This document shows positions 1 to 64,000 of a stretch of 64,000 nucleotides of DNA, piece after piece. Location: NCBI GenBank assembly GCA_017447805.1, contig JAFSMR010000001.1:36371-100370 (forward strand), read 5' to 3'. Every line of letters begins with the position of its first letter. Positions within the stretch are counted from its first letter, which is position 1. Under the pieces are notes generated by a model that was given only the letters and a program-made list of their open reading frames with translations, made no database searches and was not told where the DNA came from. This DNA is from Kiritimatiellia bacterium. Its GTDB lineage: Bacteria > Verrucomicrobiota > Kiritimatiellia > RFP12 > UBA1067. Position numbers and translations under genes: made by a program.

Positions 1-293
1 ATGCGCCGGGCAAGCAACGCTTGGCCGATCGTATTATTGATCTTATGCGCGCCAGTATGATTAAGGTCTTCCCTCTTCAAGATAATCTGCGCGCCGCCGA
101 GATGTTCGCTAAGACGCCGCGCGCAGGTAATCGGACTTTCCCTGCCTACGTAATCACGCAAAATTTCATGAAATTCGCGCTGGAAAGATTCGTCCCCCGT
201 AGCCTCTTCGTAAGCCGCCTCGAGTTCTTTAAGCGGCGCCATCAATGTTTCGGCGACATATTGTCCACCATATATTCCATAATGTGTATTCAT
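1..293 (-). CDS. trpB: tryptophan synthase beta chain (N-terminal part, truncated by window edge)
   Basis: Minus-strand translation from 293 downward gives [31 protein letters not shown]...[48 protein letters not shown], a canonical TrpB N-terminus. Start ATG overlaps the trpC stop (ATGA). Not in the ORF track because it runs off the window. Confidence 0.85.
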
Positions 294-1045
294 TGTTTTT
301 CGTTTTTTAGGTTTGAAAGAATTTTCGCGAGCGCTTCGCCGGGATTATCCGAGCGCATTAGAGCCGTGCCTACCAAAAACGCATCGGCGCCGGCGTCTCG
401 CGCTCGCGCAATCGCCGCGGCATCGTGCATACCGGATTCCGCGACCTTGAAAAAGCCGCAGGGAATTTTCGCGATGAGTTTTTCTAGCAGCGTTACATCG
501 CAAGAAAAATTCCGCAAGTTCCGGCAATTCACGCCGATTATACGCGCGCCGGAATCTATGGCGAGATCGATTTCTTTTTCCGAATGCGTCTCGACCAAGG
601 CGTCAAGTCCGATTTCATGCGCTAGCACAATTAGATTTTCGAGCTGCACTTTCTCTAGCGCGGCCGCAATCAACAGCACTGCGTTGGCGCCGGCGGCGAA
701 TGCTTCGGCTATTTGCCTAGGTGTCGAAATAAAATCTTTGTATAGAAGAGGCAACTTGGTATTGGCTCTTACAGCACGAAGATATTCTTCGCTTCCCATG
801 AAACGATGCGGCTCGCATAAAACGGAAAGCGCCGCGGCGCCAGCCTCTTCCAGAGATTTGGCAAGCTCCAAAGGCTTGAAATCGCCGCGAATCAAACCTT
901 CGGAAGGACTCGCCTTCTTGAGTTCCGCTATGATGGAAATTCCATCTTTCGCTATGGCCTTCCCAAAACGCCCTCCTTGCGAATTTTTGCGCTCAAGCGC
1001 ATCATTGCGCCTAATGGCAATCAATTCCTCGAGTATATCGCTCAT
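290..1045 (-). CDS. trpC: indole-3-glycerol phosphate synthase
   Basis: 251-aa ORF with a TrpC/IGPS-like sequence ([13 protein letters not shown]..., PLLYKDFI). Overlaps the trpG-D stop by 4 bp. Confidence 0.9.
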
Positions 1046-2652
1046 TTTACAGCCTCCAGCAAGCCCCTCAATTTTGTGAACGCGCGACCAGAATCAATCG
1101 ATTCGGCCGCGAGCATAAGCGCGTGACGGTAATCTTTGGCCTTGCCGCCAACAAGAATCGCCGCAGCTGCATTTTCTATCGCCGAAGCGCGATAGGCGCC
1201 GCGCAATTCTCCACGCAATACGCCTGTAAGGATTTTCGCGTTCTCTTTCGCGTCACCCCCTCTTATCGCTTCGACTCCGAATCGCTCGCCATATTCCTTG
1301 CCGACATCCAATAACTTGTTGCGCACAAGCCCCTCTTCCAGCGATGCGACAAACGTAAAACCTTCTGGGCTTACCTCGTCTATTCCGCCTGCGCCCGCGA
1401 CCACGAGCGAGCGCACCGAACCAAGCCTCAGTAGCGCATTTGCCAAAAGCCCGGAAAGCTTTTCGTCTGGAACGCCTATTACCTGCCTCTTCGCGCCTGC
1501 CGGATTCGTAAGCGGCCCGAGAAGATTAAAGAGAGTCCTGAAGCCAAGCGTACGCCTTACACCTGCGGCAAAACGCATTGCAGGATGCATCTCTTTGGCA
1601 AACAGAAAACCGATCCCGACTGTTCGTATAGCACGCTCGACGGCTAACCTGGAAGCCGAAAGATTAAGACCAAGCTCACGCAATACATCCGCCGAGCCGC
1701 ACTTTGAAGTAGAAGCCACATTGCCGTGCTTGGCAATGATTACCCCCGCACCTGCGGCGATAAAAGCAGCGGCCGTAGATACATTAAACGTATTGGCGCC
1801 ATCTCCGCCGGTTCCGACTATATCGACGACATCCAAATCAGCGACATCCAATTTAACTCCCGCGCCCGACATCGCCCGCGCCGCGCCAACAAGCATATCT
1901 ACGCAAACAGGCGCCTTGGCTAATGCCGTCAAAAAGGCAGCGAGCTCTACTTCGCCGACTTCGCCGGACATGATGGCAGAAAAATATCCTTCGCTATCCT
2001 CTTCGTTCAAGTTATCGCCTTCGAGCAAACATGAAAGCAACGCTTTGCGCTTTTCCAAGCCAAGCGAATTTACTATGCGTTTATGGGTAATGGATGAAAT
2101 GAAATTCGCGAGCTGCTTAGCACCCTCCGGCGTGCCAATCGATTCTGGATGATATTGAAGCGATTCTATCGGCATAGTCTTATGCCTTAGGCCCATTATT
2201 TCGCCATCATCGCTTTCTGCGCTTATTTCCAATTCTTCCGGCAAGCTTGAGCGATCGACCGCGAGCGAATGATAGCGCATGGCCGCGAAGCCTTGATCAA
2301 GACCACAGAACAATCCCTTGCCATCGTGCCTTATGCGGCTTGTCTTGCCGTGCATCAGAGATTTTGCATGAACGATTTTTGCGCCAAACGCCTGCGCGAT
2401 CGCTTGATGTCCAAGGCATATTCCGAGCAGCGGAATTTTCCCTGCGAATGCTTTGATCGCCTCGAGCGTCACTCCGGCGGAATCCGGCGTGCCGGGCCCT
2501 GGCGACAAAACGATCGCCTCGGGTTTTAACGCGGCTATTTCCTCTATTGTTATTTTGTCGTTTCGCGCGACTTTCACCTCTACTTCCAGCGCTCGCATCA
2601 TTTGCACCAGATTGTAGGTAAACGAATCGTAATTATCAATCATCAGTATCAT
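1042..2652 (-). CDS. trpGD: anthranilate synthase component II / anthranilate phosphoribosyltransferase fusion (TrpG-TrpD)
   Basis: 536 aa. N-terminus is a class-I glutamine amidotransferase (GICLGHQAIAQAFG). C-terminus is TrpD (GTGGDGANTFNVSTAAAFIAAGAGV...KHGN). Overlaps trpE by 4 bp. Confidence 0.9.
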   Translation of the reverse strand: MILMIDNYDSFTYNLVQMMRALEVEVKVARNDKITIEEIAALKPEAIVLSPGPGTPDSAGVTLEAIKAFAGKIPLLGICLGHQAIAQAFGAKIVHAKSLMHGKTSRIRHDGKGLFCGLDQGFAAMRYHSLAVDRSSLPEELEISAESDDGEIMGLRHKTMPIESLQYHPESIGTPEGAKQLANFISSITHKRIVNSLGLEKRKALLSCLLEGDNLNEEDSEGYFSAIMSGEVGEVELAAFLTALAKAPVCVDMLVGAARAMSGAGVKLDVADLDVVDIVGTGGDGANTFNVSTAAAFIAAGAGVIIAKHGNVASTSKCGSADVLRELGLNLSASRLAVERAIRTVGIGFLFAKEMHPAMRFAAGVRRTLGFRTLFNLLGPLTNPAGAKRQVIGVPDEKLSGLLANALLRLGSVRSLVVAGAGGIDEVSPEGFTFVASLEEGLVRNKLLDVGKEYGERFGVEAIRGGDAKENAKILTGVLRGELRGAYRASAIENAAAAILVGGKAKDYRHALMLAAESIDSGRAFTKLRGLLEAVK

Positions 2653-4070
2653 TGCAATTCCTCCGCGAATTTTACGGCCTCAAAAACGGCCTTTGCTTTA
2701 TTGATCGTCTCTTCATATTCTTTCTCGGCAATCGAATCTGCTACAATGCCGGCGCCTGCGCGAATAGAAAGAATCTCGCCCACCTTTACGAGAGTCCTGA
2801 TTACAATCGCCAAATCCATGTCGCCGGTGTACGAGAAATATCCTGCGGCGCCGCCATACACGCCTCTAGGGGATTTCTCGAACTCTGCAATAAGCTCCAT
2901 TGCTCTTACTTTCGGCGCGCCGGATAACGTGCCGGCCGGGAATGCCGCCTTGACAAGATCGAAAGCATCGTATCGCGAATCAAGTACGCCCTTTACATCG
3001 CTGACTAAATGCATTACATGCGAATAGCGCTCTATTCTCGCGAGGTTTTCTACGCGGACGCTTGCTGTTTCGCATACGCGCCCTAAATCGTTTCTTCCTA
3101 AATCCACAAGCATTACATGCTCGGCGTTTTCTTTTTCATCGCCTTTCAACTCGCGCTCGAGCGCCGCATCTTCGGCAATAGTCTTGCCTCTCGGACGAGT
3201 CCCGGCGATAGGCGAAGTGGAAGCCGTGCGCCCCGAAAGCTTGACGAGCTCTTCCGGCGACGAACCTATAAGAGTCTTATTGCCGATTCGCATGAAGAAG
3301 TTGTACGGCGAAGGATTTATCGCTCGCAATGAACGATACAAAGAAAGCGAAGATACGCTAGAGCGCGCAGTGAATTTCTGTGAAGGCACGATTTGTATAA
3401 CTTCGCCCGCACGGATTGCCGCCTTGCATTTTTCGACCATTTCGCAAAATTCTTCGCGCGTCATTTCAGAGCGGAAACTTTCCGATTCGCCTTTGGATTC
3501 TTCCCTCTCCCTCGCGACGGTGGAAGCAATAGATTCGGCGCTTAATATCTTTTTGTGGATTCTCGATATTTCCGACATCGCAAATTCGTATGCATCCGGC
3601 CGCGCTGTATCTGCGATTACGACAATTGTGACAGTTAGCGTTACATTATCGAAAATGAGGAATTTATCGCATACGAGAAAAGCCATATCCGGAGTATTGT
3701 TTTCCGGTTCCAGCTTTAGGCGCGGCTCGAAGATTCTGACCGCCTCATACGAAATATATCCAACCGCGCCGCCTTGAAATTCCGGCAGCTCGCTTGCTCT
3801 AACATATCTCAAATCAGAGAAAGCTTTCTTCATCCTTTCAAGCGCATCGCCGCCTTCTATGCGCAAGCCCGGCTCTATTCCCAAAAATGAATAGCGCCCG
3901 CGCGCCTCGCCTAACGCCACACTTTCCAAAAGGAACGCTTCTTCCTCTTCTTTTAGACGCGATAGCGCGGCGACGGGCGTCTCGCGGTCTGCGAGATACT
4001 CCTTGAATACGGCAACGCGATCGGCGTTTGCCGAGCGGCGCTCGTATTCCTCTTTCGTTAATAGCTTCAT
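2649..4070 (-). CDS. trpE: anthranilate synthase component I
   Basis: 473 aa with chorismate-binding enzyme signatures (LLESV...RYSF, GAAGYFSYTGDMDLAIVIRT). First gene of the trp operon. Confidence 0.9.
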   Translation of the reverse strand: MKLLTKEEYERRSANADRVAVFKEYLADRETPVAALSRLKEEEEAFLLESVALGEARGRYSFLGIEPGLRIEGGDALERMKKAFSDLRYVRASELPEFQGGAVGYISYEAVRIFEPRLKLEPENNTPDMAFLVCDKFLIFDNVTLTVTIVVIADTARPDAYEFAMSEISRIHKKILSAESIASTVAREREESKGESESFRSEMTREEFCEMVEKCKAAIRAGEVIQIVPSQKFTARSSVSSLSLYRSLRAINPSPYNFFMRIGNKTLIGSSPEELVKLSGRTASTSPIAGTRPRGKTIAEDAALERELKGDEKENAEHVMLVDLGRNDLGRVCETASVRVENLARIERYSHVMHLVSDVKGVLDSRYDAFDLVKAAFPAGTLSGAPKVRAMELIAEFEKSPRGVYGGAAGYFSYTGDMDLAIVIRTLVKVGEILSIRAGAGIVADSIAEKEYEETINKAKAVFEAVKFAEELQ

Positions 4071-4118
4071 CTTTATTCTTCCTTCTCGAGTTTAGTTTAT
4101 GTTGTTGAATTTCTTAAT

Positions 4119-4156
4119 ATGCTAAAAGACCGAATCCCTTGCTTTGGATTCGGTCC
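4119..4156 (-). terminator. trp attenuator intrinsic terminator (hairpin gaccgaatccc/ggattcggtcc followed by a U-run on the minus strand)
   Basis: 10-11 bp GC-rich inverted repeat 4128-4138 / 4146-4156. The minus-strand transcript continues with UUUUAGCAUAUU. It sits between the leader peptide stop and the trpE start. Confidence 0.6.
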
Positions 4157-4193
4157 TTACCCCTTTCAGGTTTGGCGTTGAATGTCTTTTTCT

Positions 4194-4274
4194 TTACGAA
4201 GCAATCATGCGCCATGCAGAACCGAATCCGCACGGCCACCACCAATACTTGTTCATAATGACTACTTCGTTCAT
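4194..4274 (-). CDS. trpL: trp operon leader peptide, 26 aa, MNEVVIMNKYWWWPCGFGSAWRMIAS
   Basis: Short minus-strand ORF about 15 nt downstream of a consensus promoter. It has three consecutive TGG codons plus a fourth Trp. It is followed by an intrinsic terminator upstream of trpE. Confidence 0.6.
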   Translation of the reverse strand: MNEVVIMNKYWWWPCGFGSAWRMIAS

Positions 4275-4284
4275 AACGCCGCGT

Positions 4285-4314
4285 ATTGTATCATATTTCC
4301 CCGCCCGCCGTCAA
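4285..4314 (-). promoter_or_regulatory. sigma70-type promoter of the trp operon (-35 TTGACG, 18-bp spacer, extended -10 TGaTACAAT)
   Basis: Read on the minus strand: ccccTTGACGgcgggcggggaaataTGaTACAATacgcggcg. The leader peptide ATG is 11 nt downstream of the -10. Confidence 0.6.
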
Positions 4315-4327
4315 GGGGGAAAATGAA

Positions 4328-4366
4328 GTTCAGATGTTCAGAAGTTCAGATGTTCAGAGGTTCAGG
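4328..4366. repeat. 5 tandem copies of an 8-bp unit (N)GTTCAGA immediately upstream of the trp promoter -35 and overlapping the dus stop
   Basis: gttcagaTgttcagaAgttcagaTgttcagaGgttcag seen directly in the sequence. Confidence 0.8.
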
Positions 4367-5208
4367 GCGATACGAAATTCGTCTAGCGTTCGGGCGAGTT
4401 TCACGATTGGCCAAAGACGGCGATAGCGCGGCAACTCTTTCCAATAGCTGGCGAGCTCTTTCATTCTGCCTAGAACAGCGCGTGGCGAACCAAGCTCCTT
4501 AAGCGAATTTTCTATATATTTTTCGACAAGCTCGTTTGAATTTTCCCTCTCTCCAAGCGAACGGATAAAGGAGCGGCCAATCATTAGATATTCTTTCGGC
4601 CAGTCGAAATCGTCGATTGGCGCGTCTCCATTATAGATTAGCGGCACTTTTGCATTGCTCGCTATTTCTTTGAATTCTTCGAGGTGAACATTGCCGCAAT
4701 ACATTTCTTTTGCGGTTCTCGAATGAACGGTAAGATAGCGAAGTGGGAAATCATTGATAAGCGGCATAAGAGCTTTCAGTTCATTCGGCGAATCTATTCC
4801 AAGACGAGTCTTGACGGAAAATCTTCCTTCGCCCATTATAGATACCCCAACGCTCATCATCTCCGCGAGGAGCTTCGGGTTTTTCAACAACCCCGAGCCG
4901 CGTCCTTTGTTTCTGACCATCGGGAAAGGACACCCCGCGTTCAAATCGGCGGTATCATAACCTTTTTCGCGAATTTTCTCTAAACAGAATTTCAGCGCAT
5001 CGGGGTCCTTGCCGATGAATTGCGGCGTAACTTTAATCGAGGGGATTTCCTCCCCTCGACCAAGTTCGCGATCTTTCAGCGGATTTACCCCGGCGTTCGC
5101 GGTTATGAAAGGCGTGATAGCCTCTGTAAAGCCCGCTTCGGCGATTTCATGCGAAAAGGTAGCTCTAAAGCACCTAATCGTAACACCCCTCAGCGGCGCG
5201 AGAATCAT
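4354..5208 (-). CDS. dus: tRNA-dihydrouridine synthase family protein
   Basis: 284 aa with the Dus-family flavin TIM-barrel motif LNAGCPFPMV. Start overlaps the accA stop by 4 bp. Confidence 0.8.
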   Translation of the reverse strand: MILAPLRGVTIRCFRATFSHEIAEAGFTEAITPFITANAGVNPLKDRELGRGEEIPSIKVTPQFIGKDPDALKFCLEKIREKGYDTADLNAGCPFPMVRNKGRGSGLLKNPKLLAEMMSVGVSIMGEGRFSVKTRLGIDSPNELKALMPLINDFPLRYLTVHSRTAKEMYCGNVHLEEFKEIASNAKVPLIYNGDAPIDDFDWPKEYLMIGRSFIRSLGERENSNELVEKYIENSLKELGSPRAVLGRMKELASYWKELPRYRRLWPIVKLARTLDEFRIALNL

Positions 5209-6077
5209 TCGTAGAAATTACCCATTTTGCGAAGTTTCGCGTAGCGCTTTTCGACGAGCTCGTCGACCGGTATAGCCGCAAGCTCCTTAAGCGCAACTTT
5301 AAGCGACTTCTTCACATATTCGCAAGCGGCCTTGATATTTTTCTGTGCGCCGCCGGCGGGTTCTTTTACGATTTCATCGATGATGCCGAGTTTTTCGAGA
5401 TCGCTCGCGGTAATCTTCAGGGCTTCTGCGGCTTCCGGCGCTTTCGTGCCATCGCGCCACAAAATTCCCGCGCACCCTTCCGGCGAAATCACGGAATAAA
5501 CAGCATTTTCCAGCATCAGCACTTTATCGCCGACGGCAATCGCGAGCGCACCGCCCGAGCCGCCTTCGCCCGTCACTACGATAATTACCGGGGTCTTCAA
5601 AAGCGCAAATACCTCGAGCGATTTCGCAATCGCCTCGGCTTGTCCGCGCTCCTCGGCTTCGCGCCCGGGATATGCGCCGGGGGTATCGACAAAAGTGATG
5701 ATTGGATTATGGAATTTCCCGGCAAGACGCGCTAAGCGCATGGCTTTACGATAGCCATCGGGATTCGCCATACCGAAATTCGCTTCCATATTTTCTTCGA
5801 CTGTCGCGCCCTTGTTGTGGCCGAGAATGAGTACATTCACGCCATCAAGCGAACCAAAGCCGCCGACAAGCGCTCTATCATCATTTACAAGCCTATCGCC
5901 ATGAAGCTCTTCGAAATCATCGAAAATATTTTCGATGAAATCTTTGAGGTGAGGTCTCTTCGGGTCGCGAGCGAGTTTAACGCGGTCCATCGCGGTGACT
6001 TTCACAGGCGCCTTAGCCGCCTTTGCCTCCGCTTTCTTAGGAGCTTTTGCCTTGGTTTTCGTATCGGTCTTTTTCAT
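5205..6077 (-). CDS. accA: acetyl-CoA carboxylase carboxyltransferase subunit alpha
   Basis: AccA signatures (GHNKG, GAYPGREAEERGQAEAIA, GEGGSGGALA). A Lys/Ala-rich 29-aa N-terminal extension precedes the conserved core. The true start may instead be the internal Met at aa 30. Confidence 0.85.
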   Translation of the reverse strand: MKKTDTKTKAKAPKKAEAKAAKAPVKVTAMDRVKLARDPKRPHLKDFIENIFDDFEELHGDRLVNDDRALVGGFGSLDGVNVLILGHNKGATVEENMEANFGMANPDGYRKAMRLARLAGKFHNPIITFVDTPGAYPGREAEERGQAEAIAKSLEVFALLKTPVIIVVTGEGGSGGALAIAVGDKVLMLENAVYSVISPEGCAGILWRDGTKAPEAAEALKITASDLEKLGIIDEIVKEPAGGAQKNIKAACEYVKKSLKVALKELAAIPVDELVEKRYAKLRKMGNFYE

Positions 6078-6098
6078 TTTTCGTTACTCCTAAATTTA

Positions 6099-6929
6099 TC
6101 AAAATCCCCAAAATGCGAGCATCTTCGCGATAAATCCCTTGAGGTTTTTGCGCTCGACGATCTTATCGATGAAGCCATGCTTTTCGAGATATTCGGCAGA
6201 TTGGAAATCGGCCGGCAATTTCTGATGAATCGTATTCTCGATGACGCGGCGGCCGGCAAAGCCGATTAGCGCCTTGGGTTCGGTTACATTGATATCGCCG
6301 AGCATTGCGTAAGAAGCAGAAACGCCGCCGGTCGTCGGGTCGGTGAGAACCGAGATATAAGGCAGCCCCGCCTCTTTCAGCTTGCCGATCGCCGCAGAAG
6401 TCTTGGCCATCTGCATTAGAGAGACAATTCCCTCATGCATTCTCGCGCCGCCAGAAGCCGAAAAGAGAATCAACGGCCGCCTCTCTTCAATCGCCTGCTC
6501 GCATGCACGCGCAATTCGCTCGCCCGTGCCGGAGCCAAGGCTGCCGCCCATGAATGCGAAATCCATGATTCCGAGCATCGCTTTATGACCGGAAATCTCG
6601 CAAGTTCCCATTACGATAGATTCTTTTTCGCCGGTCTTTGCAATCGTAGCTTCGACTTTTTCTTTGTAAGGACCGGTTGCATCGTGGAAATCGAGATGAT
6701 CGGAATAGCTTACTTCGCGGAATACTTCGGCAAACGAACCTTCATCGGCGATTTGCGCAATCCTCTCGCGTGCACTCAGGCGCCCGTGATAATTACACTT
6801 CGGGCAAATCGCGTTATTCGATTTCCACACGGCTTTCGGCATGTGGCTGGAGCACTTCGGGCATATCGCCCATAATGCCTTTGCCGGCGGAATCTTTGGC
6901 TTTTCTTCTTTCTTTACGAACCAACTCAT
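6099..6929 (-). CDS. accD: acetyl-CoA carboxylase carboxyltransferase subunit beta
   Basis: N-terminal C4 zinc ribbon (CPKCSSH...CPKCNYH) followed by the carboxyltransferase domain (GGSLGSGTGE). Confidence 0.9.
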   Translation of the reverse strand: MSWFVKKEEKPKIPPAKALWAICPKCSSHMPKAVWKSNNAICPKCNYHGRLSARERIAQIADEGSFAEVFREVSYSDHLDFHDATGPYKEKVEATIAKTGEKESIVMGTCEISGHKAMLGIMDFAFMGGSLGSGTGERIARACEQAIEERRPLILFSASGGARMHEGIVSLMQMAKTSAAIGKLKEAGLPYISVLTDPTTGGVSASYAMLGDINVTEPKALIGFAGRRVIENTIHQKLPADFQSAEYLEKHGFIDKIVERKNLKGFIAKMLAFWGF

Positions 6930-6965
6930 TTTTCGACTCCCCTTTTAGGTCCTTTATTCGTATTA

Positions 6966-7523
6966 TTACATCGGAATGAAAATTATTCCGTAAAGCGAGG
7001 CATCCTTGCCGCCATACGCTTTCACGCCGTGGGTCACGACCGAATTGTAGTAGGCCGTATCGCCAGGGTTCAGGATATATTTGTCGCGCCCGTACAAAAG
7101 CTCGATTTGGCCAGAGACGCAAATCAAGAATTCCTCGCCTTCATGGGCCGAGAACATATCTTCACCATCCGCAGGGAATTCATAGAAGAACGGCTCCATG
7201 TGACGATCGGGCTTGCCGAAGGCGAGCGAGCGACAGACATAGCCGTGGGATTTTACCGTATCAACCGGCGCGGTTTGATCTTCGCCCTTGCGCGAAATCA
7301 CGGGATCCGGCTTGAATTGGTCGTCCATAAACGTTCCAAGCCTCTGACCAAGCGCACGCGAAATTTTGATTAGAATACCTATTGCCGGTATTACTTCGCC
7401 GGCCTCGATTGCGACGAGGACTTTCTCATCGACGCCGCTCTTTTCCGAAAGATCCGCAAGCGTCAGGTTTTGCTCTTCACGATATTTCCTAACTCTCACT
7501 CCGACCTTTTTCTCGACTCCCAT
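6966..7523 (-). CDS. XRE-family HTH transcriptional regulator with C-terminal cupin domain
   Basis: N-terminal HTH_3-like sequence (VRKYREEQNLTLADLSEKSGV). C-terminal cupin-like beta region. Confidence 0.7.
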   Translation of the reverse strand: MGVEKKVGVRVRKYREEQNLTLADLSEKSGVDEKVLVAIEAGEVIPAIGILIKISRALGQRLGTFMDDQFKPDPVISRKGEDQTAPVDTVKSHGYVCRSLAFGKPDRHMEPFFYEFPADGEDMFSAHEGEEFLICVSGQIELLYGRDKYILNPGDTAYYNSVVTHGVKAYGGKDASLYGIIFIPM

Positions 7524-7569
7524 ATATTTACCTTTCTGCTTTGCCCACCGTGTGGACTTTGAAATTCTT

Positions 7570-10035
7570 TTAGTTCTTCTTCTCTTTTTGTTGCACTTTT
7601 GCGCCTTCGCCCGATTTTAGAGCTTCTTCCTTGGCGATTCTCGCATCTTCAAGCTGGCGCTTTGTTTCGAGAACCGCCGCCGAATCCGGTATAAGCTCGA
7701 GCGCGTGCTTTACATTGACTTCGGCCGCGTCGAATTTACCCTGTTCGATTTGGACCATTGCGAGATTGTTGTATATCGCCGCGGGCTGATCGTTGCGAAT
7801 CAGGCATTGCTTTAGATACGTCTCGCAAAGAGCAAGCTTGCCCTGGCGCTGATAATACATGGCCATGCACCAATTCGCATCCGGGTCGTCCGGGTCGCCT
7901 TCGAGAATCATGCGCGCGAATTCGCTGCCGACTTCGAAATCGGCCCTGACCAGCGCCAGATGCAGAATTTCGCGCGGCGTAGGCCTTGCTTTCATCTGAT
8001 CCATACGCCTGCGGACGACTTCCCTCAAGGCTTCTTGATATTTGGCGTTCAGTTTTTCGAGCTTGCGATATTTTTCGCGGTTGGCCAGCGAAATATCCAC
8101 GAGCCCTTGGTTCGCATACCAATCTGAACGGTATAGGCACATTCTGCCAAGGCGCCACATTACGTTGCAAAAAGCATCCTTCAACGATTTATCGGTGCAG
8201 TCGCCATAGCTGGAACTCGCGAGCACAATTGCGCGATCTTCAAAATCTTTCGCCCTCCTTTCGGCAGCGAGACGCTTTTCTTCATCTTTCGAAGTCGGCA
8301 ACGAAAGCATGCCGCCGACGGGTGGCAAGGGCTTGCCATCGCGAATCCAAAGATCGAAGCCGACCTGCACCGCGACATTGGTCAAATTTGCCGGCTTATC
8401 GTGAATCCACGTCCTTAGACCCATCGCGCTATCGAATTTGAAAGAATCGTAATCTTCGCGGTTCTTGGGGTCTAGACCGCGCGTCCTGAGATATTCGGCG
8501 TTCGGCTCCAGCGCGAAAAGCGAATAGCAATAGAGTTTTTTGCCGCGCGCGAGGCTTTCGATTTCGATTGCGTTATCGAGTTTGCCGTCGGAAAAGAGAA
8601 TCATCCGGTCTTCCGCCTCTTCAACCGTAGCGCGAACAGTATCGCCGACAAGCGCCAGCATCTGGCGAGTTTTTTCTTTCTTGCGCCCGGGGATAACCGC
8701 GGCGATAAGCATCAGCGGGACGATTACGACACCTAATTTTCTCAAGATTTCAGCAACCGTCAAGCTCATTACGTGCTCATCGGTACCATCATCCTCATCC
8801 TCTGCGACGCTGAAATATTTTTTTGCCAGCTTATTGTGGTCGCGGCAAAGCCCGTCTACGCCAAGAATCGTGACGGAGCAGGCGACCGTCAAGACGCACA
8901 TCAGCGAGCAGAGCGAAAGCAAGTAGCCCGAATTGACGTCTACATGGGTCCAAAACCAAAGTTGCGGAATAGAAGCGCACTGCGAAAACGCCAGAATGCC
9001 GCAGAACAGAAATACTATGCCCGTTGAATAGGATAGAAAACTCTCTTCATCCGCCGCAACGGAAAAGCGCACTATCGAAACGACGAAAGGACCGATTGCG
9101 AAGCCCAGGAGCAAAATCCAGCCCGCGAGGCTTGCCGCGCCGGTCGCGCCGGAGACATAATTTTGGGCGTATTTCAGCGGCAGATCGCCGACACTCAAGC
9201 CGCCGGGGATGAGGCCACCGCATTTTATGAACGTAACGCAGTTTATTCCCACGCCAAGGAGAATGGCGAACATCAAGAAGAATGTCATGTGCCACTTGCC
9301 GACTTCGATAAGCGCCGGCTTGAAGAATGGCGATTCGAGATTCGGCAAAACCTTGATTACGAAAAAGTTCAGGGCGATAAAGAGCAATGTAATGGCGATT
9401 CCTGCCGGAGAATCGGCGATAAGCAACCCGAGCAGCGCCGCGCAGATATAGGAATACCTAAGAAGCCCCTTGCGCAAAAAGGCGAAGAAAAATTCGATAG
9501 CGGCGACTGTAAGCGCGAGCAAAATTGTAGTCTCGCAGAAGAACTGGCCTGCGGCCCAAACGGGGTCGGATGCGGCAAAAGAAACAGCACCGATTGCTGC
9601 GGCTATTCTCATCACCAATTTGCGGCGCGGCGATCTCTGAGGCCTTGCGCGCATTACGAAGGTAAGCGCCTCGCGAAGGAACGAATAGACGAAAACCGTG
9701 ATTATCGCCAGCGTCACGTGCCCCATCAAGGCCAAAATCTTGTTCGCGTGAGCTACAGTAAAGATGGAATAAACCTGCGAAGCGATAGCCGTCCAAAGCC
9801 CTGGCACAATCGTGCTCGCAGGTCTTGCGCCCGATGCGACAGCCGCATCAGCCCATATTGACGGGCTCATTGCGGGGTAAGCCCAATATGTCTGGAAAAA
9901 CCAAACGCCAAAAGCGATTGCGCCGGCGAAGACAAAATCCAGCAAGCCGAGTTTCTCGGCTGCAGCGATTTCCTTCGCACGCTCCTTGTCTAAACTGTTC
10001 GTATCCTCGTCATCCCGGTCGTTCAACCTGCGCAT
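7570..10035 (-). CDS. large polytopic membrane protein with C-terminal TPR repeats (DUF2723/PMT-like putative glycosyltransferase)
   Basis: 821 aa. About 10 hydrophobic helices in the N-terminal 500 aa. C-terminal soluble TPR-like region (DPDANWCMAMYYQRQGKLALCETYLKQCL...). Confidence 0.5.
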   Translation of the reverse strand: MRRLNDRDDEDTNSLDKERAKEIAAAEKLGLLDFVFAGAIAFGVWFFQTYWAYPAMSPSIWADAAVASGARPASTIVPGLWTAIASQVYSIFTVAHANKILALMGHVTLAIITVFVYSFLREALTFVMRARPQRSPRRKLVMRIAAAIGAVSFAASDPVWAAGQFFCETTILLALTVAAIEFFFAFLRKGLLRYSYICAALLGLLIADSPAGIAITLLFIALNFFVIKVLPNLESPFFKPALIEVGKWHMTFFLMFAILLGVGINCVTFIKCGGLIPGGLSVGDLPLKYAQNYVSGATGAASLAGWILLLGFAIGPFVVSIVRFSVAADEESFLSYSTGIVFLFCGILAFSQCASIPQLWFWTHVDVNSGYLLSLCSLMCVLTVACSVTILGVDGLCRDHNKLAKKYFSVAEDEDDGTDEHVMSLTVAEILRKLGVVIVPLMLIAAVIPGRKKEKTRQMLALVGDTVRATVEEAEDRMILFSDGKLDNAIEIESLARGKKLYCYSLFALEPNAEYLRTRGLDPKNREDYDSFKFDSAMGLRTWIHDKPANLTNVAVQVGFDLWIRDGKPLPPVGGMLSLPTSKDEEKRLAAERRAKDFEDRAIVLASSSYGDCTDKSLKDAFCNVMWRLGRMCLYRSDWYANQGLVDISLANREKYRKLEKLNAKYQEALREVVRRRMDQMKARPTPREILHLALVRADFEVGSEFARMILEGDPDDPDANWCMAMYYQRQGKLALCETYLKQCLIRNDQPAAIYNNLAMVQIEQGKFDAAEVNVKHALELIPDSAAVLETKRQLEDARIAKEEALKSGEGAKVQQKEKKN

Positions 10036-10066
10036 AGTTTCTAATCCTTATATGGGTTGTCGGAAA

Positions 10067-12292
10067 TTATACTATAGAAATGGCGTCTATGTCAATCGTC
10101 AAGCGAATTTCCTTTGGTGAAGAGCGCTCCTCTAGAAGCCACGTCCAAGCGGCGCGAATCGCCGCTACGCTCTGGCTTCGGATGGTGATTTGCCATCTAA
10201 ACCAGCCATCCGCCTTTTCGATCGCGCTTGGATATGCCTCGCTCACGTCAAACCAAACGCCTCGATTCTTGGAGCTGGCGATGCGCCTGGCGAAAGTCGC
10301 GAGGCTTTTCGAATACATGGTCGCCCAATCGGTCGCGATCTTCGGGTCCTTAGAAGCGATAGTCGCCGCGGCTAGATGGGTATAGGGCGGCAAATTCTGT
10401 TCGCGCCGCTCAACAAGCTCGTCTTTGGCAAATGCGGTGAAATCGCCCTTCGCCGCCGCGCGGATTACGGGATCGTCCGCATTGTAGGTTTGAATATATA
10501 CTTCACCCGGCAGCTCTGCGCGTCCGGCGCGTCCCGATACTTGCGCGAGCAATTGAAAAGTTCGTTCAGTGGCGCGGAAATCCGGCATATTCAAAGAGCT
10601 ATCGGCGTTCAGGACTCCGACTAGAGTAACATTCGGGAAATCCAGGCCCTTGGCGATCATTTGCGTGCCTAGCAAAATTTGCGCTTCGCCTCTGCGAAAT
10701 GCGCCGAGTATATCATCATGGGAATTGCGGCGGCTTGTGGAATCGGCGTCCATCCTCAATATCTTCGAGTCGGGGAAACATTTTTTCAGGGCATCTTCCG
10801 CCCTCTGGGTTCCGATTCCCTTATAGACAAGACTAGACGAGCCGCACTTGGGGCATTTCATCGGCACTGGAGCCCAAGCGCCGCAGATATGGCACCTTAG
10901 GCAACTATCCGCGCGATGATAAGTATAGGCGAGCGAGCAATTCGGGCACATGATGCTCTCGGAGCAATTTTCACACATAACCGAACGCGAAAAACCACGA
11001 CGATTCAAGAAAAGTATCATCTGTTCGCCGCGATCGAGTCTAAGCCTAATTGCATCCAAGAGCTCGCGGGAATAGATTTTCCCCGCGCTTTCCCCTTCCA
11101 TATCTACTATATTGACATACGGCAAGGTGCCGGCGCCCGCCCTGATATTCATTTCGGCGAGTTGATATTTGCCGGTTTGCGCGTTCTTCCAACTTTCCAA
11201 TGAAGGGGTCGCCGAGCCTAATATTACTTTCGCGCCCTCCAGCGCGCCACGCATTACAGCTACATCCCTCGCATTGTAGCGCGGCATGGAATCTTGCTTG
11301 TAGCTGGTATCATGTTCTTCATCTACTACAATCAGTCCAAGATTTTGCACGGGCGCGAATACCGCGCTTCGCGGGCCGACGGCGACTCGCGCCTCGCCAG
11401 AGCGAATTCTATGCCATTCATCGAATCTCTCGCCATCGGAAAGCGCGGAATGCAATACCGCGATTTTTTCGCCGAAGCGCGATGCAAATCGCTGGACGGT
11501 CTGGGGAGTTAGCGCAATTTCTGGAACAAGCACAATCGCGCCCTTGCCTTGATTCAGAACTTCTTCAATCGCCTGAAGATAGACTTCCGTCTTTCCGCTG
11601 CCCGTTATGCCCTTTAGCAACAATGGTTTTGTAGCGTCATTTATCGCCGCAAGCGCCGCACTTTGTTCGCTGTTTAGTTTCAGCTTTCGCGATGGCAATA
11701 TCCGTTTATTCGCGAGAGGATTACGCCGCCGCGCGATTGGCGCGACTTTAACGAAGCCCGCCTTTTCCATTTGACGCAATGTAGCGGGGGTCGTAGACAA
11801 TTCATTGCAAAGCGAATTCAGCCAACCGCCACCAAGCCTTTCGATTTGCTCTAACAACCATTGCTGACGCTTTGTGAGCTTGATTTCGGCGCCGGCGGAT
11901 TGTGGGGCGGTGTTGCTCGCAATCGCCTCTACATATAACTGAAGCTTTTCGCTAGCGCCAGGTTTCATTACAGAAGAAGGCACGGCCGCTTTCAATACGC
12001 TCTCTATTGGCGAGATCGTATATTTCGCGATTTGTTCTGCGAGTATGAGCGTTTTAAACGAGAAAAATGGATTTTTATCGACTATTTTATTGATTTTCTT
12101 CAGTTTATACTTGCGCTCCTGCGCTTCGCGCGATGGATTTTCGGCGATTTTCATCGCAAAAGCGCGCGCTTCGCGTCCCGAAAATGGTACCGAAAGGAGC
12201 TGGCCTACAACCAGCTCCTTCTCTAGCGCCTCAGGGACTTCGTATTCGAATAACCTATCCAGCGCCAAGTCTATAGCAACTTGAACTACCAC
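10067..12292 (-). CDS. priA: primosomal protein N' (replication restart helicase PriA)
   Basis: 741 aa. Walker A GITGSGKT, DEEHD box, and a double Cys4 zinc-binding region (CENCSESIMCPNC...CHICG...CPKCGS). Confidence 0.9.
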   Translation of the reverse strand: MVVQVAIDLALDRLFEYEVPEALEKELVVGQLLSVPFSGREARAFAMKIAENPSREAQERKYKLKKINKIVDKNPFFSFKTLILAEQIAKYTISPIESVLKAAVPSSVMKPGASEKLQLYVEAIASNTAPQSAGAEIKLTKRQQWLLEQIERLGGGWLNSLCNELSTTPATLRQMEKAGFVKVAPIARRRNPLANKRILPSRKLKLNSEQSAALAAINDATKPLLLKGITGSGKTEVYLQAIEEVLNQGKGAIVLVPEIALTPQTVQRFASRFGEKIAVLHSALSDGERFDEWHRIRSGEARVAVGPRSAVFAPVQNLGLIVVDEEHDTSYKQDSMPRYNARDVAVMRGALEGAKVILGSATPSLESWKNAQTGKYQLAEMNIRAGAGTLPYVNIVDMEGESAGKIYSRELLDAIRLRLDRGEQMILFLNRRGFSRSVMCENCSESIMCPNCSLAYTYHRADSCLRCHICGAWAPVPMKCPKCGSSSLVYKGIGTQRAEDALKKCFPDSKILRMDADSTSRRNSHDDILGAFRRGEAQILLGTQMIAKGLDFPNVTLVGVLNADSSLNMPDFRATERTFQLLAQVSGRAGRAELPGEVYIQTYNADDPVIRAAAKGDFTAFAKDELVERREQNLPPYTHLAAATIASKDPKIATDWATMYSKSLATFARRIASSKNRGVWFDVSEAYPSAIEKADGWFRWQITIRSQSVAAIRAAWTWLLEERSSPKEIRLTIDIDAISIV

Positions 12293-12298
12293 TTTCTA

Positions 12299-13036
12299 TT
12301 AAGGAACGAGGTACTTCATCGTCACGCTCTCGGGAACCGTGAAGCTCTGACGCTTGTAGACATCGTTGACCTTGGCATCCTTCGCCTTGATTACATCCGT
12401 GCCGCCGCCCTTGCGAACGAGAACAAAGCCCTTGTTGCTGAACGGCTGAGAGTAGGTCTTGCCAAGCGTAATCTTCTCCTTGACCGTGCCCATGGAGTGG
12501 GTGCCGGAGCTTACGGGGAAGAAGCTTGGATCGGTCGTCGCGTTACGCGAGATGAAGACGGGAACAATATCTTCAAGACCATCATCAGGCATACCGCCGA
12601 GGACTGTCCAGCCGATATTCTTCTGATCGAACTTGCCGCTGCCGCTATGCGCAGGAACACCAGGTCCGCCGACTACCTTGACATCGACATCTACATAACG
12701 ATCTTGCGACCAATCGTCAGTTCCATATTCATCCATCTTGAATAGCTCGTTGAAGTATTCGGTCGAAGTTCCGAACGTCTTGCCGGCGATATCGTCGGAA
12801 TCCGAGGAGGGGTTTTCGACCTTCGGCCAAACAGAGGAACCGGTGGTGCTCTGACGGTCGAGGTTGGCTGTCGTAATCGCCTTGAAGAGGTTTGAACCGT
12901 TGATCGACATCGCCGAAGCGTTAGCCGAGAACATGGCCGCGCCAATCGCTGGGAATAGCGCACCCATCAAAATGCCGAGAATGCCGATTACTACCAGCAA
13001 CTCGACCAGCGTGAATCCTTTGGACTGTTTTTTCAT
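12299..13036 (-). CDS. prepilin-type N-terminal cleavage/methylation domain protein (type IV pilin / T2SS pseudopilin-like)
   Basis: N-terminus MKKQSKGFTLVELLVVIGILGIL is the class III signal peptide with methylation motif G/FTLVE. Confidence 0.8.
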   Translation of the reverse strand: MKKQSKGFTLVELLVVIGILGILMGALFPAIGAAMFSANASAMSINGSNLFKAITTANLDRQSTTGSSVWPKVENPSSDSDDIAGKTFGTSTEYFNELFKMDEYGTDDWSQDRYVDVDVKVVGGPGVPAHSGSGKFDQKNIGWTVLGGMPDDGLEDIVPVFISRNATTDPSFFPVSSGTHSMGTVKEKITLGKTYSQPFSNKGFVLVRKGGGTDVIKAKDAKVNDVYKRQSFTVPESVTMKYLVP

Positions 13037-13078
13037 ATAGCTACTTCTTCCTTTCTTGAGTTTTCACTTTGTATTATC

Positions 13079-13714
13079 TCAAATTTCCCGTTTCCTTTCA
13101 AGTGCCTTTTTTAAATAAGGTGCATAGGCCTTTGTATAGGAATAGAACGAAAAAGCGTTAAGACCAATCATCGCGGCCTCTGAAATATAGCATAAAACAA
13201 GCAATGTTCGCTCTAGCCAACAGGGCGAAATGGCGTTGAAAACGACATAGGCGTAGATGAGGCCTGCGGTAGGGAAGGTAAGAGCGGTGCGAACCTTTCC
13301 AAGCCACATCGCGGCCCCATCGCCGCCATAGAGCGACGCTACCGACCGCATGAAAGTAACCCATAGATCGCGCAGGGTATAGAGTATCGTAAAGCCTAGC
13401 AGCACAAGCGAATGCCATTCGCCGCCCGGCTGATGCATGACAAGCCATGTAAGGGACGGGAACACCACTACGTATACCGCCTTATCCATGAGAGGGTCGG
13501 CCATCTTGCCTAGAGGCGTCACTACATTCCAGCGCCTCGCGAGAAGCCCATCCGCCAAATCCGTAATGCCCGATAGAAACAGCGCGGTGCCGGCGAAGAA
13601 ACCCGGCCAAAAGCCGCCGGCGTATTCTTCATATAGCGCAAAGCCCAGCCACGCGAATATGATCGGCAGACGGGAAAACGTCAATGCGTTTACTATAAGC
13701 GGCCGTTTGCTCAC
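13079..13714 (-). CDS. CDP-alcohol phosphatidyltransferase family protein
   Basis: 211-aa membrane protein with the CDP-OH_P_transf motif DLADGLLARRWNVVTPLGKMADPLMDK. Confidence 0.75.
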   Translation of the reverse strand: MSKRPLIVNALTFSRLPIIFAWLGFALYEEYAGGFWPGFFAGTALFLSGITDLADGLLARRWNVVTPLGKMADPLMDKAVYVVVFPSLTWLVMHQPGGEWHSLVLLGFTILYTLRDLWVTFMRSVASLYGGDGAAMWLGKVRTALTFPTAGLIYAYVVFNAISPCWLERTLLVLCYISEAAMIGLNAFSFYSYTKAYAPYLKKALERKREI

Positions 13715-14055
13715 TCGGCGTTAAGCCCTTCCGCGATTACATCCTGTATTACGCTCATCGCTTCCTGGATATGCGTAAGACGCGATTTGAGCGCTTGAAT
13801 CTGCAATTCCGCCTTCTGATAATTGCGGCGCGTAGCAAACAGCTGTTGCAGAATTTCGCCCTTGTCCATATCAAGGTCGCCAAGCTCCATCCCCTCGGGA
13901 ATCGGCACGAGAATCGACTTGCCGCAGCTGGTGCAGTCTATCGAAAGCCCTGCCCCGCGGTAATCGATTACATGATTCATACCGCAATACGGACAATCGA
14001 AGCTGATATCCGTTGCTCTAATTTCGCCGGCGTCAGTAGGTTCTTTCTCGCTCAT
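13711..14055 (-). CDS. zinc-ribbon domain protein, unknown function
   Basis: 114 aa with CPYCGMNH...CTSCGKS. Start overlaps the upstream gene by 4 bp. Confidence 0.5.
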   Translation of the reverse strand: MSEKEPTDAGEIRATDISFDCPYCGMNHVIDYRGAGLSIDCTSCGKSILVPIPEGMELGDLDMDKGEILQQLFATRRNYQKAELQIQALKSRLTHIQEAMSVIQDVIAEGLNAE

Positions 14056-14165
14056 CTCGTGCTCCTTCTAATAAAGAGTCCTCATCTTTTGCCCTATATT
14101 ATAGCATATTCTCGCTCCTCGGTCTAGGGGGAAAATCGAGTTTCGAGTTCAAGGCCATTTGCTTT

Positions 14166-14390
14166 TCGATATCTGATTTTGGATATCGCAAAACGAGCGG
14201 TTGTTTTGGGTCAACGAGTTTCAGATATCCCAAAACAAGCGGTTGATTTCCTTCGGCTGGTTTTGATTATCGAAAAACAACCGGTCGTTTTGGCTCGGCG
14301 AGTTTCAGATATCGAAAAGCAAGCGGTCGTTTTGGCTCGCTCGGTTTTGAACGGAGGAAAGCAACCGATGGAAAGGATTTTCGGCCTTTA
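14166..14390. repeat. about 5 imperfect tandem copies of a roughly 40-bp unit, each containing an AAAAC-N8-GTTTT dyad
   Basis: aaaacgagcggttgttttgggtcaacgagtttcagatatc / aaaacaagcggttgatttcc... / aaaacaaccggtcgttttggctcggcgagtttcagatatcg / aaaagcaagcggtcgttttggctcg... read directly. Confidence 0.8.
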
Positions 14391-14501
14391 CGGGGAAAAA
14401 TCAGGCACCGGTTGTGAAATTTCTAGACACGATTTTTTAAAAAAAATCTGCGTTTCGCCCAATGTTTACGGGCATTTTTGCACAATCGGAAAAATAGTCT
14501 A

Positions 14502-14531
14502 TTGACAAAAATTTGTACCTCGTTATATAAT
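14502..14531 (+). promoter_or_regulatory. near-consensus sigma70 promoter (TTGACA, 16-18 bp spacer, TATATAAT)
   Basis: attgacaaaaatttgtacctcgttatataatatg. Followed at 14543 by AAGGAG and a short ORF. Confidence 0.6.
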
Positions 14532-14558
14532 ATGTCGCGTCAAAAGGAGTTAATGTAA

Positions 14559-14654
14559 ATGAAGAAATTTATAGTGATACCATTCGTAAGCGTAGCGGCG
14601 CGACAAGCGCGGCCCTCCCTATTAAACAACCTTTGCGCCTTGAGCGCGAGATAA
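14559..14654 (+). CDS. 31-aa small ORF (MKKFIVIPFVSVAARQARPSLLNNLCALSAR) driven by the strong promoter; may instead be the 5' end of a non-coding RNA
   Basis: AAGGAG RBS 10 nt upstream, preceded by a start-stop ATGTAA. Hydrophobic N-terminus. Confidence 0.3.
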   Translation: MKKFIVIPFVSVAARQARPSLLNNLCALSAR

Positions 14655-14700
14655 AAACCACTAACCACCAACCACTAACTACTAATTACTAACTAATCTA
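14655..14700. repeat. ACTAAC/ACCAAC hexamer microsatellite (aaccactaaccaccaaccactaactactaattactaactaatc)
   Basis: Seen directly. Located immediately downstream of the small ORF. Confidence 0.7.
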
Positions 14701-15060
14701 AAGGGAGACGTCCCGAAAAGACAACGAAATAACGAAAAACTGAAATTAACATAAAAACCTGCAAAAAACACCCCTCCCAAAGGGCAATCGGAGATAATAC
14801 GCATGACTAGCAGTGCAAATGAAAGAGAACAGAGAGAAAGTAGCAAAGAGAGAAAAGAGAAAGCAAAATCCCCCTCCCCCTCCCCAGCGCGCGGCGCGCG
14901 GCGCTATTTCGATAATGAAAAGCATCTCGAACGCACCGTTGAAGGTTTGAAGATTGAACGAATGGACGCTAGTTCTAGGCATTCTAGTTATTCTGGCTAT
15001 TCTAGACAATCTAGAATTTCTAGAGTTGCCAGAAAACCTAGAAACGCGATTTTAGCCGTC

Positions 15061-15669
15061 CTAGGCTTCGTAAGGGCGGATGCGCAAGGTGACGCCGAGG
15101 CGAGAACAAATTTCGCGGCAGCGTTGTTGCTTCTCGGGGGTAGTTACAGGTTCGCCGACAATTGTCATAACTACATTAGGAACATAGTACTTCGCTTCAG
15201 AGGCGAATTTGAGCATAGCGCTATAGGAATCGCGTCCGAATTTCGGGCGGCACATCACAAAATATTCATCTGCGTCATCGGTGTTGAGAGAAATAGAAAG
15301 AGTATCGACTTTCTTAGCGAAAAGCGCGGCGGTCGATTTGCCGTTAATCAAATCGGAAAGACCGTTTGTGTTTACTCTTATCGGGATTTCCGGGTGATGC
15401 TCCTTCATAAATGCGGCGGCGGCAAGAAGAGTATCAAGCCGCTCCGTCGGCTCGCCATACCCGCAAAATACTACTTCTTTATAGAGCGGCCAATTCCATT
15501 TTTCAAGGCTTTCGACGACTTCATCGAGCGCAGGTTCGCGCTCGAGCCAAAGGCTATCCGAACCATATACGCCCGGGCCATTTTGTCTTAGACAGAATTT
15601 GCATGCGCACGGGCATTTATTGGTAATGTTTACATAAACCGCATTTTTGACTTGGTAGGTAATAGTCAT
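15061..15669 (-). CDS. small radical SAM protein (TatD-associated radical SAM family-like)
   Basis: 202 aa. N-terminal CPCACKFC contains the CxxxCxxC radical SAM cluster motif. Size and N-terminus (VYVNITNKCP) resemble the roughly 200-aa TatD-associated radical SAM family. Confidence 0.6.
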   Translation of the reverse strand: MTITYQVKNAVYVNITNKCPCACKFCLRQNGPGVYGSDSLWLEREPALDEVVESLEKWNWPLYKEVVFCGYGEPTERLDTLLAAAAFMKEHHPEIPIRVNTNGLSDLINGKSTAALFAKKVDTLSISLNTDDADEYFVMCRPKFGRDSYSAMLKFASEAKYYVPNVVMTIVGEPVTTPEKQQRCREICSRLGVTLRIRPYEA

Positions 15670-15674
15670 GATTT

Positions 15675-15971
15675 TTATGATGGGAAGAGTTTATCTAAAA
15701 TCTGCTCGGCGGGAGTAAAGTATTTCTTTTCGTTATTGCAATCTTTGCAACACGGCACGCAATTTGCGCGAGTCGATTTTCCTCCGCGCGCGACGGGGAT
15801 TACATGGTCCATCGTCAAGTTTTCGCGTCCGACTTTTTTTCCGCAATAATGGCAAACGCCTTTATCCAATTTGGCGCGCCACCAATCCGTTGCGCGAAGC
15901 TCGCGCGCGCGCGCCCTTTCGCGTTTTGCGTGAGCCGGGTCAGATTGGATATCTAGCCACTCGTCGCTCAT
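15675..15971 (-). CDS. HNH endonuclease domain protein
   Basis: 98 aa with CHYCGKK...DHVIPVARGG...NCVPCCKDCNNEK, an HNH motif with zinc ligands. Stop overlaps the GT2 gene start (ATGA). Confidence 0.75.
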   Translation of the reverse strand: MSDEWLDIQSDPAHAKRERARARELRATDWWRAKLDKGVCHYCGKKVGRENLTMDHVIPVARGGKSTRANCVPCCKDCNNEKKYFTPAEQILDKLFPS

Positions 15972-17788
15972 TTCGCTTTATCCTTTCCGATAAATTCGCA
16001 AGGCGCTTTTTTGGCCAGCAGCCCTTGGATAAACCGAAGGCCGTATGTAATATGGGTCAAGAAAACCCCGACTGCGCCCAATATCCACGACGCGGGATTG
16101 AAGCTGAATACTGTAGCGAGCGTCAGCGCGAAATATACGAGTAGCGGCGCAACAGAAAGCCAAACGGAAAACGCCGGCAAGAGACCCGAAAACCCAAAAG
16201 GCAAAATCGCCAATAGCAATATGGAAATATACGCGACGAACAGCGACGGCACGAAATATGAAAGATGCAAAGAATTCGATGGGAAGCGTTTGCAAAAATA
16301 TCCGCGATGAAATGCGTAGCGCCCGAGCTGCCTTAAATGCGGCGCAAAAATCGCGCGGCGATGATGATAAACGATTACCCACGGGTCGTATACGATACGA
16401 TAGGAGCTATCGATAATATCTTTACAAAGAAGAGTATCTTCGCCCGGCCAAAAATCTATTCTGTAGCCGCCGATCTTATGGAGGATATCTTTTCTCACGA
16501 GCAAATTGCAGCTCGGGTAATCATCGACATCTCTTCTTACCCCGCCAGCTACATATCTATAGCGATAGTTGCCTGCAACGAGGAAGCTGGAATATATTCG
16601 CCCGCCGATTTTCGCGAGGAACGAATCGTTCGGCGGGGTCACACCCGGCCCCCCCACCGCGCCGATATCAGAAGCGCCGAAATAACGAATCGCATATTCG
16701 AGCCAGTGCGCATCAGGATAGGCGTCGTCATCGATAAACGCCACGATTTCGCCGCGAGAGAGGCGTATGCCTTCGTTGCGTTTTTCGGCTGGCCGAACCT
16801 TGCCCGTAGGCACTATCTTTATGCGAGAATCCGGCTCGCCAAATTCGAAATTTTCATCCGGCAATACAATCGCTTCCCAATTCGCATAGCTTTGTTCTTT
16901 GAGACCGGCGATACATTCGTTCAAAAGCGCGCTTGGACCAGGGCACGCAATCACGACCGAAACGAGAGGAGGAGTCGCCATCGGGCAAACAGGCTCTACA
17001 CGCTCGTAATACTTGAGAATCTTAAGACGATAAAAGACGGCAAGCGAATCGAGAGCCATCGAGTTGACCGTATTGGGCTTGAGCGCGCCGAATTTATTGC
17101 CGAATTTTATGACGACCGGCGCTTCTGCGATTCGCGCGCCGCGCGAATGCGCAATCGCGAGAAGCTCCAAATCGAATGCGTATGTTTTGACCAGCATCCT
17201 ATCAAGAGCCTCGCCCAGCACCTTGCGCCGGAATAGCTTCATGCCCGTCTGGGTATCGGTAATCGGTAGACCTATAAAAATTCTGACAAGCGTAAAATAA
17301 AACCAGCTGACGAGGCGCCTATGCCAAGGATATTGCACAACCGAGCGCCGATGACGCTTCGACCCGATTACGATATCGGCGTTTTTGTTCCGCATCTGCT
17401 CGAAGAAGAATGGCGTTTGTTTCGGTTTTATATCCAAGTCGCCATCTAACAGCATTACATATTCACCTTCGGCTTTTCCGAAACCGGCTCTAAGCGCACC
17501 GCCTTTGCCGCCGTTTTTTTCCAGCAAGACAGGCGTTATCTTCACATACTTCCAAGCGTCATGATTCGAGGAAAGGAATTTTTTGATTTCTTCCTGGGTT
17601 CCATCGCTCGACCCATCATCGACAGGGATAAGCTGAGTGCGTATTTCGTGCTCTTCGTATAGCTTCGCGGTCTCGGCAAGATTTTGCACGATGGAGGATG
17701 CGAGATTGTATACCGGCATTATTACGCTCAGCGTATCGGCGCCCAATATCTCGCGGGTCAAGACCCACCTCTCGGCATTTTTCGTCAT
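15968..17788 (-). CDS. membrane-anchored protein with two glycosyltransferase family 2 domains
   Basis: 606 aa. Two GT-A modules (SVIMPVYN...DDGSSDGT...DGD and VSVVIACPG...IDDDAYPD). C-terminal transmembrane helices. Confidence 0.75.
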   Translation of the reverse strand: MTKNAERWVLTREILGADTLSVIMPVYNLASSIVQNLAETAKLYEEHEIRTQLIPVDDGSSDGTQEEIKKFLSSNHDAWKYVKITPVLLEKNGGKGGALRAGFGKAEGEYVMLLDGDLDIKPKQTPFFFEQMRNKNADIVIGSKRHRRSVVQYPWHRRLVSWFYFTLVRIFIGLPITDTQTGMKLFRRKVLGEALDRMLVKTYAFDLELLAIAHSRGARIAEAPVVIKFGNKFGALKPNTVNSMALDSLAVFYRLKILKYYERVEPVCPMATPPLVSVVIACPGPSALLNECIAGLKEQSYANWEAIVLPDENFEFGEPDSRIKIVPTGKVRPAEKRNEGIRLSRGEIVAFIDDDAYPDAHWLEYAIRYFGASDIGAVGGPGVTPPNDSFLAKIGGRIYSSFLVAGNYRYRYVAGGVRRDVDDYPSCNLLVRKDILHKIGGYRIDFWPGEDTLLCKDIIDSSYRIVYDPWVIVYHHRRAIFAPHLRQLGRYAFHRGYFCKRFPSNSLHLSYFVPSLFVAYISILLLAILPFGFSGLLPAFSVWLSVAPLLVYFALTLATVFSFNPASWILGAVGVFLTHITYGLRFIQGLLAKKAPCEFIGKDKAK

Positions 17789-17790
17789 AC

Positions 17791-19005
17791 TTATCCGATT
17801 GAAGAAGAAACCTGGAACACTGCCATCAAGATAGAAACGGCGACAAATCCCACGGCGCCGGCGATGAGAACAATCAAGATTGGTTCAAGCGCATTTGTAA
17901 ACGCGGTGATATTGCGGTCCATATCTTTTTGATATCGCTTGCCGATATGTTCGAGCGAGCCTGCCATATCGCCAGCTTGCTCGCCGACCGAAAGCATATC
18001 GGTCATCATACGAGGGAATACGCCGCTCGAAGCAAGAGGACCGGAAATCGAAGTTCCATCTGTTACGCGCTGGCGAGCGGTCTTCAAAGCCGAGCCGATT
18101 ACGGCGTTGCCGCATGTTTCCTCGGCGATTTTCAGCGCCTGCAAAACATTGACGCCGTTCGTAAGAAGCGTCTTCAAAGTATAGGCCAGGGTAGAATACG
18201 CGCCAGTAGCAACGATGCCGGAAATCAGCGGCGCTTTAAGCTTCCATCCGTCGATTTTAAGTCTGCCCTTCTCGGTCTTGCTCCATCTCCTAAACCACCA
18301 AACGAAAAGTCCCAAGCCGATTGCCATAAGCCAGCCGTAATTTATAAGCCCGTCGCTCATTGCGATCAGCATACGCGTCGGCAAAGGCAAGGTGGCGTTC
18401 ATCGATTCAAAGACTTTCTGGAATTTCGGGATAATCCAGACAAGCGCGGCGATGACGGCGAACACGCCGAACACAAGAACGATAATCGGGTAGCTGAGCG
18501 CGCTCTTGATCTTACCTCTCATATTATCATAGCGCTCGTAGTGATCGCCAAGGCGACGCAATACTTCGACCATCGCGCCGGAAGCTTCAGCCGCGCGAAT
18601 CATATTCCCATAGAGAGGTTCGAAAGTCTTTGGATGATGGAAGCAAGCGTCGGAAAACGTTTCGCCGCGAACAATCCTATCGCACAGGTCTTGGCAGACG
18701 TATTTTTGTCCGCTCAATTCTTCGCCTTGATTTGCCAGCGCCTGCAAAGCTTGACCAAGCGTCATGCCCGCCTCGATGAGGTCTGCAAGTTCCGAAGTAA
18801 AGAGAAGGACTTCGAGGCGCGTCATGAAAGTTTTTGCTTTCGCGCCGCCGATCTGCATATTCCAGATCGATTCCTTCTTTTCTTTCTTACCGGAACTTTG
18901 CTTCGTGCGGGAAGTCGCCTCGCCAGAAGCCGAAGGCGCATCTGCTCGCGCGCCGGCAGTCTTGGCGCGCGATATCGAAGCAGAACTCTTTTTGGCGTAG
19001 CCCAT
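17791..19005 (-). CDS. type II secretion system F family protein (GspF/PilC-like platform protein)
   Basis: 404 aa with duplicated T2SSF domains and three TM segments. Confidence 0.8.
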   Translation of the reverse strand: MGYAKKSSASISRAKTAGARADAPSASGEATSRTKQSSGKKEKKESIWNMQIGGAKAKTFMTRLEVLLFTSELADLIEAGMTLGQALQALANQGEELSGQKYVCQDLCDRIVRGETFSDACFHHPKTFEPLYGNMIRAAEASGAMVEVLRRLGDHYERYDNMRGKIKSALSYPIIVLVFGVFAVIAALVWIIPKFQKVFESMNATLPLPTRMLIAMSDGLINYGWLMAIGLGLFVWWFRRWSKTEKGRLKIDGWKLKAPLISGIVATGAYSTLAYTLKTLLTNGVNVLQALKIAEETCGNAVIGSALKTARQRVTDGTSISGPLASSGVFPRMMTDMLSVGEQAGDMAGSLEHIGKRYQKDMDRNITAFTNALEPILIVLIAGAVGFVAVSILMAVFQVSSSIG

Positions 19006-19028
19006 GCGCTTTTCTATTATCCTTTATC

Positions 19029-20294
19029 TTAATTTGCCTTCAACAGGAAATTGTTTTTCTTGCCTTGCTTGAGAACGGCGATGCGCCCTTCGATGAGATC
19101 GCCTTCTTCGAAAACGCGATTCGCATCGATCTTGTCGCCGTTCAGCGCAAGCCCGCCTTGCTGCGCCATGCGGCGCGCTTCGCCATTCGATTTGAACATG
19201 CCAGCGCTCGCCGCTACGGCGAACACCGCCTTGCCTAAGATATCGCTCTTCGCCAGAGTTGCGGCTTTTACATCCTTAAAGATTTCCTCGAGCTGGGCGG
19301 CGGATTGTTCCTTGATATTCGCTGCGCCAAAGAGGGTCTTTGTTGCGCCGAGCGCCGTCTTCAAACCTTCCTCGCCGTGCACGAGAAGAGTAAGTTCCTC
19401 TGCGAGCGCCTTTTGCGGAATCCTCTCTTCCGGATGCGCCTTCATCGCTTCTTCGAGAGAAGCGATTTCATCGAGCGATTTCATCGAAAACACTTTCAGA
19501 TAACGAATGACATCGGCATCGGCCGCGCGCAAGAAATATTGATACCAATCATATACGCTCGTCATTTCGGCATTGAGGAAAAGCGCATTGCCTTCGGACT
19601 TCCCGAATTTCTTGCCGGTGGAATCGAGCAAGAGCGGGAATGTCAGCCCCCAAGCCGTCTCGCCGCGCATTCTATGAATCAGGTCCGTTCCGGCGGTGAT
19701 ATTGCCCCACTGGTCGGCGCCGCCGATTTCCATCCGGCAGCCATAATTATCCCAGAGATGCAAGAAGTCGTTGCCTTGCAAAATCTGATAGGAAAATTCT
19801 GTAAATGTAAGCGCGCCTTCGCTTGCTTCCAGCCTCTTCTTCACTGATTCCTTCGCGAGCATCTGCGGCACGCGGAAATTTATCGCGATATCGCGCAAAA
19901 ATTCGATAGCGCTCGTTCCCTTGTACCAATCATAGTTATCGACCATGATTGCCGGGTTGGTGCCGTCGAAATCGAGGATGCGCGATAAGTTTTCGCGAAT
20001 TCCTTCTTTATTCGCCGCGACTTGCTCGACCGTAAGCATGTTGCGCTCCTGGCTCTTGCCGGAAGGGTCGCCGATTAGACCCGTAGCGCCGCCGACGAGC
20101 GCTATAATTTTATGCCCCGCCTGCTGAAAGCGCTTGAGAACAATCATCGAAACAAGGTTGCCAGCCTGCAAGCTGCGTGCGCTTGGATCGAATCCGCAAT
20201 AAACCGTAGTCGGCTTCTCGAGAGCTTTTTCGATTTCAGGGTCGCTTAGCGCCTCGACGAGGCCGCGCGCTTTTAATTCTTCTATAAGTTTCAT
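19029..20294 (-). CDS. tyrS: tyrosine--tRNA ligase
   Basis: HIGH-region GFDPSARSLQAGN, KMSKS-like KFGKSEGN, C-terminal S4 domain. Confidence 0.9.
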   Translation of the reverse strand: MKLIEELKARGLVEALSDPEIEKALEKPTTVYCGFDPSARSLQAGNLVSMIVLKRFQQAGHKIIALVGGATGLIGDPSGKSQERNMLTVEQVAANKEGIRENLSRILDFDGTNPAIMVDNYDWYKGTSAIEFLRDIAINFRVPQMLAKESVKKRLEASEGALTFTEFSYQILQGNDFLHLWDNYGCRMEIGGADQWGNITAGTDLIHRMRGETAWGLTFPLLLDSTGKKFGKSEGNALFLNAEMTSVYDWYQYFLRAADADVIRYLKVFSMKSLDEIASLEEAMKAHPEERIPQKALAEELTLLVHGEEGLKTALGATKTLFGAANIKEQSAAQLEEIFKDVKAATLAKSDILGKAVFAVAASAGMFKSNGEARRMAQQGGLALNGDKIDANRVFEEGDLIEGRIAVLKQGKKNNFLLKAN

Positions 20295-21190
20295 TCGTAG
20301 ATCTTTATGTATGTTTCACGTTTCAAAAGGTCGAGCCAGCGAGAATACAGTTCCTTCGTTTTCGCAGTTCTGATATTCGCTTCGATATCTTCGTATGCCG
20401 CCTTGAAAGATTTCGCCTTTGTGTTGATTTCGGAATCTTTCCTGATAAGGAAACTCCAGCCATCGATATCGACCCAGTCTGAAATAGCGTCTTTTTCGAG
20501 CTTTGCGATCGCCGCGCAAATTTCTTCGCGAAAGATTTCTTCCGGGCGGATATCTTTCCAGAGTCCACCTTCTTTCGCATGGGTATCGGCGGAATATTCG
20601 CGCGCTACATCTGCGAAGGACTGCGTCTTGAGCGCTTCTTCGACAATTGCGCGCTTATCGTCTTCACCCGGCTTCAACAAGATTACGGATACCGAAATCG
20701 TATTGCCTTCCGTATAGCGTTCCGGGTGCGCCTTGTATTCTGCACGCATTTCCGCCGGCGACGCAGTCACATATTTATCGACGACATTCCACTTCATTGC
20801 CGCGACGATGAGGTCATCCTTGATTTTCTGGCGAAATTCCATGTAAGGCAGTTTTTCGCTCGCCAAAGCTGCCATAAGCTTATTGCGGTCGCCGCCAAAC
20901 GCTTCTTCGGTAATTTCACGAATGCGATTATCGACGACCCATTCCTGCATCGTCATTTTCGCATCGCTCGCAGATTTGAGAATAAGCTTGCGTTCGATTA
21001 TGCGATTGAGGACGGCGCGAAAATCTTCTTCGCTCTTCAATCCGGCGCGGCGCATTTCGCTAGCGACTTCGCTGCGCAAAATCGCGGCTTCCCCGACGCG
21101 AGCGACAATTCCATCTATTTCTTGTTCGCCCAAACCCCTGGTTGCGCAAATCAGCGCGGCGCTCAATAACAATAACTTTTGTGCTTTCAT
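20291..21190 (-). CDS. periplasmic SurA-N-domain chaperone-like protein
   Basis: 299 aa with a signal peptide. Helical SurA_N-like region. No obvious PPIase core. Confidence 0.45.
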   Translation of the reverse strand: MKAQKLLLLSAALICATRGLGEQEIDGIVARVGEAAILRSEVASEMRRAGLKSEEDFRAVLNRIIERKLILKSASDAKMTMQEWVVDNRIREITEEAFGGDRNKLMAALASEKLPYMEFRQKIKDDLIVAAMKWNVVDKYVTASPAEMRAEYKAHPERYTEGNTISVSVILLKPGEDDKRAIVEEALKTQSFADVAREYSADTHAKEGGLWKDIRPEEIFREEICAAIAKLEKDAISDWVDIDGWSFLIRKDSEINTKAKSFKAAYEDIEANIRTAKTKELYSRWLDLLKRETYIKIYE

Positions 21191-21217
21191 GATTTATTCC
21201 TTGAAATTGATTTTACT

Positions 21218-22504
21218 TTAGAGTAGCGCCGCAATCGCCGCGCCGACCATCGGCGCATCTTCAATTTGCGGCGTTAGTTCATAATGGATATTTCTGCGCT
21301 TTACCAAAATCTCATCTAGCAATTTCTTTACCGTATCGGCGAACGGAATCGCGCGAGTCTTGTAATAAGTAGATCCATCCGGATTAATCGCGATGGGAGA
21401 ATTCGTATCGAATCCTTCGCCTGATTTAATCGCGAACGCAGCCAAATGAAGCGCCGTCAAAAGGGCGGCGCGCTCGAAAATCGGAACGCCCAAACGGCGC
21501 GCAAGCTGCGCATCATCCGGCTCCGAGAATATTGTATCTAGCGGATTTTCGCGTCCTTCCTTCTTGAACGAAGCGCAGAAATTATCGAAATCCATCGTCT
21601 CGAGTTTGCCAAGCCCTCCTAGCGCGGCGCTCGCTTTCTTCGAGAACAGCCCTTCCTTCGCCGCCATGCGATATACCTCTAGACCTATCGCGCCGAGATA
21701 TGCGCCGGCAATCATCTTTTCGAGAAGGCCATTGCCCGGCTGCACGCTCTTTTGGTCGACGAGCTTATCGAAGTCGCTCATCGGCACCTTTGAGAAATTG
21801 CCGGATTCCGCGTTTATGATCATCGTGCCGGTGCCGCGCGCCTCGCCAAGCTTCGTTATATTTTCGCACTTCTCCACATACGCGCAATTCGTGCCGGTGC
21901 CGAGGATAAAGCCGACATACGCAGAATAATTCTTATCGCCTTCCGTCGCCTTTGCCGCGAGGAGCGTTGCTACAGTATCGTTGACAATTGCGATTTTGCC
22001 ACCGCCCAAGCGCTTTAGAAGCTCCTTGCCTACATACTGGTCGATAATCGCCGGCGCCTTGATGTTTTTCGACCACCTGACGAGCTTCGCATCAAGTTCT
22101 TGCGTCGCCTCGGCAGGATACGAAAAGCACCAGCCGATCTTTTCTGCGCTCGCGTGGGGTTTTAGACGGCGCACCTCGGATGCGAATGCTTCGTAAAATT
22201 CCTCCTCGCCAACCTCTTTCGACGTTCCTGGCATCGGACGATTCTCGCGAAATTCGATTTTCGGCGGAATTTCCACAATCGCGCCGCGGAAATTCGTTCC
22301 GCCGGCATCGAGGACGACGACTTTTTCGCCCTCCTTTATCTTGGAGGATGGCGATACGAAAGTCGGCACCATCATCAGCGATGAATCATCGCCATTAAGC
22401 CCCTTCTCCATTTCGCAGAGCATTTCACGCAAGAAAAGCGGTCTATCGATATCTTCTGCAGATACAAAACCGTGGTCTTTAAGGAAGTCTTCTGGGGTCT
22501 TCAT
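21218..22504 (-). CDS. hexokinase family sugar kinase
   Basis: 428 aa with the N-terminal hexokinase signature (LMMVPTFV...EGEKVVVLDAGGTNFR), sugar-binding and C-terminal ATP-binding regions. Confidence 0.8.
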   Translation of the reverse strand: MKTPEDFLKDHGFVSAEDIDRPLFLREMLCEMEKGLNGDDSSLMMVPTFVSPSSKIKEGEKVVVLDAGGTNFRGAIVEIPPKIEFRENRPMPGTSKEVGEEEFYEAFASEVRRLKPHASAEKIGWCFSYPAEATQELDAKLVRWSKNIKAPAIIDQYVGKELLKRLGGGKIAIVNDTVATLLAAKATEGDKNYSAYVGFILGTGTNCAYVEKCENITKLGEARGTGTMIINAESGNFSKVPMSDFDKLVDQKSVQPGNGLLEKMIAGAYLGAIGLEVYRMAAKEGLFSKKASAALGGLGKLETMDFDNFCASFKKEGRENPLDTIFSEPDDAQLARRLGVPIFERAALLTALHLAAFAIKSGEGFDTNSPIAINPDGSTYYKTRAIPFADTVKKLLDEILVKRRNIHYELTPQIEDAPMVGAAIAALL

Positions 22505-23321
22505 TGAGAAGTCCTTTCGTTAGCTGTTTCCATTCTTCAATACTTAGCGCCTCCGGGCGCTTAGTCGAAGAAACTAAATTCTTGAATATACTGGCGAGTT
22601 GCTTTCTGCGGTGCGCGAAAGCCGTCTTCACTAGCCGCCTGAAAAGCGCACGCTCGTTCTCGCCGAAATCGGCGTTTCTATCATGCCGCGTGAGTTTCGC
22701 GACCGCAGAATCGATTTCAGGCCTCGGCCAAAAGCAACTCGCCGAAACTTTCCTGACGATTTCGACATCGTAATCTAGTTGCGCGAAGACGCCTGCGAGC
22801 GAGCGAGCGCGAGAACCTTGCGGCGCGGCAAGCCGCTCGGCGACTTCCTTTTGCAACAAAACCGTCATCTCGCGCATCTCCCGGGTCTCGACCAAATCGA
22901 GGAGTATGCGCGTGCCGGCCTGATATGGCAGGTTGCTTACGAATATTTCGGCGCCTCGCAGGGCTTCATCATCGCGCGCGAGGATATCGAGCGCATCGCC
23001 CTCGATACAAACGAGTCTGGCGCGCGCCTCCTCGGTTTCGGCCACGCGCGAGGCCAAGCCTTCGGCCAAATAGGGGTCTTTTTCTATCGCTATTACCCGC
23101 CGCCCCCTATTCAGCAACGCTTCGGTAAGAACGCCAAGCCCTGGGCCAACTTCCAGGATTATGTCGTCTTCGCGCGCTCCTGAAAGCCCAGTATCGACTA
23201 TTGCCTCGACTATGTTGCGGTCGACGAGAAAGTTTTGCCCGAGTATTTTGTTCGGATGAAACTGCCTCTCTATGCACCACGCCTTGACCTGACTTGGACT
23301 AGTTAGGTTCATTTGCCCCAT
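22479..23321 (-). CDS. rsmA: 16S rRNA (adenine1518-N6/adenine1519-N6)-dimethyltransferase RsmA/KsgA
   Basis: LGQNFLVDRNIVEAIV...ILEVGPGLGVLTEAL. Start set at the internal ATG (MGQMNLTSP) because the longer ORF start at 23444 lies inside the divergent promoter region. Confidence 0.8.
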   Translation of the reverse strand: MGQMNLTSPSQVKAWCIERQFHPNKILGQNFLVDRNIVEAIVDTGLSGAREDDIILEVGPGLGVLTEALLNRGRRVIAIEKDPYLAEGLASRVAETEEARARLVCIEGDALDILARDDEALRGAEIFVSNLPYQAGTRILLDLVETREMREMTVLLQKEVAERLAAPQGSRARSLAGVFAQLDYDVEIVRKVSASCFWPRPEIDSAVAKLTRHDRNADFGENERALFRRLVKTAFAHRRKQLASIFKNLVSSTKRPEALSIEEWKQLTKGLLNEDPRRLP

Positions 23322-23380
23322 ATTATACCAAAATTTCGGGTCCTCGTGGGCGGAAATTTGAAAAAGTATTAAATACCCTA

Positions 23381-23410
23381 TTGCACCGGGTGGGCAAAAA
23401 ATGGTATAAT
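23381..23410 (+). promoter_or_regulatory. sigma70 promoter (TTGCAC, 18-bp spacer, extended -10 TGgTATAAT)
   Basis: ttgcaccgggtgggcaaaaaatggtataat, 13 nt upstream of the PAS gene ATG. Confidence 0.5.
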
Positions 23411-23422
23411 AGTGGTCAAGAT

Positions 23423-24145
23423 ATGGCACCATTATTCGTACCAAAAGATAGGAAGTCGCTATTCCGCCAGTTTTTGGCCGGAATGTATGATGCTGTTGTG
23501 ATAACAGACCCTAATGGGCACATCCTCGAAAGCAATCCTCGCGCCGAGGAACACTTCGGCTATACTCAGGATGAAACGCTCGATAGGCCAATCTCGATGC
23601 TGATTCCTGGTCTATCGCCAGAAATCGTGCAGAGAATCCGCCGCGGTCTGGATGAAGATCGCCACATGATGCTTGATGCCAACGGGCTGAACAAGTCTGG
23701 TTCGAAGTTTGCCTGTGAAGTAACTGTTTCTGTAATCGACCTGATGGACCCCGGCGACCTCGTCTTTACCGTGCGCAATGTCGAAAAGCGCCGCAAAGTA
23801 CGCGATACGCTCCGCGCGAAGGAAAGCGCATTCGAAATTTCCCCCTGCGCGCTCTTTTCGTGCGACCCCGATGGACGCTTCACGAACGTCAACGCCTCAT
23901 TCCTCGAAATGTTCTCGCTTGCCGATGAAGAAGAGGCCAAGAGCAAATTTTTCGCCGACCTCATGGACGATGAGCCCCTGCCGCAGAATTTCAAGAAGGC
24001 GCTGGAAGGCGAGACGAGCACCATCGGTATCGTCGCGGAGACCGATTCCGATGATGGCAACCAAGGCGAAATCGAAATCACCCTCGCGCCAAATCGCATT
24101 GGGCGCAAGATTCGCGGCGTCGTCGGCAGCGTAAACAAGGTCTAG
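23423..24145 (+). CDS. tandem PAS-domain protein
   Basis: Two PAS-like repeats (AVVITDPNGHILESNPRAEEHFGYTQDE... and CALFSCDPDGRFTNVNASFLEMFS...). Confidence 0.6.
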   Translation: MAPLFVPKDRKSLFRQFLAGMYDAVVITDPNGHILESNPRAEEHFGYTQDETLDRPISMLIPGLSPEIVQRIRRGLDEDRHMMLDANGLNKSGSKFACEVTVSVIDLMDPGDLVFTVRNVEKRRKVRDTLRAKESAFEISPCALFSCDPDGRFTNVNASFLEMFSLADEEEAKSKFFADLMDDEPLPQNFKKALEGETSTIGIVAETDSDDGNQGEIEITLAPNRIGRKIRGVVGSVNKV

Positions 24146-24161
24146 AACCCGAAAGTTCATC

Positions 24162-25139
24162 ATGCGCGCGGCTCCTCGGCACTCTGCAGGCATTCTTGAT
24201 CTAACTGTTGGAAGGGAAGATAAGAAGCTTCTTCAAGATTTTCTCGCCGATTCTCTTAAACTATCGCGCCGCAGCGCAAAGGCAATAATCGATGGACGCC
24301 ATGTGTGGGTGCAAAAGAAATGCGTATGGATCGCCCGTTTCGAATTGAAGACCGGTGATAAAATCGAAATTCCTTCACATGTGGTAAAGGCTGCCAAAGC
24401 CCAAAGCAAAACCCCCGTAAGAAATGATAGCGAGGTAAAGCAGGAAAAGCGCCACATTAGAGTTCTTTGGCAAGATGAAAACTACCTCGTTTGCGATAAA
24501 CCTTCGGGGCTAGTCAGCTGCGACGACCCTAAAAGCGTGGAATCGCTCTTGAGAGTTCAAGAAAACCAGCCTAATCTCGAAGCTGTCCATCGTCTCGATC
24601 GCGATACGACCGGCTGCCTGATGTTCGCCAAGCGCCATGCCGGGCTTGAAAAAGCGATTGAAATCTTTAAAACCCATAAAGTCCAAAAGACATATCACGC
24701 GATCGTCGCCAGCGTCTTCAAATTCGCCCATACTAGAATAAATTCGCCGCTAGATGGTCAAAACGCCCTATCTGATGTAGCGCGCGAAGCAGTAGGTGAA
24801 GATGCCTCGCTCTTAAGGGTAAAGATCGAGACGGGCCGCACGAATCAGATTCGCCGACATCTGGCATCGATTCGCGCGCCGATTTTAGGCGATAGGGTAT
24901 TCGGAATGAAGTCTGCGCGCGATCCTCGTCTTATGCAGGTGCCGCGTCAAATGTTGCACGCTTCTACCCTATCGATGCCTAATCCCATGGGCCAAAAGGG
25001 AGATGCTATATCTGTTCATGCCCCCTTGCCAGCGGATTTTCGCGCCGCGCTTAGACTTTTCGGCATGGCGAAAAATGATAGAAAACCACGAAATCCCTCC
25101 AAAAAGCCCCAATTAAAAGAAAAGCGCGGGAAATTTTAA
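24162..25139 (+). CDS. RluA-family pseudouridine synthase with N-terminal S4 domain
   Basis: HRLDRDTTGCLMFAKR catalytic-Asp motif. Confidence 0.8.
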   Translation: MRAAPRHSAGILDLTVGREDKKLLQDFLADSLKLSRRSAKAIIDGRHVWVQKKCVWIARFELKTGDKIEIPSHVVKAAKAQSKTPVRNDSEVKQEKRHIRVLWQDENYLVCDKPSGLVSCDDPKSVESLLRVQENQPNLEAVHRLDRDTTGCLMFAKRHAGLEKAIEIFKTHKVQKTYHAIVASVFKFAHTRINSPLDGQNALSDVAREAVGEDASLLRVKIETGRTNQIRRHLASIRAPILGDRVFGMKSARDPRLMQVPRQMLHASTLSMPNPMGQKGDAISVHAPLPADFRAALRLFGMAKNDRKPRNPSKKPQLKEKRGKF

Positions 25140-25214
25140 AAATTTTTGTCAGAAATAGCTTTTTATTTCTCCTAACTCTGCGTAAGCAACATAGAAGATG
25201 AAAGGAGCAAGAAA

Positions 25215-25658
25215 ATGAACAAGAAATTACTAGTATTGGTCGCGGTGGCAGCTGTGAGCATCGGAGCATTCGCGCGGCCTCATGGTGGTGGACACCATGG
25301 CGGGCCTAGAGGCGGACATCACTCCGCGCCTGCCATGCACCACGGCGGACCTCGTCATCACGGCGGCGGACATCATCACGGTCATCACGGCTACAGCTGG
25401 GGACATGGCGGCAGAAACTTCTGGCCCGGTTTCATCGGCGGCGCAGTAGGCGCTCTCGTTTATGACGCCGTTACGACCCCTTCTCCCGTTGTAGTTACAA
25501 CCCCCATAGTTACTACGCCTGTCGTCACTACCCCCATCGTCACCACTCAGAACATTTGGGTGGAAGGTCGCTATGTAGATCAGGTTCAGCCCAACGGCGT
25601 AATCATTCGCGTTTGGCAACCAGGTCACTACGAACAGCGAACTGTTTATGTGCAGTAA
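25215..25658 (+). CDS. secreted His/Gly-rich protein with TTP(I/V)V repeats
   Basis: Signal peptide MNKKLLVLVAVAAVSIGAFA. 21 His in about 60 aa (HGGGHHGGPRGGHH...HHGGGHHHGHHG). Then (VV)TTP(I/V)VTTP x4. Confidence 0.6.
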   Translation: MNKKLLVLVAVAAVSIGAFARPHGGGHHGGPRGGHHSAPAMHHGGPRHHGGGHHHGHHGYSWGHGGRNFWPGFIGGAVGALVYDAVTTPSPVVVTTPIVTTPVVTTPIVTTQNIWVEGRYVDQVQPNGVIIRVWQPGHYEQRTVYVQ

Positions 25659-25661
25659 CAA

Positions 25662-26726
25662 CTAGACTAGTTCGACTAAAATAGAATCGCAAACTTCGAC
25701 TCCGCGATTCGTGAGCCGATAAAAAGGCGCGGCGCCTTCGAGAAGCCCGACTTCGACGAAGGCGTCGAGTTTTTCTTTCCACTGCGGAAAATTTGTTATA
25801 TCCAGCCCTTCGCGCGTGCGAAGAGCGAATATCGCGCGCTCTTTCATATCTTCCTCGGCGCTTAAAATCTCTACCTGCACGCCATCGCTCGTTCTCGCGA
25901 GCCCAACTCTACCCTTTGCGCCTGTTCCCAGCCCTATGTAATCTTCGCCGCGCCAAACGGACATATTATAGCGGCATTCGCGCCCTTTTTTCGCCCAATT
26001 CGATATTTCATAGCGCCCAAGCCCCATCTCGCCCAATAATTTCGATATCTCGCCAATTTCATCTAAGACTTCATCATCGCCCGGCAAAACGAGCTTTCCT
26101 TCAGCGACTGATTTCGAAAGGATTGTCTTTTCCTCTAAAATCAGCGAATATACCGAACAATGCTCTAGTCCCCAGCCGGAAAGCGTTTCCAGCGACTTCG
26201 CCCTATCCTTTAGCCCTGGATAGCCAATTATCAAATCGATTCCTGCATTTTCGAAATATTTCTTTACTAGCTGAAAGGCTCTTGCGGCGTCAAGCGCAGT
26301 ATAACCTCGGCCCATTGCCGCAAGCGTTGCATCATCAAGCGATTGCACACCCATCGATATTCTGTTTACCCCGCCATCCACTAGACGCTTTAGCAATTCT
26401 TCGTCGACATCTAGTGGATGTAATTCTACAGAAAACTCGGCTCCCGGCGCGAGTCTATCCTTGAGAACGGCAAAAAGCGGCTGCAAATCACATAGACACG
26501 GCGTGCCGCCGCCAAAATATATCGTCTTGAAAATGCCGCTATTTTCTTCTTTCTCCAATTCCTTGATGAGCCTCGTGACATATTGCACTCTCTTTTCTTC
26601 GCTTTGGCCAGCACGCGAATATAGCGCGCAATATGTGCACTTCCTTCGGCAAAAAGGGAAATGTATATAAAGATTCTTCAGCGGAAATACTTCTTTAGCT
26701 CTTTTACCTTGTCGGTTTTCTCCCAC
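25662..26726 (-). CDS. hemW: radical SAM family heme chaperone HemW
   Basis: LYIHFPFCRRKCTYCA, HemN-like without the C-terminal catalytic extension. The annotated start overlaps metK by 49 bp, so the true start is probably an internal codon. Confidence 0.75.
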   Translation of the reverse strand: MGENRQGKRAKEVFPLKNLYIHFPFCRRKCTYCALYSRAGQSEEKRVQYVTRLIKELEKEENSGIFKTIYFGGGTPCLCDLQPLFAVLKDRLAPGAEFSVELHPLDVDEELLKRLVDGGVNRISMGVQSLDDATLAAMGRGYTALDAARAFQLVKKYFENAGIDLIIGYPGLKDRAKSLETLSGWGLEHCSVYSLILEEKTILSKSVAEGKLVLPGDDEVLDEIGEISKLLGEMGLGRYEISNWAKKGRECRYNMSVWRGEDYIGLGTGAKGRVGLARTSDGVQVEILSAEEDMKERAIFALRTREGLDITNFPQWKEKLDAFVEVGLLEGAAPFYRLTNRGVEVCDSILVELV

Positions 26727-27871
26727 GGGAAATTTTCACGCCCGAAGTGTCCATAGGCCGCAGTTTCTTCATAACTCCAGCCCTTTGGCTTTTCGAGCGC
26801 GAGGTCTTTCGTGAGCGCATAGGGGCGAAAATCGAATATTTCACCCGACGAGAGCATTTTTTCCAGTTCTTCGTTGCTCACGCCATTCGCCGTAGAAAAC
26901 GTCTTTACGCAGAAACTCACGGGTTTATCTATTCCAATAGCGTAAGCTACCTGGATTTGGCAACGCTCCGCGAGACCCGCCGCAACGATATTCTTCGCGG
27001 CATATCTCGCATAATATGCCGCAGAGCGGTCTACTTTCGAGGGGTCCTTGCCGGAAAAAGCTCCGCCGCCATGCGACGCCATGCCGCCGTAGGTATCGAC
27101 GATAATTTTGCGTCCTGTCAAACCGGAATCGCCGCAAGGTCCGCCGATTACAAATTTGCCTGTCGGGTTGACGAGGAATTTCGTCTTTTTGGTAATCAAC
27201 CCCGTTGGAGCCAAAAATTCCTTCGCGGTCTCTGCAAGGAGCTTGTAATTGGCCTTTTTCGCGCCCTTGGCGGTAGTCTGATGCGATAACACGACCGTAT
27301 CGATGGCGATAGGTTTGCCGTTTTCATACACTGCCGAAATCTGGCTTTTCGCATCTGGTCTAAGCCAGCCTAGCTCGCCTGAGCGACGCTTCTCGCTGAA
27401 CATCCTCAACAATGCATGCGAATAGACAATCGGCGCGGGCATAAACTGCGGCGTCTCGCGCGTCGCATAGCCAAACATCATCCCTTGGTCGCCGGCACCC
27501 TGACTTTCAGGCGCCGCGCGGTCTACTCCGCGCGATATATCTGCCGATTGCGAATGAAGCCAATTGAAATATTGAAAATTCTTTGCCGCAAAATGCTCTT
27601 CTTCGCTCGTGTAGCCAATTCTTTCCACTACCCGGCGCGCAATCTTTTCAGTATCGATTTCTTTCAATACTTCGGCCGTAATTTCACCCATATTCACTAC
27701 TACATCCGGCCCGACCATAGTTTCGCAAGCAACTCGCGCTTTAGGCTCGATTTTCAGGCACGCGTCAAGCACCGCATCGGATATCTGATCTGCCACTTTA
27801 TCGGGGTGCCCTTCCGATACTGATTCGGACGTAAATACATGGCGATGCGCCAAAACTTTATTCTCTTTCAT
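26678..27871 (-). CDS. metK: S-adenosylmethionine synthetase (host copy)
   Basis: GHPDKVADQISDAVLDA, GAGDQGMMFGYA, GGGAFSGKDPSKVDRSAAYYARY. Confidence 0.9.
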   Translation of the reverse strand: MKENKVLAHRHVFTSESVSEGHPDKVADQISDAVLDACLKIEPKARVACETMVGPDVVVNMGEITAEVLKEIDTEKIARRVVERIGYTSEEEHFAAKNFQYFNWLHSQSADISRGVDRAAPESQGAGDQGMMFGYATRETPQFMPAPIVYSHALLRMFSEKRRSGELGWLRPDAKSQISAVYENGKPIAIDTVVLSHQTTAKGAKKANYKLLAETAKEFLAPTGLITKKTKFLVNPTGKFVIGGPCGDSGLTGRKIIVDTYGGMASHGGGAFSGKDPSKVDRSAAYYARYAAKNIVAAGLAERCQIQVAYAIGIDKPVSFCVKTFSTANGVSNEELEKMLSSGEIFDFRPYALTKDLALEKPKGWSYEETAAYGHFGRENFPWEKTDKVKELKKYFR

Positions 27872-28012
27872 AATTCATTCCCTGTAAGTCACCAGCACTT
27901 ATCGCGAAACAGCTCGCCCATTTCGCCACAGACTGAAATGATTGGCCACTATTATACCACATCTCGCCCCCGCTTTCAATGGGGAATCTCGATTTATTGC
28001 ATCAAGAGGTGT

Positions 28013-28447
28013 TTATTTGCGCGCATCGAGTTTGAAGCCGAGGGCGGTGAAGATTGCGACTTCTTTGCCAAGCTCGTCTACGATATCGACGATTGCGACG
28101 GCCGAAGAGCGTCCGTCTTTGCGATATTGGGCTTTTGCAATCAGCTTTTTGCCCTTTGGCTGTGAGAGGTAGTTGATCGATACTTGCTGGGCGACGGTAA
28201 CATGTTTTTCATCGTTCGTGAGCGCTGCAAACGCAAAATCCGCGAGCGTAAAAATCGCGCCGCCCATAACGCCGCCCCACGCATTTTTATGGCGGGGGCC
28301 TATCATCATGCTCGCGACGGCGCGATCGGGCCCGACTTCGTCTAGGATAATGCCGTTTTCCGTAGCGAATTTATCTTGCGAAAAATATGCTCTCGCTTGC
28401 TCCAAAGAATTGAATAAACCCATACATTCTCCAATATTTACGCGCAA
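28013..28447 (-). CDS. PaaI/4HBT-family hotdog thioesterase
   Basis: 144-aa hotdog fold (GGAIFTLADFAFA). Confidence 0.7.
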   Translation of the reverse strand: MRVNIGECMGLFNSLEQARAYFSQDKFATENGIILDEVGPDRAVASMMIGPRHKNAWGGVMGGAIFTLADFAFAALTNDEKHVTVAQQVSINYLSQPKGKKLIAKAQYRKDGRSSAVAIVDIVDELGKEVAIFTALGFKLDARK

Positions 28448-28528
28448 TATTGTATCAAATTTCGCTTTCGGCGGCTAGGGGGAATTTAAATATAAAATTA
28501 TTGGACTCGAGGAATTTTTCGCGGGTTA

Positions 28529-28558
28529 TTGACGGAAGGCGGCAATGTATGGTATACT
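28529..28558 (+). promoter_or_regulatory. sigma70 promoter of the polyamine cluster (TTGACG, 18-bp spacer, TGgTATACT)
   Basis: ttgacggaaggcggcaatgtatggtatact. The in-frame ATG at 28549 lies inside the -10 element and cannot be the start. Confidence 0.5.
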
Positions 28559-28659
28559 TTACCCTTGTTCGTTCCGGACTGGTCGATTATCCGCCTGTGA
28601 GTGCATGTGCTGGATATCGCGGCCCTACGGAAAAACCGTTCTCGAGAGGATTGGAAAAA

Positions 28660-30105
28660 TTGCATCTTGAGCAGTCATCGGCGCCTCTAGCTGAGGCTTT
28701 AAACGCGCAACGGATTAACCGCCTGGCGCACTTCGACGTACCCGGCCATAAGGGCGGGCGCATGAATCCGGAGTTGCCTGAATATTTCGGCAAACTCTGC
28801 ATGGCGCTCGACGTGAATTCCATGAAGCCGCTAGACAACCTCGGCCACCCTGTCGGCGTTATTCGCGATGCGCAGATTTTGGCGGCCGAAGCTTTTGGCG
28901 CGGATCACGCGTTCTTTATGGTGAACGGAACGACTAGCGCCGTGCAGACGATGATTTGGGCGACTTGCGGACGCGGCGACAAGATAATAATGCCGCGCAA
29001 CGTGCACCGCAGCGCAATCAATGCGCTAGTCGTCAATGGCGCCGTACCGGTTTATGTAAACCCGGGAAGAAATTCTCGCCTCGGTATTCCGCTCGGCATG
29101 GGCGTTGAAGATGTGCAGCGGACAATCGAGATGAACCCCGATGCCAAGGCGATTTTGGTAAACAACCCTACATACTACGGAGTGTGCTCGGATTTGAAGA
29201 CGATCGTCTCTATCGCGCACGCCGCCGGCATGAAGGTCCTCGCCGATGAAGCGCACGGCACGCATTTCTATTTCCACGAAAAGCTGCCGATTTCCGGCAT
29301 GGAAGCAGGCTGCGACATGGCCGCCGTATCGCTCCATAAGACGGGCGGCTCGCTTACCCAAAGCTCTATCCTTCTTTGCCGCAATTCGGTGAACCCAGAC
29401 TATGTTCGCCAGATGATTACGCTTACGCAATCGACTAGCGCGAACTACCTTCTTCTTAGCTCGCTAGACCTCGCGCGCCGTCATCTCTATTTCCATGGCA
29501 AGGAAGTATACGGAAAAACAATCGCATTCGCGGAATACGCGCGCGATGAAATCAATAGGCTGGGCGGATATTATGCTTTCGGCGCCGAAACAGTAAACGG
29601 CGTAACGAGCTTCGATTTCGATACGACAAAGCTTTCGGTTCATACTAGAGATATCGGGCTTGCCGGTATCGAAGTATATGACCTCTTGCGCGACGACTAT
29701 GGTATACAAATAGAATTCGGCGATGTAGGCAATATACTCGCCATAATTTCCGCCGGCGACAGGCGCATGGATGTAGAGCGCTTGATTTCGGCGCTCGCGG
29801 AAATCAAGCGCCTTCACCGCAAAGACCCGGTAGGCCTCTTCGACCACGAATATGTAGACCCCGATGTCGTGATGAGCCCGGAAGCTGCGTTCGTGGCGAA
29901 TAAGGTAACCGTTCCTCTCAAGGCTTCGCTTGGCAGAATCGCCGGCGAATTCGTAATGAGCTATCCGCCGGGAATCCCGATTCTCGCGCCGGGCGAGCGC
30001 GTTACGCCGGATATCCTCGAGCACATCGAGTTCACCAAGGCCAAGGGGTGCTTCATGACAGGCCCTCTTGATATGAAAATCGATAATCTTCAAGTCGTGG
30101 GGTAG
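28660..30105 (+). CDS. speA: Orn/Lys/Arg decarboxylase family protein (likely arginine decarboxylase SpeA)
   Basis: PLP-dependent fold-I decarboxylase (FDVPGHKGG...SLHKTGGSLTQSS). Start assigned to an in-frame TTG preceded by GAGAGGA, 26 aa before PGHKGG as in Bacillus SpeA. The ORF track starts at 28450 with a TTG upstream of the promoter. Confidence 0.7.
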   Translation: MHLEQSSAPLAEALNAQRINRLAHFDVPGHKGGRMNPELPEYFGKLCMALDVNSMKPLDNLGHPVGVIRDAQILAAEAFGADHAFFMVNGTTSAVQTMIWATCGRGDKIIMPRNVHRSAINALVVNGAVPVYVNPGRNSRLGIPLGMGVEDVQRTIEMNPDAKAILVNNPTYYGVCSDLKTIVSIAHAAGMKVLADEAHGTHFYFHEKLPISGMEAGCDMAAVSLHKTGGSLTQSSILLCRNSVNPDYVRQMITLTQSTSANYLLLSSLDLARRHLYFHGKEVYGKTIAFAEYARDEINRLGGYYAFGAETVNGVTSFDFDTTKLSVHTRDIGLAGIEVYDLLRDDYGIQIEFGDVGNILAIISAGDRRMDVERLISALAEIKRLHRKDPVGLFDHEYVDPDVVMSPEAAFVANKVTVPLKASLGRIAGEFVMSYPPGIPILAPGERVTPDILEHIEFTKAKGCFMTGPLDMKIDNLQVVG

Positions 30106-30110
30106 AGAAA

Positions 30111-30956
30111 ATGGAACTTTGGTACACAGATAAACATACTGACGATGTTAGCTTTTCCGTCAAGGTAAAGCGTCAGCTCGCATCGCATAAAAGCGAAATT
30201 CAGCAAATCGATATTCTCGATACCTACGGCTATGGAAGAGTCTTGGTTCTCGATGGCGATTTGATGATTACCGAAAAAGATGAATTCATCTATCACGAAA
30301 TGCTTACACACGTTCCAATGGCGGTGCACCCCGATGTCAAAACTGTCCTTGTCGTCGGCGGCGGCGATGGCGGAACGGTGAGGGAGCTTGCGAAATACCC
30401 TAGCATAGAATCGATTGACCTAGTCGAGGCGGATAGAGATGTTGTAACTCTCTCGAGCATCCATATGCCCTTCACGGCATGCAAGCTACGCGATCCGAGA
30501 GTAAGAATACATTTTGAAGATGGACTTCGCTTTGTTCGCGGCCAGAACGACGCTTACGATTTGATTATCGTAGACTGTCCCGACCCTTACGGCCCGGCGG
30601 AAGGTTTGTTCACTCGCGAATTCTACGGCAACTGTTGCAATGCGCTGAAGGACGATGGAATTCTGATCAACCAGCACGAATCGCCCTTCTACGCCGCGCA
30701 CCAGACGAGCGTGAAGAATGCACATGCGCATATCGCGATCGAATTTCCGGTCTCGACCGTATATCAATGCCATATTCCGAGCTATCCTTCGGGGCACTGG
30801 CTATTCGGCTTTGCATCGCTGAAATACGACCCCGTGAAGGATTTGGCAGCCGACCGTTGGGAATCGCTGGGAATCCAGACGAGATATTACAACGCCGAAC
30901 TTCACCGCGGCGCGTTCGCTTTGCCAAATTATGTGAAAGATTTGTTGAACAAATGA
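30111..30956 (+). CDS. speE: spermidine synthase
   Basis: VLVVGGGDGGTVRELAKY, DLIIVDCPDP. Confidence 0.9.
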   Translation: MELWYTDKHTDDVSFSVKVKRQLASHKSEIQQIDILDTYGYGRVLVLDGDLMITEKDEFIYHEMLTHVPMAVHPDVKTVLVVGGGDGGTVRELAKYPSIESIDLVEADRDVVTLSSIHMPFTACKLRDPRVRIHFEDGLRFVRGQNDAYDLIIVDCPDPYGPAEGLFTREFYGNCCNALKDDGILINQHESPFYAAHQTSVKNAHAHIAIEFPVSTVYQCHIPSYPSGHWLFGFASLKYDPVKDLAADRWESLGIQTRYYNAELHRGAFALPNYVKDLLNK

Positions 30957-31816
30957 ACATTGTGAATTTCATTGGTGCCGATTCTCCGCTCGAAGAAGCT
31001 GATATCGTATTGTTCGGTGCACCCTTTGATTCTACTACGAGTTTTCGTCCTGGCACACGCTCGGGTCCCGCGGCGATTCGCTCGGAATCTTTTGGAATCG
31101 AAACCTATTCGCCATATCAAGATAAAGACCTGGAAGATGTAAAGGTCTGCGATGATGGCGATTTGGAATTGCCCTTTGGCTCGCCGGAACGCGCGCTCGA
31201 TATGATAGAAGAGGAGGCCGAAAAGATTCTTTCCGCCGGCAAAATCCCCTTCCTCCTCGGCGGCGAGCATCTCGTTACGCTGGGCGCGCTGAGAGCGGCG
31301 GCAAAGCGCTTCGAAAATTTAAGAATCATACATTTCGATGCACATGCGGATTTGCGCGAAGATTATCTTGGCGTCAAACTTTCGCACGCCTGCGTCATGC
31401 GCCGCTGTCATGATATTTTGGGCGATGGCAGAATATGGCAATTCGGAATCAGATCGGGAACAAAGGATGAATTCGCTTTCATGAAAGAAGGCCATGTTAC
31501 GACAGAACCTTTCTCTGTGAATACCTTGCCCTCGCTTGAATTCCCGGCTGGCACTCCGGTTTATCTAACGGTCGATTTAGATGTCCTTGATCCCGCGGAA
31601 TTTCCCGGCACGGGAACGCAGGAAGCAGGCGGTCTTAGATTCCCGGAGCTCCATTCTGCGCTTTGCGAAATTCTTTCGCGTTTCAATGTCGTGGCAATCG
31701 ATAACGTAGAACTCTCTCCTCATCTCGATTCCTCGGGCCGTTCAACAGCGCTCGCTTGCAAACTCTTGCGCGAAGAACTCCTCGCCATAAGAACAAATCC
31801 GTGTATTAAACAATAA
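30953..31816 (+). CDS. speB: agmatinase
   Basis: Ureohydrolase signatures (IHFDAHADL, TVDLDVLDPAEFPGTG). Start ATG overlaps the speE stop (ATGA). The longer upstream ORF in the track overlaps speE. Confidence 0.85.
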   Translation: MNIVNFIGADSPLEEADIVLFGAPFDSTTSFRPGTRSGPAAIRSESFGIETYSPYQDKDLEDVKVCDDGDLELPFGSPERALDMIEEEAEKILSAGKIPFLLGGEHLVTLGALRAAAKRFENLRIIHFDAHADLREDYLGVKLSHACVMRRCHDILGDGRIWQFGIRSGTKDEFAFMKEGHVTTEPFSVNTLPSLEFPAGTPVYLTVDLDVLDPAEFPGTGTQEAGGLRFPELHSALCEILSRFNVVAIDNVELSPHLDSSGRSTALACKLLREELLAIRTNPCIKQ

Positions 31817-31836
31817 ATCAAAAAAGGAATAAGATA

Positions 31837-33114
31837 ATGTCTAGAGTAATGTTGATTGGTGCTGGCGGGGTGGCGGGGGTCGCCGCCGCGAAGATGGCGC
31901 AAAACCCCGATGTATTCGGCGAACTTTTGATCGCCTCGCGCACGAAGTCGCGTTGCGATGCAATAAAAGACGATATCGAAAAGCGCGGTTTCGAAAAGAA
32001 TGGCCTAAAAACGAAAATCGAAACTGCCGAGCTCAATGCGATGAAAATCGCAGATACCGTCGCGATGATCAAAGCCTACAAGCCGGATCTCGTGATGAAT
32101 ATCGCTCTTCCTTACCAAGATCTCGCGATCATGGATGCATGCCTTGAAGCAGGTGTAAGCTATCTCGATACGGCGAACTACGAGCCGCCGGACGATGCCC
32201 ACTTCGAATATTCCTGGCAATGGGCCTATCGGGAAAAATTCGAAAAGGCGGGCCTTACCGCTATTCTCGGCTGCGGCTTCGACCCAGGCGTGACGCAAGT
32301 GTTTTCAGCCTTCGCGCAAAAGCACTATTTCGACACAATCGAGACGCTCGATATTCTCGATTGCAACGGCGGCGATCACGGCTACCCCTTCGCGACGAAT
32401 TTCAACCCCGAAATCAACATTCGCGAAGTCGCGGCAAAAGGCAGCTACTGGGTCGCCGACCCAGCTGAAGATAAACCCGAGGTCGCGGTAGAAAACCGCA
32501 AGGCTTTCGACAAAGGCTATTGGGTGGAAACTGCTCCCATGGCAATCAAGAGAGTCTATAATTTCGAAGGCGTCGGCGAAAAGGATATGTATCTTTTGCA
32601 CCACGAAGAACTCGAATCGCTCGGGTGCAACCTTAAAGGCATAAAGCGAATTCGTTTCTTCATGACTTTCGGGCAAAGCTATCTTACTCACCTCAAGTGC
32701 CTGGAAAATGTCGGCATGACGAGAATCGACCCCGTGAAATTCAATGGAGTCGAAATCGTGCCGATTCAATTCTTGCGCGCCCTGCTACCCGACCCCGCGA
32801 GCCTAGGTCCGCGCACGAAGGGCAAGACCAATATCGGATGCATTTTCCATGGTCTCAAGGATGGCAAACCGGTAGATTATTATGTATATAATATCTGCGA
32901 TCATCAGGAATGCTATAAAGAAGTCGGCTCGCAGGCGATTAGCTATACGACCGGCGTGCCTGCGATGATAGGCGCAAAGATGTTCCTCGAGGGCAAATGG
33001 GTAACCCCCGGCGTGCATACATGCGAAGAATTCGATCCCGACCCCTTCATGGCCGAACTCAATGTTCAAGGCCTGCCCTGGAAAGAAAATTTCGACCCCG
33101 TAAAAGTAGATTGA
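31837..33114 (+). CDS. saccharopine-dehydrogenase-family carboxynorspermidine/carboxyspermidine dehydrogenase
   Basis: N-terminal Rossmann motif LIGAGGVAGV. Same length as CANSDH. Lies immediately upstream of the CANS decarboxylase. Confidence 0.75.
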   Translation: MSRVMLIGAGGVAGVAAAKMAQNPDVFGELLIASRTKSRCDAIKDDIEKRGFEKNGLKTKIETAELNAMKIADTVAMIKAYKPDLVMNIALPYQDLAIMDACLEAGVSYLDTANYEPPDDAHFEYSWQWAYREKFEKAGLTAILGCGFDPGVTQVFSAFAQKHYFDTIETLDILDCNGGDHGYPFATNFNPEINIREVAAKGSYWVADPAEDKPEVAVENRKAFDKGYWVETAPMAIKRVYNFEGVGEKDMYLLHHEELESLGCNLKGIKRIRFFMTFGQSYLTHLKCLENVGMTRIDPVKFNGVEIVPIQFLRALLPDPASLGPRTKGKTNIGCIFHGLKDGKPVDYYVYNICDHQECYKEVGSQAISYTTGVPAMIGAKMFLEGKWVTPGVHTCEEFDPDPFMAELNVQGLPWKENFDPVKVD

Positions 33115-33124
33115 TTTTCCCGCC

Positions 33125-34258
33125 ATGCCTCGCTACATAATAGATGCCGCACGCCTGAGAAAGAATCTCGAAATTCTCAAGTGTATTTCGGATTCCACCG
33201 GCGCGAAAATTCTTCTCGCGCAAAAAGCATATTCTTGCGCGGCGACTTATCCTCTCTGCGCGAAATATTTGAACGGCACTACTGCAAGCTCGTTATTCGA
33301 AGCGAGGCATGGCAAAGAAAATTTCCCTGGCGAAACACATATCTTCGCGCCGGCTTTCGATGAGAGGGAAATTAATGAAATCTTTTCTCTCGTCGATTGC
33401 ATCGTATTCAATTCTCCGCGGCAGCTTGAGCTTTACGGCAAGGTTGCGCGCGAGAAATGTATCGAAGTCGGCCTTAGAGTAAACCCGGAGGTATCCGTAG
33501 CGACAACAGCCGCCTACGACCCTTGCCGCGCCTCATCGAGACTCGGCACGACGCTAAAGAATCTGCAAGATTATATCGCGAGCGGCGGTGAAGCTATCGA
33601 AAATCTGACCGGCCTCCACTTCCACTGCCTATGCGAACAAGGCGTCGAGGAGCTTGAAAAAGTCCTGAAAGGTTTTGAAGAAAAATTCTCGTTCCTCTTG
33701 CCGGAAATGAAATGGGTGAATTTCGGCGGCGGCCACCATATAACGCGCGATGATTACAATCGCGAGGCTCTCATCGCCTTGATAAACGATTTCCGTGCGC
33801 GTCATAATAACATAATCGTATATCTCGAACCTGGCGAGGCCATCGCCTTGAACGCCGGAACTCTAGAATCGCGTGTTCTAGAAATCCAACCGCCTTCGTC
33901 CGATGGCATAAGGAATGTAATTCTGGATACGAGCGCCGCGTGTCACATGCCGGATGTAATCGAGATGCCTTATACACCGCGCATAACTGGCGCGCGCATC
34001 GGCGCCGAAGGACCTTATATATATCGCTTTGGCGGGCCTACATGCCTAGCTGGTGACGAAATCGGAACATATTCCTTCCCTTCTTCCCTCAATGTCGGCG
34101 ACACTGTAATCTTCGAAGATATGGCAATCTATTCGATGGTGAAGAACAATACCTTCAATGGATTGAACTTGCCCGATATCGCGATTAAACGCGAAACCGG
34201 CGAGATTGAAATTCTTCGCCGGTTCGGATATTCTGATTTCGCTTATCGCCTTGCTTAA
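33125..34258 (+). CDS. nspC: carboxynorspermidine/carboxyspermidine decarboxylase
   Basis: 377-aa alanine-racemase-fold decarboxylase typical of NspC (MPRYIIDAARLRKNLEIL...). Confidence 0.8.
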   Translation: MPRYIIDAARLRKNLEILKCISDSTGAKILLAQKAYSCAATYPLCAKYLNGTTASSLFEARHGKENFPGETHIFAPAFDEREINEIFSLVDCIVFNSPRQLELYGKVAREKCIEVGLRVNPEVSVATTAAYDPCRASSRLGTTLKNLQDYIASGGEAIENLTGLHFHCLCEQGVEELEKVLKGFEEKFSFLLPEMKWVNFGGGHHITRDDYNREALIALINDFRARHNNIIVYLEPGEAIALNAGTLESRVLEIQPPSSDGIRNVILDTSAACHMPDVIEMPYTPRITGARIGAEGPYIYRFGGPTCLAGDEIGTYSFPSSLNVGDTVIFEDMAIYSMVKNNTFNGLNLPDIAIKRETGEIEILRRFGYSDFAYRLA

Positions 34259-34303
34259 AACGAGCTTACAACGACGCTGGCCGCTTTTCGGCTTTTCTCT
34301 CGT

Positions 34304-34879
34304 TCAATCGTCAGCCGCATCACGCTCTGCCATAATCATCAGCAGGTGCACTATTACGAATAGCCCGAATACTACAGAATGAAACACGACATACCCGGTA
34401 TAATGTCCGCCGATTTTCAAATCGTCTCCAAGAAGTCTGGATGATACGAATATCGGAACGATTATCGTAGTAAAAAGGAAATACAATAGACTGAGAATTG
34501 AATGCGGCGAAGCGGTCCATTCTTCCAATATGGAGGAATGGATCGCATTCTTAATGCCGATTGACATTGTCAAACCAAGGACAAAAAGGGAAATCACGCT
34601 AAACATTAAAGTAGTATCGAAAAGCCAAACATCTTCCGTCGGCCGCTCTATGCCGACAAACGAGACCAGACAGATTATGCCTAGCGCAATTAAAACAATG
34701 CAGGCAGTAATCAAATAATTCAGAAGGTTTTTAATATCCATACCAGCACATCTTTCTCTCTCGCGCCTAGCCTTAGGCGTTGCCTTTCGCATCGGCAAGC
34801 ACCCCCCGTCAAGTAGGCGAAGCAATTTATTATTCATTAACATAAAATCTTCCTCCATTCGTCGTTCGTCATTCTTCAT
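34304..34879 (-). CDS. membrane protein, unknown function
   Basis: 191 aa with 4 predicted TM helices. Confidence 0.4.
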   Translation of the reverse strand: MKNDERRMEEDFMLMNNKLLRLLDGGCLPMRKATPKARRERERCAGMDIKNLLNYLITACIVLIALGIICLVSFVGIERPTEDVWLFDTTLMFSVISLFVLGLTMSIGIKNAIHSSILEEWTASPHSILSLLYFLFTTIIVPIFVSSRLLGDDLKIGGHYTGYVVFHSVVFGLFVIVHLLMIMAERDAADD

Positions 34880-35261
34880 TCGTCATTGCGTGCCATCGGC
34901 ACACATGCCCCTCTATATCTCTACCACAGATTTTTGCGATTTATCACGCGAAAACGGTGAAAAGAAATGCTCCGAACATCGCTTTCACCCTTGATTTTAT
35001 TGGCTAAAAAACTTTTTTCGACTTTTTTTGGCGTGTCCATATTTTGGTCTTTAAAATGGCTTCTATTTTACCTTGCTTCGCGCAAAGCGCAGGTTTGCAA
35101 TTGCGTAAAGCGTGGCGTTCGCCTCGCGCGTACGCGCGTACGCTCGCGTGGTCTGATATAAAGCTAGTATATATATATACCCGTATGCGTATGTCATACC
35201 ACGCGCGCGCGCGAGGGAAGAAGGTTTTTGCATCGTCAGAATCAAAATCGATTCTGACAGA

Positions 35262-35440
35262 ACAAGCGCTTGCACGGTCGGAATCAAAATCAATTCCGGC
35301 AAAACAAGCGCTTGCACGGTCGGAATCAAAATCAATTCCGACAAAACAAGCGCTTGCACGGTCGGACCCAAGACCAATTCCGGCGAAACAAGCGCTTGCA
35401 CGGTCGGACCCAAGACCAATTCCGGCAAAGCGAAGCGGCC
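35262..35440. repeat. 4 tandem copies of a roughly 44-bp unit, ACAAGCGCTTGCACGGTCGGAATCAAAATCAATTCCGGCAAA
   Basis: Each unit carries two palindromes (CAAGCGCTTG and CGGAAT-N8-ATTCCG). The last two copies carry the variant CGGACCCAAGACCAATTCCG. Upstream at about 35140-35215 there are (CG)6 and (TA)5 tracts. Confidence 0.8.
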
Positions 35441-35582
35441 GTGGTAGGGCACGCCGCACCGCGGTCGCCGAGCTGGGCTCATCGCCGTTTCTGGCTATTC
35501 AAGAAATTCTAGGTTTCCTAGTAACCTAGAAAACCTAGAAAACGCCCATCTTACCATCAGACAATCAAACCATCAGACCATC

Positions 35583-37199
35583 TTACCATCTGAACGCTCC
35601 AAAACCGCCTTCCTTTTCTTCTTGCGCTGCGGGTTGCTGGCTAGCGGGGTCGCTCGAGCGCGATTTGATGCCGACGAGTTCTTCAACCTGCGAAAGATTA
35701 TACTCTATCTTCTGAAGTAATTCATCTTTCTTTTTCTTGTTCTCTGCCTCCCATTCTGCGGCGAATGCGGCTGATTTTTGCGCGAATAACTGCTTGTTTT
35801 CGGTCTTTTTAGTAGATATCTGTTCGTTGAGCGCGGCGATTTTCCGCTGATTTTCGTCTTTTAAGGCTTTGAGCTCGGATTCTTTGGCGGTGCGCTCTTG
35901 TCTAACCGCCTCTTCCTCGTCGGCGAGATCGCGAAGATGCGCTTCGCAATTCGCGATATTCAATTCGGTCTCCGCTATTCTCGCCTCAGTATCGGCCATG
36001 TTCCTTCTGATTCTTTCGGCGTTTCGGGGATTCTTGCCGAGCGAATTTTGCATGTTCGCGAGCGAACTTAAATCTTTATCCCTATTCTTCCGCGTCTTTT
36101 GGATTTTCGACTCTGTATTCTGCCTGTCTTTGGCAATTGCGCCGAGTTTCTCATCGTATGTATGCAGGGCGGAAATTTTCTGCACCCCTCTACGCCCGCG
36201 CACAAGCATAGGATCGGGGTCTATCGAGTTCAGCTGCTTTTCGAGTTCCTTTACGGGTGCTTCTAGTTCCTGTCGGCACTTCGCCTCGAATTGACGTTGT
36301 GCCTCGTTTCTGCGATTCTTCTCTCTATAGTTGAAATTCTCGATTTCGATCGAAAGTTTGTTTATTTCTTCCTCGCGCTCCTTAAGCTCGTCGAATTTCG
36401 AGTTGAATGTATCTACAGCGAGTCGCGCTTCTTGCGTGACGATTTCATTGCCGATAATATCTTTTCTCGTCACCTTGCGACCCCCTTTCTCTGCAGCGTT
36501 CAGCATCTCGCCAAGAACAGGCGCCTTATCCTCGCCAGAGAACGTAATCGCAACAATGTAGCCTTTCCTGCGGGCTGTCGATTCGCTCCAAATGCGTTCC
36601 TTGACTACAGCGCACGGTTTCTTGTAGATAATTTCATCGGCTTTTTCGGCCAACTTCGTCGGAACATATATTCCATCAGAATTCTTTGTTCTGTAGACTT
36701 CAACCGTTCCAGCCGCAAATTTAGGGGCGTTCATCATATTTCTCGCTATTTCAGGCAGTTCGCGCACGAGTTTCGGCGGCTTGTTGAGAAAATCTTTCGC
36801 ACCCTTTTGCAGGCGAAGGAATCTTTCTTCGTCGATTACGCTTCTCAAATTTGAAAAGTATCCGATTCCGTAGTTCTTCCGGATTACCAAATTGTTTTCT
36901 TCGAGAACCTTCGGGCTGGTATCCAGCGGATGGTAATATTTTTCGTTTGGATCAAACTCTGGATAATAGGTGCAGGTTATCTTTTCAAACGTTCCATGCA
37001 TAGGAAGCGCCTCCGTGGAAAGCTCGGCAGAGGCAATCTGGACACCTTTGAACCCGACGAAATCTCTCGAATATTTTCGCTCGATTTCGTCGAGCACGTA
37101 TTTTTCGGCAAATTCTCGCGGCTCTTTGTAGGTCTTTTTGCAGCCCGAAACAAGCGTCGTTGCGGCAATCAAGCTCAAAATCATATTCGAAATTTTCAT
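35583..37199 (-). CDS. lipoprotein with C-terminal coiled-coil region
   Basis: Lipobox LVSGC. C-terminal 250 aa are charged and heptad-rich (EEINKLSIEIENFNYREKNRRNEAQRQFEAK...). Confidence 0.5.
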   Translation of the reverse strand: MKISNMILSLIAATTLVSGCKKTYKEPREFAEKYVLDEIERKYSRDFVGFKGVQIASAELSTEALPMHGTFEKITCTYYPEFDPNEKYYHPLDTSPKVLEENNLVIRKNYGIGYFSNLRSVIDEERFLRLQKGAKDFLNKPPKLVRELPEIARNMMNAPKFAAGTVEVYRTKNSDGIYVPTKLAEKADEIIYKKPCAVVKERIWSESTARRKGYIVAITFSGEDKAPVLGEMLNAAEKGGRKVTRKDIIGNEIVTQEARLAVDTFNSKFDELKEREEEINKLSIEIENFNYREKNRRNEAQRQFEAKCRQELEAPVKELEKQLNSIDPDPMLVRGRRGVQKISALHTYDEKLGAIAKDRQNTESKIQKTRKNRDKDLSSLANMQNSLGKNPRNAERIRRNMADTEARIAETELNIANCEAHLRDLADEEEAVRQERTAKESELKALKDENQRKIAALNEQISTKKTENKQLFAQKSAAFAAEWEAENKKKKDELLQKIEYNLSQVEELVGIKSRSSDPASQQPAAQEEKEGGFGAFRW

Positions 37200-37299
37200 G
37201 TTTACGCCTTTCCTGCGATGTCCTTTTACAATTGCTTAGGAAACTTTGAAGGCAATTTCTGACAAAATTTTTCTTTTTTTATTTTTTTAACTTTCCCCC

Positions 37300-37329
37300 T
37301 TGACCTGGCACGGCGAAATATGGTATAAT
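37300..37329 (+). promoter_or_regulatory. tRNA operon promoter (TTGACC, 18-bp spacer, TGgTATAAT) with an upstream A/T-rich UP-like element
   Basis: ttttctttttttatttttttaactttcccccTTGACCtggcacggcgaaataTGgTATAATatg. Confidence 0.6.
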
Positions 37330-37351
37330 ATGTCCCGTTTTCGGCAAACAG

Positions 37352-37427
37352 GCGAGCTTAACTCAGTTGGTAGAGTGCCACCTTGCCAAGGTGGTTGTCG
37401 AGGGTTCGAGTCCCTTAGCTCGCTCCA
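37352..37427 (+). tRNA. tRNA-Gly (GCC)
   Basis: Cloverleaf folds: acceptor GCGAGCT/AGCTCGC; anticodon stem CCACC/GGTGG with loop TTGCCAA; T-loop GGTTCGAGTCC; encoded CCA. Confidence 0.9.
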
Positions 37428-37446
37428 ATCTCCGAAGCAGTGAAAT

Positions 37447-37523
37447 GGGGGCGTAGCTCAGCTGGCTAGAGCAAGTGACTCTTAATCACTGGGTCCAGGG
37501 TTCGAATCCCTGCGCCCCTACCA
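37447..37523 (+). tRNA. tRNA-Lys (CTT)
   Basis: Acceptor GGGGGCG/CGCCCCT; anticodon stem AGTGA/TCACT with loop CTCTTAA; T-loop GGTTCGAATCC; encoded CCA. Confidence 0.9.
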
Positions 37524-37531
37524 TTTAAACC

Positions 37532-37607
<76 letters not shown>

Positions 37608-37619
37608 AATCCAATCAAA

Positions 37620-37649
37620 CTCGGAGAGAACTCCGAGATTTTTTGTTTT
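37620..37649 (+). terminator. intrinsic terminator of the tRNA operon
   Basis: ctcggag-agaa-ctccgag followed by attttttgtttt. Confidence 0.8.
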
Positions 37650-37927
37650 ATGGATTTGCGCGTAAAGCCCAATTGTCGGGCTTGTTTTGATTTCTCCCAG
37701 TTCTCTTTCGTGTGTGCCACAGAATGCGTACCACGGCCTTTCTGGGGCTTTTCATCCCGCGAAGTATCTCCGCCGCGTGACTTTAGTCAACACGACGGTT
37801 TCAAGGGAAAACGCCCAATTCTTCCATTTTCTATGGAAACCACCTATCTGGTGTGCGCGTATCTTGTCATAGGCAGTTTGAGCCCAAAAGAGAACTCTGC
37901 GCCGCCAGAGTGTGCAAATGCACACAT

Positions 37928-37958
37928 TGCAAAATAGGCATGGCCGTAAGACCATGCC
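37928..37958 (-). terminator. intrinsic terminator at the end of the recombinase operon
   Basis: GGCATGG-ccgtaaga-CCATGCC. The minus-strand transcript continues with UAUUUUG. Confidence 0.5.
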
Positions 37959-37985
37959 TTGAGATGCTATGATTGTAGAATGAGG

Positions 37986-38420
37986 CTATGCCAGTCCAAT
38001 CTCCCGCTCCTGTTCGCTCCACAGGTCGCTCTTGATGTTGAAGAGCCTCTCCGTTGAGAAATCGTCGGGCAGCGTCTTGGCTATGACCGCCCGGAGGATC
38101 TTCGGCGAGAGGTTGGCGAGGCGCAGAACCCGAACCACATAGGGTCGATCCATCTTCAGCCCCTCTGCAAGCTCCTTCACGTCTCCAAACGCTCCGGTTT
38201 CAAGGAGTCGCGTCCACTCTCTGGCACGGGCGAAGAGCCGTATGAGCGTTCCTGATTCGTCTAGGTCGATGTCATTTACCTCTCCTTGTCCCGCAACAAC
38301 GAGTCGGCGGCGTCCGCAGACCGTCTGGAACCGGATTGGAATCGATACGAGAACATTCCCGTCCTCAGTTTCCATGATATTCATGCTTGAATTCCTCCAT
38401 GAGGCGTTTGTCGCCATCAA
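37986..38420 (-). CDS. hypothetical protein with ParB-like HTH segment
   Basis: 144 aa. DVKELAEGLKMDRPYVVRVLRLANLSPKILRAVI matches the spacing of the ParB/Noc HTH (ELAExLGxSRSxVxNxLRLLxLPxxV). Overlaps the recombinase 3' end by 56 nt in another frame. Confidence 0.4.
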   Translation of the reverse strand: MMATNASWRNSSMNIMETEDGNVLVSIPIRFQTVCGRRRLVVAGQGEVNDIDLDESGTLIRLFARAREWTRLLETGAFGDVKELAEGLKMDRPYVVRVLRLANLSPKILRAVIAKTLPDDFSTERLFNIKSDLWSEQEREIGLA

Positions 38421-39657
38421 TCTTGAACTTGATGTCGACGGATGATTCGTAGATTGTCACAGACTCGATAATCCTCGCCAGAAGATCGCGCTTGGCGACC
38501 GGTTCGAGGGATGTCCAGAACGTTTCCGGCGATTCGAGCTGCCGCCGCATCTCGAACGGCGAAATGCATCTTTCGGTCGCAAGCGCACGGAGCATCGTCG
38601 GCGTCTTCAGGAACTTGATCGCCTCCGCCTCCACAAGCGGTTCGATCAGCTGGGCGGGAACGGATTTCACCGTGCAGGTCGAGACGCCGCGCCTCATGTC
38701 CTTACGGCAGGAATAATAGCCGTAGCGGGTTCCGTTGCGGCTCTTGCCAGTCCAGGTGTATGAGAGCGCGTTGCCGCAGTGGCCGCAGCGGACGAGCCCC
38801 GTCAGGAGCGCCGGAGAGGAGATGCACCGCTCCGCCCTTGGCTTGACCTCGACGGCCTTAAGCCGCTCTGCTACCTTGTTCCACAGCTCCATGCTGACGA
38901 TAGGTTCGTGGACGCCCTTGAAGGATTCGCTCTTCAGCGGGACGCGTCCGATATACACGCAGTTGCGAAGCGCGGTTGCGACCATGACGGTGTCGAAAGG
39001 CTTGTCCCTCTCTGGGAAGCGCAGGATACCGTTTTCTGTTAGTCGCTTTGCGACGAGCTTTGGCGTTCCGAGTTCAAGATACCACTCGAATATCTTGATG
39101 ACATTGGGAGCTGTTTCGGGGTCGACCACCAGCCGCTTGTCGATGCGTTTGTAGCCGTATGGAACCGTACCGCCCGGCCAGAACCCCTTACGCCTTGTCG
39201 CGGCCATCTTGTCGTATGTGCGCTCGGAGGCAAGTTCCCGCTCGAACTGGGCAAAGGTCATGAGGAGGTTCATGCACATCCGCCCCATCGAGGTCGAGGT
39301 GTTCAGCTCCTGCGTTACGCACGAGAACGACACGTGGTGTTTCTCCAGCTCGTTGAAGACCTGGGTGAAGTCGAGGAGCGAACGCGAAAGACGGTCGATC
39401 TTGTAGCAGACAATCATGTCGATTTTGTCCGCTCTTACATCCTCCATCAGCCGCTGAAACGCCGGTCGCTTCAGATTGCCGCCGGAGTACCCTCCGTCAT
39501 CGTAATGGGTTTCAAGACAAACCCAACCCTCAAGGCGCTTCGCCGCGATGTACGACTCGCAGGCCATGCGCTGCGCGTCGAGGGTGTTGAACTCCTGTTC
39601 GAGGCCTTCTTCAACGCTCTTTCTCGTGTAGATTGCGCATCGAATCACTTGTTGCAT
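38365..39657 (-). CDS. large serine recombinase (resolvase-domain integrase)
   Basis: 430 aa. N-terminal catalytic domain with the nucleophile serine in AIYTRKS, followed by DRLSRS. Recombinase domain and C-terminal zinc ribbon (CGHCGNALSY...YYSCRK). Confidence 0.9.
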   Translation of the reverse strand: MQQVIRCAIYTRKSVEEGLEQEFNTLDAQRMACESYIAAKRLEGWVCLETHYDDGGYSGGNLKRPAFQRLMEDVRADKIDMIVCYKIDRLSRSLLDFTQVFNELEKHHVSFSCVTQELNTSTSMGRMCMNLLMTFAQFERELASERTYDKMAATRRKGFWPGGTVPYGYKRIDKRLVVDPETAPNVIKIFEWYLELGTPKLVAKRLTENGILRFPERDKPFDTVMVATALRNCVYIGRVPLKSESFKGVHEPIVSMELWNKVAERLKAVEVKPRAERCISSPALLTGLVRCGHCGNALSYTWTGKSRNGTRYGYYSCRKDMRRGVSTCTVKSVPAQLIEPLVEAEAIKFLKTPTMLRALATERCISPFEMRRQLESPETFWTSLEPVAKRDLLARIIESVTIYESSVDIKFKIDGDKRLMEEFKHEYHGN

Positions 39658-40097
39658 GGTGCGCCTCCCAGCCTGAAGAACTTGCGTCCTGAATAGTGCA
39701 TCCCCGTGATTTCCTTCACGCAGGCCGTGAGAGACGGGTAGAGCCGTCCTTCGTATTCAAACTGGTTGTACCCAGCCACCCTCACGGAAACAAGCCGCCC
39801 CTTGTACATCCGCGTGTAGGTTACCCCGCGTACTGCGGGGTTTGCCTTGCGCGATGCACGAGGGTTGGCTCTGGCGTCCTTGCGAATGACCCGCGAGAGG
39901 ATTTCGATTTCTGTAGGGGTAAGCCCGCCGAGGCGGTCTTCCTGCAGTTGCTGTGCAAGGCGGCGACGCATGAAGACGTCTCCGAATGTCGTTGAGCCGC
40001 CGAAACGGGAGAGATATTCGCTCTTCAGCGCTTCGTGGTCGAGCGCTGCAAGTCGGTCGATTGCCTGTCGAATATCGTCTTCCATTGGGCCTTTCAT
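39645..40097 (-). CDS. DUF2924 family protein (recombinase-associated)
   Basis: C-terminus VKEITGMHYSGRKFFRLGG matches the ITGxxWSGxxFFGL hallmark of DUF2924. Start set at the internal Met (MKGPMEDD) to avoid overlap with the upstream gene. The ORF track extends to 40289. Confidence 0.55.
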   Translation of the reverse strand: MKGPMEDDIRQAIDRLAALDHEALKSEYLSRFGGSTTFGDVFMRRRLAQQLQEDRLGGLTPTEIEILSRVIRKDARANPRASRKANPAVRGVTYTRMYKGRLVSVRVAGYNQFEYEGRLYPSLTACVKEITGMHYSGRKFFRLGGAPCNK

Positions 40098-40149
40098 ACG
40101 CTTCGACCGATATGATGCCGTAATCACGGGTGAATAGCAACCGGCTATT

Positions 40150-41226
40150 TCATCTTTTTTCATCGCTTTCACCTTCTTCTTGACGGTTTCTGCGCGGCGC
40201 GAATCCGAAATTCCGGCATATCTCGCGGAGTGGGCGCAACAAGTTGAACTTGAACGCCGAATAGGTAACGCCCATCTCCTTCGCGGCATCCTCTATGCTC
40301 AGCCCATCGAGGAAAAGCAAGTTGAACGCTTTTTCATATCGCTTCCCCCTGGGAGACGCAAGATAGTCCCTGAGAACCTGAATGTCCATGTTCTCGTCGC
40401 ACTCCCTGACGCTTTTCCGCCCGTCCTCTGCATGCTCGTCGAGATGCATCATGAACGATTCGGGGTCAAGTTCGCCGTCCGGCGTAACTGCGTAGATTGA
40501 AACGGTGAACAAATCGCCAAGCCGCTTGAGCGCATACCGCGAACGCTTCATGTCCAGCACCTTCATGCCAAGCGCGTTCTTGATGAACGTCAAAAGCGAA
40601 GCGGGTGAGCGTCCTTCATTGCCTGGGCGGGTCTCGTCGTATTTTGCCGCGAGAGACCAACAGGCATATTGCAGCGTGCGCTGGTAGTCATCGCGGTCAG
40701 CCTTGCAGTCCTGGATGCGTCCTTCCCGTATCGCGGACTGCGCCAGACAGTCGAACGTCTGCATCAGCTCTTTCTGGACTTCTTCGGAGAAGAGCATCTT
40801 CCTTACGGGCTTCTTTACCAGAGGAAAGAGCTTCTTGGCGAGTTCGCGGCGCTTTCGTGCCTCCTCCTCGGGCGAGAGATTCTCCTCCGGCTTGTGGAGC
40901 CACCACCTCTTCGACTGGTCCCTCCTGTTGGCTTTGTGTCCGTCTCCAAACAGCAGCAGCCATTCGGATAGATCTCTGACACCATTGGATGGATCGTCGT
41001 ATAGCTCCCGGTATGGATGCAGTGTTATCTTCTGCCCGTTGTCCTCGTAGGAGGATACCCATATGGATGAATGACTGCGCTTGCGATGGTTCTCGGTCAC
41101 TTTCGCTGGTGCCGGCATGAATCGCTTTGACGGCGAGACTATGACGCGATCAGGGAAATCGGCTTCCATCCGAAGCCGTCTCTGGTGATACGCTCGCCTT
41201 ATCTGGATAGGGATGGTGGTGGTCAT
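40150..41226 (-). CDS. sigma-70 region-4-like HTH protein (putative element regulator)
   Basis: 358 aa. C-terminal LDGLSIEDAAKEMGVTYSAFKFNLLR resembles sigma-70 region 4 / LuxR-type HTH. Acidic and basic helical N-terminal body. Confidence 0.45.
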   Translation of the reverse strand: MTTTIPIQIRRAYHQRRLRMEADFPDRVIVSPSKRFMPAPAKVTENHRKRSHSSIWVSSYEDNGQKITLHPYRELYDDPSNGVRDLSEWLLLFGDGHKANRRDQSKRWWLHKPEENLSPEEEARKRRELAKKLFPLVKKPVRKMLFSEEVQKELMQTFDCLAQSAIREGRIQDCKADRDDYQRTLQYACWSLAAKYDETRPGNEGRSPASLLTFIKNALGMKVLDMKRSRYALKRLGDLFTVSIYAVTPDGELDPESFMMHLDEHAEDGRKSVRECDENMDIQVLRDYLASPRGKRYEKAFNLLFLDGLSIEDAAKEMGVTYSAFKFNLLRPLREICRNFGFAPRRNRQEEGESDEKR

Positions 41227-41405
41227 ACCAGCACCGCCTTCCCGTTGACGATCCTGCAGGAGCGCTCGACGACCTCGTCGCGCAGAACCTTCTCCCCCGA
41301 ACCGTGCCGCAAGACAATGCGTTCACGGACTTTGATCGTCTTGTATTCATCACGCTTGCCGACGAAGTTAAGCTTCGCCGCCAGCTCATACATTGGCCAT
41401 GTCAT
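41223..41405 (-). CDS. small hypothetical protein (60 aa), translationally coupled to the sigma-like gene
   Basis: Stop overlaps the downstream start (ATGA). Confidence 0.3.
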   Translation of the reverse strand: MTWPMYELAAKLNFVGKRDEYKTIKVRERIVLRHGSGEKVLRDEVVERSCRIVNGKAVLV

Positions 41406-41540
41406 TTTCTTCCCTCCGCATTGCGCCGGGGGCGAATGCCCTCCATGTCGCGCTTGCGGAGAGAATTTTGCGGGTAATGAATCCGTTACCTAAATTTGCT
41501 TGTCATGGAATGCCAGAATGCGTCCAGTTGCCAAATGTCA

Positions 41541-41583
41541 AACAATGAGAAAGGCCGCTTGGATATTGTTCCAAGCGGCCTTT
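41541..41583 (-). terminator. 13-bp perfect inverted repeat hairpin (aaaggccgcttgg / ccaagcggccttt) downstream of the cargo operon
   Basis: Seen directly. Flanked by short direct repeats tccgttacct at 41488 and 41651. Confidence 0.45.
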
Positions 41584-41652
41584 CTGCCATCTGTGATGAT
41601 TATCTTGAAAAATGCGAAATCGCTATTGACACGGAAAATCGGTTACCATCCG

Positions 41653-42501
41653 TTACCTCTTTACGGGCTTAAGCGAAGCTGCTATCATGCGCTTCTTCTT
41701 TTTGATCTTAGTACGACGTGCGATGGTTTTCGACGATGTCCGATGTTGCCCCTCGACTTTTTGCCTAATGGTTGATATCTCGCGCCAGCCCCAATGGTTT
41801 GCAACTTCTCTAATCTTGAGGCATTCATCATACAAGGCACCTCCAGGCTTGGCATCCTTCATTATGTATTCCGCGACCGCAAAACGTCCGAACAGTTTGA
41901 GTTCTTTTCTGCGTTTCTTGAGAGCATTGCCTATCTCATGGGTAAACCGCTCGGCGGCGGAACGATCCTCAAAAATATCCTTTTCATCAAACAGATAGGA
42001 TGGGCGTCCGCATTTGTCTATGATTTCTCCCTTGGCATCGGCTATCGCCGCAATAATTCTGTCTTCAGGTGATGAGTGTGCGCCTGGGCAGGTGGCGTTG
42101 CTGTTACGACAATTGACTTCAGAGAGAGAAGGTACGCACTTTGTCGCCTCGTCCAAGTATTGACCTGAAATGGTCGTGTCGTTCAGCAAGAGCATGAAAC
42201 TGCGGTAGTTGAAGTCCAGCAGTTCTACGTCCTCCGGCTGGATTTCCCTGTCCTCCCACGGTTCGCAATGTCGGCAGAAGAAAGTGTACGACGGATTGTC
42301 TGCACTGCCATTTCTTGTGACGGATGCTCGCTCTCCGCATTCAGGGCAGCATATCTCGGACTTGAATTTGCCGTTGAACTTCAGCACGCCTCTTTCCACG
42401 AGCAGCAAGTCGTCTTTCTCAAGGAGATTGGCCGGGACTTGGAAGGCGCGGCAATTGCGCTCTTCCAGCTGGCATTTTATCAGTAGCAGGACACCGGTCA
42501 T
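41653..42501 (-). CDS. hypothetical protein with N-terminal C4 zinc ribbon and Lys/Arg-rich C-terminal tail (cargo gene 3)
   Basis: 282 aa. CCPECGERASVTRNGSADNPSYTFFCRHCEP. C-terminal KTIARRTKIKKKKRMIAASLKPVKR. No recognisable catalytic motif. GC about 51%. Confidence 0.5.
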   Translation of the reverse strand: MTGVLLLIKCQLEERNCRAFQVPANLLEKDDLLLVERGVLKFNGKFKSEICCPECGERASVTRNGSADNPSYTFFCRHCEPWEDREIQPEDVELLDFNYRSFMLLLNDTTISGQYLDEATKCVPSLSEVNCRNSNATCPGAHSSPEDRIIAAIADAKGEIIDKCGRPSYLFDEKDIFEDRSAAERFTHEIGNALKKRRKELKLFGRFAVAEYIMKDAKPGGALYDECLKIREVANHWGWREISTIRQKVEGQHRTSSKTIARRTKIKKKKRMIAASLKPVKR

Positions 42502-43784
42502 TTCCTGTACTCCCTGGCGAGGATTTCCTTCTTGTACTCGTTCTTGATCCCGTTCTCCGCCAGAAGATCCAGTATGAGCTTCTTGTGGCGCTCGTCGTTG
42601 CAGTTGTGGACAATGCTTCGCTCCGTGACCTTGGCAATGTATGTTTTCGTCTTGGCCTTGTCAGGCGTTGCGCCAATTTCAGTCATCACCTCCTGGACGA
42701 GACGACGTTCCTCAACATATATGTCTATCGTGAACTCCCACATTTTGGGCTTCCGCCACTCGATGGGGAATTTGGCGCATGACTCTTGGAGCCGGTCGAA
42801 GATATCGTCTGTCTTGCAGCGGTGTGTTAGTTCGTCTACGATTCCGCTGGAAGGGTTGGTGATTTCCAATGTCACACCACTAACTCTAGCGAGGGCTACT
42901 TGATTGGATGACACCTTCAACCGGAAATCGCGGGAGTACGTCGGATTGAACTTTGCTATTGGATACTCTTCAATTGGCTTGTCGATTATGTCGGTTGCCA
43001 GCATGAATTTCGCAAAGAGCTGGGCGATCCTCTTCGTCTGCGAGGCGCTGAAGAAGCACTTGATGCGGAAGAACGGCTGTGGTTCGCGGTAATAGATGAT
43101 TGTGAAGCCCTCGGCGTTGTGATCCAAGGCAAGCACGAACTTGCCTTCATCGTCGTACTGCTCCACGTTCTTTGGGAAAGCGTTTACATGAAACACGTAT
43201 CTGACGCAGTTTCCGAGGTCTTCCATGTCCGTGTGGACAAAGGACACCATCGTATGTTCGCGGGCCATGAACTTCAAGAACTCATCCTCGAACGCCTTTC
43301 GCTGGAGGTCGCTGGCTATGTCGCTGGGTGGTTGCGCCACATACTTCTTCTGCCCTCCAAGGCCGAAGGCAATCTTGATGATTGCGTTCTTTCGGAGGAA
43401 CTCCCACAGCTCTCGCATATTCAAGAACACCCATGAAACCATCTGGTGAATGTCGGGCCTCTCCGTTTGCCAGTCGCCAAACGCCTCCGAAAGCCGTCCG
43501 CTCTCCTTGATCTTGTCGATTATGTAGCGCCCTCTCTTCTGATCTCGGCAGACCGCATTGATATCGAACAGTAGCGTGCAGATTTCCGCAAAGCTCTTCT
43601 TGGCCGCTTCGTTTCCGTTTTTTGCAATGTTTGTCAATTCGACGCAAAGGTCGTCCTCGAACGTCTCCGAGAATTCAGACCAGTTGGTTTGAGTCTCGAC
43701 CTTGCAGACGTTGAACATCTGCTTGAGGTATTTTCTGCCAATAAGCTTCAGTAGTGTCTTTAACGCTGGTGCCGAATCTGCCAT
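42498..43784 (-). CDS. hypothetical 428-aa protein (cargo gene 2), no recognisable domain
   Basis: Overlaps the downstream gene by 4 bp (ATGA). GC about 49% against about 65% for the flanking phage genes. Confidence 0.5.
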   Translation of the reverse strand: MADSAPALKTLLKLIGRKYLKQMFNVCKVETQTNWSEFSETFEDDLCVELTNIAKNGNEAAKKSFAEICTLLFDINAVCRDQKRGRYIIDKIKESGRLSEAFGDWQTERPDIHQMVSWVFLNMRELWEFLRKNAIIKIAFGLGGQKKYVAQPPSDIASDLQRKAFEDEFLKFMAREHTMVSFVHTDMEDLGNCVRYVFHVNAFPKNVEQYDDEGKFVLALDHNAEGFTIIYYREPQPFFRIKCFFSASQTKRIAQLFAKFMLATDIIDKPIEEYPIAKFNPTYSRDFRLKVSSNQVALARVSGVTLEITNPSSGIVDELTHRCKTDDIFDRLQESCAKFPIEWRKPKMWEFTIDIYVEERRLVQEVMTEIGATPDKAKTKTYIAKVTERSIVHNCNDERHKKLILDLLAENGIKNEYKKEILAREYRK

Positions 43785-43814
43785 GCCCGCCTCCTGATTT
43801 TCATTGTTGCTTCA

Positions 43815-45116
43815 TCAGATTGCAGCCGGATCTAGCAGGAAGTCGTAGATGCTGATGTTCAGGACGCCGCTTTCGTCAAACCATTTCCGCCCGACGTCCT
43901 TTCGGACCACTACCTTGCGGAAGCTGTCGCCCGTTAGCGAGAACGGCTTGAGTTCCGACATGCGCTTCTCGTCCGTCGTCATTGCGTATGCCGACTGGAC
44001 GTACACCCGCTCGCCGGAACGGTTCACGACGAAGTCGATCTCGCGAACCTTGCGAACGGTCTTTCCCTGCGCGTCCTTTTCATATGACGTCACGACCCCC
44101 ACATCGACCGAGTACCCGCGCCGTACAAGTTCGTTGTAGATGATGTTCTCCATTATGTGCGTCTCCTCCTGCTGCCTGAAGCCGCACCTTGCGTTCCTCA
44201 AGCCGATGTCCTCGCAGTAGTACTTCTGCGGATAGTCGAAATAGGTGTGTCCCTTGACATCGTACCGCTTCGCCTCCGAGAACAGGAATGCGTCCTCAAG
44301 ATGGCCAATGTACGCCGCGACGGTCTTGACGGTCGCGGTCGCCCCCTGTTCTTCCGCAAGGGACTTTGCGATGTTGTTTGCGTTCGTGAGGGAACCTACG
44401 GACGAGCAGAGGAAGTCGAGTATGCGAGCCATCACATCGGGACGGTCGACGCGCTTGCGCTCTACGATGTCCTTGAGATAGACTTCGTCGAAAAGACGTT
44501 TCAGGTACTCCTCGCGGCTGGCATCGTTTGGGCGGGTGAGCGCAAAAGGCATGCCGCCGAAACGCATGTAGTCGTCAAGCGCGTCCCGCTTGTCCACGGA
44601 AACGGCCGAAAGATACTCGGCGAAGGATAGCGGATGGACTCGGATTTCGTCGCCCCGTCCGCGAAACTCCGTCTTGATGTCGGAAGAAAGCATCTTCGAG
44701 TTGGAACCCGTCACGTACACGTCAAGATTCTCCATGTGGAGAAAGCCGTTCAGGGCATCGTAGAACGTTATCTTCTCGCCCTCGGGAGAATGAGGGTTCG
44801 GAACCTTGTCGGACATCTGGATTTCGTCAATGAACAGGTAGCGCCTGTTGGTCGCGTTGCTCATCCATGAATCCACATGGGCGGAAAGCTCAAGAGGGTT
44901 CCTGAATCTTGCCGAATTGATGTCGTCGAGTTCTATCGTGAGAATGTCCTCTGGAAGAACACCGCTATCTATCAGGTGTCGCCGAAACAGGGTCTTCAGC
45001 AGATAAGACTTTCCACATCGCCTTATTCCCGTGATGACTTTGACCTGCCCGTTCCACATGAGTGAAATGAGCTTGTCGAGGTAGAAGTCTCTCTTTATCT
45101 CCTTGAAATTATCCAT
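43815..45116 (-). CDS. AAA+ ATPase (AAA_14) with C-terminal DUF4143 restriction-endonuclease-like domain (cargo gene 1)
   Basis: Walker A GIRRCGKS, Walker B LFIDEIQ. C-terminal EIDFVVNRSGERVYVQSAY is a PD-(D/E)XK-like core as in DUF4143. Confidence 0.75.
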   Translation of the reverse strand: MDNFKEIKRDFYLDKLISLMWNGQVKVITGIRRCGKSYLLKTLFRRHLIDSGVLPEDILTIELDDINSARFRNPLELSAHVDSWMSNATNRRYLFIDEIQMSDKVPNPHSPEGEKITFYDALNGFLHMENLDVYVTGSNSKMLSSDIKTEFRGRGDEIRVHPLSFAEYLSAVSVDKRDALDDYMRFGGMPFALTRPNDASREEYLKRLFDEVYLKDIVERKRVDRPDVMARILDFLCSSVGSLTNANNIAKSLAEEQGATATVKTVAAYIGHLEDAFLFSEAKRYDVKGHTYFDYPQKYYCEDIGLRNARCGFRQQEETHIMENIIYNELVRRGYSVDVGVVTSYEKDAQGKTVRKVREIDFVVNRSGERVYVQSAYAMTTDEKRMSELKPFSLTGDSFRKVVVRKDVGRKWFDESGVLNISIYDFLLDPAAI

Positions 45117-45128
45117 TCTTCGCTCCTA

Positions 45129-45230
45129 TTACACAGAAGTTTGGAGATATTATACCATATTCAAGGGTCGATAGTCAATGGGGGTAGTCGAAACTTGCTG
45201 CGTTTTACACAGAAGATTGGAAGATAATAA
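45129..45230. repeat. two 26-bp direct repeats (ttacacagaagNttggaNataNtaNa, 22/26 identical) in the divergent intergenic region between the cargo operon and the phage early genes
   Basis: 45129-45154 and 45205-45230, each followed by a cgaaacttgct-like motif. Confidence 0.7.
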
Positions 45231-45308
45231 ATTTAGATTTTTGCCACGCCGAACTTGCTCATGTTTCCCGTATATGATAGTAGCCACTCAAGTGGCGGAA
45301 AGGAAACC

Positions 45309-46133
45309 ATGAACAACATCCTCCCATTCTTTGCGGACATACCCGCAGACGAGTACCACCAGGCGGCGAGGGACGGGAAATTCCTGTCTAGCCACCTCCT
45401 CGGGGACTTCAGGAAAAGCCCGAGGCTCTACCGCAAGAAGATGACGGGCGAGATCGCGCCGGAGGACACGGCGGCTTTCCTTACTGGACGCGCCGTCCAT
45501 ACGCTCATCTTGGAAGGTCGCACCAAGTTCGACGAGGAGTTCCTCGTCTCGGACGGGCCGGTGAACCCCAAGACGGGCGAGTCGTTCGGCAAGCTCACGA
45601 AGGCATACAAGGAGTGGGCGGCGGCACAGACGAAGGACGTCGTTTCGGGCTCGGACTTCAACTTCATGTCGCAGCTCCAGCAGAGCGTCTGGACGCATCC
45701 CATCGCCAGCCTCCTGCTCGACGACGGCGTTGCCGAGCAGACCGTCCGCACGACCTATTTCGGCGTCGCCTGCCAAATCAGAATGGACTGGTTCCGCGCC
45801 GACTACGAGGGGCGTCCCGTCATCTGCGACCTAAAGACCTGCGAGACGCTCGACTGGTTCGAGAGCGACGCGAGACGCTTTGGCTATCCCGCACAGGCGG
45901 CGTTCTACCGCGAAGTCCTGCGCACGGCGAGCGACGGCGAGGTCGTCGCCGACTGCTATCTTCTGGCAATTGAAAAGCGCGAGCCGTTCCGCTGCGGAGT
46001 GTGGAAGCTCACGGACGGCATCCTCGAAGCGTGCGCCGTGGAGAACGAGCGCGCGATTGCGGAACTCGCCGAGTGCCGCCGGACGAACGTCTGGCCGACG
46101 AAGACTGAGGACTTGCGCTTCCTCGACGTGTAG
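45309..46133 (+). CDS. PD-(D/E)XK family phage nuclease (Cas4/RecB-like, DUF3799-type exonuclease)
   Basis: Motif VICDLKT in a typical D...(D/E)xK arrangement. Start at the internal ATG after GGAAAGGAAACC. The ORF track starts at 45255. Confidence 0.6.
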   Translation: MNNILPFFADIPADEYHQAARDGKFLSSHLLGDFRKSPRLYRKKMTGEIAPEDTAAFLTGRAVHTLILEGRTKFDEEFLVSDGPVNPKTGESFGKLTKAYKEWAAAQTKDVVSGSDFNFMSQLQQSVWTHPIASLLLDDGVAEQTVRTTYFGVACQIRMDWFRADYEGRPVICDLKTCETLDWFESDARRFGYPAQAAFYREVLRTASDGEVVADCYLLAIEKREPFRCGVWKLTDGILEACAVENERAIAELAECRRTNVWPTKTEDLRFLDV

Positions 46134-46226
46134 GACGCAAACGGCAATCCACTTCAAACTGGCGGGCGGTGCTTCACCGTCCGCCTTTTTCATGCACACA
46201 CAAAAACCGAAGAAAGGAAAAGAGAC

Positions 46227-46976
46227 ATGGGCAACCTGCTCGATTCGATAACAACGGGACGCCAGCCGCAACCGCCCCGCATCATGATCTACGGCTCAGA
46301 GGGAGTCGGAAAATCGACCTTTGCGGCATCCGCCCCGAAGCCCGTCTTCGTGCAAACCGAGGACGGGCTCTCAGAGATCGACACGGCGAAGTTCCCGCTC
46401 TGCGCGACATACGCGGACGTGGTGGAGCAGCTCAAGGCCGTCCGCGACGGCGAGCACGACTTCCAGACGCTGTGCCTCGACTCTTTGGACTGGCTTGAGC
46501 GTCTCATCTGGGACCGCGTCTGCCAGGACTATGGGGTCAAGTCCATCGAAAAGGCCGACGGCGGCTACGGCAAGGGCTACACCTACGCTCTCACCTACTG
46601 GCGCGAGATAGTGAAGCTCCTGAACGAGATCCGCGCCAAGCGCCAGATGGCGGTGATCCTCGTCGCCCACGCGAAGGTGGAGCGCTTCGAGGACCCGGAG
46701 CATCCAGCATACGACCGCTACCAGCCGCGTCTCCACAAGGCGGCGAACTCGCTGATCTGCGAGTGGGCGGACGCGGTACTCTTCGCGACCCGCAGGATGC
46801 GCGTCGACTCGACGACCGGCAAGGCCGCTCCAGTCGGCGCTGACGGCGGCGAGCGCGTCATCCGCACCAACGGCTCTCCCGCGTTCAACGCGAAGAACCG
46901 CTTTTCGCTTCCCACGGAGATGGCTCTCTCGTGGACGGCCTTCATGGACGGCATGAAGGTCGGCTCGAAGAAGTAA
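46227..46976 (+). CDS. Sak4-like (AAA_24) RecA-fold phage recombination ATPase
   Basis: Walker A GSEGVGKST, Walker B CLDSLD. Size and context (followed by DUF669 and RusA). Confidence 0.75.
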   Translation: MGNLLDSITTGRQPQPPRIMIYGSEGVGKSTFAASAPKPVFVQTEDGLSEIDTAKFPLCATYADVVEQLKAVRDGEHDFQTLCLDSLDWLERLIWDRVCQDYGVKSIEKADGGYGKGYTYALTYWREIVKLLNEIRAKRQMAVILVAHAKVERFEDPEHPAYDRYQPRLHKAANSLICEWADAVLFATRRMRVDSTTGKAAPVGADGGERVIRTNGSPAFNAKNRFSLPTEMALSWTAFMDGMKVGSKK

Positions 46977-47002
46977 CCCCCAAAACAGAAAGGAATCACA
47001 CA

Positions 47003-47455
47003 ATGGCACAACTGAACTTCAACGCGGCGGAGATCGACACGACCTCCCGCGACGCAATCCCGTCTGGCACCTACGAGGCGGTCGTCACCGACTCGGAGAT
47101 GAAGGCCACCAAGAACGGCCTCGGAATGGGCATCAACCTCACGTTCGAGATCCTCTCCGACGGCCCCGCCAAAGGCCGCAAGGTGTTCGTCTGGATCAAC
47201 TACGAGCATCCGAAGGCCGAGGCGCAGCGCATCGGGCGCGAGGAGCTGGCGAGCCTCTGCAAGGCGGTCGGCGTCGCCAACCTCACGGACACGAACCAGC
47301 TCCACAACCTCCCGCTGATGGTGACGGTGGGAGTGGACAGGAACGACCCGACGCGCAATGTCGTGAAGAAGTACGCGGCGAAGGCGGCGCAGCAGACGCC
47401 CGCCGCGCAGACGGCTCCGGCAACCGCATCGGGGACGCCCCCGTGGAGGCGCTAG
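47003..47455 (+). CDS. DUF669-like phage protein (putative ssDNA-binding partner of Sak4)
   Basis: 150 aa, MAQLNFNAAEIDT.... Conserved synteny Sak4-DUF669-RusA. Start set at the ATG following AGGAAT. Confidence 0.5.
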   Translation: MAQLNFNAAEIDTTSRDAIPSGTYEAVVTDSEMKATKNGLGMGINLTFEILSDGPAKGRKVFVWINYEHPKAEAQRIGREELASLCKAVGVANLTDTNQLHNLPLMVTVGVDRNDPTRNVVKKYAAKAAQQTPAAQTAPATASGTPPWRR

Positions 47456-47829
47456 AGTTCGACCTCCCCTGGCCGCCCAGCGTCAATAACTACTACCGCC
47501 ACGTCGGGCCGCGCGTCCTCATAAGCCGCGCCGGTCGCAAGTACCGCACGATGGTCGTAAGCCGCCTCGGAGGGCTCAAGAAGCTCTCCGGGGCGGTTTC
47601 GCTTTCGCTCGAGTGCTACCCGCCGGACAGACGGCGGCGCGACCTCGACAATCTGCTCAAGTGTTTGCAGGATTCCATAACCGCAGCGGGCGTCCTTGAC
47701 GACGATTCGCAGATAAGGCGTCTCCAAATGGAGATGCTCGAACCCATCGAAGGAGGACTCGTCCATGTACGACTTGAGACCTTACCAGAGCGACGCGGTC
47801 AAGGCCGTGTACGACCACCTTCGAGATAA
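47443..47829 (+). CDS. rusA: RusA-family Holliday junction resolvase
   Basis: LPWPPSVNNYYR...DLDNLLKCLQDSI matches the RusA catalytic Asp region. Confidence 0.75.
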   Translation: MEALEFDLPWPPSVNNYYRHVGPRVLISRAGRKYRTMVVSRLGGLKKLSGAVSLSLECYPPDRRRRDLDNLLKCLQDSITAAGVLDDDSQIRRLQMEMLEPIEGGLVHVRLETLPERRGQGRVRPPSR

Positions 47830-49492
47830 GGACACGAATCCGTGCGTAGTCATTCCGACAGCAGGCGGCAAGTCGCTCTGCATAGCCGAGGTCGCCAAGG
47901 ACGCGGTCGTGAAATGGCATGGACGTGTTCTCATCCTCGCCCATGTCAAGGAACTGGTCGAGCAGAACGCCGGGAAGATAAAGGCGATCCAGCCAGACCT
48001 TCCCGTCGGAATCTACTCCGCAGGGTTGGACAGCAGGGACATCGAGCAGCCGGTCATCGTTGCTGGCATTCAGTCGATCTACAACAAGGCCGACCTCTTC
48101 AAGCCGTTCGACCTTGTGATGATAGACGAATGCCACCTCATTCCGCCGGACGGAGAAGGACGCTACCAGACGTTCCTGAACGCCGCCAAGGAGAGGAATC
48201 CGAATGTCCGCCTCATCGGTTGGACGGCGATGCCCTACAGGACGCAAGGCGGGCTTATCTGCAAACCGGAGAACCTCTTGAACGAGGTCTGCTACGAAAT
48301 CGGCGTCAAGGAACTCATCAACCGAGGCTACATCTCGAACATCACCGCGAAGGCAGGGAAGTTCACGCCCGACACGGACGGTCTGCACATCCGCGCCGGC
48401 GAGTTCGTGTCCGAGGACGTGGAGAAGCTGATGGGCGAGGACGGGCTTGTCAACTCGGCTTGCAGGGAAATCGTGGAACTCACGAAGAACCGCAAGGCGT
48501 GTCTCATATTCTGTACGTCCGTCGCCCACTGCAAGAAGGTTGCAGACGCGATAAAGCGCTTCTCCGGCGAGGAGTGCGCCATCGTGACGGGCGACACGCC
48601 TGCGGACGAGCGCGAGGAGACGATCAAGCGGCTTCGCGGCGAATCGGTCAAGGCAGACCTATTCAGCGACAAGCCGCCGCTCAAGTACTGCTGCAACGTG
48701 TCCGTCCTCACGACGGGGACGGACATCCCGCGCCTTGACACAATCGCCTTGCTGCGTCCGACGAACAGCCCTGGGCTTCTCGTCCAGATGGTGGGACGCG
48801 GCTTCCGTTTGTCGCCCGAGACTGGCAAGACCGAGTGTCTCGTACTCGACTACGGGCGCAACATCGAGCGGCACGGGCCGATCGACATGATCAAGGTGAA
48901 GGAACCTGGTCAGGGCGGTGGCGGACCGCTTGCGAAGGTGTGTCCGCAGTGCCAGGCAATCGTGAACCTTCCCGTCATGCTCTGCCCCGACTGCGGCTAC
49001 CAATGGCCGCGCAAGGAGCCGGAGCGGAAGTCCCACGAGGCGACGGCGGCGAAGGTCGGCATCCTGTCTGGCGAGGTGACGGTCGAGAAGTTTCCTGTCC
49101 AGCACACATCCTACCAGGTCTGGGAGAAGCGTGGCGCACCGCCGGACGCCCCAAAGACCGTGCGCGTCACTTACGACATCGACTATCTCACGCACTATTC
49201 CGAATGGCTCTGCCCGGAACACACGGGCTACGCGAGGCGGAAGTTCGAGAAGTGGTGGCGGGAGCACGCGCACCCCGAGTGCTTCATGCCCCGCACCGCC
49301 GACGAGGTGTGCGAGTGCGAGTTCTCCGGGATGCTGCGCGAGGTGAAGGAGATAACCGTTCGGTTCGTCTCTGGGCAGAAGTACCCGGAGATAACAGGCT
49401 ATGAACTTGGCGACTTCCCGCTGGTACAGTCGGGGCAAGACGCACAGGGAGAGGAGGTTTCGGATGAAGACTGGGATGACATTCCCTTCTGA
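47765..49492 (+). CDS. SF2 DEAD/DEAH-box phage DNA helicase
   Basis: Motif I PTAGGKS, motif II DECH, motif VI QMVGRGFR. C-terminal zinc ribbon CPQCQ...CPDCG. Confidence 0.85.
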   Translation: MYDLRPYQSDAVKAVYDHLRDKDTNPCVVIPTAGGKSLCIAEVAKDAVVKWHGRVLILAHVKELVEQNAGKIKAIQPDLPVGIYSAGLDSRDIEQPVIVAGIQSIYNKADLFKPFDLVMIDECHLIPPDGEGRYQTFLNAAKERNPNVRLIGWTAMPYRTQGGLICKPENLLNEVCYEIGVKELINRGYISNITAKAGKFTPDTDGLHIRAGEFVSEDVEKLMGEDGLVNSACREIVELTKNRKACLIFCTSVAHCKKVADAIKRFSGEECAIVTGDTPADEREETIKRLRGESVKADLFSDKPPLKYCCNVSVLTTGTDIPRLDTIALLRPTNSPGLLVQMVGRGFRLSPETGKTECLVLDYGRNIERHGPIDMIKVKEPGQGGGGPLAKVCPQCQAIVNLPVMLCPDCGYQWPRKEPERKSHEATAAKVGILSGEVTVEKFPVQHTSYQVWEKRGAPPDAPKTVRVTYDIDYLTHYSEWLCPEHTGYARRKFEKWWREHAHPECFMPRTADEVCECEFSGMLREVKEITVRFVSGQKYPEITGYELGDFPLVQSGQDAQGEEVSDEDWDDIPF

Positions 49493-49691
49493 CGAGGACG
49501 AGTGGGCGTGGATCGAATGCATGGCTCGGCGGCGGGAGCGTCTGTATAACGCCGCCCGCTATGCCGCGCTCTTTGCGTTCGGGATCGCACTCGTTTTCGC
49601 CATGCTGTGGTTCTGCGTCCGCAACATGGGCGAGAAGCACTACGACCCGTGGCAGAACGCGATCCACAACGTCCGCTCGCAGAGCGGATGA
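49464..49691 (+). CDS. small membrane protein
   Basis: One TM helix (YAALFAFGIALVFAMLWFCV). Start at the internal ATG. Confidence 0.3.
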   Translation: MKTGMTFPSDEDEWAWIECMARRRERLYNAARYAALFAFGIALVFAMLWFCVRNMGEKHYDPWQNAIHNVRSQSG

Positions 49692-49727
49692 TGCACACTT
49701 GAACCTGAAGAAAACAAAGGAGGCCAC

Positions 49728-51791
49728 ATGGCTACAATACCCGTCGCGACGGCAATGGCGTATCTCGCCGCAGGCCTCTCGTGCCTTCCCGCTGCAAAGG
49801 CGAGGAAGCATCCCGCCATAGGCTCGTGGAAGAACTGGCAGACGCGGCTTCCGACGGAGGTCGAGGTCAGGGCGTGGTTCTCGAACGCGCACGACGCGAT
49901 ATGCGTTGTTTCGGGCGCGGTCTCCGGGAATCTCGAATGCCTCGACTTCGACAACGGCGGGGAGCTGTTCGCCGCGTGGATCGAGAAAGTCGATACAGGG
50001 CTTCTCGCGCAGCTTGTCATCGAGCAGACCCCGTCAGGCGGCTACCATGTGTGCTATCGCTGCGATGATCCGGTCGATGGCAACCTGAAGCTCGCCCGTG
50101 GCATCCGCGACGGCAAGCAGAAGACGCTTATCGAGACGCGGGGCGAGGGAGGCCTCTTCCTCTGCGCCCCCACGGAGGGCTACTCGCTCCAGCAGGGAGA
50201 CTTCGCCAATCTGCCGACAATCTCGCCGGACGCCCGACAAGCCCTCCTGGACGCCGCACGTTCGCTCGACGAACTCCCTGCGGCAAGTTGCCCGACCGCC
50301 CCCGTCGGAGCGAACGTGGGGCAACGTGGCGTGGATTCCGCCCCAACGGGCGGAAAGGACGCGTTCGACTTGGCTCCTGGGGACGATTTCAACGCCCGTG
50401 GCGACATACATCCGCTTCTTGAGGCGGCGGGCTGGCAGTTCTGCGGGAACAACCCCGACGGCAACGAACTCTGGACGCGTCCCGGCAAGGACCCTCGCAA
50501 CGGCATCTCGGCGACCTACAAGGACGGATCGTTCTATGTCTTTTCGTCGAACGCCGCACCGTTTGAGCCGAACGTCATGTACAGCCCGTTCGCCGTCTAC
50601 GCGACCCTGAACCACAACGGCGACTACACCGCCGCCGCGTCCGCCCTGCTCACGCAGGGCTACGGCAAGGCGAAGAGCGACCTCGGCGGCGTTACGCTCA
50701 ACCTGAAGCCGGTTGCCGCCGCAGGAACGACACAGGCCGAGGAAGGCCCGATACCGCTGGGGACGCTTAAAAAGCGATTCCCGGAGATGCGCCCCGTCCT
50801 CATCGACGGATTCCTGCGAATAGGAGAGACCATGAACATAATCGCCGCGCCGAAGACCGGCAAGAGCTGGCTCGTCACGCAGCTGTGCGTCTGCGTCGCG
50901 TCAGGGACAGACTGGTTCGGCCACGTCTGCACGCCCGGACGAGTCCTCATCATCGACAACGAGCTTCACGAGGAGACGTCCGCGAACCGCATCCCGCTCG
51001 TCGTGGAGGCGATGCGCAGGGCGAACCCGAGCCTCCCCAACGTGGACGACATGATCGACGTGTGGAACCTCCGTGGCAAGTGGAAGTCGATAGCCGACCT
51101 CTCCGCGTGGCTTCCGAGGTTCAAGGAGGCTGGGTACAGGATGATAGTCATCGACGCGTTCTACCGCGCGCTACCGAAGGACACGGACGAGAACGATAAC
51201 GGCTCTATCGCGAGCATCTACAACTTGATCGACACCTTCGCCAAGCAGGTCGGGTGTTCGTTTGTGTTGATTCATCACACGTCCAAGGGGAACCAGTCGC
51301 AGAAGTCCATCACCGATGTTGGCGCGGGCGCTGGCTCTCAGTCGAGAGCTGCGGACACGCACCTCATCCTGCGCGAACACAAGGACGATGGCTTCCTTGT
51401 ACTTGAGGCCGTGGTGCGTTCGTTTCCGAGGCAAGAGCCGATTGTCCTCCAGAAGGCCTTTCCGCTCATGCTGCCGGACTACGAGAGGAATCCCGACGAC
51501 CTCGCAGGGAAGTCGGAGGTCGGGGTCAAGAAGGACGATCCTCCTCCGTCGGAGATAGCGAAGCGTCTTGCGGAACTTGTCGAACCCGACCATCCACAGG
51601 CCAAGGGGGTGTTCATCGACACGGTGAAGACCGCCTATGGCCTCATGGAGAAGACGGCGAAGCTGGCCGTGGAACGCGCCATAACGGACGGCCTCATCGT
51701 CTGCGGGAGACTCCCGAACCAGCCCAAGGGGATGCAGGCGACGAAGTTCATAACGCTTCCCGGAGAGGAGGACGGCGATGACAGGAATTAG
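49728..51791 (+). CDS. bifunctional primase-polymerase (PrimPol N-terminal domain) fused to AAA_25 RecA-like helicase/ATPase
   Basis: 687 aa. N-terminal Prim-Pol region (AICVVSGAVSGNLECLDFD). C-terminal Walker A IIAAPKTGKSW, Walker B MIVIDAF. Confidence 0.75.
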   Translation: MATIPVATAMAYLAAGLSCLPAAKARKHPAIGSWKNWQTRLPTEVEVRAWFSNAHDAICVVSGAVSGNLECLDFDNGGELFAAWIEKVDTGLLAQLVIEQTPSGGYHVCYRCDDPVDGNLKLARGIRDGKQKTLIETRGEGGLFLCAPTEGYSLQQGDFANLPTISPDARQALLDAARSLDELPAASCPTAPVGANVGQRGVDSAPTGGKDAFDLAPGDDFNARGDIHPLLEAAGWQFCGNNPDGNELWTRPGKDPRNGISATYKDGSFYVFSSNAAPFEPNVMYSPFAVYATLNHNGDYTAAASALLTQGYGKAKSDLGGVTLNLKPVAAAGTTQAEEGPIPLGTLKKRFPEMRPVLIDGFLRIGETMNIIAAPKTGKSWLVTQLCVCVASGTDWFGHVCTPGRVLIIDNELHEETSANRIPLVVEAMRRANPSLPNVDDMIDVWNLRGKWKSIADLSAWLPRFKEAGYRMIVIDAFYRALPKDTDENDNGSIASIYNLIDTFAKQVGCSFVLIHHTSKGNQSQKSITDVGAGAGSQSRAADTHLILREHKDDGFLVLEAVVRSFPRQEPIVLQKAFPLMLPDYERNPDDLAGKSEVGVKKDDPPPSEIAKRLAELVEPDHPQAKGVFIDTVKTAYGLMEKTAKLAVERAITDGLIVCGRLPNQPKGMQATKFITLPGEEDGDDRN

Positions 51792-52010
51792 TTTTTCTTC
51801 GCGTGAAAAAACAAAAAGCAAAACTAATTCCAGGGTCGCTCCGAGGGCGGAATTAGTTTTGTTTTGCCTAGGAAAAACAAAACAAAAAACTACTTCCGGC
51901 CAGGGCGGAAACGGGTCGATTTAGTTTTGTTTTTTTGCGCTCCCTTTAGGGGCGCAGAAAAATCAAAACTAATCCGTGTCCGCCCAAGCTAAAATCGGCC
52001 TGTTTTGGCG
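51792..52010. repeat. repeat-rich region downstream of the primase: reiterated AAAACTAAT/TTAGTTTT elements in both orientations and GC hairpins (gcgctccctttaggggcgc); putative phage origin or terminator cluster
   Basis: ttagttttt...aaaactaattcc...ggaattagttttgtttt...atttagttttgttttttt...atcaaaactaatcc read directly. Confidence 0.6.
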
Positions 52011-52287
52011 TGGAGCGAAAAAGCCGACCGCTCGGGCAACCGAAAGAGGCCGATGACGAGGCCCCGAAAACCGCCCGAACGGTCGACGGCGGACATTGTG
52101 CCATAACCCGCACGACAAGTCAACCGCCCGAATCGGGAAATAACGGCTCGGGTCGGGCGGGGTGGGACGTAACGTCCCTGCGAGGCTACGGTTCCTCCCT
52201 GCCCCCTCTCAAAGGCAGGGCGCGGGAAGGAGCGCAACTCCAGGACAGACTTTCTTTCCCGACGACGTAATTTTCAAGGAGGTAAAA

Positions 52288-54516
52288 ATGCAAGGAAAAC
52301 AAGATGAAATGACCTATGCAACCGTGTGTTCGGGAATCGAGTGCATGAGCGCAGCGGTAGCGCCGCTCGGCGGCTGGAAGCCGGTGTTCTTCAGTGAGAT
52401 CGAGCCGTTCCCGTGTTCGCTACTGAAGCACCGGTACCCGACGGTTCCAAACCTTGGGGACATGACGAAAATCACAGCCGAGAAGATCGGCGAAGAGAAA
52501 TGGAGGATCACAAATGGAACAGATGTCATTGAACTTGCCGGGCGTCTCGGCTGTCTCGCCGGCGGCACGCCGTGCCAGGACGTGTCGGTCGCGGGGAAGC
52601 GCGCGGGCATGGCCGAAGGGAGCGGAACCCGCTCCAGCCTTGCCTTCCACTTTGCAAGGCTTTGTCGAGAGCTACAACCCAGATGGGTGCTTTGGGAGAA
52701 CGTTCCGGGAGTTCTCACCTCAAACGGAGGACGCGACTTCGCGCACTTCGTCAAGTCGATTGGGGAATGCGGGTATTCTCTTGCCTACAGGACTTTGGAC
52801 GCTCAATGGGTGCGAGTGGACGGGCTGCCCCGCGCAGTTCCACAGAGACGCCGGCGTGTGTGGCTTGTCGGACATCTTGGAGACAGTTGGCGAACACCTG
52901 CGGAAGTACTGTTTGAGCCTCAAGGCGTGCGCGGGGATACTCCGCCGTGCCGCATCGCGGGGCAAGGATTTACCAGCGAGACTGGCGGCGGCGCTGAAGG
53001 CGCAGATCGCCCGGTTCCAACGAACTCAAACGGCGGCGACGTGATGCCCGCCCTCACCGCGCGGGACTTGGAGGCGCGGATGACCGGGCAGGCTGATCGC
53101 TCGGGCGGATACGTCATGCAGCCGTCGGGCTTCGACCCCTACGAGCCTGGCGGCGTCAAGTCGGACAGTCCAGAAGTCTCGGGCGCTCTCGTCAATGGCT
53201 CTTCGCCGGGTTTCCACAACGCGGTGTGCTTTGAGAACCACCAGACGGATGCAAGGACGACGGAGGTTGATGTCGCCCCGACTATGGGTGCAACGCACAA
53301 CGCGCAGGCGGCGAACAACAACCCGCTTGTCGTTGTGCCGACCGACGTGTTCGGCAAGGTCGCGCACGCCATGAACAAGAACGGCGACGGCGAGAAATAC
53401 GCGAAGATCGAGGTCGCCGAGACGAGAAACACATTCTCGAATTCGGAGGCGCGGACACAGGAAGTTGTCGTGCAGCCCAAGGACGGCGTAGTAGCCATCG
53501 ACATGGACAAGAACAAGCCGACGAACGCCGACAAGCCTGTCCGCAAGGGCGGCGCTGGATTTGGCGTCTCGGAGAAAGGCGCGTCCTACACGCTCACGGC
53601 GAGAGACCAGCACGCGGTCGCATACGCCATCGACTCTATGGGGTCCAACGCGATGAAGTCGAAGAACCCGAAGAGCGGATGTCGGGAGGTTGAGTGTGCG
53701 CCGACTCTGACGACGGTCGATTCCGCGCCGGTCAAGCACCAGGGCGGCACAGCGGTCGTGGCGTTCCTTCCGGGCAACTCCAAGAAGGCTCGTTCCATCG
53801 CCGCCGACGAGGAGGTTTCGCCTACGCTCATGCGGACGCAGGGCGAGAGCGGCAACAAGGTCGCTGTAGCGACGGAGTGCGTCGGCGTGTTCGACATGGA
53901 GGCAGGGAAGTCGAGCGGTCGGGCGGACACGTCCGGCGTTTCGCCCACGATCCTCGCGTTGCACGGCACAGACCCGCACGCGGTGTGCATCGGCTTCAAC
54001 GCGGAACCGGGAACGCACGTCCAGACCCCGCACGACAACCTTGGCGACACCCTCGCTGTGAGCCACAAGTGCGGCGTCGCAATCGGCCTCGACCGCGCCT
54101 CGTTCAACCAGGGGAAGAACGCGAAGTTCGGCTTCTCGGTCGAAGAGGAATGTGCGCCCACGGTCGTGTCCAAGGGACCTGGCGCGGTCTCGTTCGAGCC
54201 GGGGATCGCCAAGCGCGAGGGAGCGTCGCACCGCTTCTCGGACGAGGTGACGTCGACGCTGCGCTCCGACATGGGCGACAACCTCCCGGCGGTCGCCGTG
54301 GACTACATCGTCCGCCGCCTGACCCCGCTCGAGTGCGAAAGGCTCCAGGGGCTGCCGGACGGATACACGCTGATTCCGCATCGCGGGAAGCCTGCGGAGG
54401 AGTGTCCCGACACGCCAAGGTACAAGGCGCTGGGCAACGGCTGGGCGGTCAACTGCGCCCGCTGGATATGCCAGCGAATCCAGAAACACGAACAGGAGAA
54501 CACACATGGAAACTAA
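52288..54516 (+). CDS. DNA (cytosine-5)-methyltransferase with an exceptionally long (about 470 aa) reiterated variable region; candidate multispecific MTase
   Basis: Motif I CSGIE, motif IV GGTPCQDVSVAG, motif VI ENVPG, motif VIII QRRRRVWLVG, C-terminal motifs IX/X (RRLTPLECERLQGLPDGYT, GNGWAVN). Start at the ATG after AAGGAGG. Confidence 0.85.
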   Translation: MQGKQDEMTYATVCSGIECMSAAVAPLGGWKPVFFSEIEPFPCSLLKHRYPTVPNLGDMTKITAEKIGEEKWRITNGTDVIELAGRLGCLAGGTPCQDVSVAGKRAGMAEGSGTRSSLAFHFARLCRELQPRWVLWENVPGVLTSNGGRDFAHFVKSIGECGYSLAYRTLDAQWVRVDGLPRAVPQRRRRVWLVGHLGDSWRTPAEVLFEPQGVRGDTPPCRIAGQGFTSETGGGAEGADRPVPTNSNGGDVMPALTARDLEARMTGQADRSGGYVMQPSGFDPYEPGGVKSDSPEVSGALVNGSSPGFHNAVCFENHQTDARTTEVDVAPTMGATHNAQAANNNPLVVVPTDVFGKVAHAMNKNGDGEKYAKIEVAETRNTFSNSEARTQEVVVQPKDGVVAIDMDKNKPTNADKPVRKGGAGFGVSEKGASYTLTARDQHAVAYAIDSMGSNAMKSKNPKSGCREVECAPTLTTVDSAPVKHQGGTAVVAFLPGNSKKARSIAADEEVSPTLMRTQGESGNKVAVATECVGVFDMEAGKSSGRADTSGVSPTILALHGTDPHAVCIGFNAEPGTHVQTPHDNLGDTLAVSHKCGVAIGLDRASFNQGKNAKFGFSVEEECAPTVVSKGPGAVSFEPGIAKREGASHRFSDEVTSTLRSDMGDNLPAVAVDYIVRRLTPLECERLQGLPDGYTLIPHRGKPAEECPDTPRYKALGNGWAVNCARWICQRIQKHEQENTHGN

Positions 54517-55765
54517 CAGGATGAAGGTCGTGAACGTCCCCGTCTCGGAGATCATTCCCTACGAGAACAACCCGCGTATCAACGAGGGCGCGGTCGAGCA
54601 GCTGGCGAACATAATCGCCACCCTCGGCTTCAGGAATCCCGCCGTCCTCAACAAGGACAAGGTCATCATCGAGGGTCACACGCGCCTTCTCGCCGTGAAG
54701 AAGCTCGGCTGGGAGACGATGCCCTGCATCATCGCCACCGACCTGACGCCGGAGCAGGAACAGGCCTTGCGCATCGCCGACAACAAGATTGCTGAAATCG
54801 CGGAGTGGGACGAGGACAAGCTCAAGGTCGAACTCGCCGCGTTGCAGGAGGCGGGGTTCGACCTTTCGCTTCTCGCCTTTGGCGACGACGAGCTGGACGA
54901 CCTTTTGGGCGGCGAGGCGGGGACGCACGGCGAGACGGAGCCTGACGCGGTTCCCGAGACGCCGGAGATTCCCGTCTCGACCCCTGGCGAAGTCTACCAG
55001 CTCGGAAAGCACCTCCTCGTCTGCGGAGACTCGACGAAGCCCAACGACGTCGACAAGGTGTGCAAGGCGGACGAGGCGAACCTCTGGCTCACGGACCCGC
55101 CGTACAACGTGGACTACCACGGCTCGGACGGACAGTCGATCCAGAACGACTCGATGGAGGACACGAAGTTCCGCGAGTTCCTTCGCGCGGCGTTCGGCTG
55201 CGCGGAGAAGCGCCTCAAGCCGGGCGGCTCGTTCTACATCTTCCACGCGGATTCCGAGGGCTACAACTTCCGGGGAGCGTGCTTTGACGTGGGGCTTAGC
55301 GTGAGGCAATGCCTCGTCTGGAAGAAGAATTCGCTCGTCCTCGGACGGCAGGACTACAAGTGGATTCACGAACCCTGCCTCTACGGTTGGCGCGAGGGGG
55401 CGGCGCACGACTGGTACTCCGACTGTTCGCAGACGACAGTTATGGAGTTCAACAAGCCGAAGAAGAACGACCTCCACCCGACGATGAAGCCCGTCGAGAT
55501 GCTGTGCTACCTGATCGGCAATTCGTCGAAGCGCGGCGACATCGTCCTCGACACGTTCTGCGGTAGTGGCTCGACGCTCATCGCCTGCGAGAGGACGGGT
55601 CGCGTGTGTAGGGCCGTCGAACTCGACCCGAAATACTGCGACGTAATCCGCAAGAGGTGGGCGGAGTTCGTGCATGGGGAGGGATGCGATTGGCAATCGC
55701 TGACTCCCGTCGTCGGCACATCACCGGCGCCAGAAGCGGAGGATGCACACGATGAAGGTGCTTGA
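54506..55765 (+). CDS. ParB/Srx-like nuclease domain fused to N6-adenine/N4-cytosine DNA methyltransferase
   Basis: N-terminal ParB-like region (IIEGHTRLLAVKKLGW). MTase motif IV DPPY (LWLTDPPYNVDYHG). C-terminal FxGxG-type AdoMet motif DTFCGSGST. Confidence 0.8.
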   Translation: METNRMKVVNVPVSEIIPYENNPRINEGAVEQLANIIATLGFRNPAVLNKDKVIIEGHTRLLAVKKLGWETMPCIIATDLTPEQEQALRIADNKIAEIAEWDEDKLKVELAALQEAGFDLSLLAFGDDELDDLLGGEAGTHGETEPDAVPETPEIPVSTPGEVYQLGKHLLVCGDSTKPNDVDKVCKADEANLWLTDPPYNVDYHGSDGQSIQNDSMEDTKFREFLRAAFGCAEKRLKPGGSFYIFHADSEGYNFRGACFDVGLSVRQCLVWKKNSLVLGRQDYKWIHEPCLYGWREGAAHDWYSDCSQTTVMEFNKPKKNDLHPTMKPVEMLCYLIGNSSKRGDIVLDTFCGSGSTLIACERTGRVCRAVELDPKYCDVIRKRWAEFVHGEGCDWQSLTPVVGTSPAPEAEDAHDEGA

Positions 55766-56390
55766 ACTCTTCTCCGGGACGGGCGTCCTGTCGGCTGCGT
55801 TCAGGGAGCGCGGCCACAGGACGCTGACGGTTGATTGGGAGGAGTCGCACAAGCCCGACCTCAAGGCTGACATTGGAGCGCTGACTGCCGATGACATCGT
55901 TCGGCTGTTCGGCCGCCCCGACATCGTATGGGCAAGTCCCGACTGCACGACGTATTCCGTCATGTGCATCTCGCGCCACCGCGACGGCGTGAAGCCAAAG
56001 TCGGAGTACGCCGCGCAATGCGACAGGACAAACGCCCACGTGTGCGCCCTCATCTGCGAACTGAAGCCAAAGGCGTGGTTCATCGAGAACCCTGTCGGGA
56101 TGCTGCGGAAGATGCCGTTCATCCAGAAGCTGATGGAAGACACCGGTGGTCGCCGCCATACGGTGACGTACTGCCAGTACGGCGAGAGGCGGCAGAAGCC
56201 GACCGACATCTTCACGAACCACCCCGACCCGAAGTTCCGTCCGCCGTGCAGACGCGGCGACAAGTGCCACGATGCCGCGCCTCGCGGCTCCAGGACGGGG
56301 ACGCAGGGACTGAAAGGCAAGGCTCTGCGGGCGAAGCTCCCGGCGGAACTCTGTAGGCACGTCGTCCGCATCTGCGAGAGCCTCGTGTAA
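55752..56390 (+). CDS. minimal C5-MTase-like protein (about 212 aa) lacking a target-recognition domain
   Basis: Motif I ELFSGTG; motif IV-like SPDCTTYS (Cys retained, Pro to Asp); motif VI FIENPVG; motif VIII-like QYGERRQ. No TRD-length insertion. Confidence 0.6.
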   Translation: MKVLELFSGTGVLSAAFRERGHRTLTVDWEESHKPDLKADIGALTADDIVRLFGRPDIVWASPDCTTYSVMCISRHRDGVKPKSEYAAQCDRTNAHVCALICELKPKAWFIENPVGMLRKMPFIQKLMEDTGGRRHTVTYCQYGERRQKPTDIFTNHPDPKFRPPCRRGDKCHDAAPRGSRTGTQGLKGKALRAKLPAELCRHVVRICESLV

Positions 56391-56570
56391 GTGCGGAAAG
56401 TGTGCAAACTCCGCGATTGTGTCGTGTAGACGTTTTCCACTTCACGACACAACTGTGCAGGAAACACACTCCCATATGCGGCGCAATTGGGCCATATAAG
56501 CCCGATTTACGCCGTATCTTCTTGAAAATCCAAGTAATACAGCCCGACAGAGGTGTGAGAGATCTATACG

Positions 56571-56588
56571 TCGACATTGACATGTCGA
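56571..56588. promoter_or_regulatory. operator-like palindrome TCGACAT-tgac-ATGTCGA upstream of the phage metK
   Basis: Seen directly. Overlaps a TTGACA hexamer. Confidence 0.3.
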
Positions 56589-56663
56589 GGATCCACACTA
56601 TCGGGCGACACTCTACGACAAACCAGCAAACCGCCCCGCAAAATCGGGGCAGAAAGGCGAAAA

Positions 56664-57689
56664 ATGGCAAAGAAAATCCAATCTTCGGAATACTGCACGC
56701 TCGGGCATCCCGACAGGACGTGCGACTATATCGCGAGCTATATCCTGGATCGCTACATGGCGGCCGATAGGAACTCGAGAGTCGCGCTGGAGGTTCAGCT
56801 CAAGGACGAGTTCTGCACGATATCGGGCGAGGTTACGAGCAACGCACGGTTCGGAACCGACGAAATCGCGGCATTTGCGCGCGAGGCGGTCGAGAAGATC
56901 GGCTACACGCCGGAGTACCAGGCGAAGTTCGGAGCTGCGAATGTCGTGGCGGGCCAAGAACTCGTCGTGGAGACACACATATCCCACCAGTCCGGCGACA
57001 TCGCGCAGGGAGTGAACCGCGACAGCTGGGGCGACCAGGGGATATTCTGGGGACTTGCGGTGGACGAGCCGAAAATGGGCTACCTTCCGAAGGACTACTG
57101 GCTCGCCCGCAAGTTGGGGCAGGGAATCGCCGGGAAGCTGGGCGGGCTGGACGTGAAGACGCTTGTCACGCTGGAGGACGGCAAGCCCGTCGAGTGCTAT
57201 GTCGCCATCCCGCTTACGCCGGGAGACGACGACGCTCCCGTCTTCGCGGCGGCAAAGGCGATGGTCGGCGAGGATTGCCGCATCGTTGTGAACGGGACGG
57301 GGCGGTACGTGACGCACGGCTCTGTCGGCGACTGCGGAACGACGGGCAGGAAGCTCGTCGTGGACTTCTACGGCGGGAACTCCCGCATCGGCGGCGGCTC
57401 TCCCTGGGGCAAAGACCCGACGAAGGCGGACGTCACATTGAACGTCTACGCCCGCAGGTGCGCGCTTGAGGGGATGAAGCGGTACGGACTTCCCGAGATG
57501 CGCTGCGCGATATCGTGCTGCATCGGCCGCCGCGACATCCGCGTCTCGCTGTTCGACAGGGAGATGAACCTCGTCGAGGAGCGGATCGAGTCCGATCCCG
57601 CGAGCCACGTCATCGAGCTTCTCGGACTCGACAAGCCCGTCTATGCCGACACGTGCGCTCGCGGCCTCTTCGGATACGAGACGCTTTAG
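56664..57689 (+). CDS. metK: phage-encoded S-adenosylmethionine synthetase homologue (divergent, 341 aa)
   Basis: GHPDRTCDYIASYILD, GDQGIFWGLA, GGGSPWGKDPTKADVT align with the host MetK motifs at 26678-27871 but are strongly diverged. Confidence 0.75.
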   Translation: MAKKIQSSEYCTLGHPDRTCDYIASYILDRYMAADRNSRVALEVQLKDEFCTISGEVTSNARFGTDEIAAFAREAVEKIGYTPEYQAKFGAANVVAGQELVVETHISHQSGDIAQGVNRDSWGDQGIFWGLAVDEPKMGYLPKDYWLARKLGQGIAGKLGGLDVKTLVTLEDGKPVECYVAIPLTPGDDDAPVFAAAKAMVGEDCRIVVNGTGRYVTHGSVGDCGTTGRKLVVDFYGGNSRIGGGSPWGKDPTKADVTLNVYARRCALEGMKRYGLPEMRCAISCCIGRRDIRVSLFDREMNLVEERIESDPASHVIELLGLDKPVYADTCARGLFGYETL

Positions 57690-58147
57690 CGGACGGAGGC
57701 GAAGAGCCCGCGACCGGCCTTGCGGAAGCGCGAGGCGTCGCCCTTGTCCTTGATCTCGCGGATGATCGCGGAATAGAGTGTCTGTTCCGGCGTCTTGCCG
57801 CCCTTGGGCGTCCAGAGGCCGGACTCCTTCGCCTTTTCGATCATCGCCCTGACCGCCAGCGGCTCGTCGGACTGTTCCAGTACGGCGGCTGCGGCGTTCA
57901 GGAGCGAGAGTCCTTTCTCGGGCGAGGTCGCCGCAGGCTTCACCGCCTTTGGCTTCGCGGCCTTGGGCGCGGCAGTCGCGGCAGCGGTCTCGCCGTCCCG
58001 CGATTTGAGCGACTTGACTGTGAGCGTCTTGCCGCTCCTCGTCTCGACCGTCCAGCCGTTCTCGGCCTTCGCATTGACGCGAACCTCGACGAGGTTGCGT
58101 CCGACCTTGGTGAATGCGCGGTCGCCCGCCTTGTATTCCTTGCTCAT
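57686..58147 (-). CDS. HARE-HTH (HB1/ASXL/RpoE-delta-type winged helix) domain protein
   Basis: C-terminal SLLNAAAAVLEQSDEPLAVRAMIEKAKESGLWTPKGGKTPEQTLYSAIIREIKDKGDASRFRKAGRGLFA. Lys/Ala-rich linker. Confidence 0.6.
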   Translation of the reverse strand: MSKEYKAGDRAFTKVGRNLVEVRVNAKAENGWTVETRSGKTLTVKSLKSRDGETAAATAAPKAAKPKAVKPAATSPEKGLSLLNAAAAVLEQSDEPLAVRAMIEKAKESGLWTPKGGKTPEQTLYSAIIREIKDKGDASRFRKAGRGLFASVR

Positions 58148-58287
58148 TGCATCGTTCCTTTCTCATTCTTTTGCGTCCGAGTTCCCCATGAACCCGGAAC
58201 GGCGCACATATTCGCTCTTATTCCGAGACAAGTCAACGGGGTATCGGAAAGTATTTCAACAAACTTCAAAAAAAAAGGAGGCCAGCC

Positions 58288-58488
58288 ATGCCAGAACAGA
58301 GCCGCGACCACATTACGAGGGAGAACTTCGTGACTGCCATGCGGAGGTCGGGGTCACGCACCCTGACGCTCGAACGGCTCGAAGCCGACATCGCCGCCGG
58401 CGCTCCCGTCAACGCGGACGGGACGATCAACATCCTGAAGTACGTCGCGTGGATTGCAAAGGAGCTTGGAGATGACGGTCAACGTTAA
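58288..58488 (+). CDS. small hypothetical protein (66 aa) preceding the terminase; possible small-terminase-like accessory
   Basis: AAAGGAGG RBS. Position immediately 5' of TerL. Confidence 0.3.
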   Translation: MPEQSRDHITRENFVTAMRRSGSRTLTLERLEADIAAGAPVNADGTINILKYVAWIAKELGDDGQR

Positions 58489-60760
58489 GAAGATGAAGCC
58501 CGTGGAGATGGTGCGCTTCCTGAACTCCACGGAGCTTGGGACGGTTCTCTCCGCCGCGATGGTGTACAGGCACTTCTCCGAGGCGGGCTACCGCATCGCC
58601 TCGACGGAGGATTCGCGTTGTCTGAGCTTCTACCGCTACGCGGCGTGGCTCATCGACAAGCGCAACACGCCGCCACCGGCCATCGAGACCGATCCAGGGG
58701 CGTACACGGCCCATCGCGAGGCTGCGGCGCAGCGGCAGGCAGACCTCTCCCTTGCGGGACGCGACATCGGCGAACTTCCCGAAGTCGCCGATCCGGAAAG
58801 GAAGGAGGCGTGCCGTTTCGACTTCCGCAAGTTCTGCGAGACATACTTTCCCGAAGTGTACAACCTCGAATGGTCGGACGACCACCTGCGGGCAATCGAG
58901 AAGCTTCAGAAGGCAGTCCTCGAAGGCGGGCTCTTCGCACTTGCGATGGCGCGCGGAAGCGGCAAGTCGAGCCTGACGGAAACAGCCGCTATTTGGGCTA
59001 TGGCCTACGGACACCGCGAGTTCATCGTCATAATCGGCGCAAGCGAGGGTGCGGCGCTCGAAATGCTCGACTCCATCAAGACGGAGCTTGAGGTCAACGA
59101 GCATCTCCAGGAGGACTTCCCGGAGATGGTGTATCCTATCGCAAGACTTGAGGGAATCGCCAACCGCTGCGCGGGGCAGCTCTACAAGGGCGAGCGGACG
59201 CGCATTGCGTGGACTGCGAGCGAGATCGTCCTTCCTACAATCGCTGGCGCGGCATCGTCTGGCGCAATCGTCCGCGTCGCCGGCATCACGGGCCGCATTC
59301 GCGGCATGAAGTACAAGCGCCCCGACGGGCGGACTATCCGCCCGGAGTTCGTCATTGTCGATGACCCGCAGACGAGCGAATCCGCCGGCTCCGCCGAGCA
59401 GACGAGAAAGCGCGTCCGCGTCCTCGCGGGCGACGTCCTCGGCTTGGCCGGCCCCGGTCGCAAGATCGCGGGCGTCATGCCCTGCACGGTTATCCGCCCA
59501 GGCGACATGGCCGAGCAGATGCTCGACCGCTCGAAGCATCCCGAATGGAACGGAGAGCGTTGCCGGATGCTCTACAAGTTCCCGAAGAACGAGGAGTTGT
59601 GGAACCGCTACGCAGACCTCCGCGCAGACGAACTGCGGGAGAAAGGCACGTTCGCAAAGGCCACGGCGTTCTACGCCGCGTACAGGAAGGAGATGGACGA
59701 GGGCGCTGTCGTGGCGTGGCCCGCCCGCTATAACCACGACGAAATCTCCGCCGTGCAGCACGCGATGGACCTGAAGCTCACCGACGAGGCCGCGTTCTGG
59801 GCGGAGTACCAGAACGAGCCGTTGGCGGAGGACTTGGGGACGGAGGAGCAGTTGACGCTGGACGGTGTGTCCTCTCGCGTAAACGGACACTCCCGTCTCG
59901 GCGTTCCCGTCCAGGCGACGCACGTGACGGCCTTCATCGACGTCCAGAAGACGATGCTGTTCTACTGCATCGTCGCGTGGGACGATGACTTCACGGGACG
60001 CGTCATCGACTACGGCGAGTGGCCCGACCAGAAGCGTCGGTTCTTCACGCTGAACGACGCGAACGTCACGCTCCAGCAGAAGTTCCCTCGAAGCGGACTC
60101 GAAGGATGCCTGTACGAGGGGCTGAAAAGCCTTACGGGGGAAATCCTCGGACGCGAGTATTTCCGCGATGACGGCGCTGCTATGCGGATCGAGAAGTGCC
60201 TCATCGACGCGAACTGGGGACAATCGACGGACACCGTGTACCAGTTTTGCCGCGAGTCGGAGTACGCAAGCGTCCTCACGCCTTCGCACGGCAAGTACAT
60301 CGGCGCAAGTTCCAAGCCGATGGGCGAGTACAAGAAGGCAATCGGCGACAGAGTCGGTCTCAACTGGCGGATGCCGAACGTCAGGGGCAAACGGGCGATA
60401 CGGCACGTCGTCTATGACACGAACTTCTGGAAGTCGTTTGTGGCGACGAGGCTTCTCACCTCGACTGGCGACCGAGGGGCTTTGACGCTCTTCGGGAGAA
60501 GCCCGGCTGACCATCTGCTCTTCGCGGAACATCTCACCGCCGAGTACCGGGTCAAGACCGAGGGGCGCGGACGCCGCGTGGACGAGTGGAAGATGCGCCC
60601 CGACGCCAAGGACAACCACTGGTGGGACTGCGTCGTCGGAAGCGCGGTCGCGGCTTCGATGTGCGGATGCGTCCTCGCGGGGACTATGACGGACGGAAAA
60701 CCGAAAGCTGCGAAACCCAAGGTGAAACTTTCGGAACTTCGGCGATTGAAAAATTTTTAA
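58472..60760 (+). CDS. phage terminase large subunit (lambda gpA-like)
   Basis: Walker A MARGSGKSS. Size and position upstream of gpW and portal. C-terminal nuclease region with acidic residues. Confidence 0.8.
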   Translation: MTVNVKKMKPVEMVRFLNSTELGTVLSAAMVYRHFSEAGYRIASTEDSRCLSFYRYAAWLIDKRNTPPPAIETDPGAYTAHREAAAQRQADLSLAGRDIGELPEVADPERKEACRFDFRKFCETYFPEVYNLEWSDDHLRAIEKLQKAVLEGGLFALAMARGSGKSSLTETAAIWAMAYGHREFIVIIGASEGAALEMLDSIKTELEVNEHLQEDFPEMVYPIARLEGIANRCAGQLYKGERTRIAWTASEIVLPTIAGAASSGAIVRVAGITGRIRGMKYKRPDGRTIRPEFVIVDDPQTSESAGSAEQTRKRVRVLAGDVLGLAGPGRKIAGVMPCTVIRPGDMAEQMLDRSKHPEWNGERCRMLYKFPKNEELWNRYADLRADELREKGTFAKATAFYAAYRKEMDEGAVVAWPARYNHDEISAVQHAMDLKLTDEAAFWAEYQNEPLAEDLGTEEQLTLDGVSSRVNGHSRLGVPVQATHVTAFIDVQKTMLFYCIVAWDDDFTGRVIDYGEWPDQKRRFFTLNDANVTLQQKFPRSGLEGCLYEGLKSLTGEILGREYFRDDGAAMRIEKCLIDANWGQSTDTVYQFCRESEYASVLTPSHGKYIGASSKPMGEYKKAIGDRVGLNWRMPNVRGKRAIRHVVYDTNFWKSFVATRLLTSTGDRGALTLFGRSPADHLLFAEHLTAEYRVKTEGRGRRVDEWKMRPDAKDNHWWDCVVGSAVAASMCGCVLAGTMTDGKPKAAKPKVKLSELRRLKNF

Positions 60761-60821
60761 TGAAAGTCACGCCGAAGTTGCTCATGTTTTTCGTATAAGA
60801 CATCAGAGAGGAGATGATGCT

Positions 60822-61913
60822 ATGCGATACGGAAGCGTGTGCAGCGGAATCGAGGCTGCGAGTGTCGCATGGCGGCCCCTCGGCTGGCGTTGCGCGTTCG
60901 TCTCCGAAGTAGAGCCGTTCGCGTCGGAAGTGCTGAAACACCGTCTGCCGAGGGTGCCTAACCTCGGAGATTTTACGAAAATTGAGAAAGGAGGATATGA
61001 TGGAGACATCGACCTCCTTGTCGGCGGGACGCCCTGCCAATCCTTCTCAACGGGAGGAAAACGTGGCGGAATCGCCGACCCTCGCGGCAACCTCGCCATC
61101 GAGTTTGTCCGACTGGCTGAAAGGACGGATGCGAGGTGGGTGGTCTGGGAGAACGTTCCAGCCGTGCTTGCCATCAATGGGGGACGAGACTTCGCCGCGT
61201 TTCTCTCCGAACTCGTCGGATGGGACGTCAAAGTCCCGGACGACGGGTGGGGAAACTCTGGCGTCGTCACCAACGCCCCCGGACGCTTCGGCGTTTCGTG
61301 GCGAGTGCTGGACGCTCGATATACCCGAGTTTCCGCATTTCCAAGGGCGGTGCCGCAGCGAAGGCGTCGTGTCATCCTTGTCGGATGCCGTGATCGCTGG
61401 CAGAGCGCCGCAGAGGTACTGCTTGGCGGCGAACTATGCGGAGGCGATGCTTGCCCGAGCCGCGAGGCTGGGGTACGCGCTGCCGCCGACGCTGGAGAAT
61501 GTGCTTCGGGAGAGTGCTTCCCGATAGATATGATGAACATCGAGGGACGCACCAAGTGCCTCAAGACGAAGTGCTACGACGAGGCGGGAACGGCGATGTA
61601 TACGCTCCGCTCCAGCCACGTGAATGCGGTCTGCACACCATGCCAGCTGCGGCGGCTTCTGCCGGTCGAATCGGAGCGGCTCATGGGCTTTTCTGACGGC
61701 TGGACGGACATTCCGTGGAAAGGCAAGGCGCACGCACCCGACGGATTCCGCCACAGGGTGTGCGGGAACTCGATGTGCGTAAACGTCATGCGCTGGATCG
61801 GCGAGAGGATATCCGCCGTCGCAGCGGGAAAGGAATTTGAAGACTATGGACGAGAAGTCTCTCGAAGAGGCGATGGAGCGGCTGCTCACTTCGCCCAAGG
61901 AGGTGGAGGTTGA
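60822..61913 (+). CDS. DNA (cytosine-5)-methyltransferase (fourth MTase, monospecific-size)
   Basis: CSGIE, GGTPCQSFSTGGKRGG, ENVPAV, QRRRRVILVG, GNSMCVNVMRW. The 3' end overlaps the gpW-like ORF, so the true stop is uncertain. Confidence 0.8.
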   Translation: MRYGSVCSGIEAASVAWRPLGWRCAFVSEVEPFASEVLKHRLPRVPNLGDFTKIEKGGYDGDIDLLVGGTPCQSFSTGGKRGGIADPRGNLAIEFVRLAERTDARWVVWENVPAVLAINGGRDFAAFLSELVGWDVKVPDDGWGNSGVVTNAPGRFGVSWRVLDARYTRVSAFPRAVPQRRRRVILVGCRDRWQSAAEVLLGGELCGGDACPSREAGVRAAADAGECASGECFPIDMMNIEGRTKCLKTKCYDEAGTAMYTLRSSHVNAVCTPCQLRRLLPVESERLMGFSDGWTDIPWKGKAHAPDGFRHRVCGNSMCVNVMRWIGERISAVAAGKEFEDYGREVSRRGDGAAAHFAQGGGG

Positions 61914-62049
61914 CGGACAGCGGGTGACGAACCAGTCGGTCGGCGACCTCATCAAGGTTGCCAACTACCTCGCCTCCAAGAACGCCCTCAAAGGCAAAAG
62001 GCTGCCGATTCGCATCACGAAGATGGCGGCGGGAGGAGGCGCAATATGA
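61837..62049 (+). CDS. gpW-like head-tail joining protein
   Basis: 70 aa. Lambda gene order A-W-B. LEEAMERLLTSPKEVEVDGQRVTNQSVGDLIKVANYL parallels the lambda gpW core. Confidence 0.6.
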   Translation: MKTMDEKSLEEAMERLLTSPKEVEVDGQRVTNQSVGDLIKVANYLASKNALKGKRLPIRITKMAAGGGAI

Positions 62050-63464
62050 GACTGTGGCCATCGAAGAAGAAGGACGGGAAAGCGAGGTCATCGCTCCTTG
62101 CGAGGTTTCTCCGCGCAAGGTTCGACGCCGCGCAGACGACGAAAGACAACGCGAAGCACTGGGGCGCGGCGGAGTTCCTTTCAGCGGACGCGGAGGCGGA
62201 CTCGAACGTCCGCAAGATTCTCCGCACCCGCGCCCGCTACGAAGTGCAGAACAACTCCTACGCTCGCGGCATCGTGAAGACGCTTGCCGAGGACACGATA
62301 GGGACAGGGCCAAGACTCCAGATGCTCCTCGAAGACGAGGAGACGAACAGGAAGATAGAGCACGACTTCCAGGTGTGGGCGAAGAAGACGCACCTCCCCG
62401 CCAAGCTGCGCACTATACGCATGGCGCGCTGCCAGGACGGAGAGGCGTTTATTCTGCTTGCGCGGAATCCTCTGCTCAAAACGAACGTGACGCTCGACAT
62501 GCAGCTCATCGAAGCCGACCGGGTTACGGATGATGAACTTACAGTCGATCCGAACTGCATAGACGGCGTCACGTTCGACCAATTTGGCAACCCCAAGTCC
62601 TACAAGGTGCTGAAGAAGCATCCGGGCGGGACGGACTCGTTCGACACGGAGTTCGTGGCAATCAAGGCCGAGAACATGATCCACGTGTTCCGGCAGGATC
62701 GCCCCGAACAGCATCGCGGCATCCCGGAGATTACCGCTGCGCTTCCCTTGTTTGCACACCTCCGCCGGTTCACGCTGGCGGTGGTGAGCGCGGCGGAGGC
62801 CGCCGCCGACTTCGCGGGCATCCTGTACACGGACTCGCCGGCGAACGGCGAGGCCGACAGCGTTGAGGCGATGGACACGATCCAGCTTGAGCGGAACATG
62901 CTCCTCACGATGCCAGGCGGCTGGAAGATGAGCCAGGTCGATCCGAAGCAGCCCGTCACGACATACGGCGAGTTCAAGCACGAGATACTGAACGAAATTG
63001 CAAGGTGTCTTTCGATGCCCTACAACATCGCTGCGGGGAACTCGTCGGGCTACAACTACGCTTCGGGACGGCTCGACCACCAGACGTACTACAAGTCGCT
63101 CAAGGTGGACCGGGCGTTCATGGAGGCGGAGATACTCGACCGCGTGTTCGATGCGTGGATGCGCGAGTGGTCGCTTGCGACCGCTACGCAGCTTGACGCC
63201 TGCGACTGCCGCCACGTGTGGTTCTGGGACGGACAGGAACACGTCGATCCCGCGAAGGAGGCGAACGCACAGGAGAAGCGGCTTCTCAACAAGACCACTA
63301 CTTTGGCGGCGGAATACGCCCGCCAAGGCAAGGACTGGGAGACTGAGCTTCGGCAGATAGCCAAGGAAAGGACGCTCATGAAGGAACTCGGCATAGACGA
63401 TGTTCCGAAGAAGAACGAATCTCAAGACGAAAACGAAGGAGAAGAAGATGGGAAAGACGAGTGA
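62046..63464 (+). CDS. phage portal protein, lambda family
   Basis: 472 aa. Lambda-type portal N-terminus. Position after gpW. Acidic C-terminal tail (ESQDENEGEEDGKDE). Confidence 0.8.
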   Translation: MRLWPSKKKDGKARSSLLARFLRARFDAAQTTKDNAKHWGAAEFLSADAEADSNVRKILRTRARYEVQNNSYARGIVKTLAEDTIGTGPRLQMLLEDEETNRKIEHDFQVWAKKTHLPAKLRTIRMARCQDGEAFILLARNPLLKTNVTLDMQLIEADRVTDDELTVDPNCIDGVTFDQFGNPKSYKVLKKHPGGTDSFDTEFVAIKAENMIHVFRQDRPEQHRGIPEITAALPLFAHLRRFTLAVVSAAEAAADFAGILYTDSPANGEADSVEAMDTIQLERNMLLTMPGGWKMSQVDPKQPVTTYGEFKHEILNEIARCLSMPYNIAAGNSSGYNYASGRLDHQTYYKSLKVDRAFMEAEILDRVFDAWMREWSLATATQLDACDCRHVWFWDGQEHVDPAKEANAQEKRLLNKTTTLAAEYARQGKDWETELRQIAKERTLMKELGIDDVPKKNESQDENEGEEDGKDE

Positions 63465-64000
63465 ATATCTCGAAATAACCGCCGCGAAAGACGGCGGAGA
63501 CGGAAAGCACAAGGTGGCCGGACTCGCCTACGGAGGCGGCAAGATGAGGCTCTTCGGATGGTCGAAGCCGGTGGTCGTAGACCTCTCCGGCATGACGGTT
63601 CCGGAATCCGTGCCGCTTCTCGCGAACCACGAGAACCACACGCTTGGGCGCGTGGGCGTGGTGAACGCCAAGGCGGAGAACGGGCACCTCGCAATCGCCG
63701 GCGAAATCGTCGCCGGAGGCGAACTCGCCGAGGCGATAGTCGCCCAGGGCAAGGCGGGCGCGGACTGGCAGCTCTCGATAGGAGCGGAGGTCGAAGCCGC
63801 CGAGCTTGTGCGGGAAGGCAAGCGGAAGGTGAACGGAACGGAACACGAAGCGCCGTTCTACCACGTCACGAAATCGACATTGCGGGAGGTCAGCGTAGTC
63901 GCCGTGGGCGCAGACCGCTCGACGCACATGACAGTCACGGCACAACTGCAACTGAAAGGAAACTCCATAATGGAACCTGAAGTGACCAACAAGGAGACGA
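63448..64000 (+). CDS. HK97-family prohead protease (N-terminal part, continues beyond window)
   Basis: Open frame from the ATG at 63448 with no stop in the window: MGKTSEYLEITAAK...KVAGLAYGGGKMRLFGWSKPVVVDLSGM...PLLANHENHTLGRVGVV...ENGHLAIAGEI matches the HK97 protease pattern G-F-W...PLLxxHD...G. Not in the ORF track because it is unterminated. Confidence 0.55.
   Translation, partial: MGKTSEYLEITAAKDGGDGKHKVAGLAYGGGKMRLFGWSKPVVVDLSGMTVPESVPLLANHENHTLGRVGVVNAKAENGHLAIAGEIVAGGELAEAIVAQGKAGADWQLSIGAEVEAAELVREGKRKVNGTEHEAPFYHVTKSTLREVSVVAVGADRSTHMTVTAQLQLKGNSIMEPEVTNKET

Follow-up and report, generated by a model that had tools for sequence, protein, structure and literature searches.

Why would a prophage carry a gene for a SAM synthetase (MetK, MAT) when its host has one of its own, and what would the product do there? 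The question is raised by a gut or rumen Kiritimatiellae genome, in which the 64,000-nucleotide stretch of DNA analysed here (the window) contains, as a preliminary description of the sequence had stated, two such genes: the canonical host metK at 26678..27871 on the minus strand and a phage copy, within a prophage, at 56664..57689 on the plus strand. The host protein (397 aa; methionine adenosyltransferase [Kiritimatiellae bacterium], MBR0196570.1) has all three Pfam MAT domains (PF00438, PF02772 and PF02773), scores 504.7 bits against the MetK equivalog model TIGR01034, above the curated cutoff of 309.4 bits, and is 59% identical to E. coli MetK. The phage protein is a MetK homologue of 341 aa, read from an ATG start, and belongs to a clade marked by the motif G[LI]D[IV]K.

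The phage gene encodes a diverged MetK homologue

A longer TTG start is present in the phage reading frame at 56577; the ATG start is supported by homologues of 340-343 aa, which have their N-terminus at MAK(K/T)IQ.SEY. Pfam searches matched the protein to S-AdoMet_synt_N (1.8e-20) and S-AdoMet_synt_C (2.3e-16) and gave no match to the central-domain model PF02772, for which many of its relatives have a precomputed match, marked weak for P0106; the central region aligns with deletions against E. coli MetK. Against TIGR01034 the protein scores 160.3 bits, below the cutoff, which is why PGAP names it only 'methionine adenosyltransferase domain-containing protein'. PHROG 1569 is matched over nearly the full length (E 2e-66, 225.8 bits; residues 5-338 against profile positions 2-339 of 346), and homologues make up 1483 clusters at 90% identity. 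An AlphaFold (AF2) monomer model, for which the alignment excluded two GenBank phage MetK sequences, has a pLDDT of 84.3 and a pTM of 0.86, and the top 50 listed Foldseek matches in the PDB are all MATs (TMq 0.72-0.83, E ~1e-23), so that the protein is predicted to have the three-repeat MAT fold of canonical MetK (E. coli, PDB 1P7L/1RG9/7LL3; TIGR01034). The BFVD viral structure library gave no meaningful match to the model and is uninformative on viral MetKs. The gene is under purifying selection, with dN/dS of 0.10-0.13 against its closest relatives (93-94% identical) and 0.19-0.33 against more distant ones; these values and the invariant motifs led us to reject a pseudogene or decaying copy. 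The phage gene is thus confirmed as a real, diverged MetK homologue, and a chance reading frame is ruled out.

The signature blocks of canonical MetK (GHPD, GDQG, GGG..GKDP.K), which had been said to be kept, are all found in the phage protein, with GHPD at residues 14-17, GDQG at 123-126 and GGGSPWGKDPTK at 243-254. Its description as phage-borne, shorter and heavily diverged holds as well, given the prophage setting, the 341 aa against 397 aa of the host copy, and the 29% identity between the two (BLASTP, E 5e-33). Whereas diverse bacterial MetKs share more (59% for the host and E. coli enzymes), the phage protein is only ~29-34% identical to canonical MetKs, and its smaller size (canonical MetKs have ~384-397 aa) results from at least five deletions. 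The gating loop is followed by a loss of 5 aa, Asp163/Lys165 are preceded by one of 6 aa, the middle repeat lacks ~15 aa, the C-terminal repeat 3 + 7 aa and the C-terminus ~20 aa. Unlike canonical MetK it is also phage-encoded, misses both the TIGR01034 cutoff and the Pfam central-domain model, and has, with the rest of its clade, G[LI]D[IV]K in place of the RPD[AG]K that precedes Lys165. In a rough NJ tree this clade is deep and lies apart from the canonical MetKs. This placement and the 29% identity led us to reject a recent capture from the host, as had been proposed from the lack of near-identity between the two copies.

The active site is kept throughout the family

An active-site comparison with E. 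coli MetK, whose reference sequence we verified against PDB 7ll3/1fug, found all catalytic and ligand residues kept in the alignment (His14, Asp16, Glu42, Glu55, Gln98, Ser99, Asp118, Asp163, Lys165, Arg229, Asp238, Arg244, Lys245, Lys265, Lys269 and Asp271), the sole listed substitution in a ligand site being Phe230 to Tyr. Asp16, Glu42, Asp118, Lys165, Arg244, Lys245, Lys265, Lys269 and Asp271 presumably have the roles given to them in the structural literature; those of His14, Glu55, Gln98, Ser99, Asp163, Arg229, Phe230 and Asp238 have been described for MetK (PMC1282579). The catalytic positions are invariant or nearly so in 115 family members (59-93% identical) and are likewise kept in two Firmicutes-phage MetKs that are 33-34% identical, His15 and Asp17 of the phage protein being invariant in all of these. 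Inteins in relatives sit at or near the GDQG motif, and a second intein site, judging from the position of a ~330-aa insert, would be the GGG..GKD motif; such positions are as expected for functionally constrained sites. With its catalytic, substrate-binding and metal-binding residues unchanged or nearly so in more than 115 relatives, the protein most likely works as a SAM synthetase of reduced size, and a decoy role is unlikely.

The same residues bear on the earlier idea of a dominant-negative or heteromeric regulator, taken here as a protein that pairs with host MetK and modulates host SAM synthesis but makes no SAM itself. A MAT is an obligate homodimer, usually a dimer of dimers, with its active sites formed at the large dimer interface (PMC9202080), so that mixed dimers are conceivable in principle, and the interface and active-site loop at residues 216-245 is poorly ordered and of low confidence in the AF2 monomer. 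We nevertheless consider such a regulator very improbable, since the catalytic and the Mg/K-, ATP- and methionine-binding residues are invariant down to 33% identity and would not be needed under selection for mere binding. A large complementary interface would, moreover, be unlikely at 29% identity with many indels, and lowering SAM would be counter-productive for a phage that encodes SAM consumers next door.

Equally remote is a change of product, in which the compact enzyme would make a SAM analogue from another nucleotide or amino acid for an unusual DNA modification. Changes specific to the clade are indeed found close to where the nucleotide binds (G[LI]D[IV]K for RPD[AG]K, and Phe230 to Tyr), one distant family member adjoins a Mom-family DNA-modification gene, and the nucleotide promiscuity of MATs can differ even where their active sites are identical (PMC8715544). 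However, the contacts to adenosine (Asp163, Arg229, the aromatic residue 230 and Ser99) and to methionine (Glu55, Gln98, Asp238 and Lys269) are conserved, and the neighbouring genes encode ordinary SAM-dependent C5 and N6/N4 methyltransferases.

A more open, if still tentative, idea is that the G[LI]D[IV]K clade is a phage-specialised 'minimal MAT' with behaviour altered by its deletions, possibly within a dedicated modification unit. Dimer-only assembly, immunity to MetK-targeting inhibitors such as SAM lyases, and loss of product inhibition via the shortened segment after the gating loop are conceivable behaviours. A unit of this kind could comprise the phage MetK, a ParB_N-methyltransferase and a HARE-HTH protein, encoded directly before the packaging genes, and might for instance deliver SAM locally.

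The phage gene lies between modification and packaging genes

The GC content of the window rises from ~51% to ~62% at roughly 45-46 kb, and the phage metK gene is flanked by a phage replication module, a terminase and a portal gene, which mark the prophage. A serine recombinase at 38365..39657 (minus strand; Resolvase, Recombinase and Zn_ribbon_recom domains) is likely the prophage integrase and adjoins a cluster of tRNA genes for Gly, Lys and Phe at 37352-37607.

Upstream of phage metK and on the same strand, a large C5 cytosine DNA methyltransferase of 784 aa (52162..54516; PF00145, 1.1e-34), conserved in the closest relatives, is followed by an N6/N4 DNA methyltransferase (54506..55765; PF01555, 6.4e-26) fused to a ParB/Noc-like N-terminus, the ParB_N domain being seen in its homologues. 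Nearly all related loci have this ParB_N-methyltransferase on the upstream side of MetK; it is the immediate upstream neighbour in many of them and lies two genes upstream here. The intervening short C5-methyltransferase-like reading frame (55743..56390, plus strand, 215 aa) covers only the N-terminal half of the PF00145 profile (4.5e-05, positions 1-116 of 324) and is present only in the closest relatives. Phage metK follows after a 273-nt intergenic region (56391..56663) that contains, in the sequence and in an alignment of 15 relatives, conserved short blocks and a GC hairpin at 56633-56650 just before the ribosome-binding site.

Downstream, a HARE-HTH protein (57686..58147, minus strand; PF05066, 1.3e-12) is convergent with phage metK, overlaps its stop codon by 4 nt, and is placed and oriented alike in nearly all related loci, those of relatives without MetK included. 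A plus-strand reading frame of 66 aa (58288..58488), conserved in position and with no Pfam match, is by its position a possible small terminase subunit; it precedes a large terminase of the gpA type (58454..60760, plus strand; PF20454, 9.9e-24). The gap between terminase and portal is occupied by a further C5 cytosine DNA methyltransferase (60822..61913, plus strand; PF00145, 4.8e-35), which co-occurs with MetK in the lineage, and the portal protein itself is of the lambda family (62046..63464, plus strand; PF05136, 1.4e-58). MetK is the last gene of a rightward replication/modification block, just before the packaging genes.

Rfam searches of the whole window at gathering thresholds returned three tRNAs only, with no riboswitch before either metK, and a permissive Rfam scan of 56300-56800 found no RNA match upstream of the phage copy. 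Between 56000 and 58600 a sigma-70 scan found no promoter-like site, although the sigma-70 model may not be that of the host, and a scan for intrinsic terminators gave a single terminator-like site, on the minus strand, which is below the number that chance would give.

This arrangement bears on the possibility of lysogenic conversion, in which MetK expressed from the prophage would alter the SAM physiology of the lysogen (methylation, polyamines, quorum signals) to the benefit of the host. The 273-nt intergenic region could hold a promoter of its own. Yet relatives without the short C5-like reading frame have a gap of only ~12 nt upstream of MetK, and therefore no independent promoter region. 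Morons usually sit at prophage ends, whereas this gene lies away from them, embedded in and co-oriented with the replication/modification block directly before the terminase, and a role in host benefit leaves unexplained the tight linkage to DNA-modification genes across phage types. Support for conversion comes from Streptococcus agalactiae, where autoaggregation, chain length, glycocalyx and biofilm changed upon deletion of a prophage metK region and its complementation from a plasmid, but the complementation was partial and confounded by secondary mutations (PMC8223999). Taken with the gene order, we regard lysogenic conversion as unlikely.

MetK travels with DNA-modification genes

The order ParB_N-N6/N4 methyltransferase, MetK, HARE-HTH (minus strand), possible small and large terminase, C5 methyltransferase and portal is kept in most of 43 genome loci, with ParB-methyltransferase matches in 36 of the 43 (counts that are inflated by relatedness), and also in the closer IMG/VR loci. 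Of 119 related loci, 105 have a gene for a methyltransferase or for Mom within 2 kb of MetK, a figure likewise inflated by relatedness; ten loci have no modification gene near MetK, and several of these have short flanks. Unrelated phage types have comparable neighbourhoods, as MetK is followed by an N6_N4 methyltransferase and a T4-type terminase in two of them (L098 and L121) and by ParB_N and Mom in a third (L100). In Streptococcus phage Javan20, adenine and cytosine methyltransferases lie ~1 kb downstream of MetK and precede the terminase, and in an Evtepia Heliusvirales phage MetK is followed by an HNH gene and then a DNA methyltransferase.

For a comparison anchored on the large terminase (TerL), we binned relatives by TerL identity and scored the presence of MetK and of C5 methyltransferases. 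MetK is carried by each of the 15 relatives whose TerL is at least 67% identical and by none of the 22 at 57-63% identity, although these retain the methyltransferase-HARE-terminase backbone. C5 methyltransferases are found in 10/15 loci with MetK against 1/22 without (Fisher p = 8e-5, the loci not being phylogenetically independent), and five loci with MetK have no detectable C5 methyltransferase. MetK is thus an accessory insert within the phage lineage that travels with extra C5 methyltransferases, its presence tracking the methyltransferase load. As the relatives without MetK keep the ParB-methyltransferase, this enzyme can do without a phage MetK. Phage metK has the features of an auxiliary metabolic gene (AMG), with a host homologue on the same contig and accessory status in the phage lineage.

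Phage metK genes are common

That phage-borne metK genes are rare, as the preliminary description had it, is contradicted by their numbers. K00789 is found in 58.9% of Heliusvirales genomes, where it co-occurs with dcm (K00558) as the commonest AMGs, and is listed as a common virome AMG; phage SAM synthetase is among the most abundant AMGs in gut and digester viromes, its role there being described as undetermined. Besides the family PHROG 1569, INPHARED has 131 records with a match to the phage MetK, 90 of them Streptococcus phages, at least some of the matches being host-flank genes, and relatives are present on 312 IMG/VR viral contigs. Helicobacter (H. pylori) 'phage' matches were discarded, as they are host flank genes (metK-ndk-plsX-fabH) inside prophage records. 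The gene studied here is an ordinary, well-documented example among common phage genes, and the main correction to the earlier account is that the feature is real but far from rare. The accompanying statement that such genes are functionally uncharacterised stands for enzymology, as our literature searches found none for a phage MetK, but not for genetics, since a phenotype has been published for the streptococcal prophage metK (PMC8223999).

Streptococcus phages (Javan phages, 12/111phiA, phi1207.3) and Heliusvirales gut phages also have a short MetK (~345 aa) placed between the replication module and DNA methyltransferases plus terminase. Their proteins are, however, only 31-34% identical to the one in the window, lie on another branch of the rough NJ tree, have retained the canonical xPDAK motif together with a longer C-terminal repeat, and come from phages of Firmicutes rather than of PVC bacteria. 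Lake Baikal VP_139, a phage of a freshwater methylotroph, encodes a MAT, an SAH nucleosidase and three methyltransferases, which has been read as a boost to the SAM cycle during infection (PMC7678222). The window prophage similarly pairs a MAT with several methyltransferases, but no SAH nucleosidase or hydrolase is seen in its visible part, and host, habitat and phage type differ.

A probable supply of SAM for phage DNA methylation

The suggestion that phage MetK feeds the adjacent methyltransferases is the best supported reading of this locus, through the conserved gene order, and we consider it probable that the protein is an active SAM synthetase, encoded as an AMG, that supplies SAM for methylation of phage DNA before packaging; here we infer enzymatic activity, the timing of expression and a limiting supply of SAM. 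Against this reading stand the TIGR01034 score under the cutoff, the missed central-domain model, the deletions, the relatives that keep the ParB-methyltransferase without a MetK, and the MetK loci in which no C5 methyltransferase or no nearby modification gene was seen. The carrier would be a temperate phage with hosts among the Kiritimatiellae and related PVC bacteria. Its MetK would catalyse ATP + L-methionine -> SAM + PPi + Pi and is probably expressed in lytic growth, alongside the three to four orphan DNA methyltransferases of the phage, where it would keep up or enlarge the SAM pool whatever the host's control of its own metK. All new phage genomes could then be fully methylated before packaging and would be shielded from restriction on entry into the next host.

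The phage DNA has 3-8 sites per kb for each of several 4-bp motifs, and therefore, on our own assumptions of a ~45-kb genome and a burst of 100, ~1,000-2,000 methyl groups would be needed per genome and ~100,000-200,000 SAM per burst, which is, as a rough estimate, of the same order as the whole cellular pool at 0.1-0.4 mM. CpG- or GpC-type sites occur at 97-124 per kb, and an enzyme of that type would demand roughly ten times more SAM.

The phage T3 SAM lyase (SAMase) likewise acts on the host SAM pool, and does so against restriction-modification and BREX, but by the opposite strategy: T3 destroys SAM, inactivates MetK, disarms SAM-dependent defences and stays unmethylated, while the window phage seems to produce SAM and to methylate its own DNA; the two enzymes have unrelated folds. 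Since the T3 enzyme both cleaves SAM and inactivates E. coli MetK via heteropolymers (PMC8406200; bioRxiv 10.1101/2023.02.27.530186), MetK is a known target in phage warfare. This agrees with a counter-measure, akin to the resistance to SAM depletion raised in the preliminary description, in which the diverged phage MetK would keep making SAM after the host enzyme has been shut down, repressed or inhibited, and its divergence would matter because it escapes the inhibitors. Conceivable sources of inhibition are a T3-type SAM lyase or MetK inhibitor of a competing phage, host shut-off, and a SAM-depleting defence. A remodelled surface with many deletions, at only 29% identity to the host enzyme, and the absence of any known riboswitch before phage metK in Rfam also fit. 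However, neither a SAM lyase nor a defence that depletes SAM was seen in the window or at related loci, literature searches turned up nothing on SAM-depleting host defences, and the gene order is unexplained by insulation itself, so that we think this role improbable; it also largely overlaps with SAM supply, as the protein would still feed the phage methyltransferases.

A compact MAT of ~340 aa with a complete active site could serve as a minimal enzyme for the production of SAM or SAM analogues, and if the clade is indeed a 'minimal MAT' it would represent a mechanistically distinct counter-defence module as well as a compact enzyme of biotechnological interest. For the phages themselves, that MetK travels with modification enzymes and appears at high methyltransferase load is a clear, testable genomic argument, which points to supply for self-methylation rather than to host metabolism.

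A host and a prophage metK on one contig

Two metK genes lie on the contig, one belonging to the host and the other, diverged, to a prophage, as the preliminary description had proposed. The host gene (26678-27871, minus strand, 397 aa) strongly matches all three Pfam MAT domains, and the phage gene (56664-57689, plus strand, 341 aa) matches S-AdoMet_synt_N (1.8e-20) and S-AdoMet_synt_C (2.3e-16), with no match to the central-domain model PF02772 in the Pfam search. The description of the phage copy as shorter and heavily diverged, with the signature blocks kept, also holds, as its identity to host MetK is 29% (E 5e-33) and GHPD, GDQG and GGGSPWGKDPTK lie at residues 14-17, 123-126 and 243-254. 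Exact-sequence look-up found the two genes in MAG records from Kiritimatiellae (MBR0196570.1 and MBR0196598.1), in which the phage product bears only the name 'methionine adenosyltransferase domain-containing protein'. An alternative TTG start 29 codons upstream of the ATG would give a 370-aa protein; since homologues of 340-343 aa share the N-terminus MAK(K/T)IQ.SEY with the protein read from the ATG, the latter is the likely start.

GC content rises from ~51% to ~62% at roughly 45-46 kb of the window. The gap between the prophage replication/structural region (45000-64000, ~62%) and the host flank (1-45000, ~51%) is unusual in both size and direction for a temperate phage relative to the genome it resides in. 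A serine recombinase (38365-39657, minus strand) adjoins a tRNA Gly/Lys/Phe cluster (37352-37607). The stretch from this likely integrase to the replication block encodes, entirely on the minus strand and at intermediate GC, a sigma-70 region-4/ECF-like protein (40150-41226), two products without a Pfam match (41653-43784) and an AAA_14/DUF4143 ATPase (43815-45116); these genes are possible accessory or defence cargo of the prophage. The rightward block starts at 45.2 kb with genes for a DUF3799 exonuclease, AAA_24, DUF669, RusA, a helicase and a primase-polymerase. A C5 methyltransferase of 784 aa comes next, and after it an N6/N4 methyltransferase fused to ParB_N, a short C5-like ORF and the MetK homologue, downstream of which follow HARE-HTH (opposite strand), a gpA-type large terminase, a further C5 methyltransferase and a lambda-type portal. 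The prophage extends past the window end, where an SAH-recycling gene could lie.

The phage MetK retains the active site of a SAM synthetase

We aligned the host, phage and family proteins with an E. coli MetK reference sequence checked against PDB 7ll3/1fug. The phage protein keeps His14, Asp16, Glu42, Glu55, Gln98, Ser99, Asp118, Asp163, Lys165, Arg229, Asp238, Arg244, Lys245, Lys265, Lys269 and Asp271, and thus every position that the preliminary description had proposed for checking (His14, Asp16, Lys165, Lys245, Asp238), while Phe230 is replaced by Tyr. Roles of His14 (catalytic acid), Asp163, Arg229, Phe230, Ser99, Gln98, Asp238 and Glu55 have been described (PMC1282579). Catalytic positions are invariant or nearly so among 115 family members, and two Firmicutes-phage MetKs of just 33-34% identity keep the same ones. 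Roles of the other residues listed follow the E. coli MetK structural literature. A non-catalytic, dominant-negative protein, as the preliminary description had entertained, is very improbable given this invariant active site. We likewise consider it highly unlikely that the enzyme makes an altered product instead of SAM, as both the adenosine and the methionine contacts are conserved and the neighbouring methyltransferases are ordinary.

Relative to canonical MetKs, the phage protein lacks 5 aa following the gating loop and 6 aa before Asp163/Lys165, leaving G[LI]D[IV]K where canonical enzymes have RPD[AG]K; its middle repeat is shorter by ~15 aa, its third repeat by 3+7 aa and its C-terminus by ~20 aa. 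These changes explain the PF02772 miss and a TIGR01034 score of 160 bits, below the cutoff of 309.4. The AlphaFold model (33 sequences) reached a pLDDT of 84.3 and a pTM of 0.86, with low confidence confined to residues 216-245, whose equivalent in real MATs is an ordered loop at the dimer interface. The best 50 PDB matches listed for the model were all MATs (TMq up to 0.83), and dN/dS against relatives of 93-94% identity was 0.10-0.13.

In two related proteins (P0154, P0162), intein domains (Intein_splicing and LAGLIDADG) are inserted at the GDQG motif, near residue 126 in the numbering of the phage protein, and three others (P0151, P0152, P0164) carry an unannotated insert of ~330 aa downstream of the GGG..G|KD motif, near residue 249; P0151, the one scanned, had no intein Pfam domains in its insert. 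Inteins and insertions are typically drawn to constrained sites, and we know of no description of MetK inteins. Conserved residues, fold, dN/dS and insertion sites together indicate that the phage protein has everything an active MAT needs, and it is probably a compact, active SAM synthetase.

Gene order links MetK to phage DNA-modification genes

Gene order is the strongest evidence on the role of the phage MetK. Most of 43 genome loci share the order ParB_N-N6/N4 methyltransferase, MetK, HARE-HTH (opposite strand), a possible TerS and TerL, C5 methyltransferase and portal, with ParB-methyltransferase matches in 36 of the 43, and the closer IMG/VR loci repeat this order. Where enough flank was available, a DNA-modification gene (any methyltransferase or Mom homologue, detected by tblastn with few queries and Pfam spot checks) lay within 2 kb of MetK in 105/119 loci. 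The association recurs in unrelated phage architectures. In one group, MetK directly precedes an N6_N4 methyltransferase, with a T4-type terminase next; in Streptococcus phage Javan20, adenine and cytosine methyltransferases lie ~1 kb downstream, followed by the terminase; and in an Evtepia Heliusvirales phage, MetK (annotated 'peptidase') is followed by an HNH gene and then a DNA methyltransferase. In a distant phage (L100), the genes after MetK encode ParB_N and then a Mom-family protein; the full row (8079-12318) begins with a possible PLP-enzyme-like ORF and an unknown 347-aa ORF ahead of the short MetK, and is possibly another kind of SAM-linked cassette for DNA modification.

A terminase-anchored scan found MetK in 15/15 relatives whose TerL identity is 67% or more and in 0/22 whose TerL is 57-63% identical, all 22 of which keep the ParB-methyltransferase, HARE-HTH, terminase order. 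C5 methyltransferases were detectable in 10/15 MetK-positive versus 1/22 MetK-negative loci (Fisher p = 8e-5, uncorrected for kinship). As the loci are phylogenetically related, these and the other locus counts overstate independence. MetK thus behaves as an accessory insert travelling with a heavier methyltransferase load and, as judged from these loci, is an accessory to the phage DNA-methylation cassette.

The flanking region has further features. The short C5-like ORF (55743-56390, plus strand, 215 aa) overlaps the end of the upstream methyltransferase gene, matches only positions 1-116 of 324 in the C5 methyltransferase profile, is 70-92% identical in the closest relatives and possibly encodes a truncated methyltransferase or one subunit of a split one. 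The intergenic region 56391-56663 upstream of MetK had no Rfam match; it contains a perfect 10-bp inverted repeat (56417-56426/56443-56452), blocks conserved across 15 relatives (GTGTGC ... GGAAACACAC), repeated CGCCG-TAT-like motifs and, immediately upstream of the ribosome-binding site, a GC hairpin (56633-56650) whose pairing is kept while its sequence varies. The convergent HARE-HTH gene (57686-58147, minus strand) overlaps the MetK stop codon by 4 nt, and its position and strand between methyltransferase and terminase are kept in nearly all relatives, including those without MetK; modified-DNA reader, regulator or packaging factor are candidate roles. In a 74%-identical relative (L044/L045), intein domains of the Hint/LAGLIDADG type occur in the 1046-aa ParB_N-N6/N4 methyltransferase (3978-7118). 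Upstream there is also a free-standing Hint_2/LAGLIDADG ORF, and the size of the large terminase (10084-13440, 1118 aa versus 768 aa in the window) suggests a second intein.

The most economical reading, which we hold to be reasonably probable, is that the phage MetK would supply SAM to methylate replicated phage genomes ahead of packaging, independently of host control over metK. The preliminary description had proposed that it feeds the adjacent methyltransferases, and gene order and the terminase-anchored C5 methyltransferase contrast favour this. A rough estimate from phage DNA motif densities and our own assumed burst and pool sizes suggests that, for each burst, several 4-bp-motif enzymes would use roughly as much SAM as one cellular pool contains and a CpG- or GpC-type enzyme about ten times the pool, making SAM supply plausible. 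Lysogenic conversion, as proposed for a streptococcal prophage, seems unlikely, as the gene sits inside the lytic replication/modification block and only ~12 nt lie upstream of MetK in relatives without the short C5-like ORF. T3-type SAM lyases also inactivate MetK (PMC8406200; bioRxiv 10.1101/2023.02.27.530186), and a second enzyme might insulate SAM synthesis from such inhibition or shut-off of host MetK; this overlaps with SAM supply, no locus feature specifically indicates it, and we regard it as rather improbable.

Phage metK genes are widespread

A word-indexed search with the phage MetK returned 1483 clusters (90% identity), and an exhaustive search of 50%-identity representatives 6425 MetK-family members, 121 at E <= 1e-30. 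Roughly 35-60 diverged clusters have the short-form G[LI]D[IV]K signature; in a rough neighbour-joining tree they form a deep-branching clade separate from canonical MetKs and far from the host and E. coli enzymes. Within GTDB genomes, most relatives belong to gut and rumen MAGs of Kiritimatiellia, Lentisphaerae and Verrucomicrobia. Relatives occur on 312 viral contigs in IMG/VR, and 131 GenBank phage records match; Streptococcus phages, with the annotation 'S-adenosylmethionine synthetase', make up 90 of these records. We rejected the metK of Helicobacter phage Pt11061_1 (PQ159895.1) as a phage gene, as it belongs to a host metK-ndk-plsX-fabH flank inside the prophage record; this H. pylori metK is split by frameshifts. 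The MetK of Evtepia phage NatCom_11697 (PV036427.1) is misannotated as 'peptidase', and PHROG 1569, which the window protein matches, is labelled 'unknown function'.

Published virome surveys report K00789 in 58.9% of Heliusvirales genomes and rank it within the top 50 gut-virome AMGs by frequency. With the search counts, this contradicts the claim that phage metK genes are rare. That they are functionally uncharacterised is right for enzymology, but not for genetics: the only functional work found in the literature is a streptococcal prophage metK deletion and complementation study, with aggregation and biofilm phenotypes (PMC8223999). The phage MetK belongs to a class of phage auxiliary genes that is already known and common, and the G[LI]D[IV]K clade keeps some residual interest for its biochemistry.
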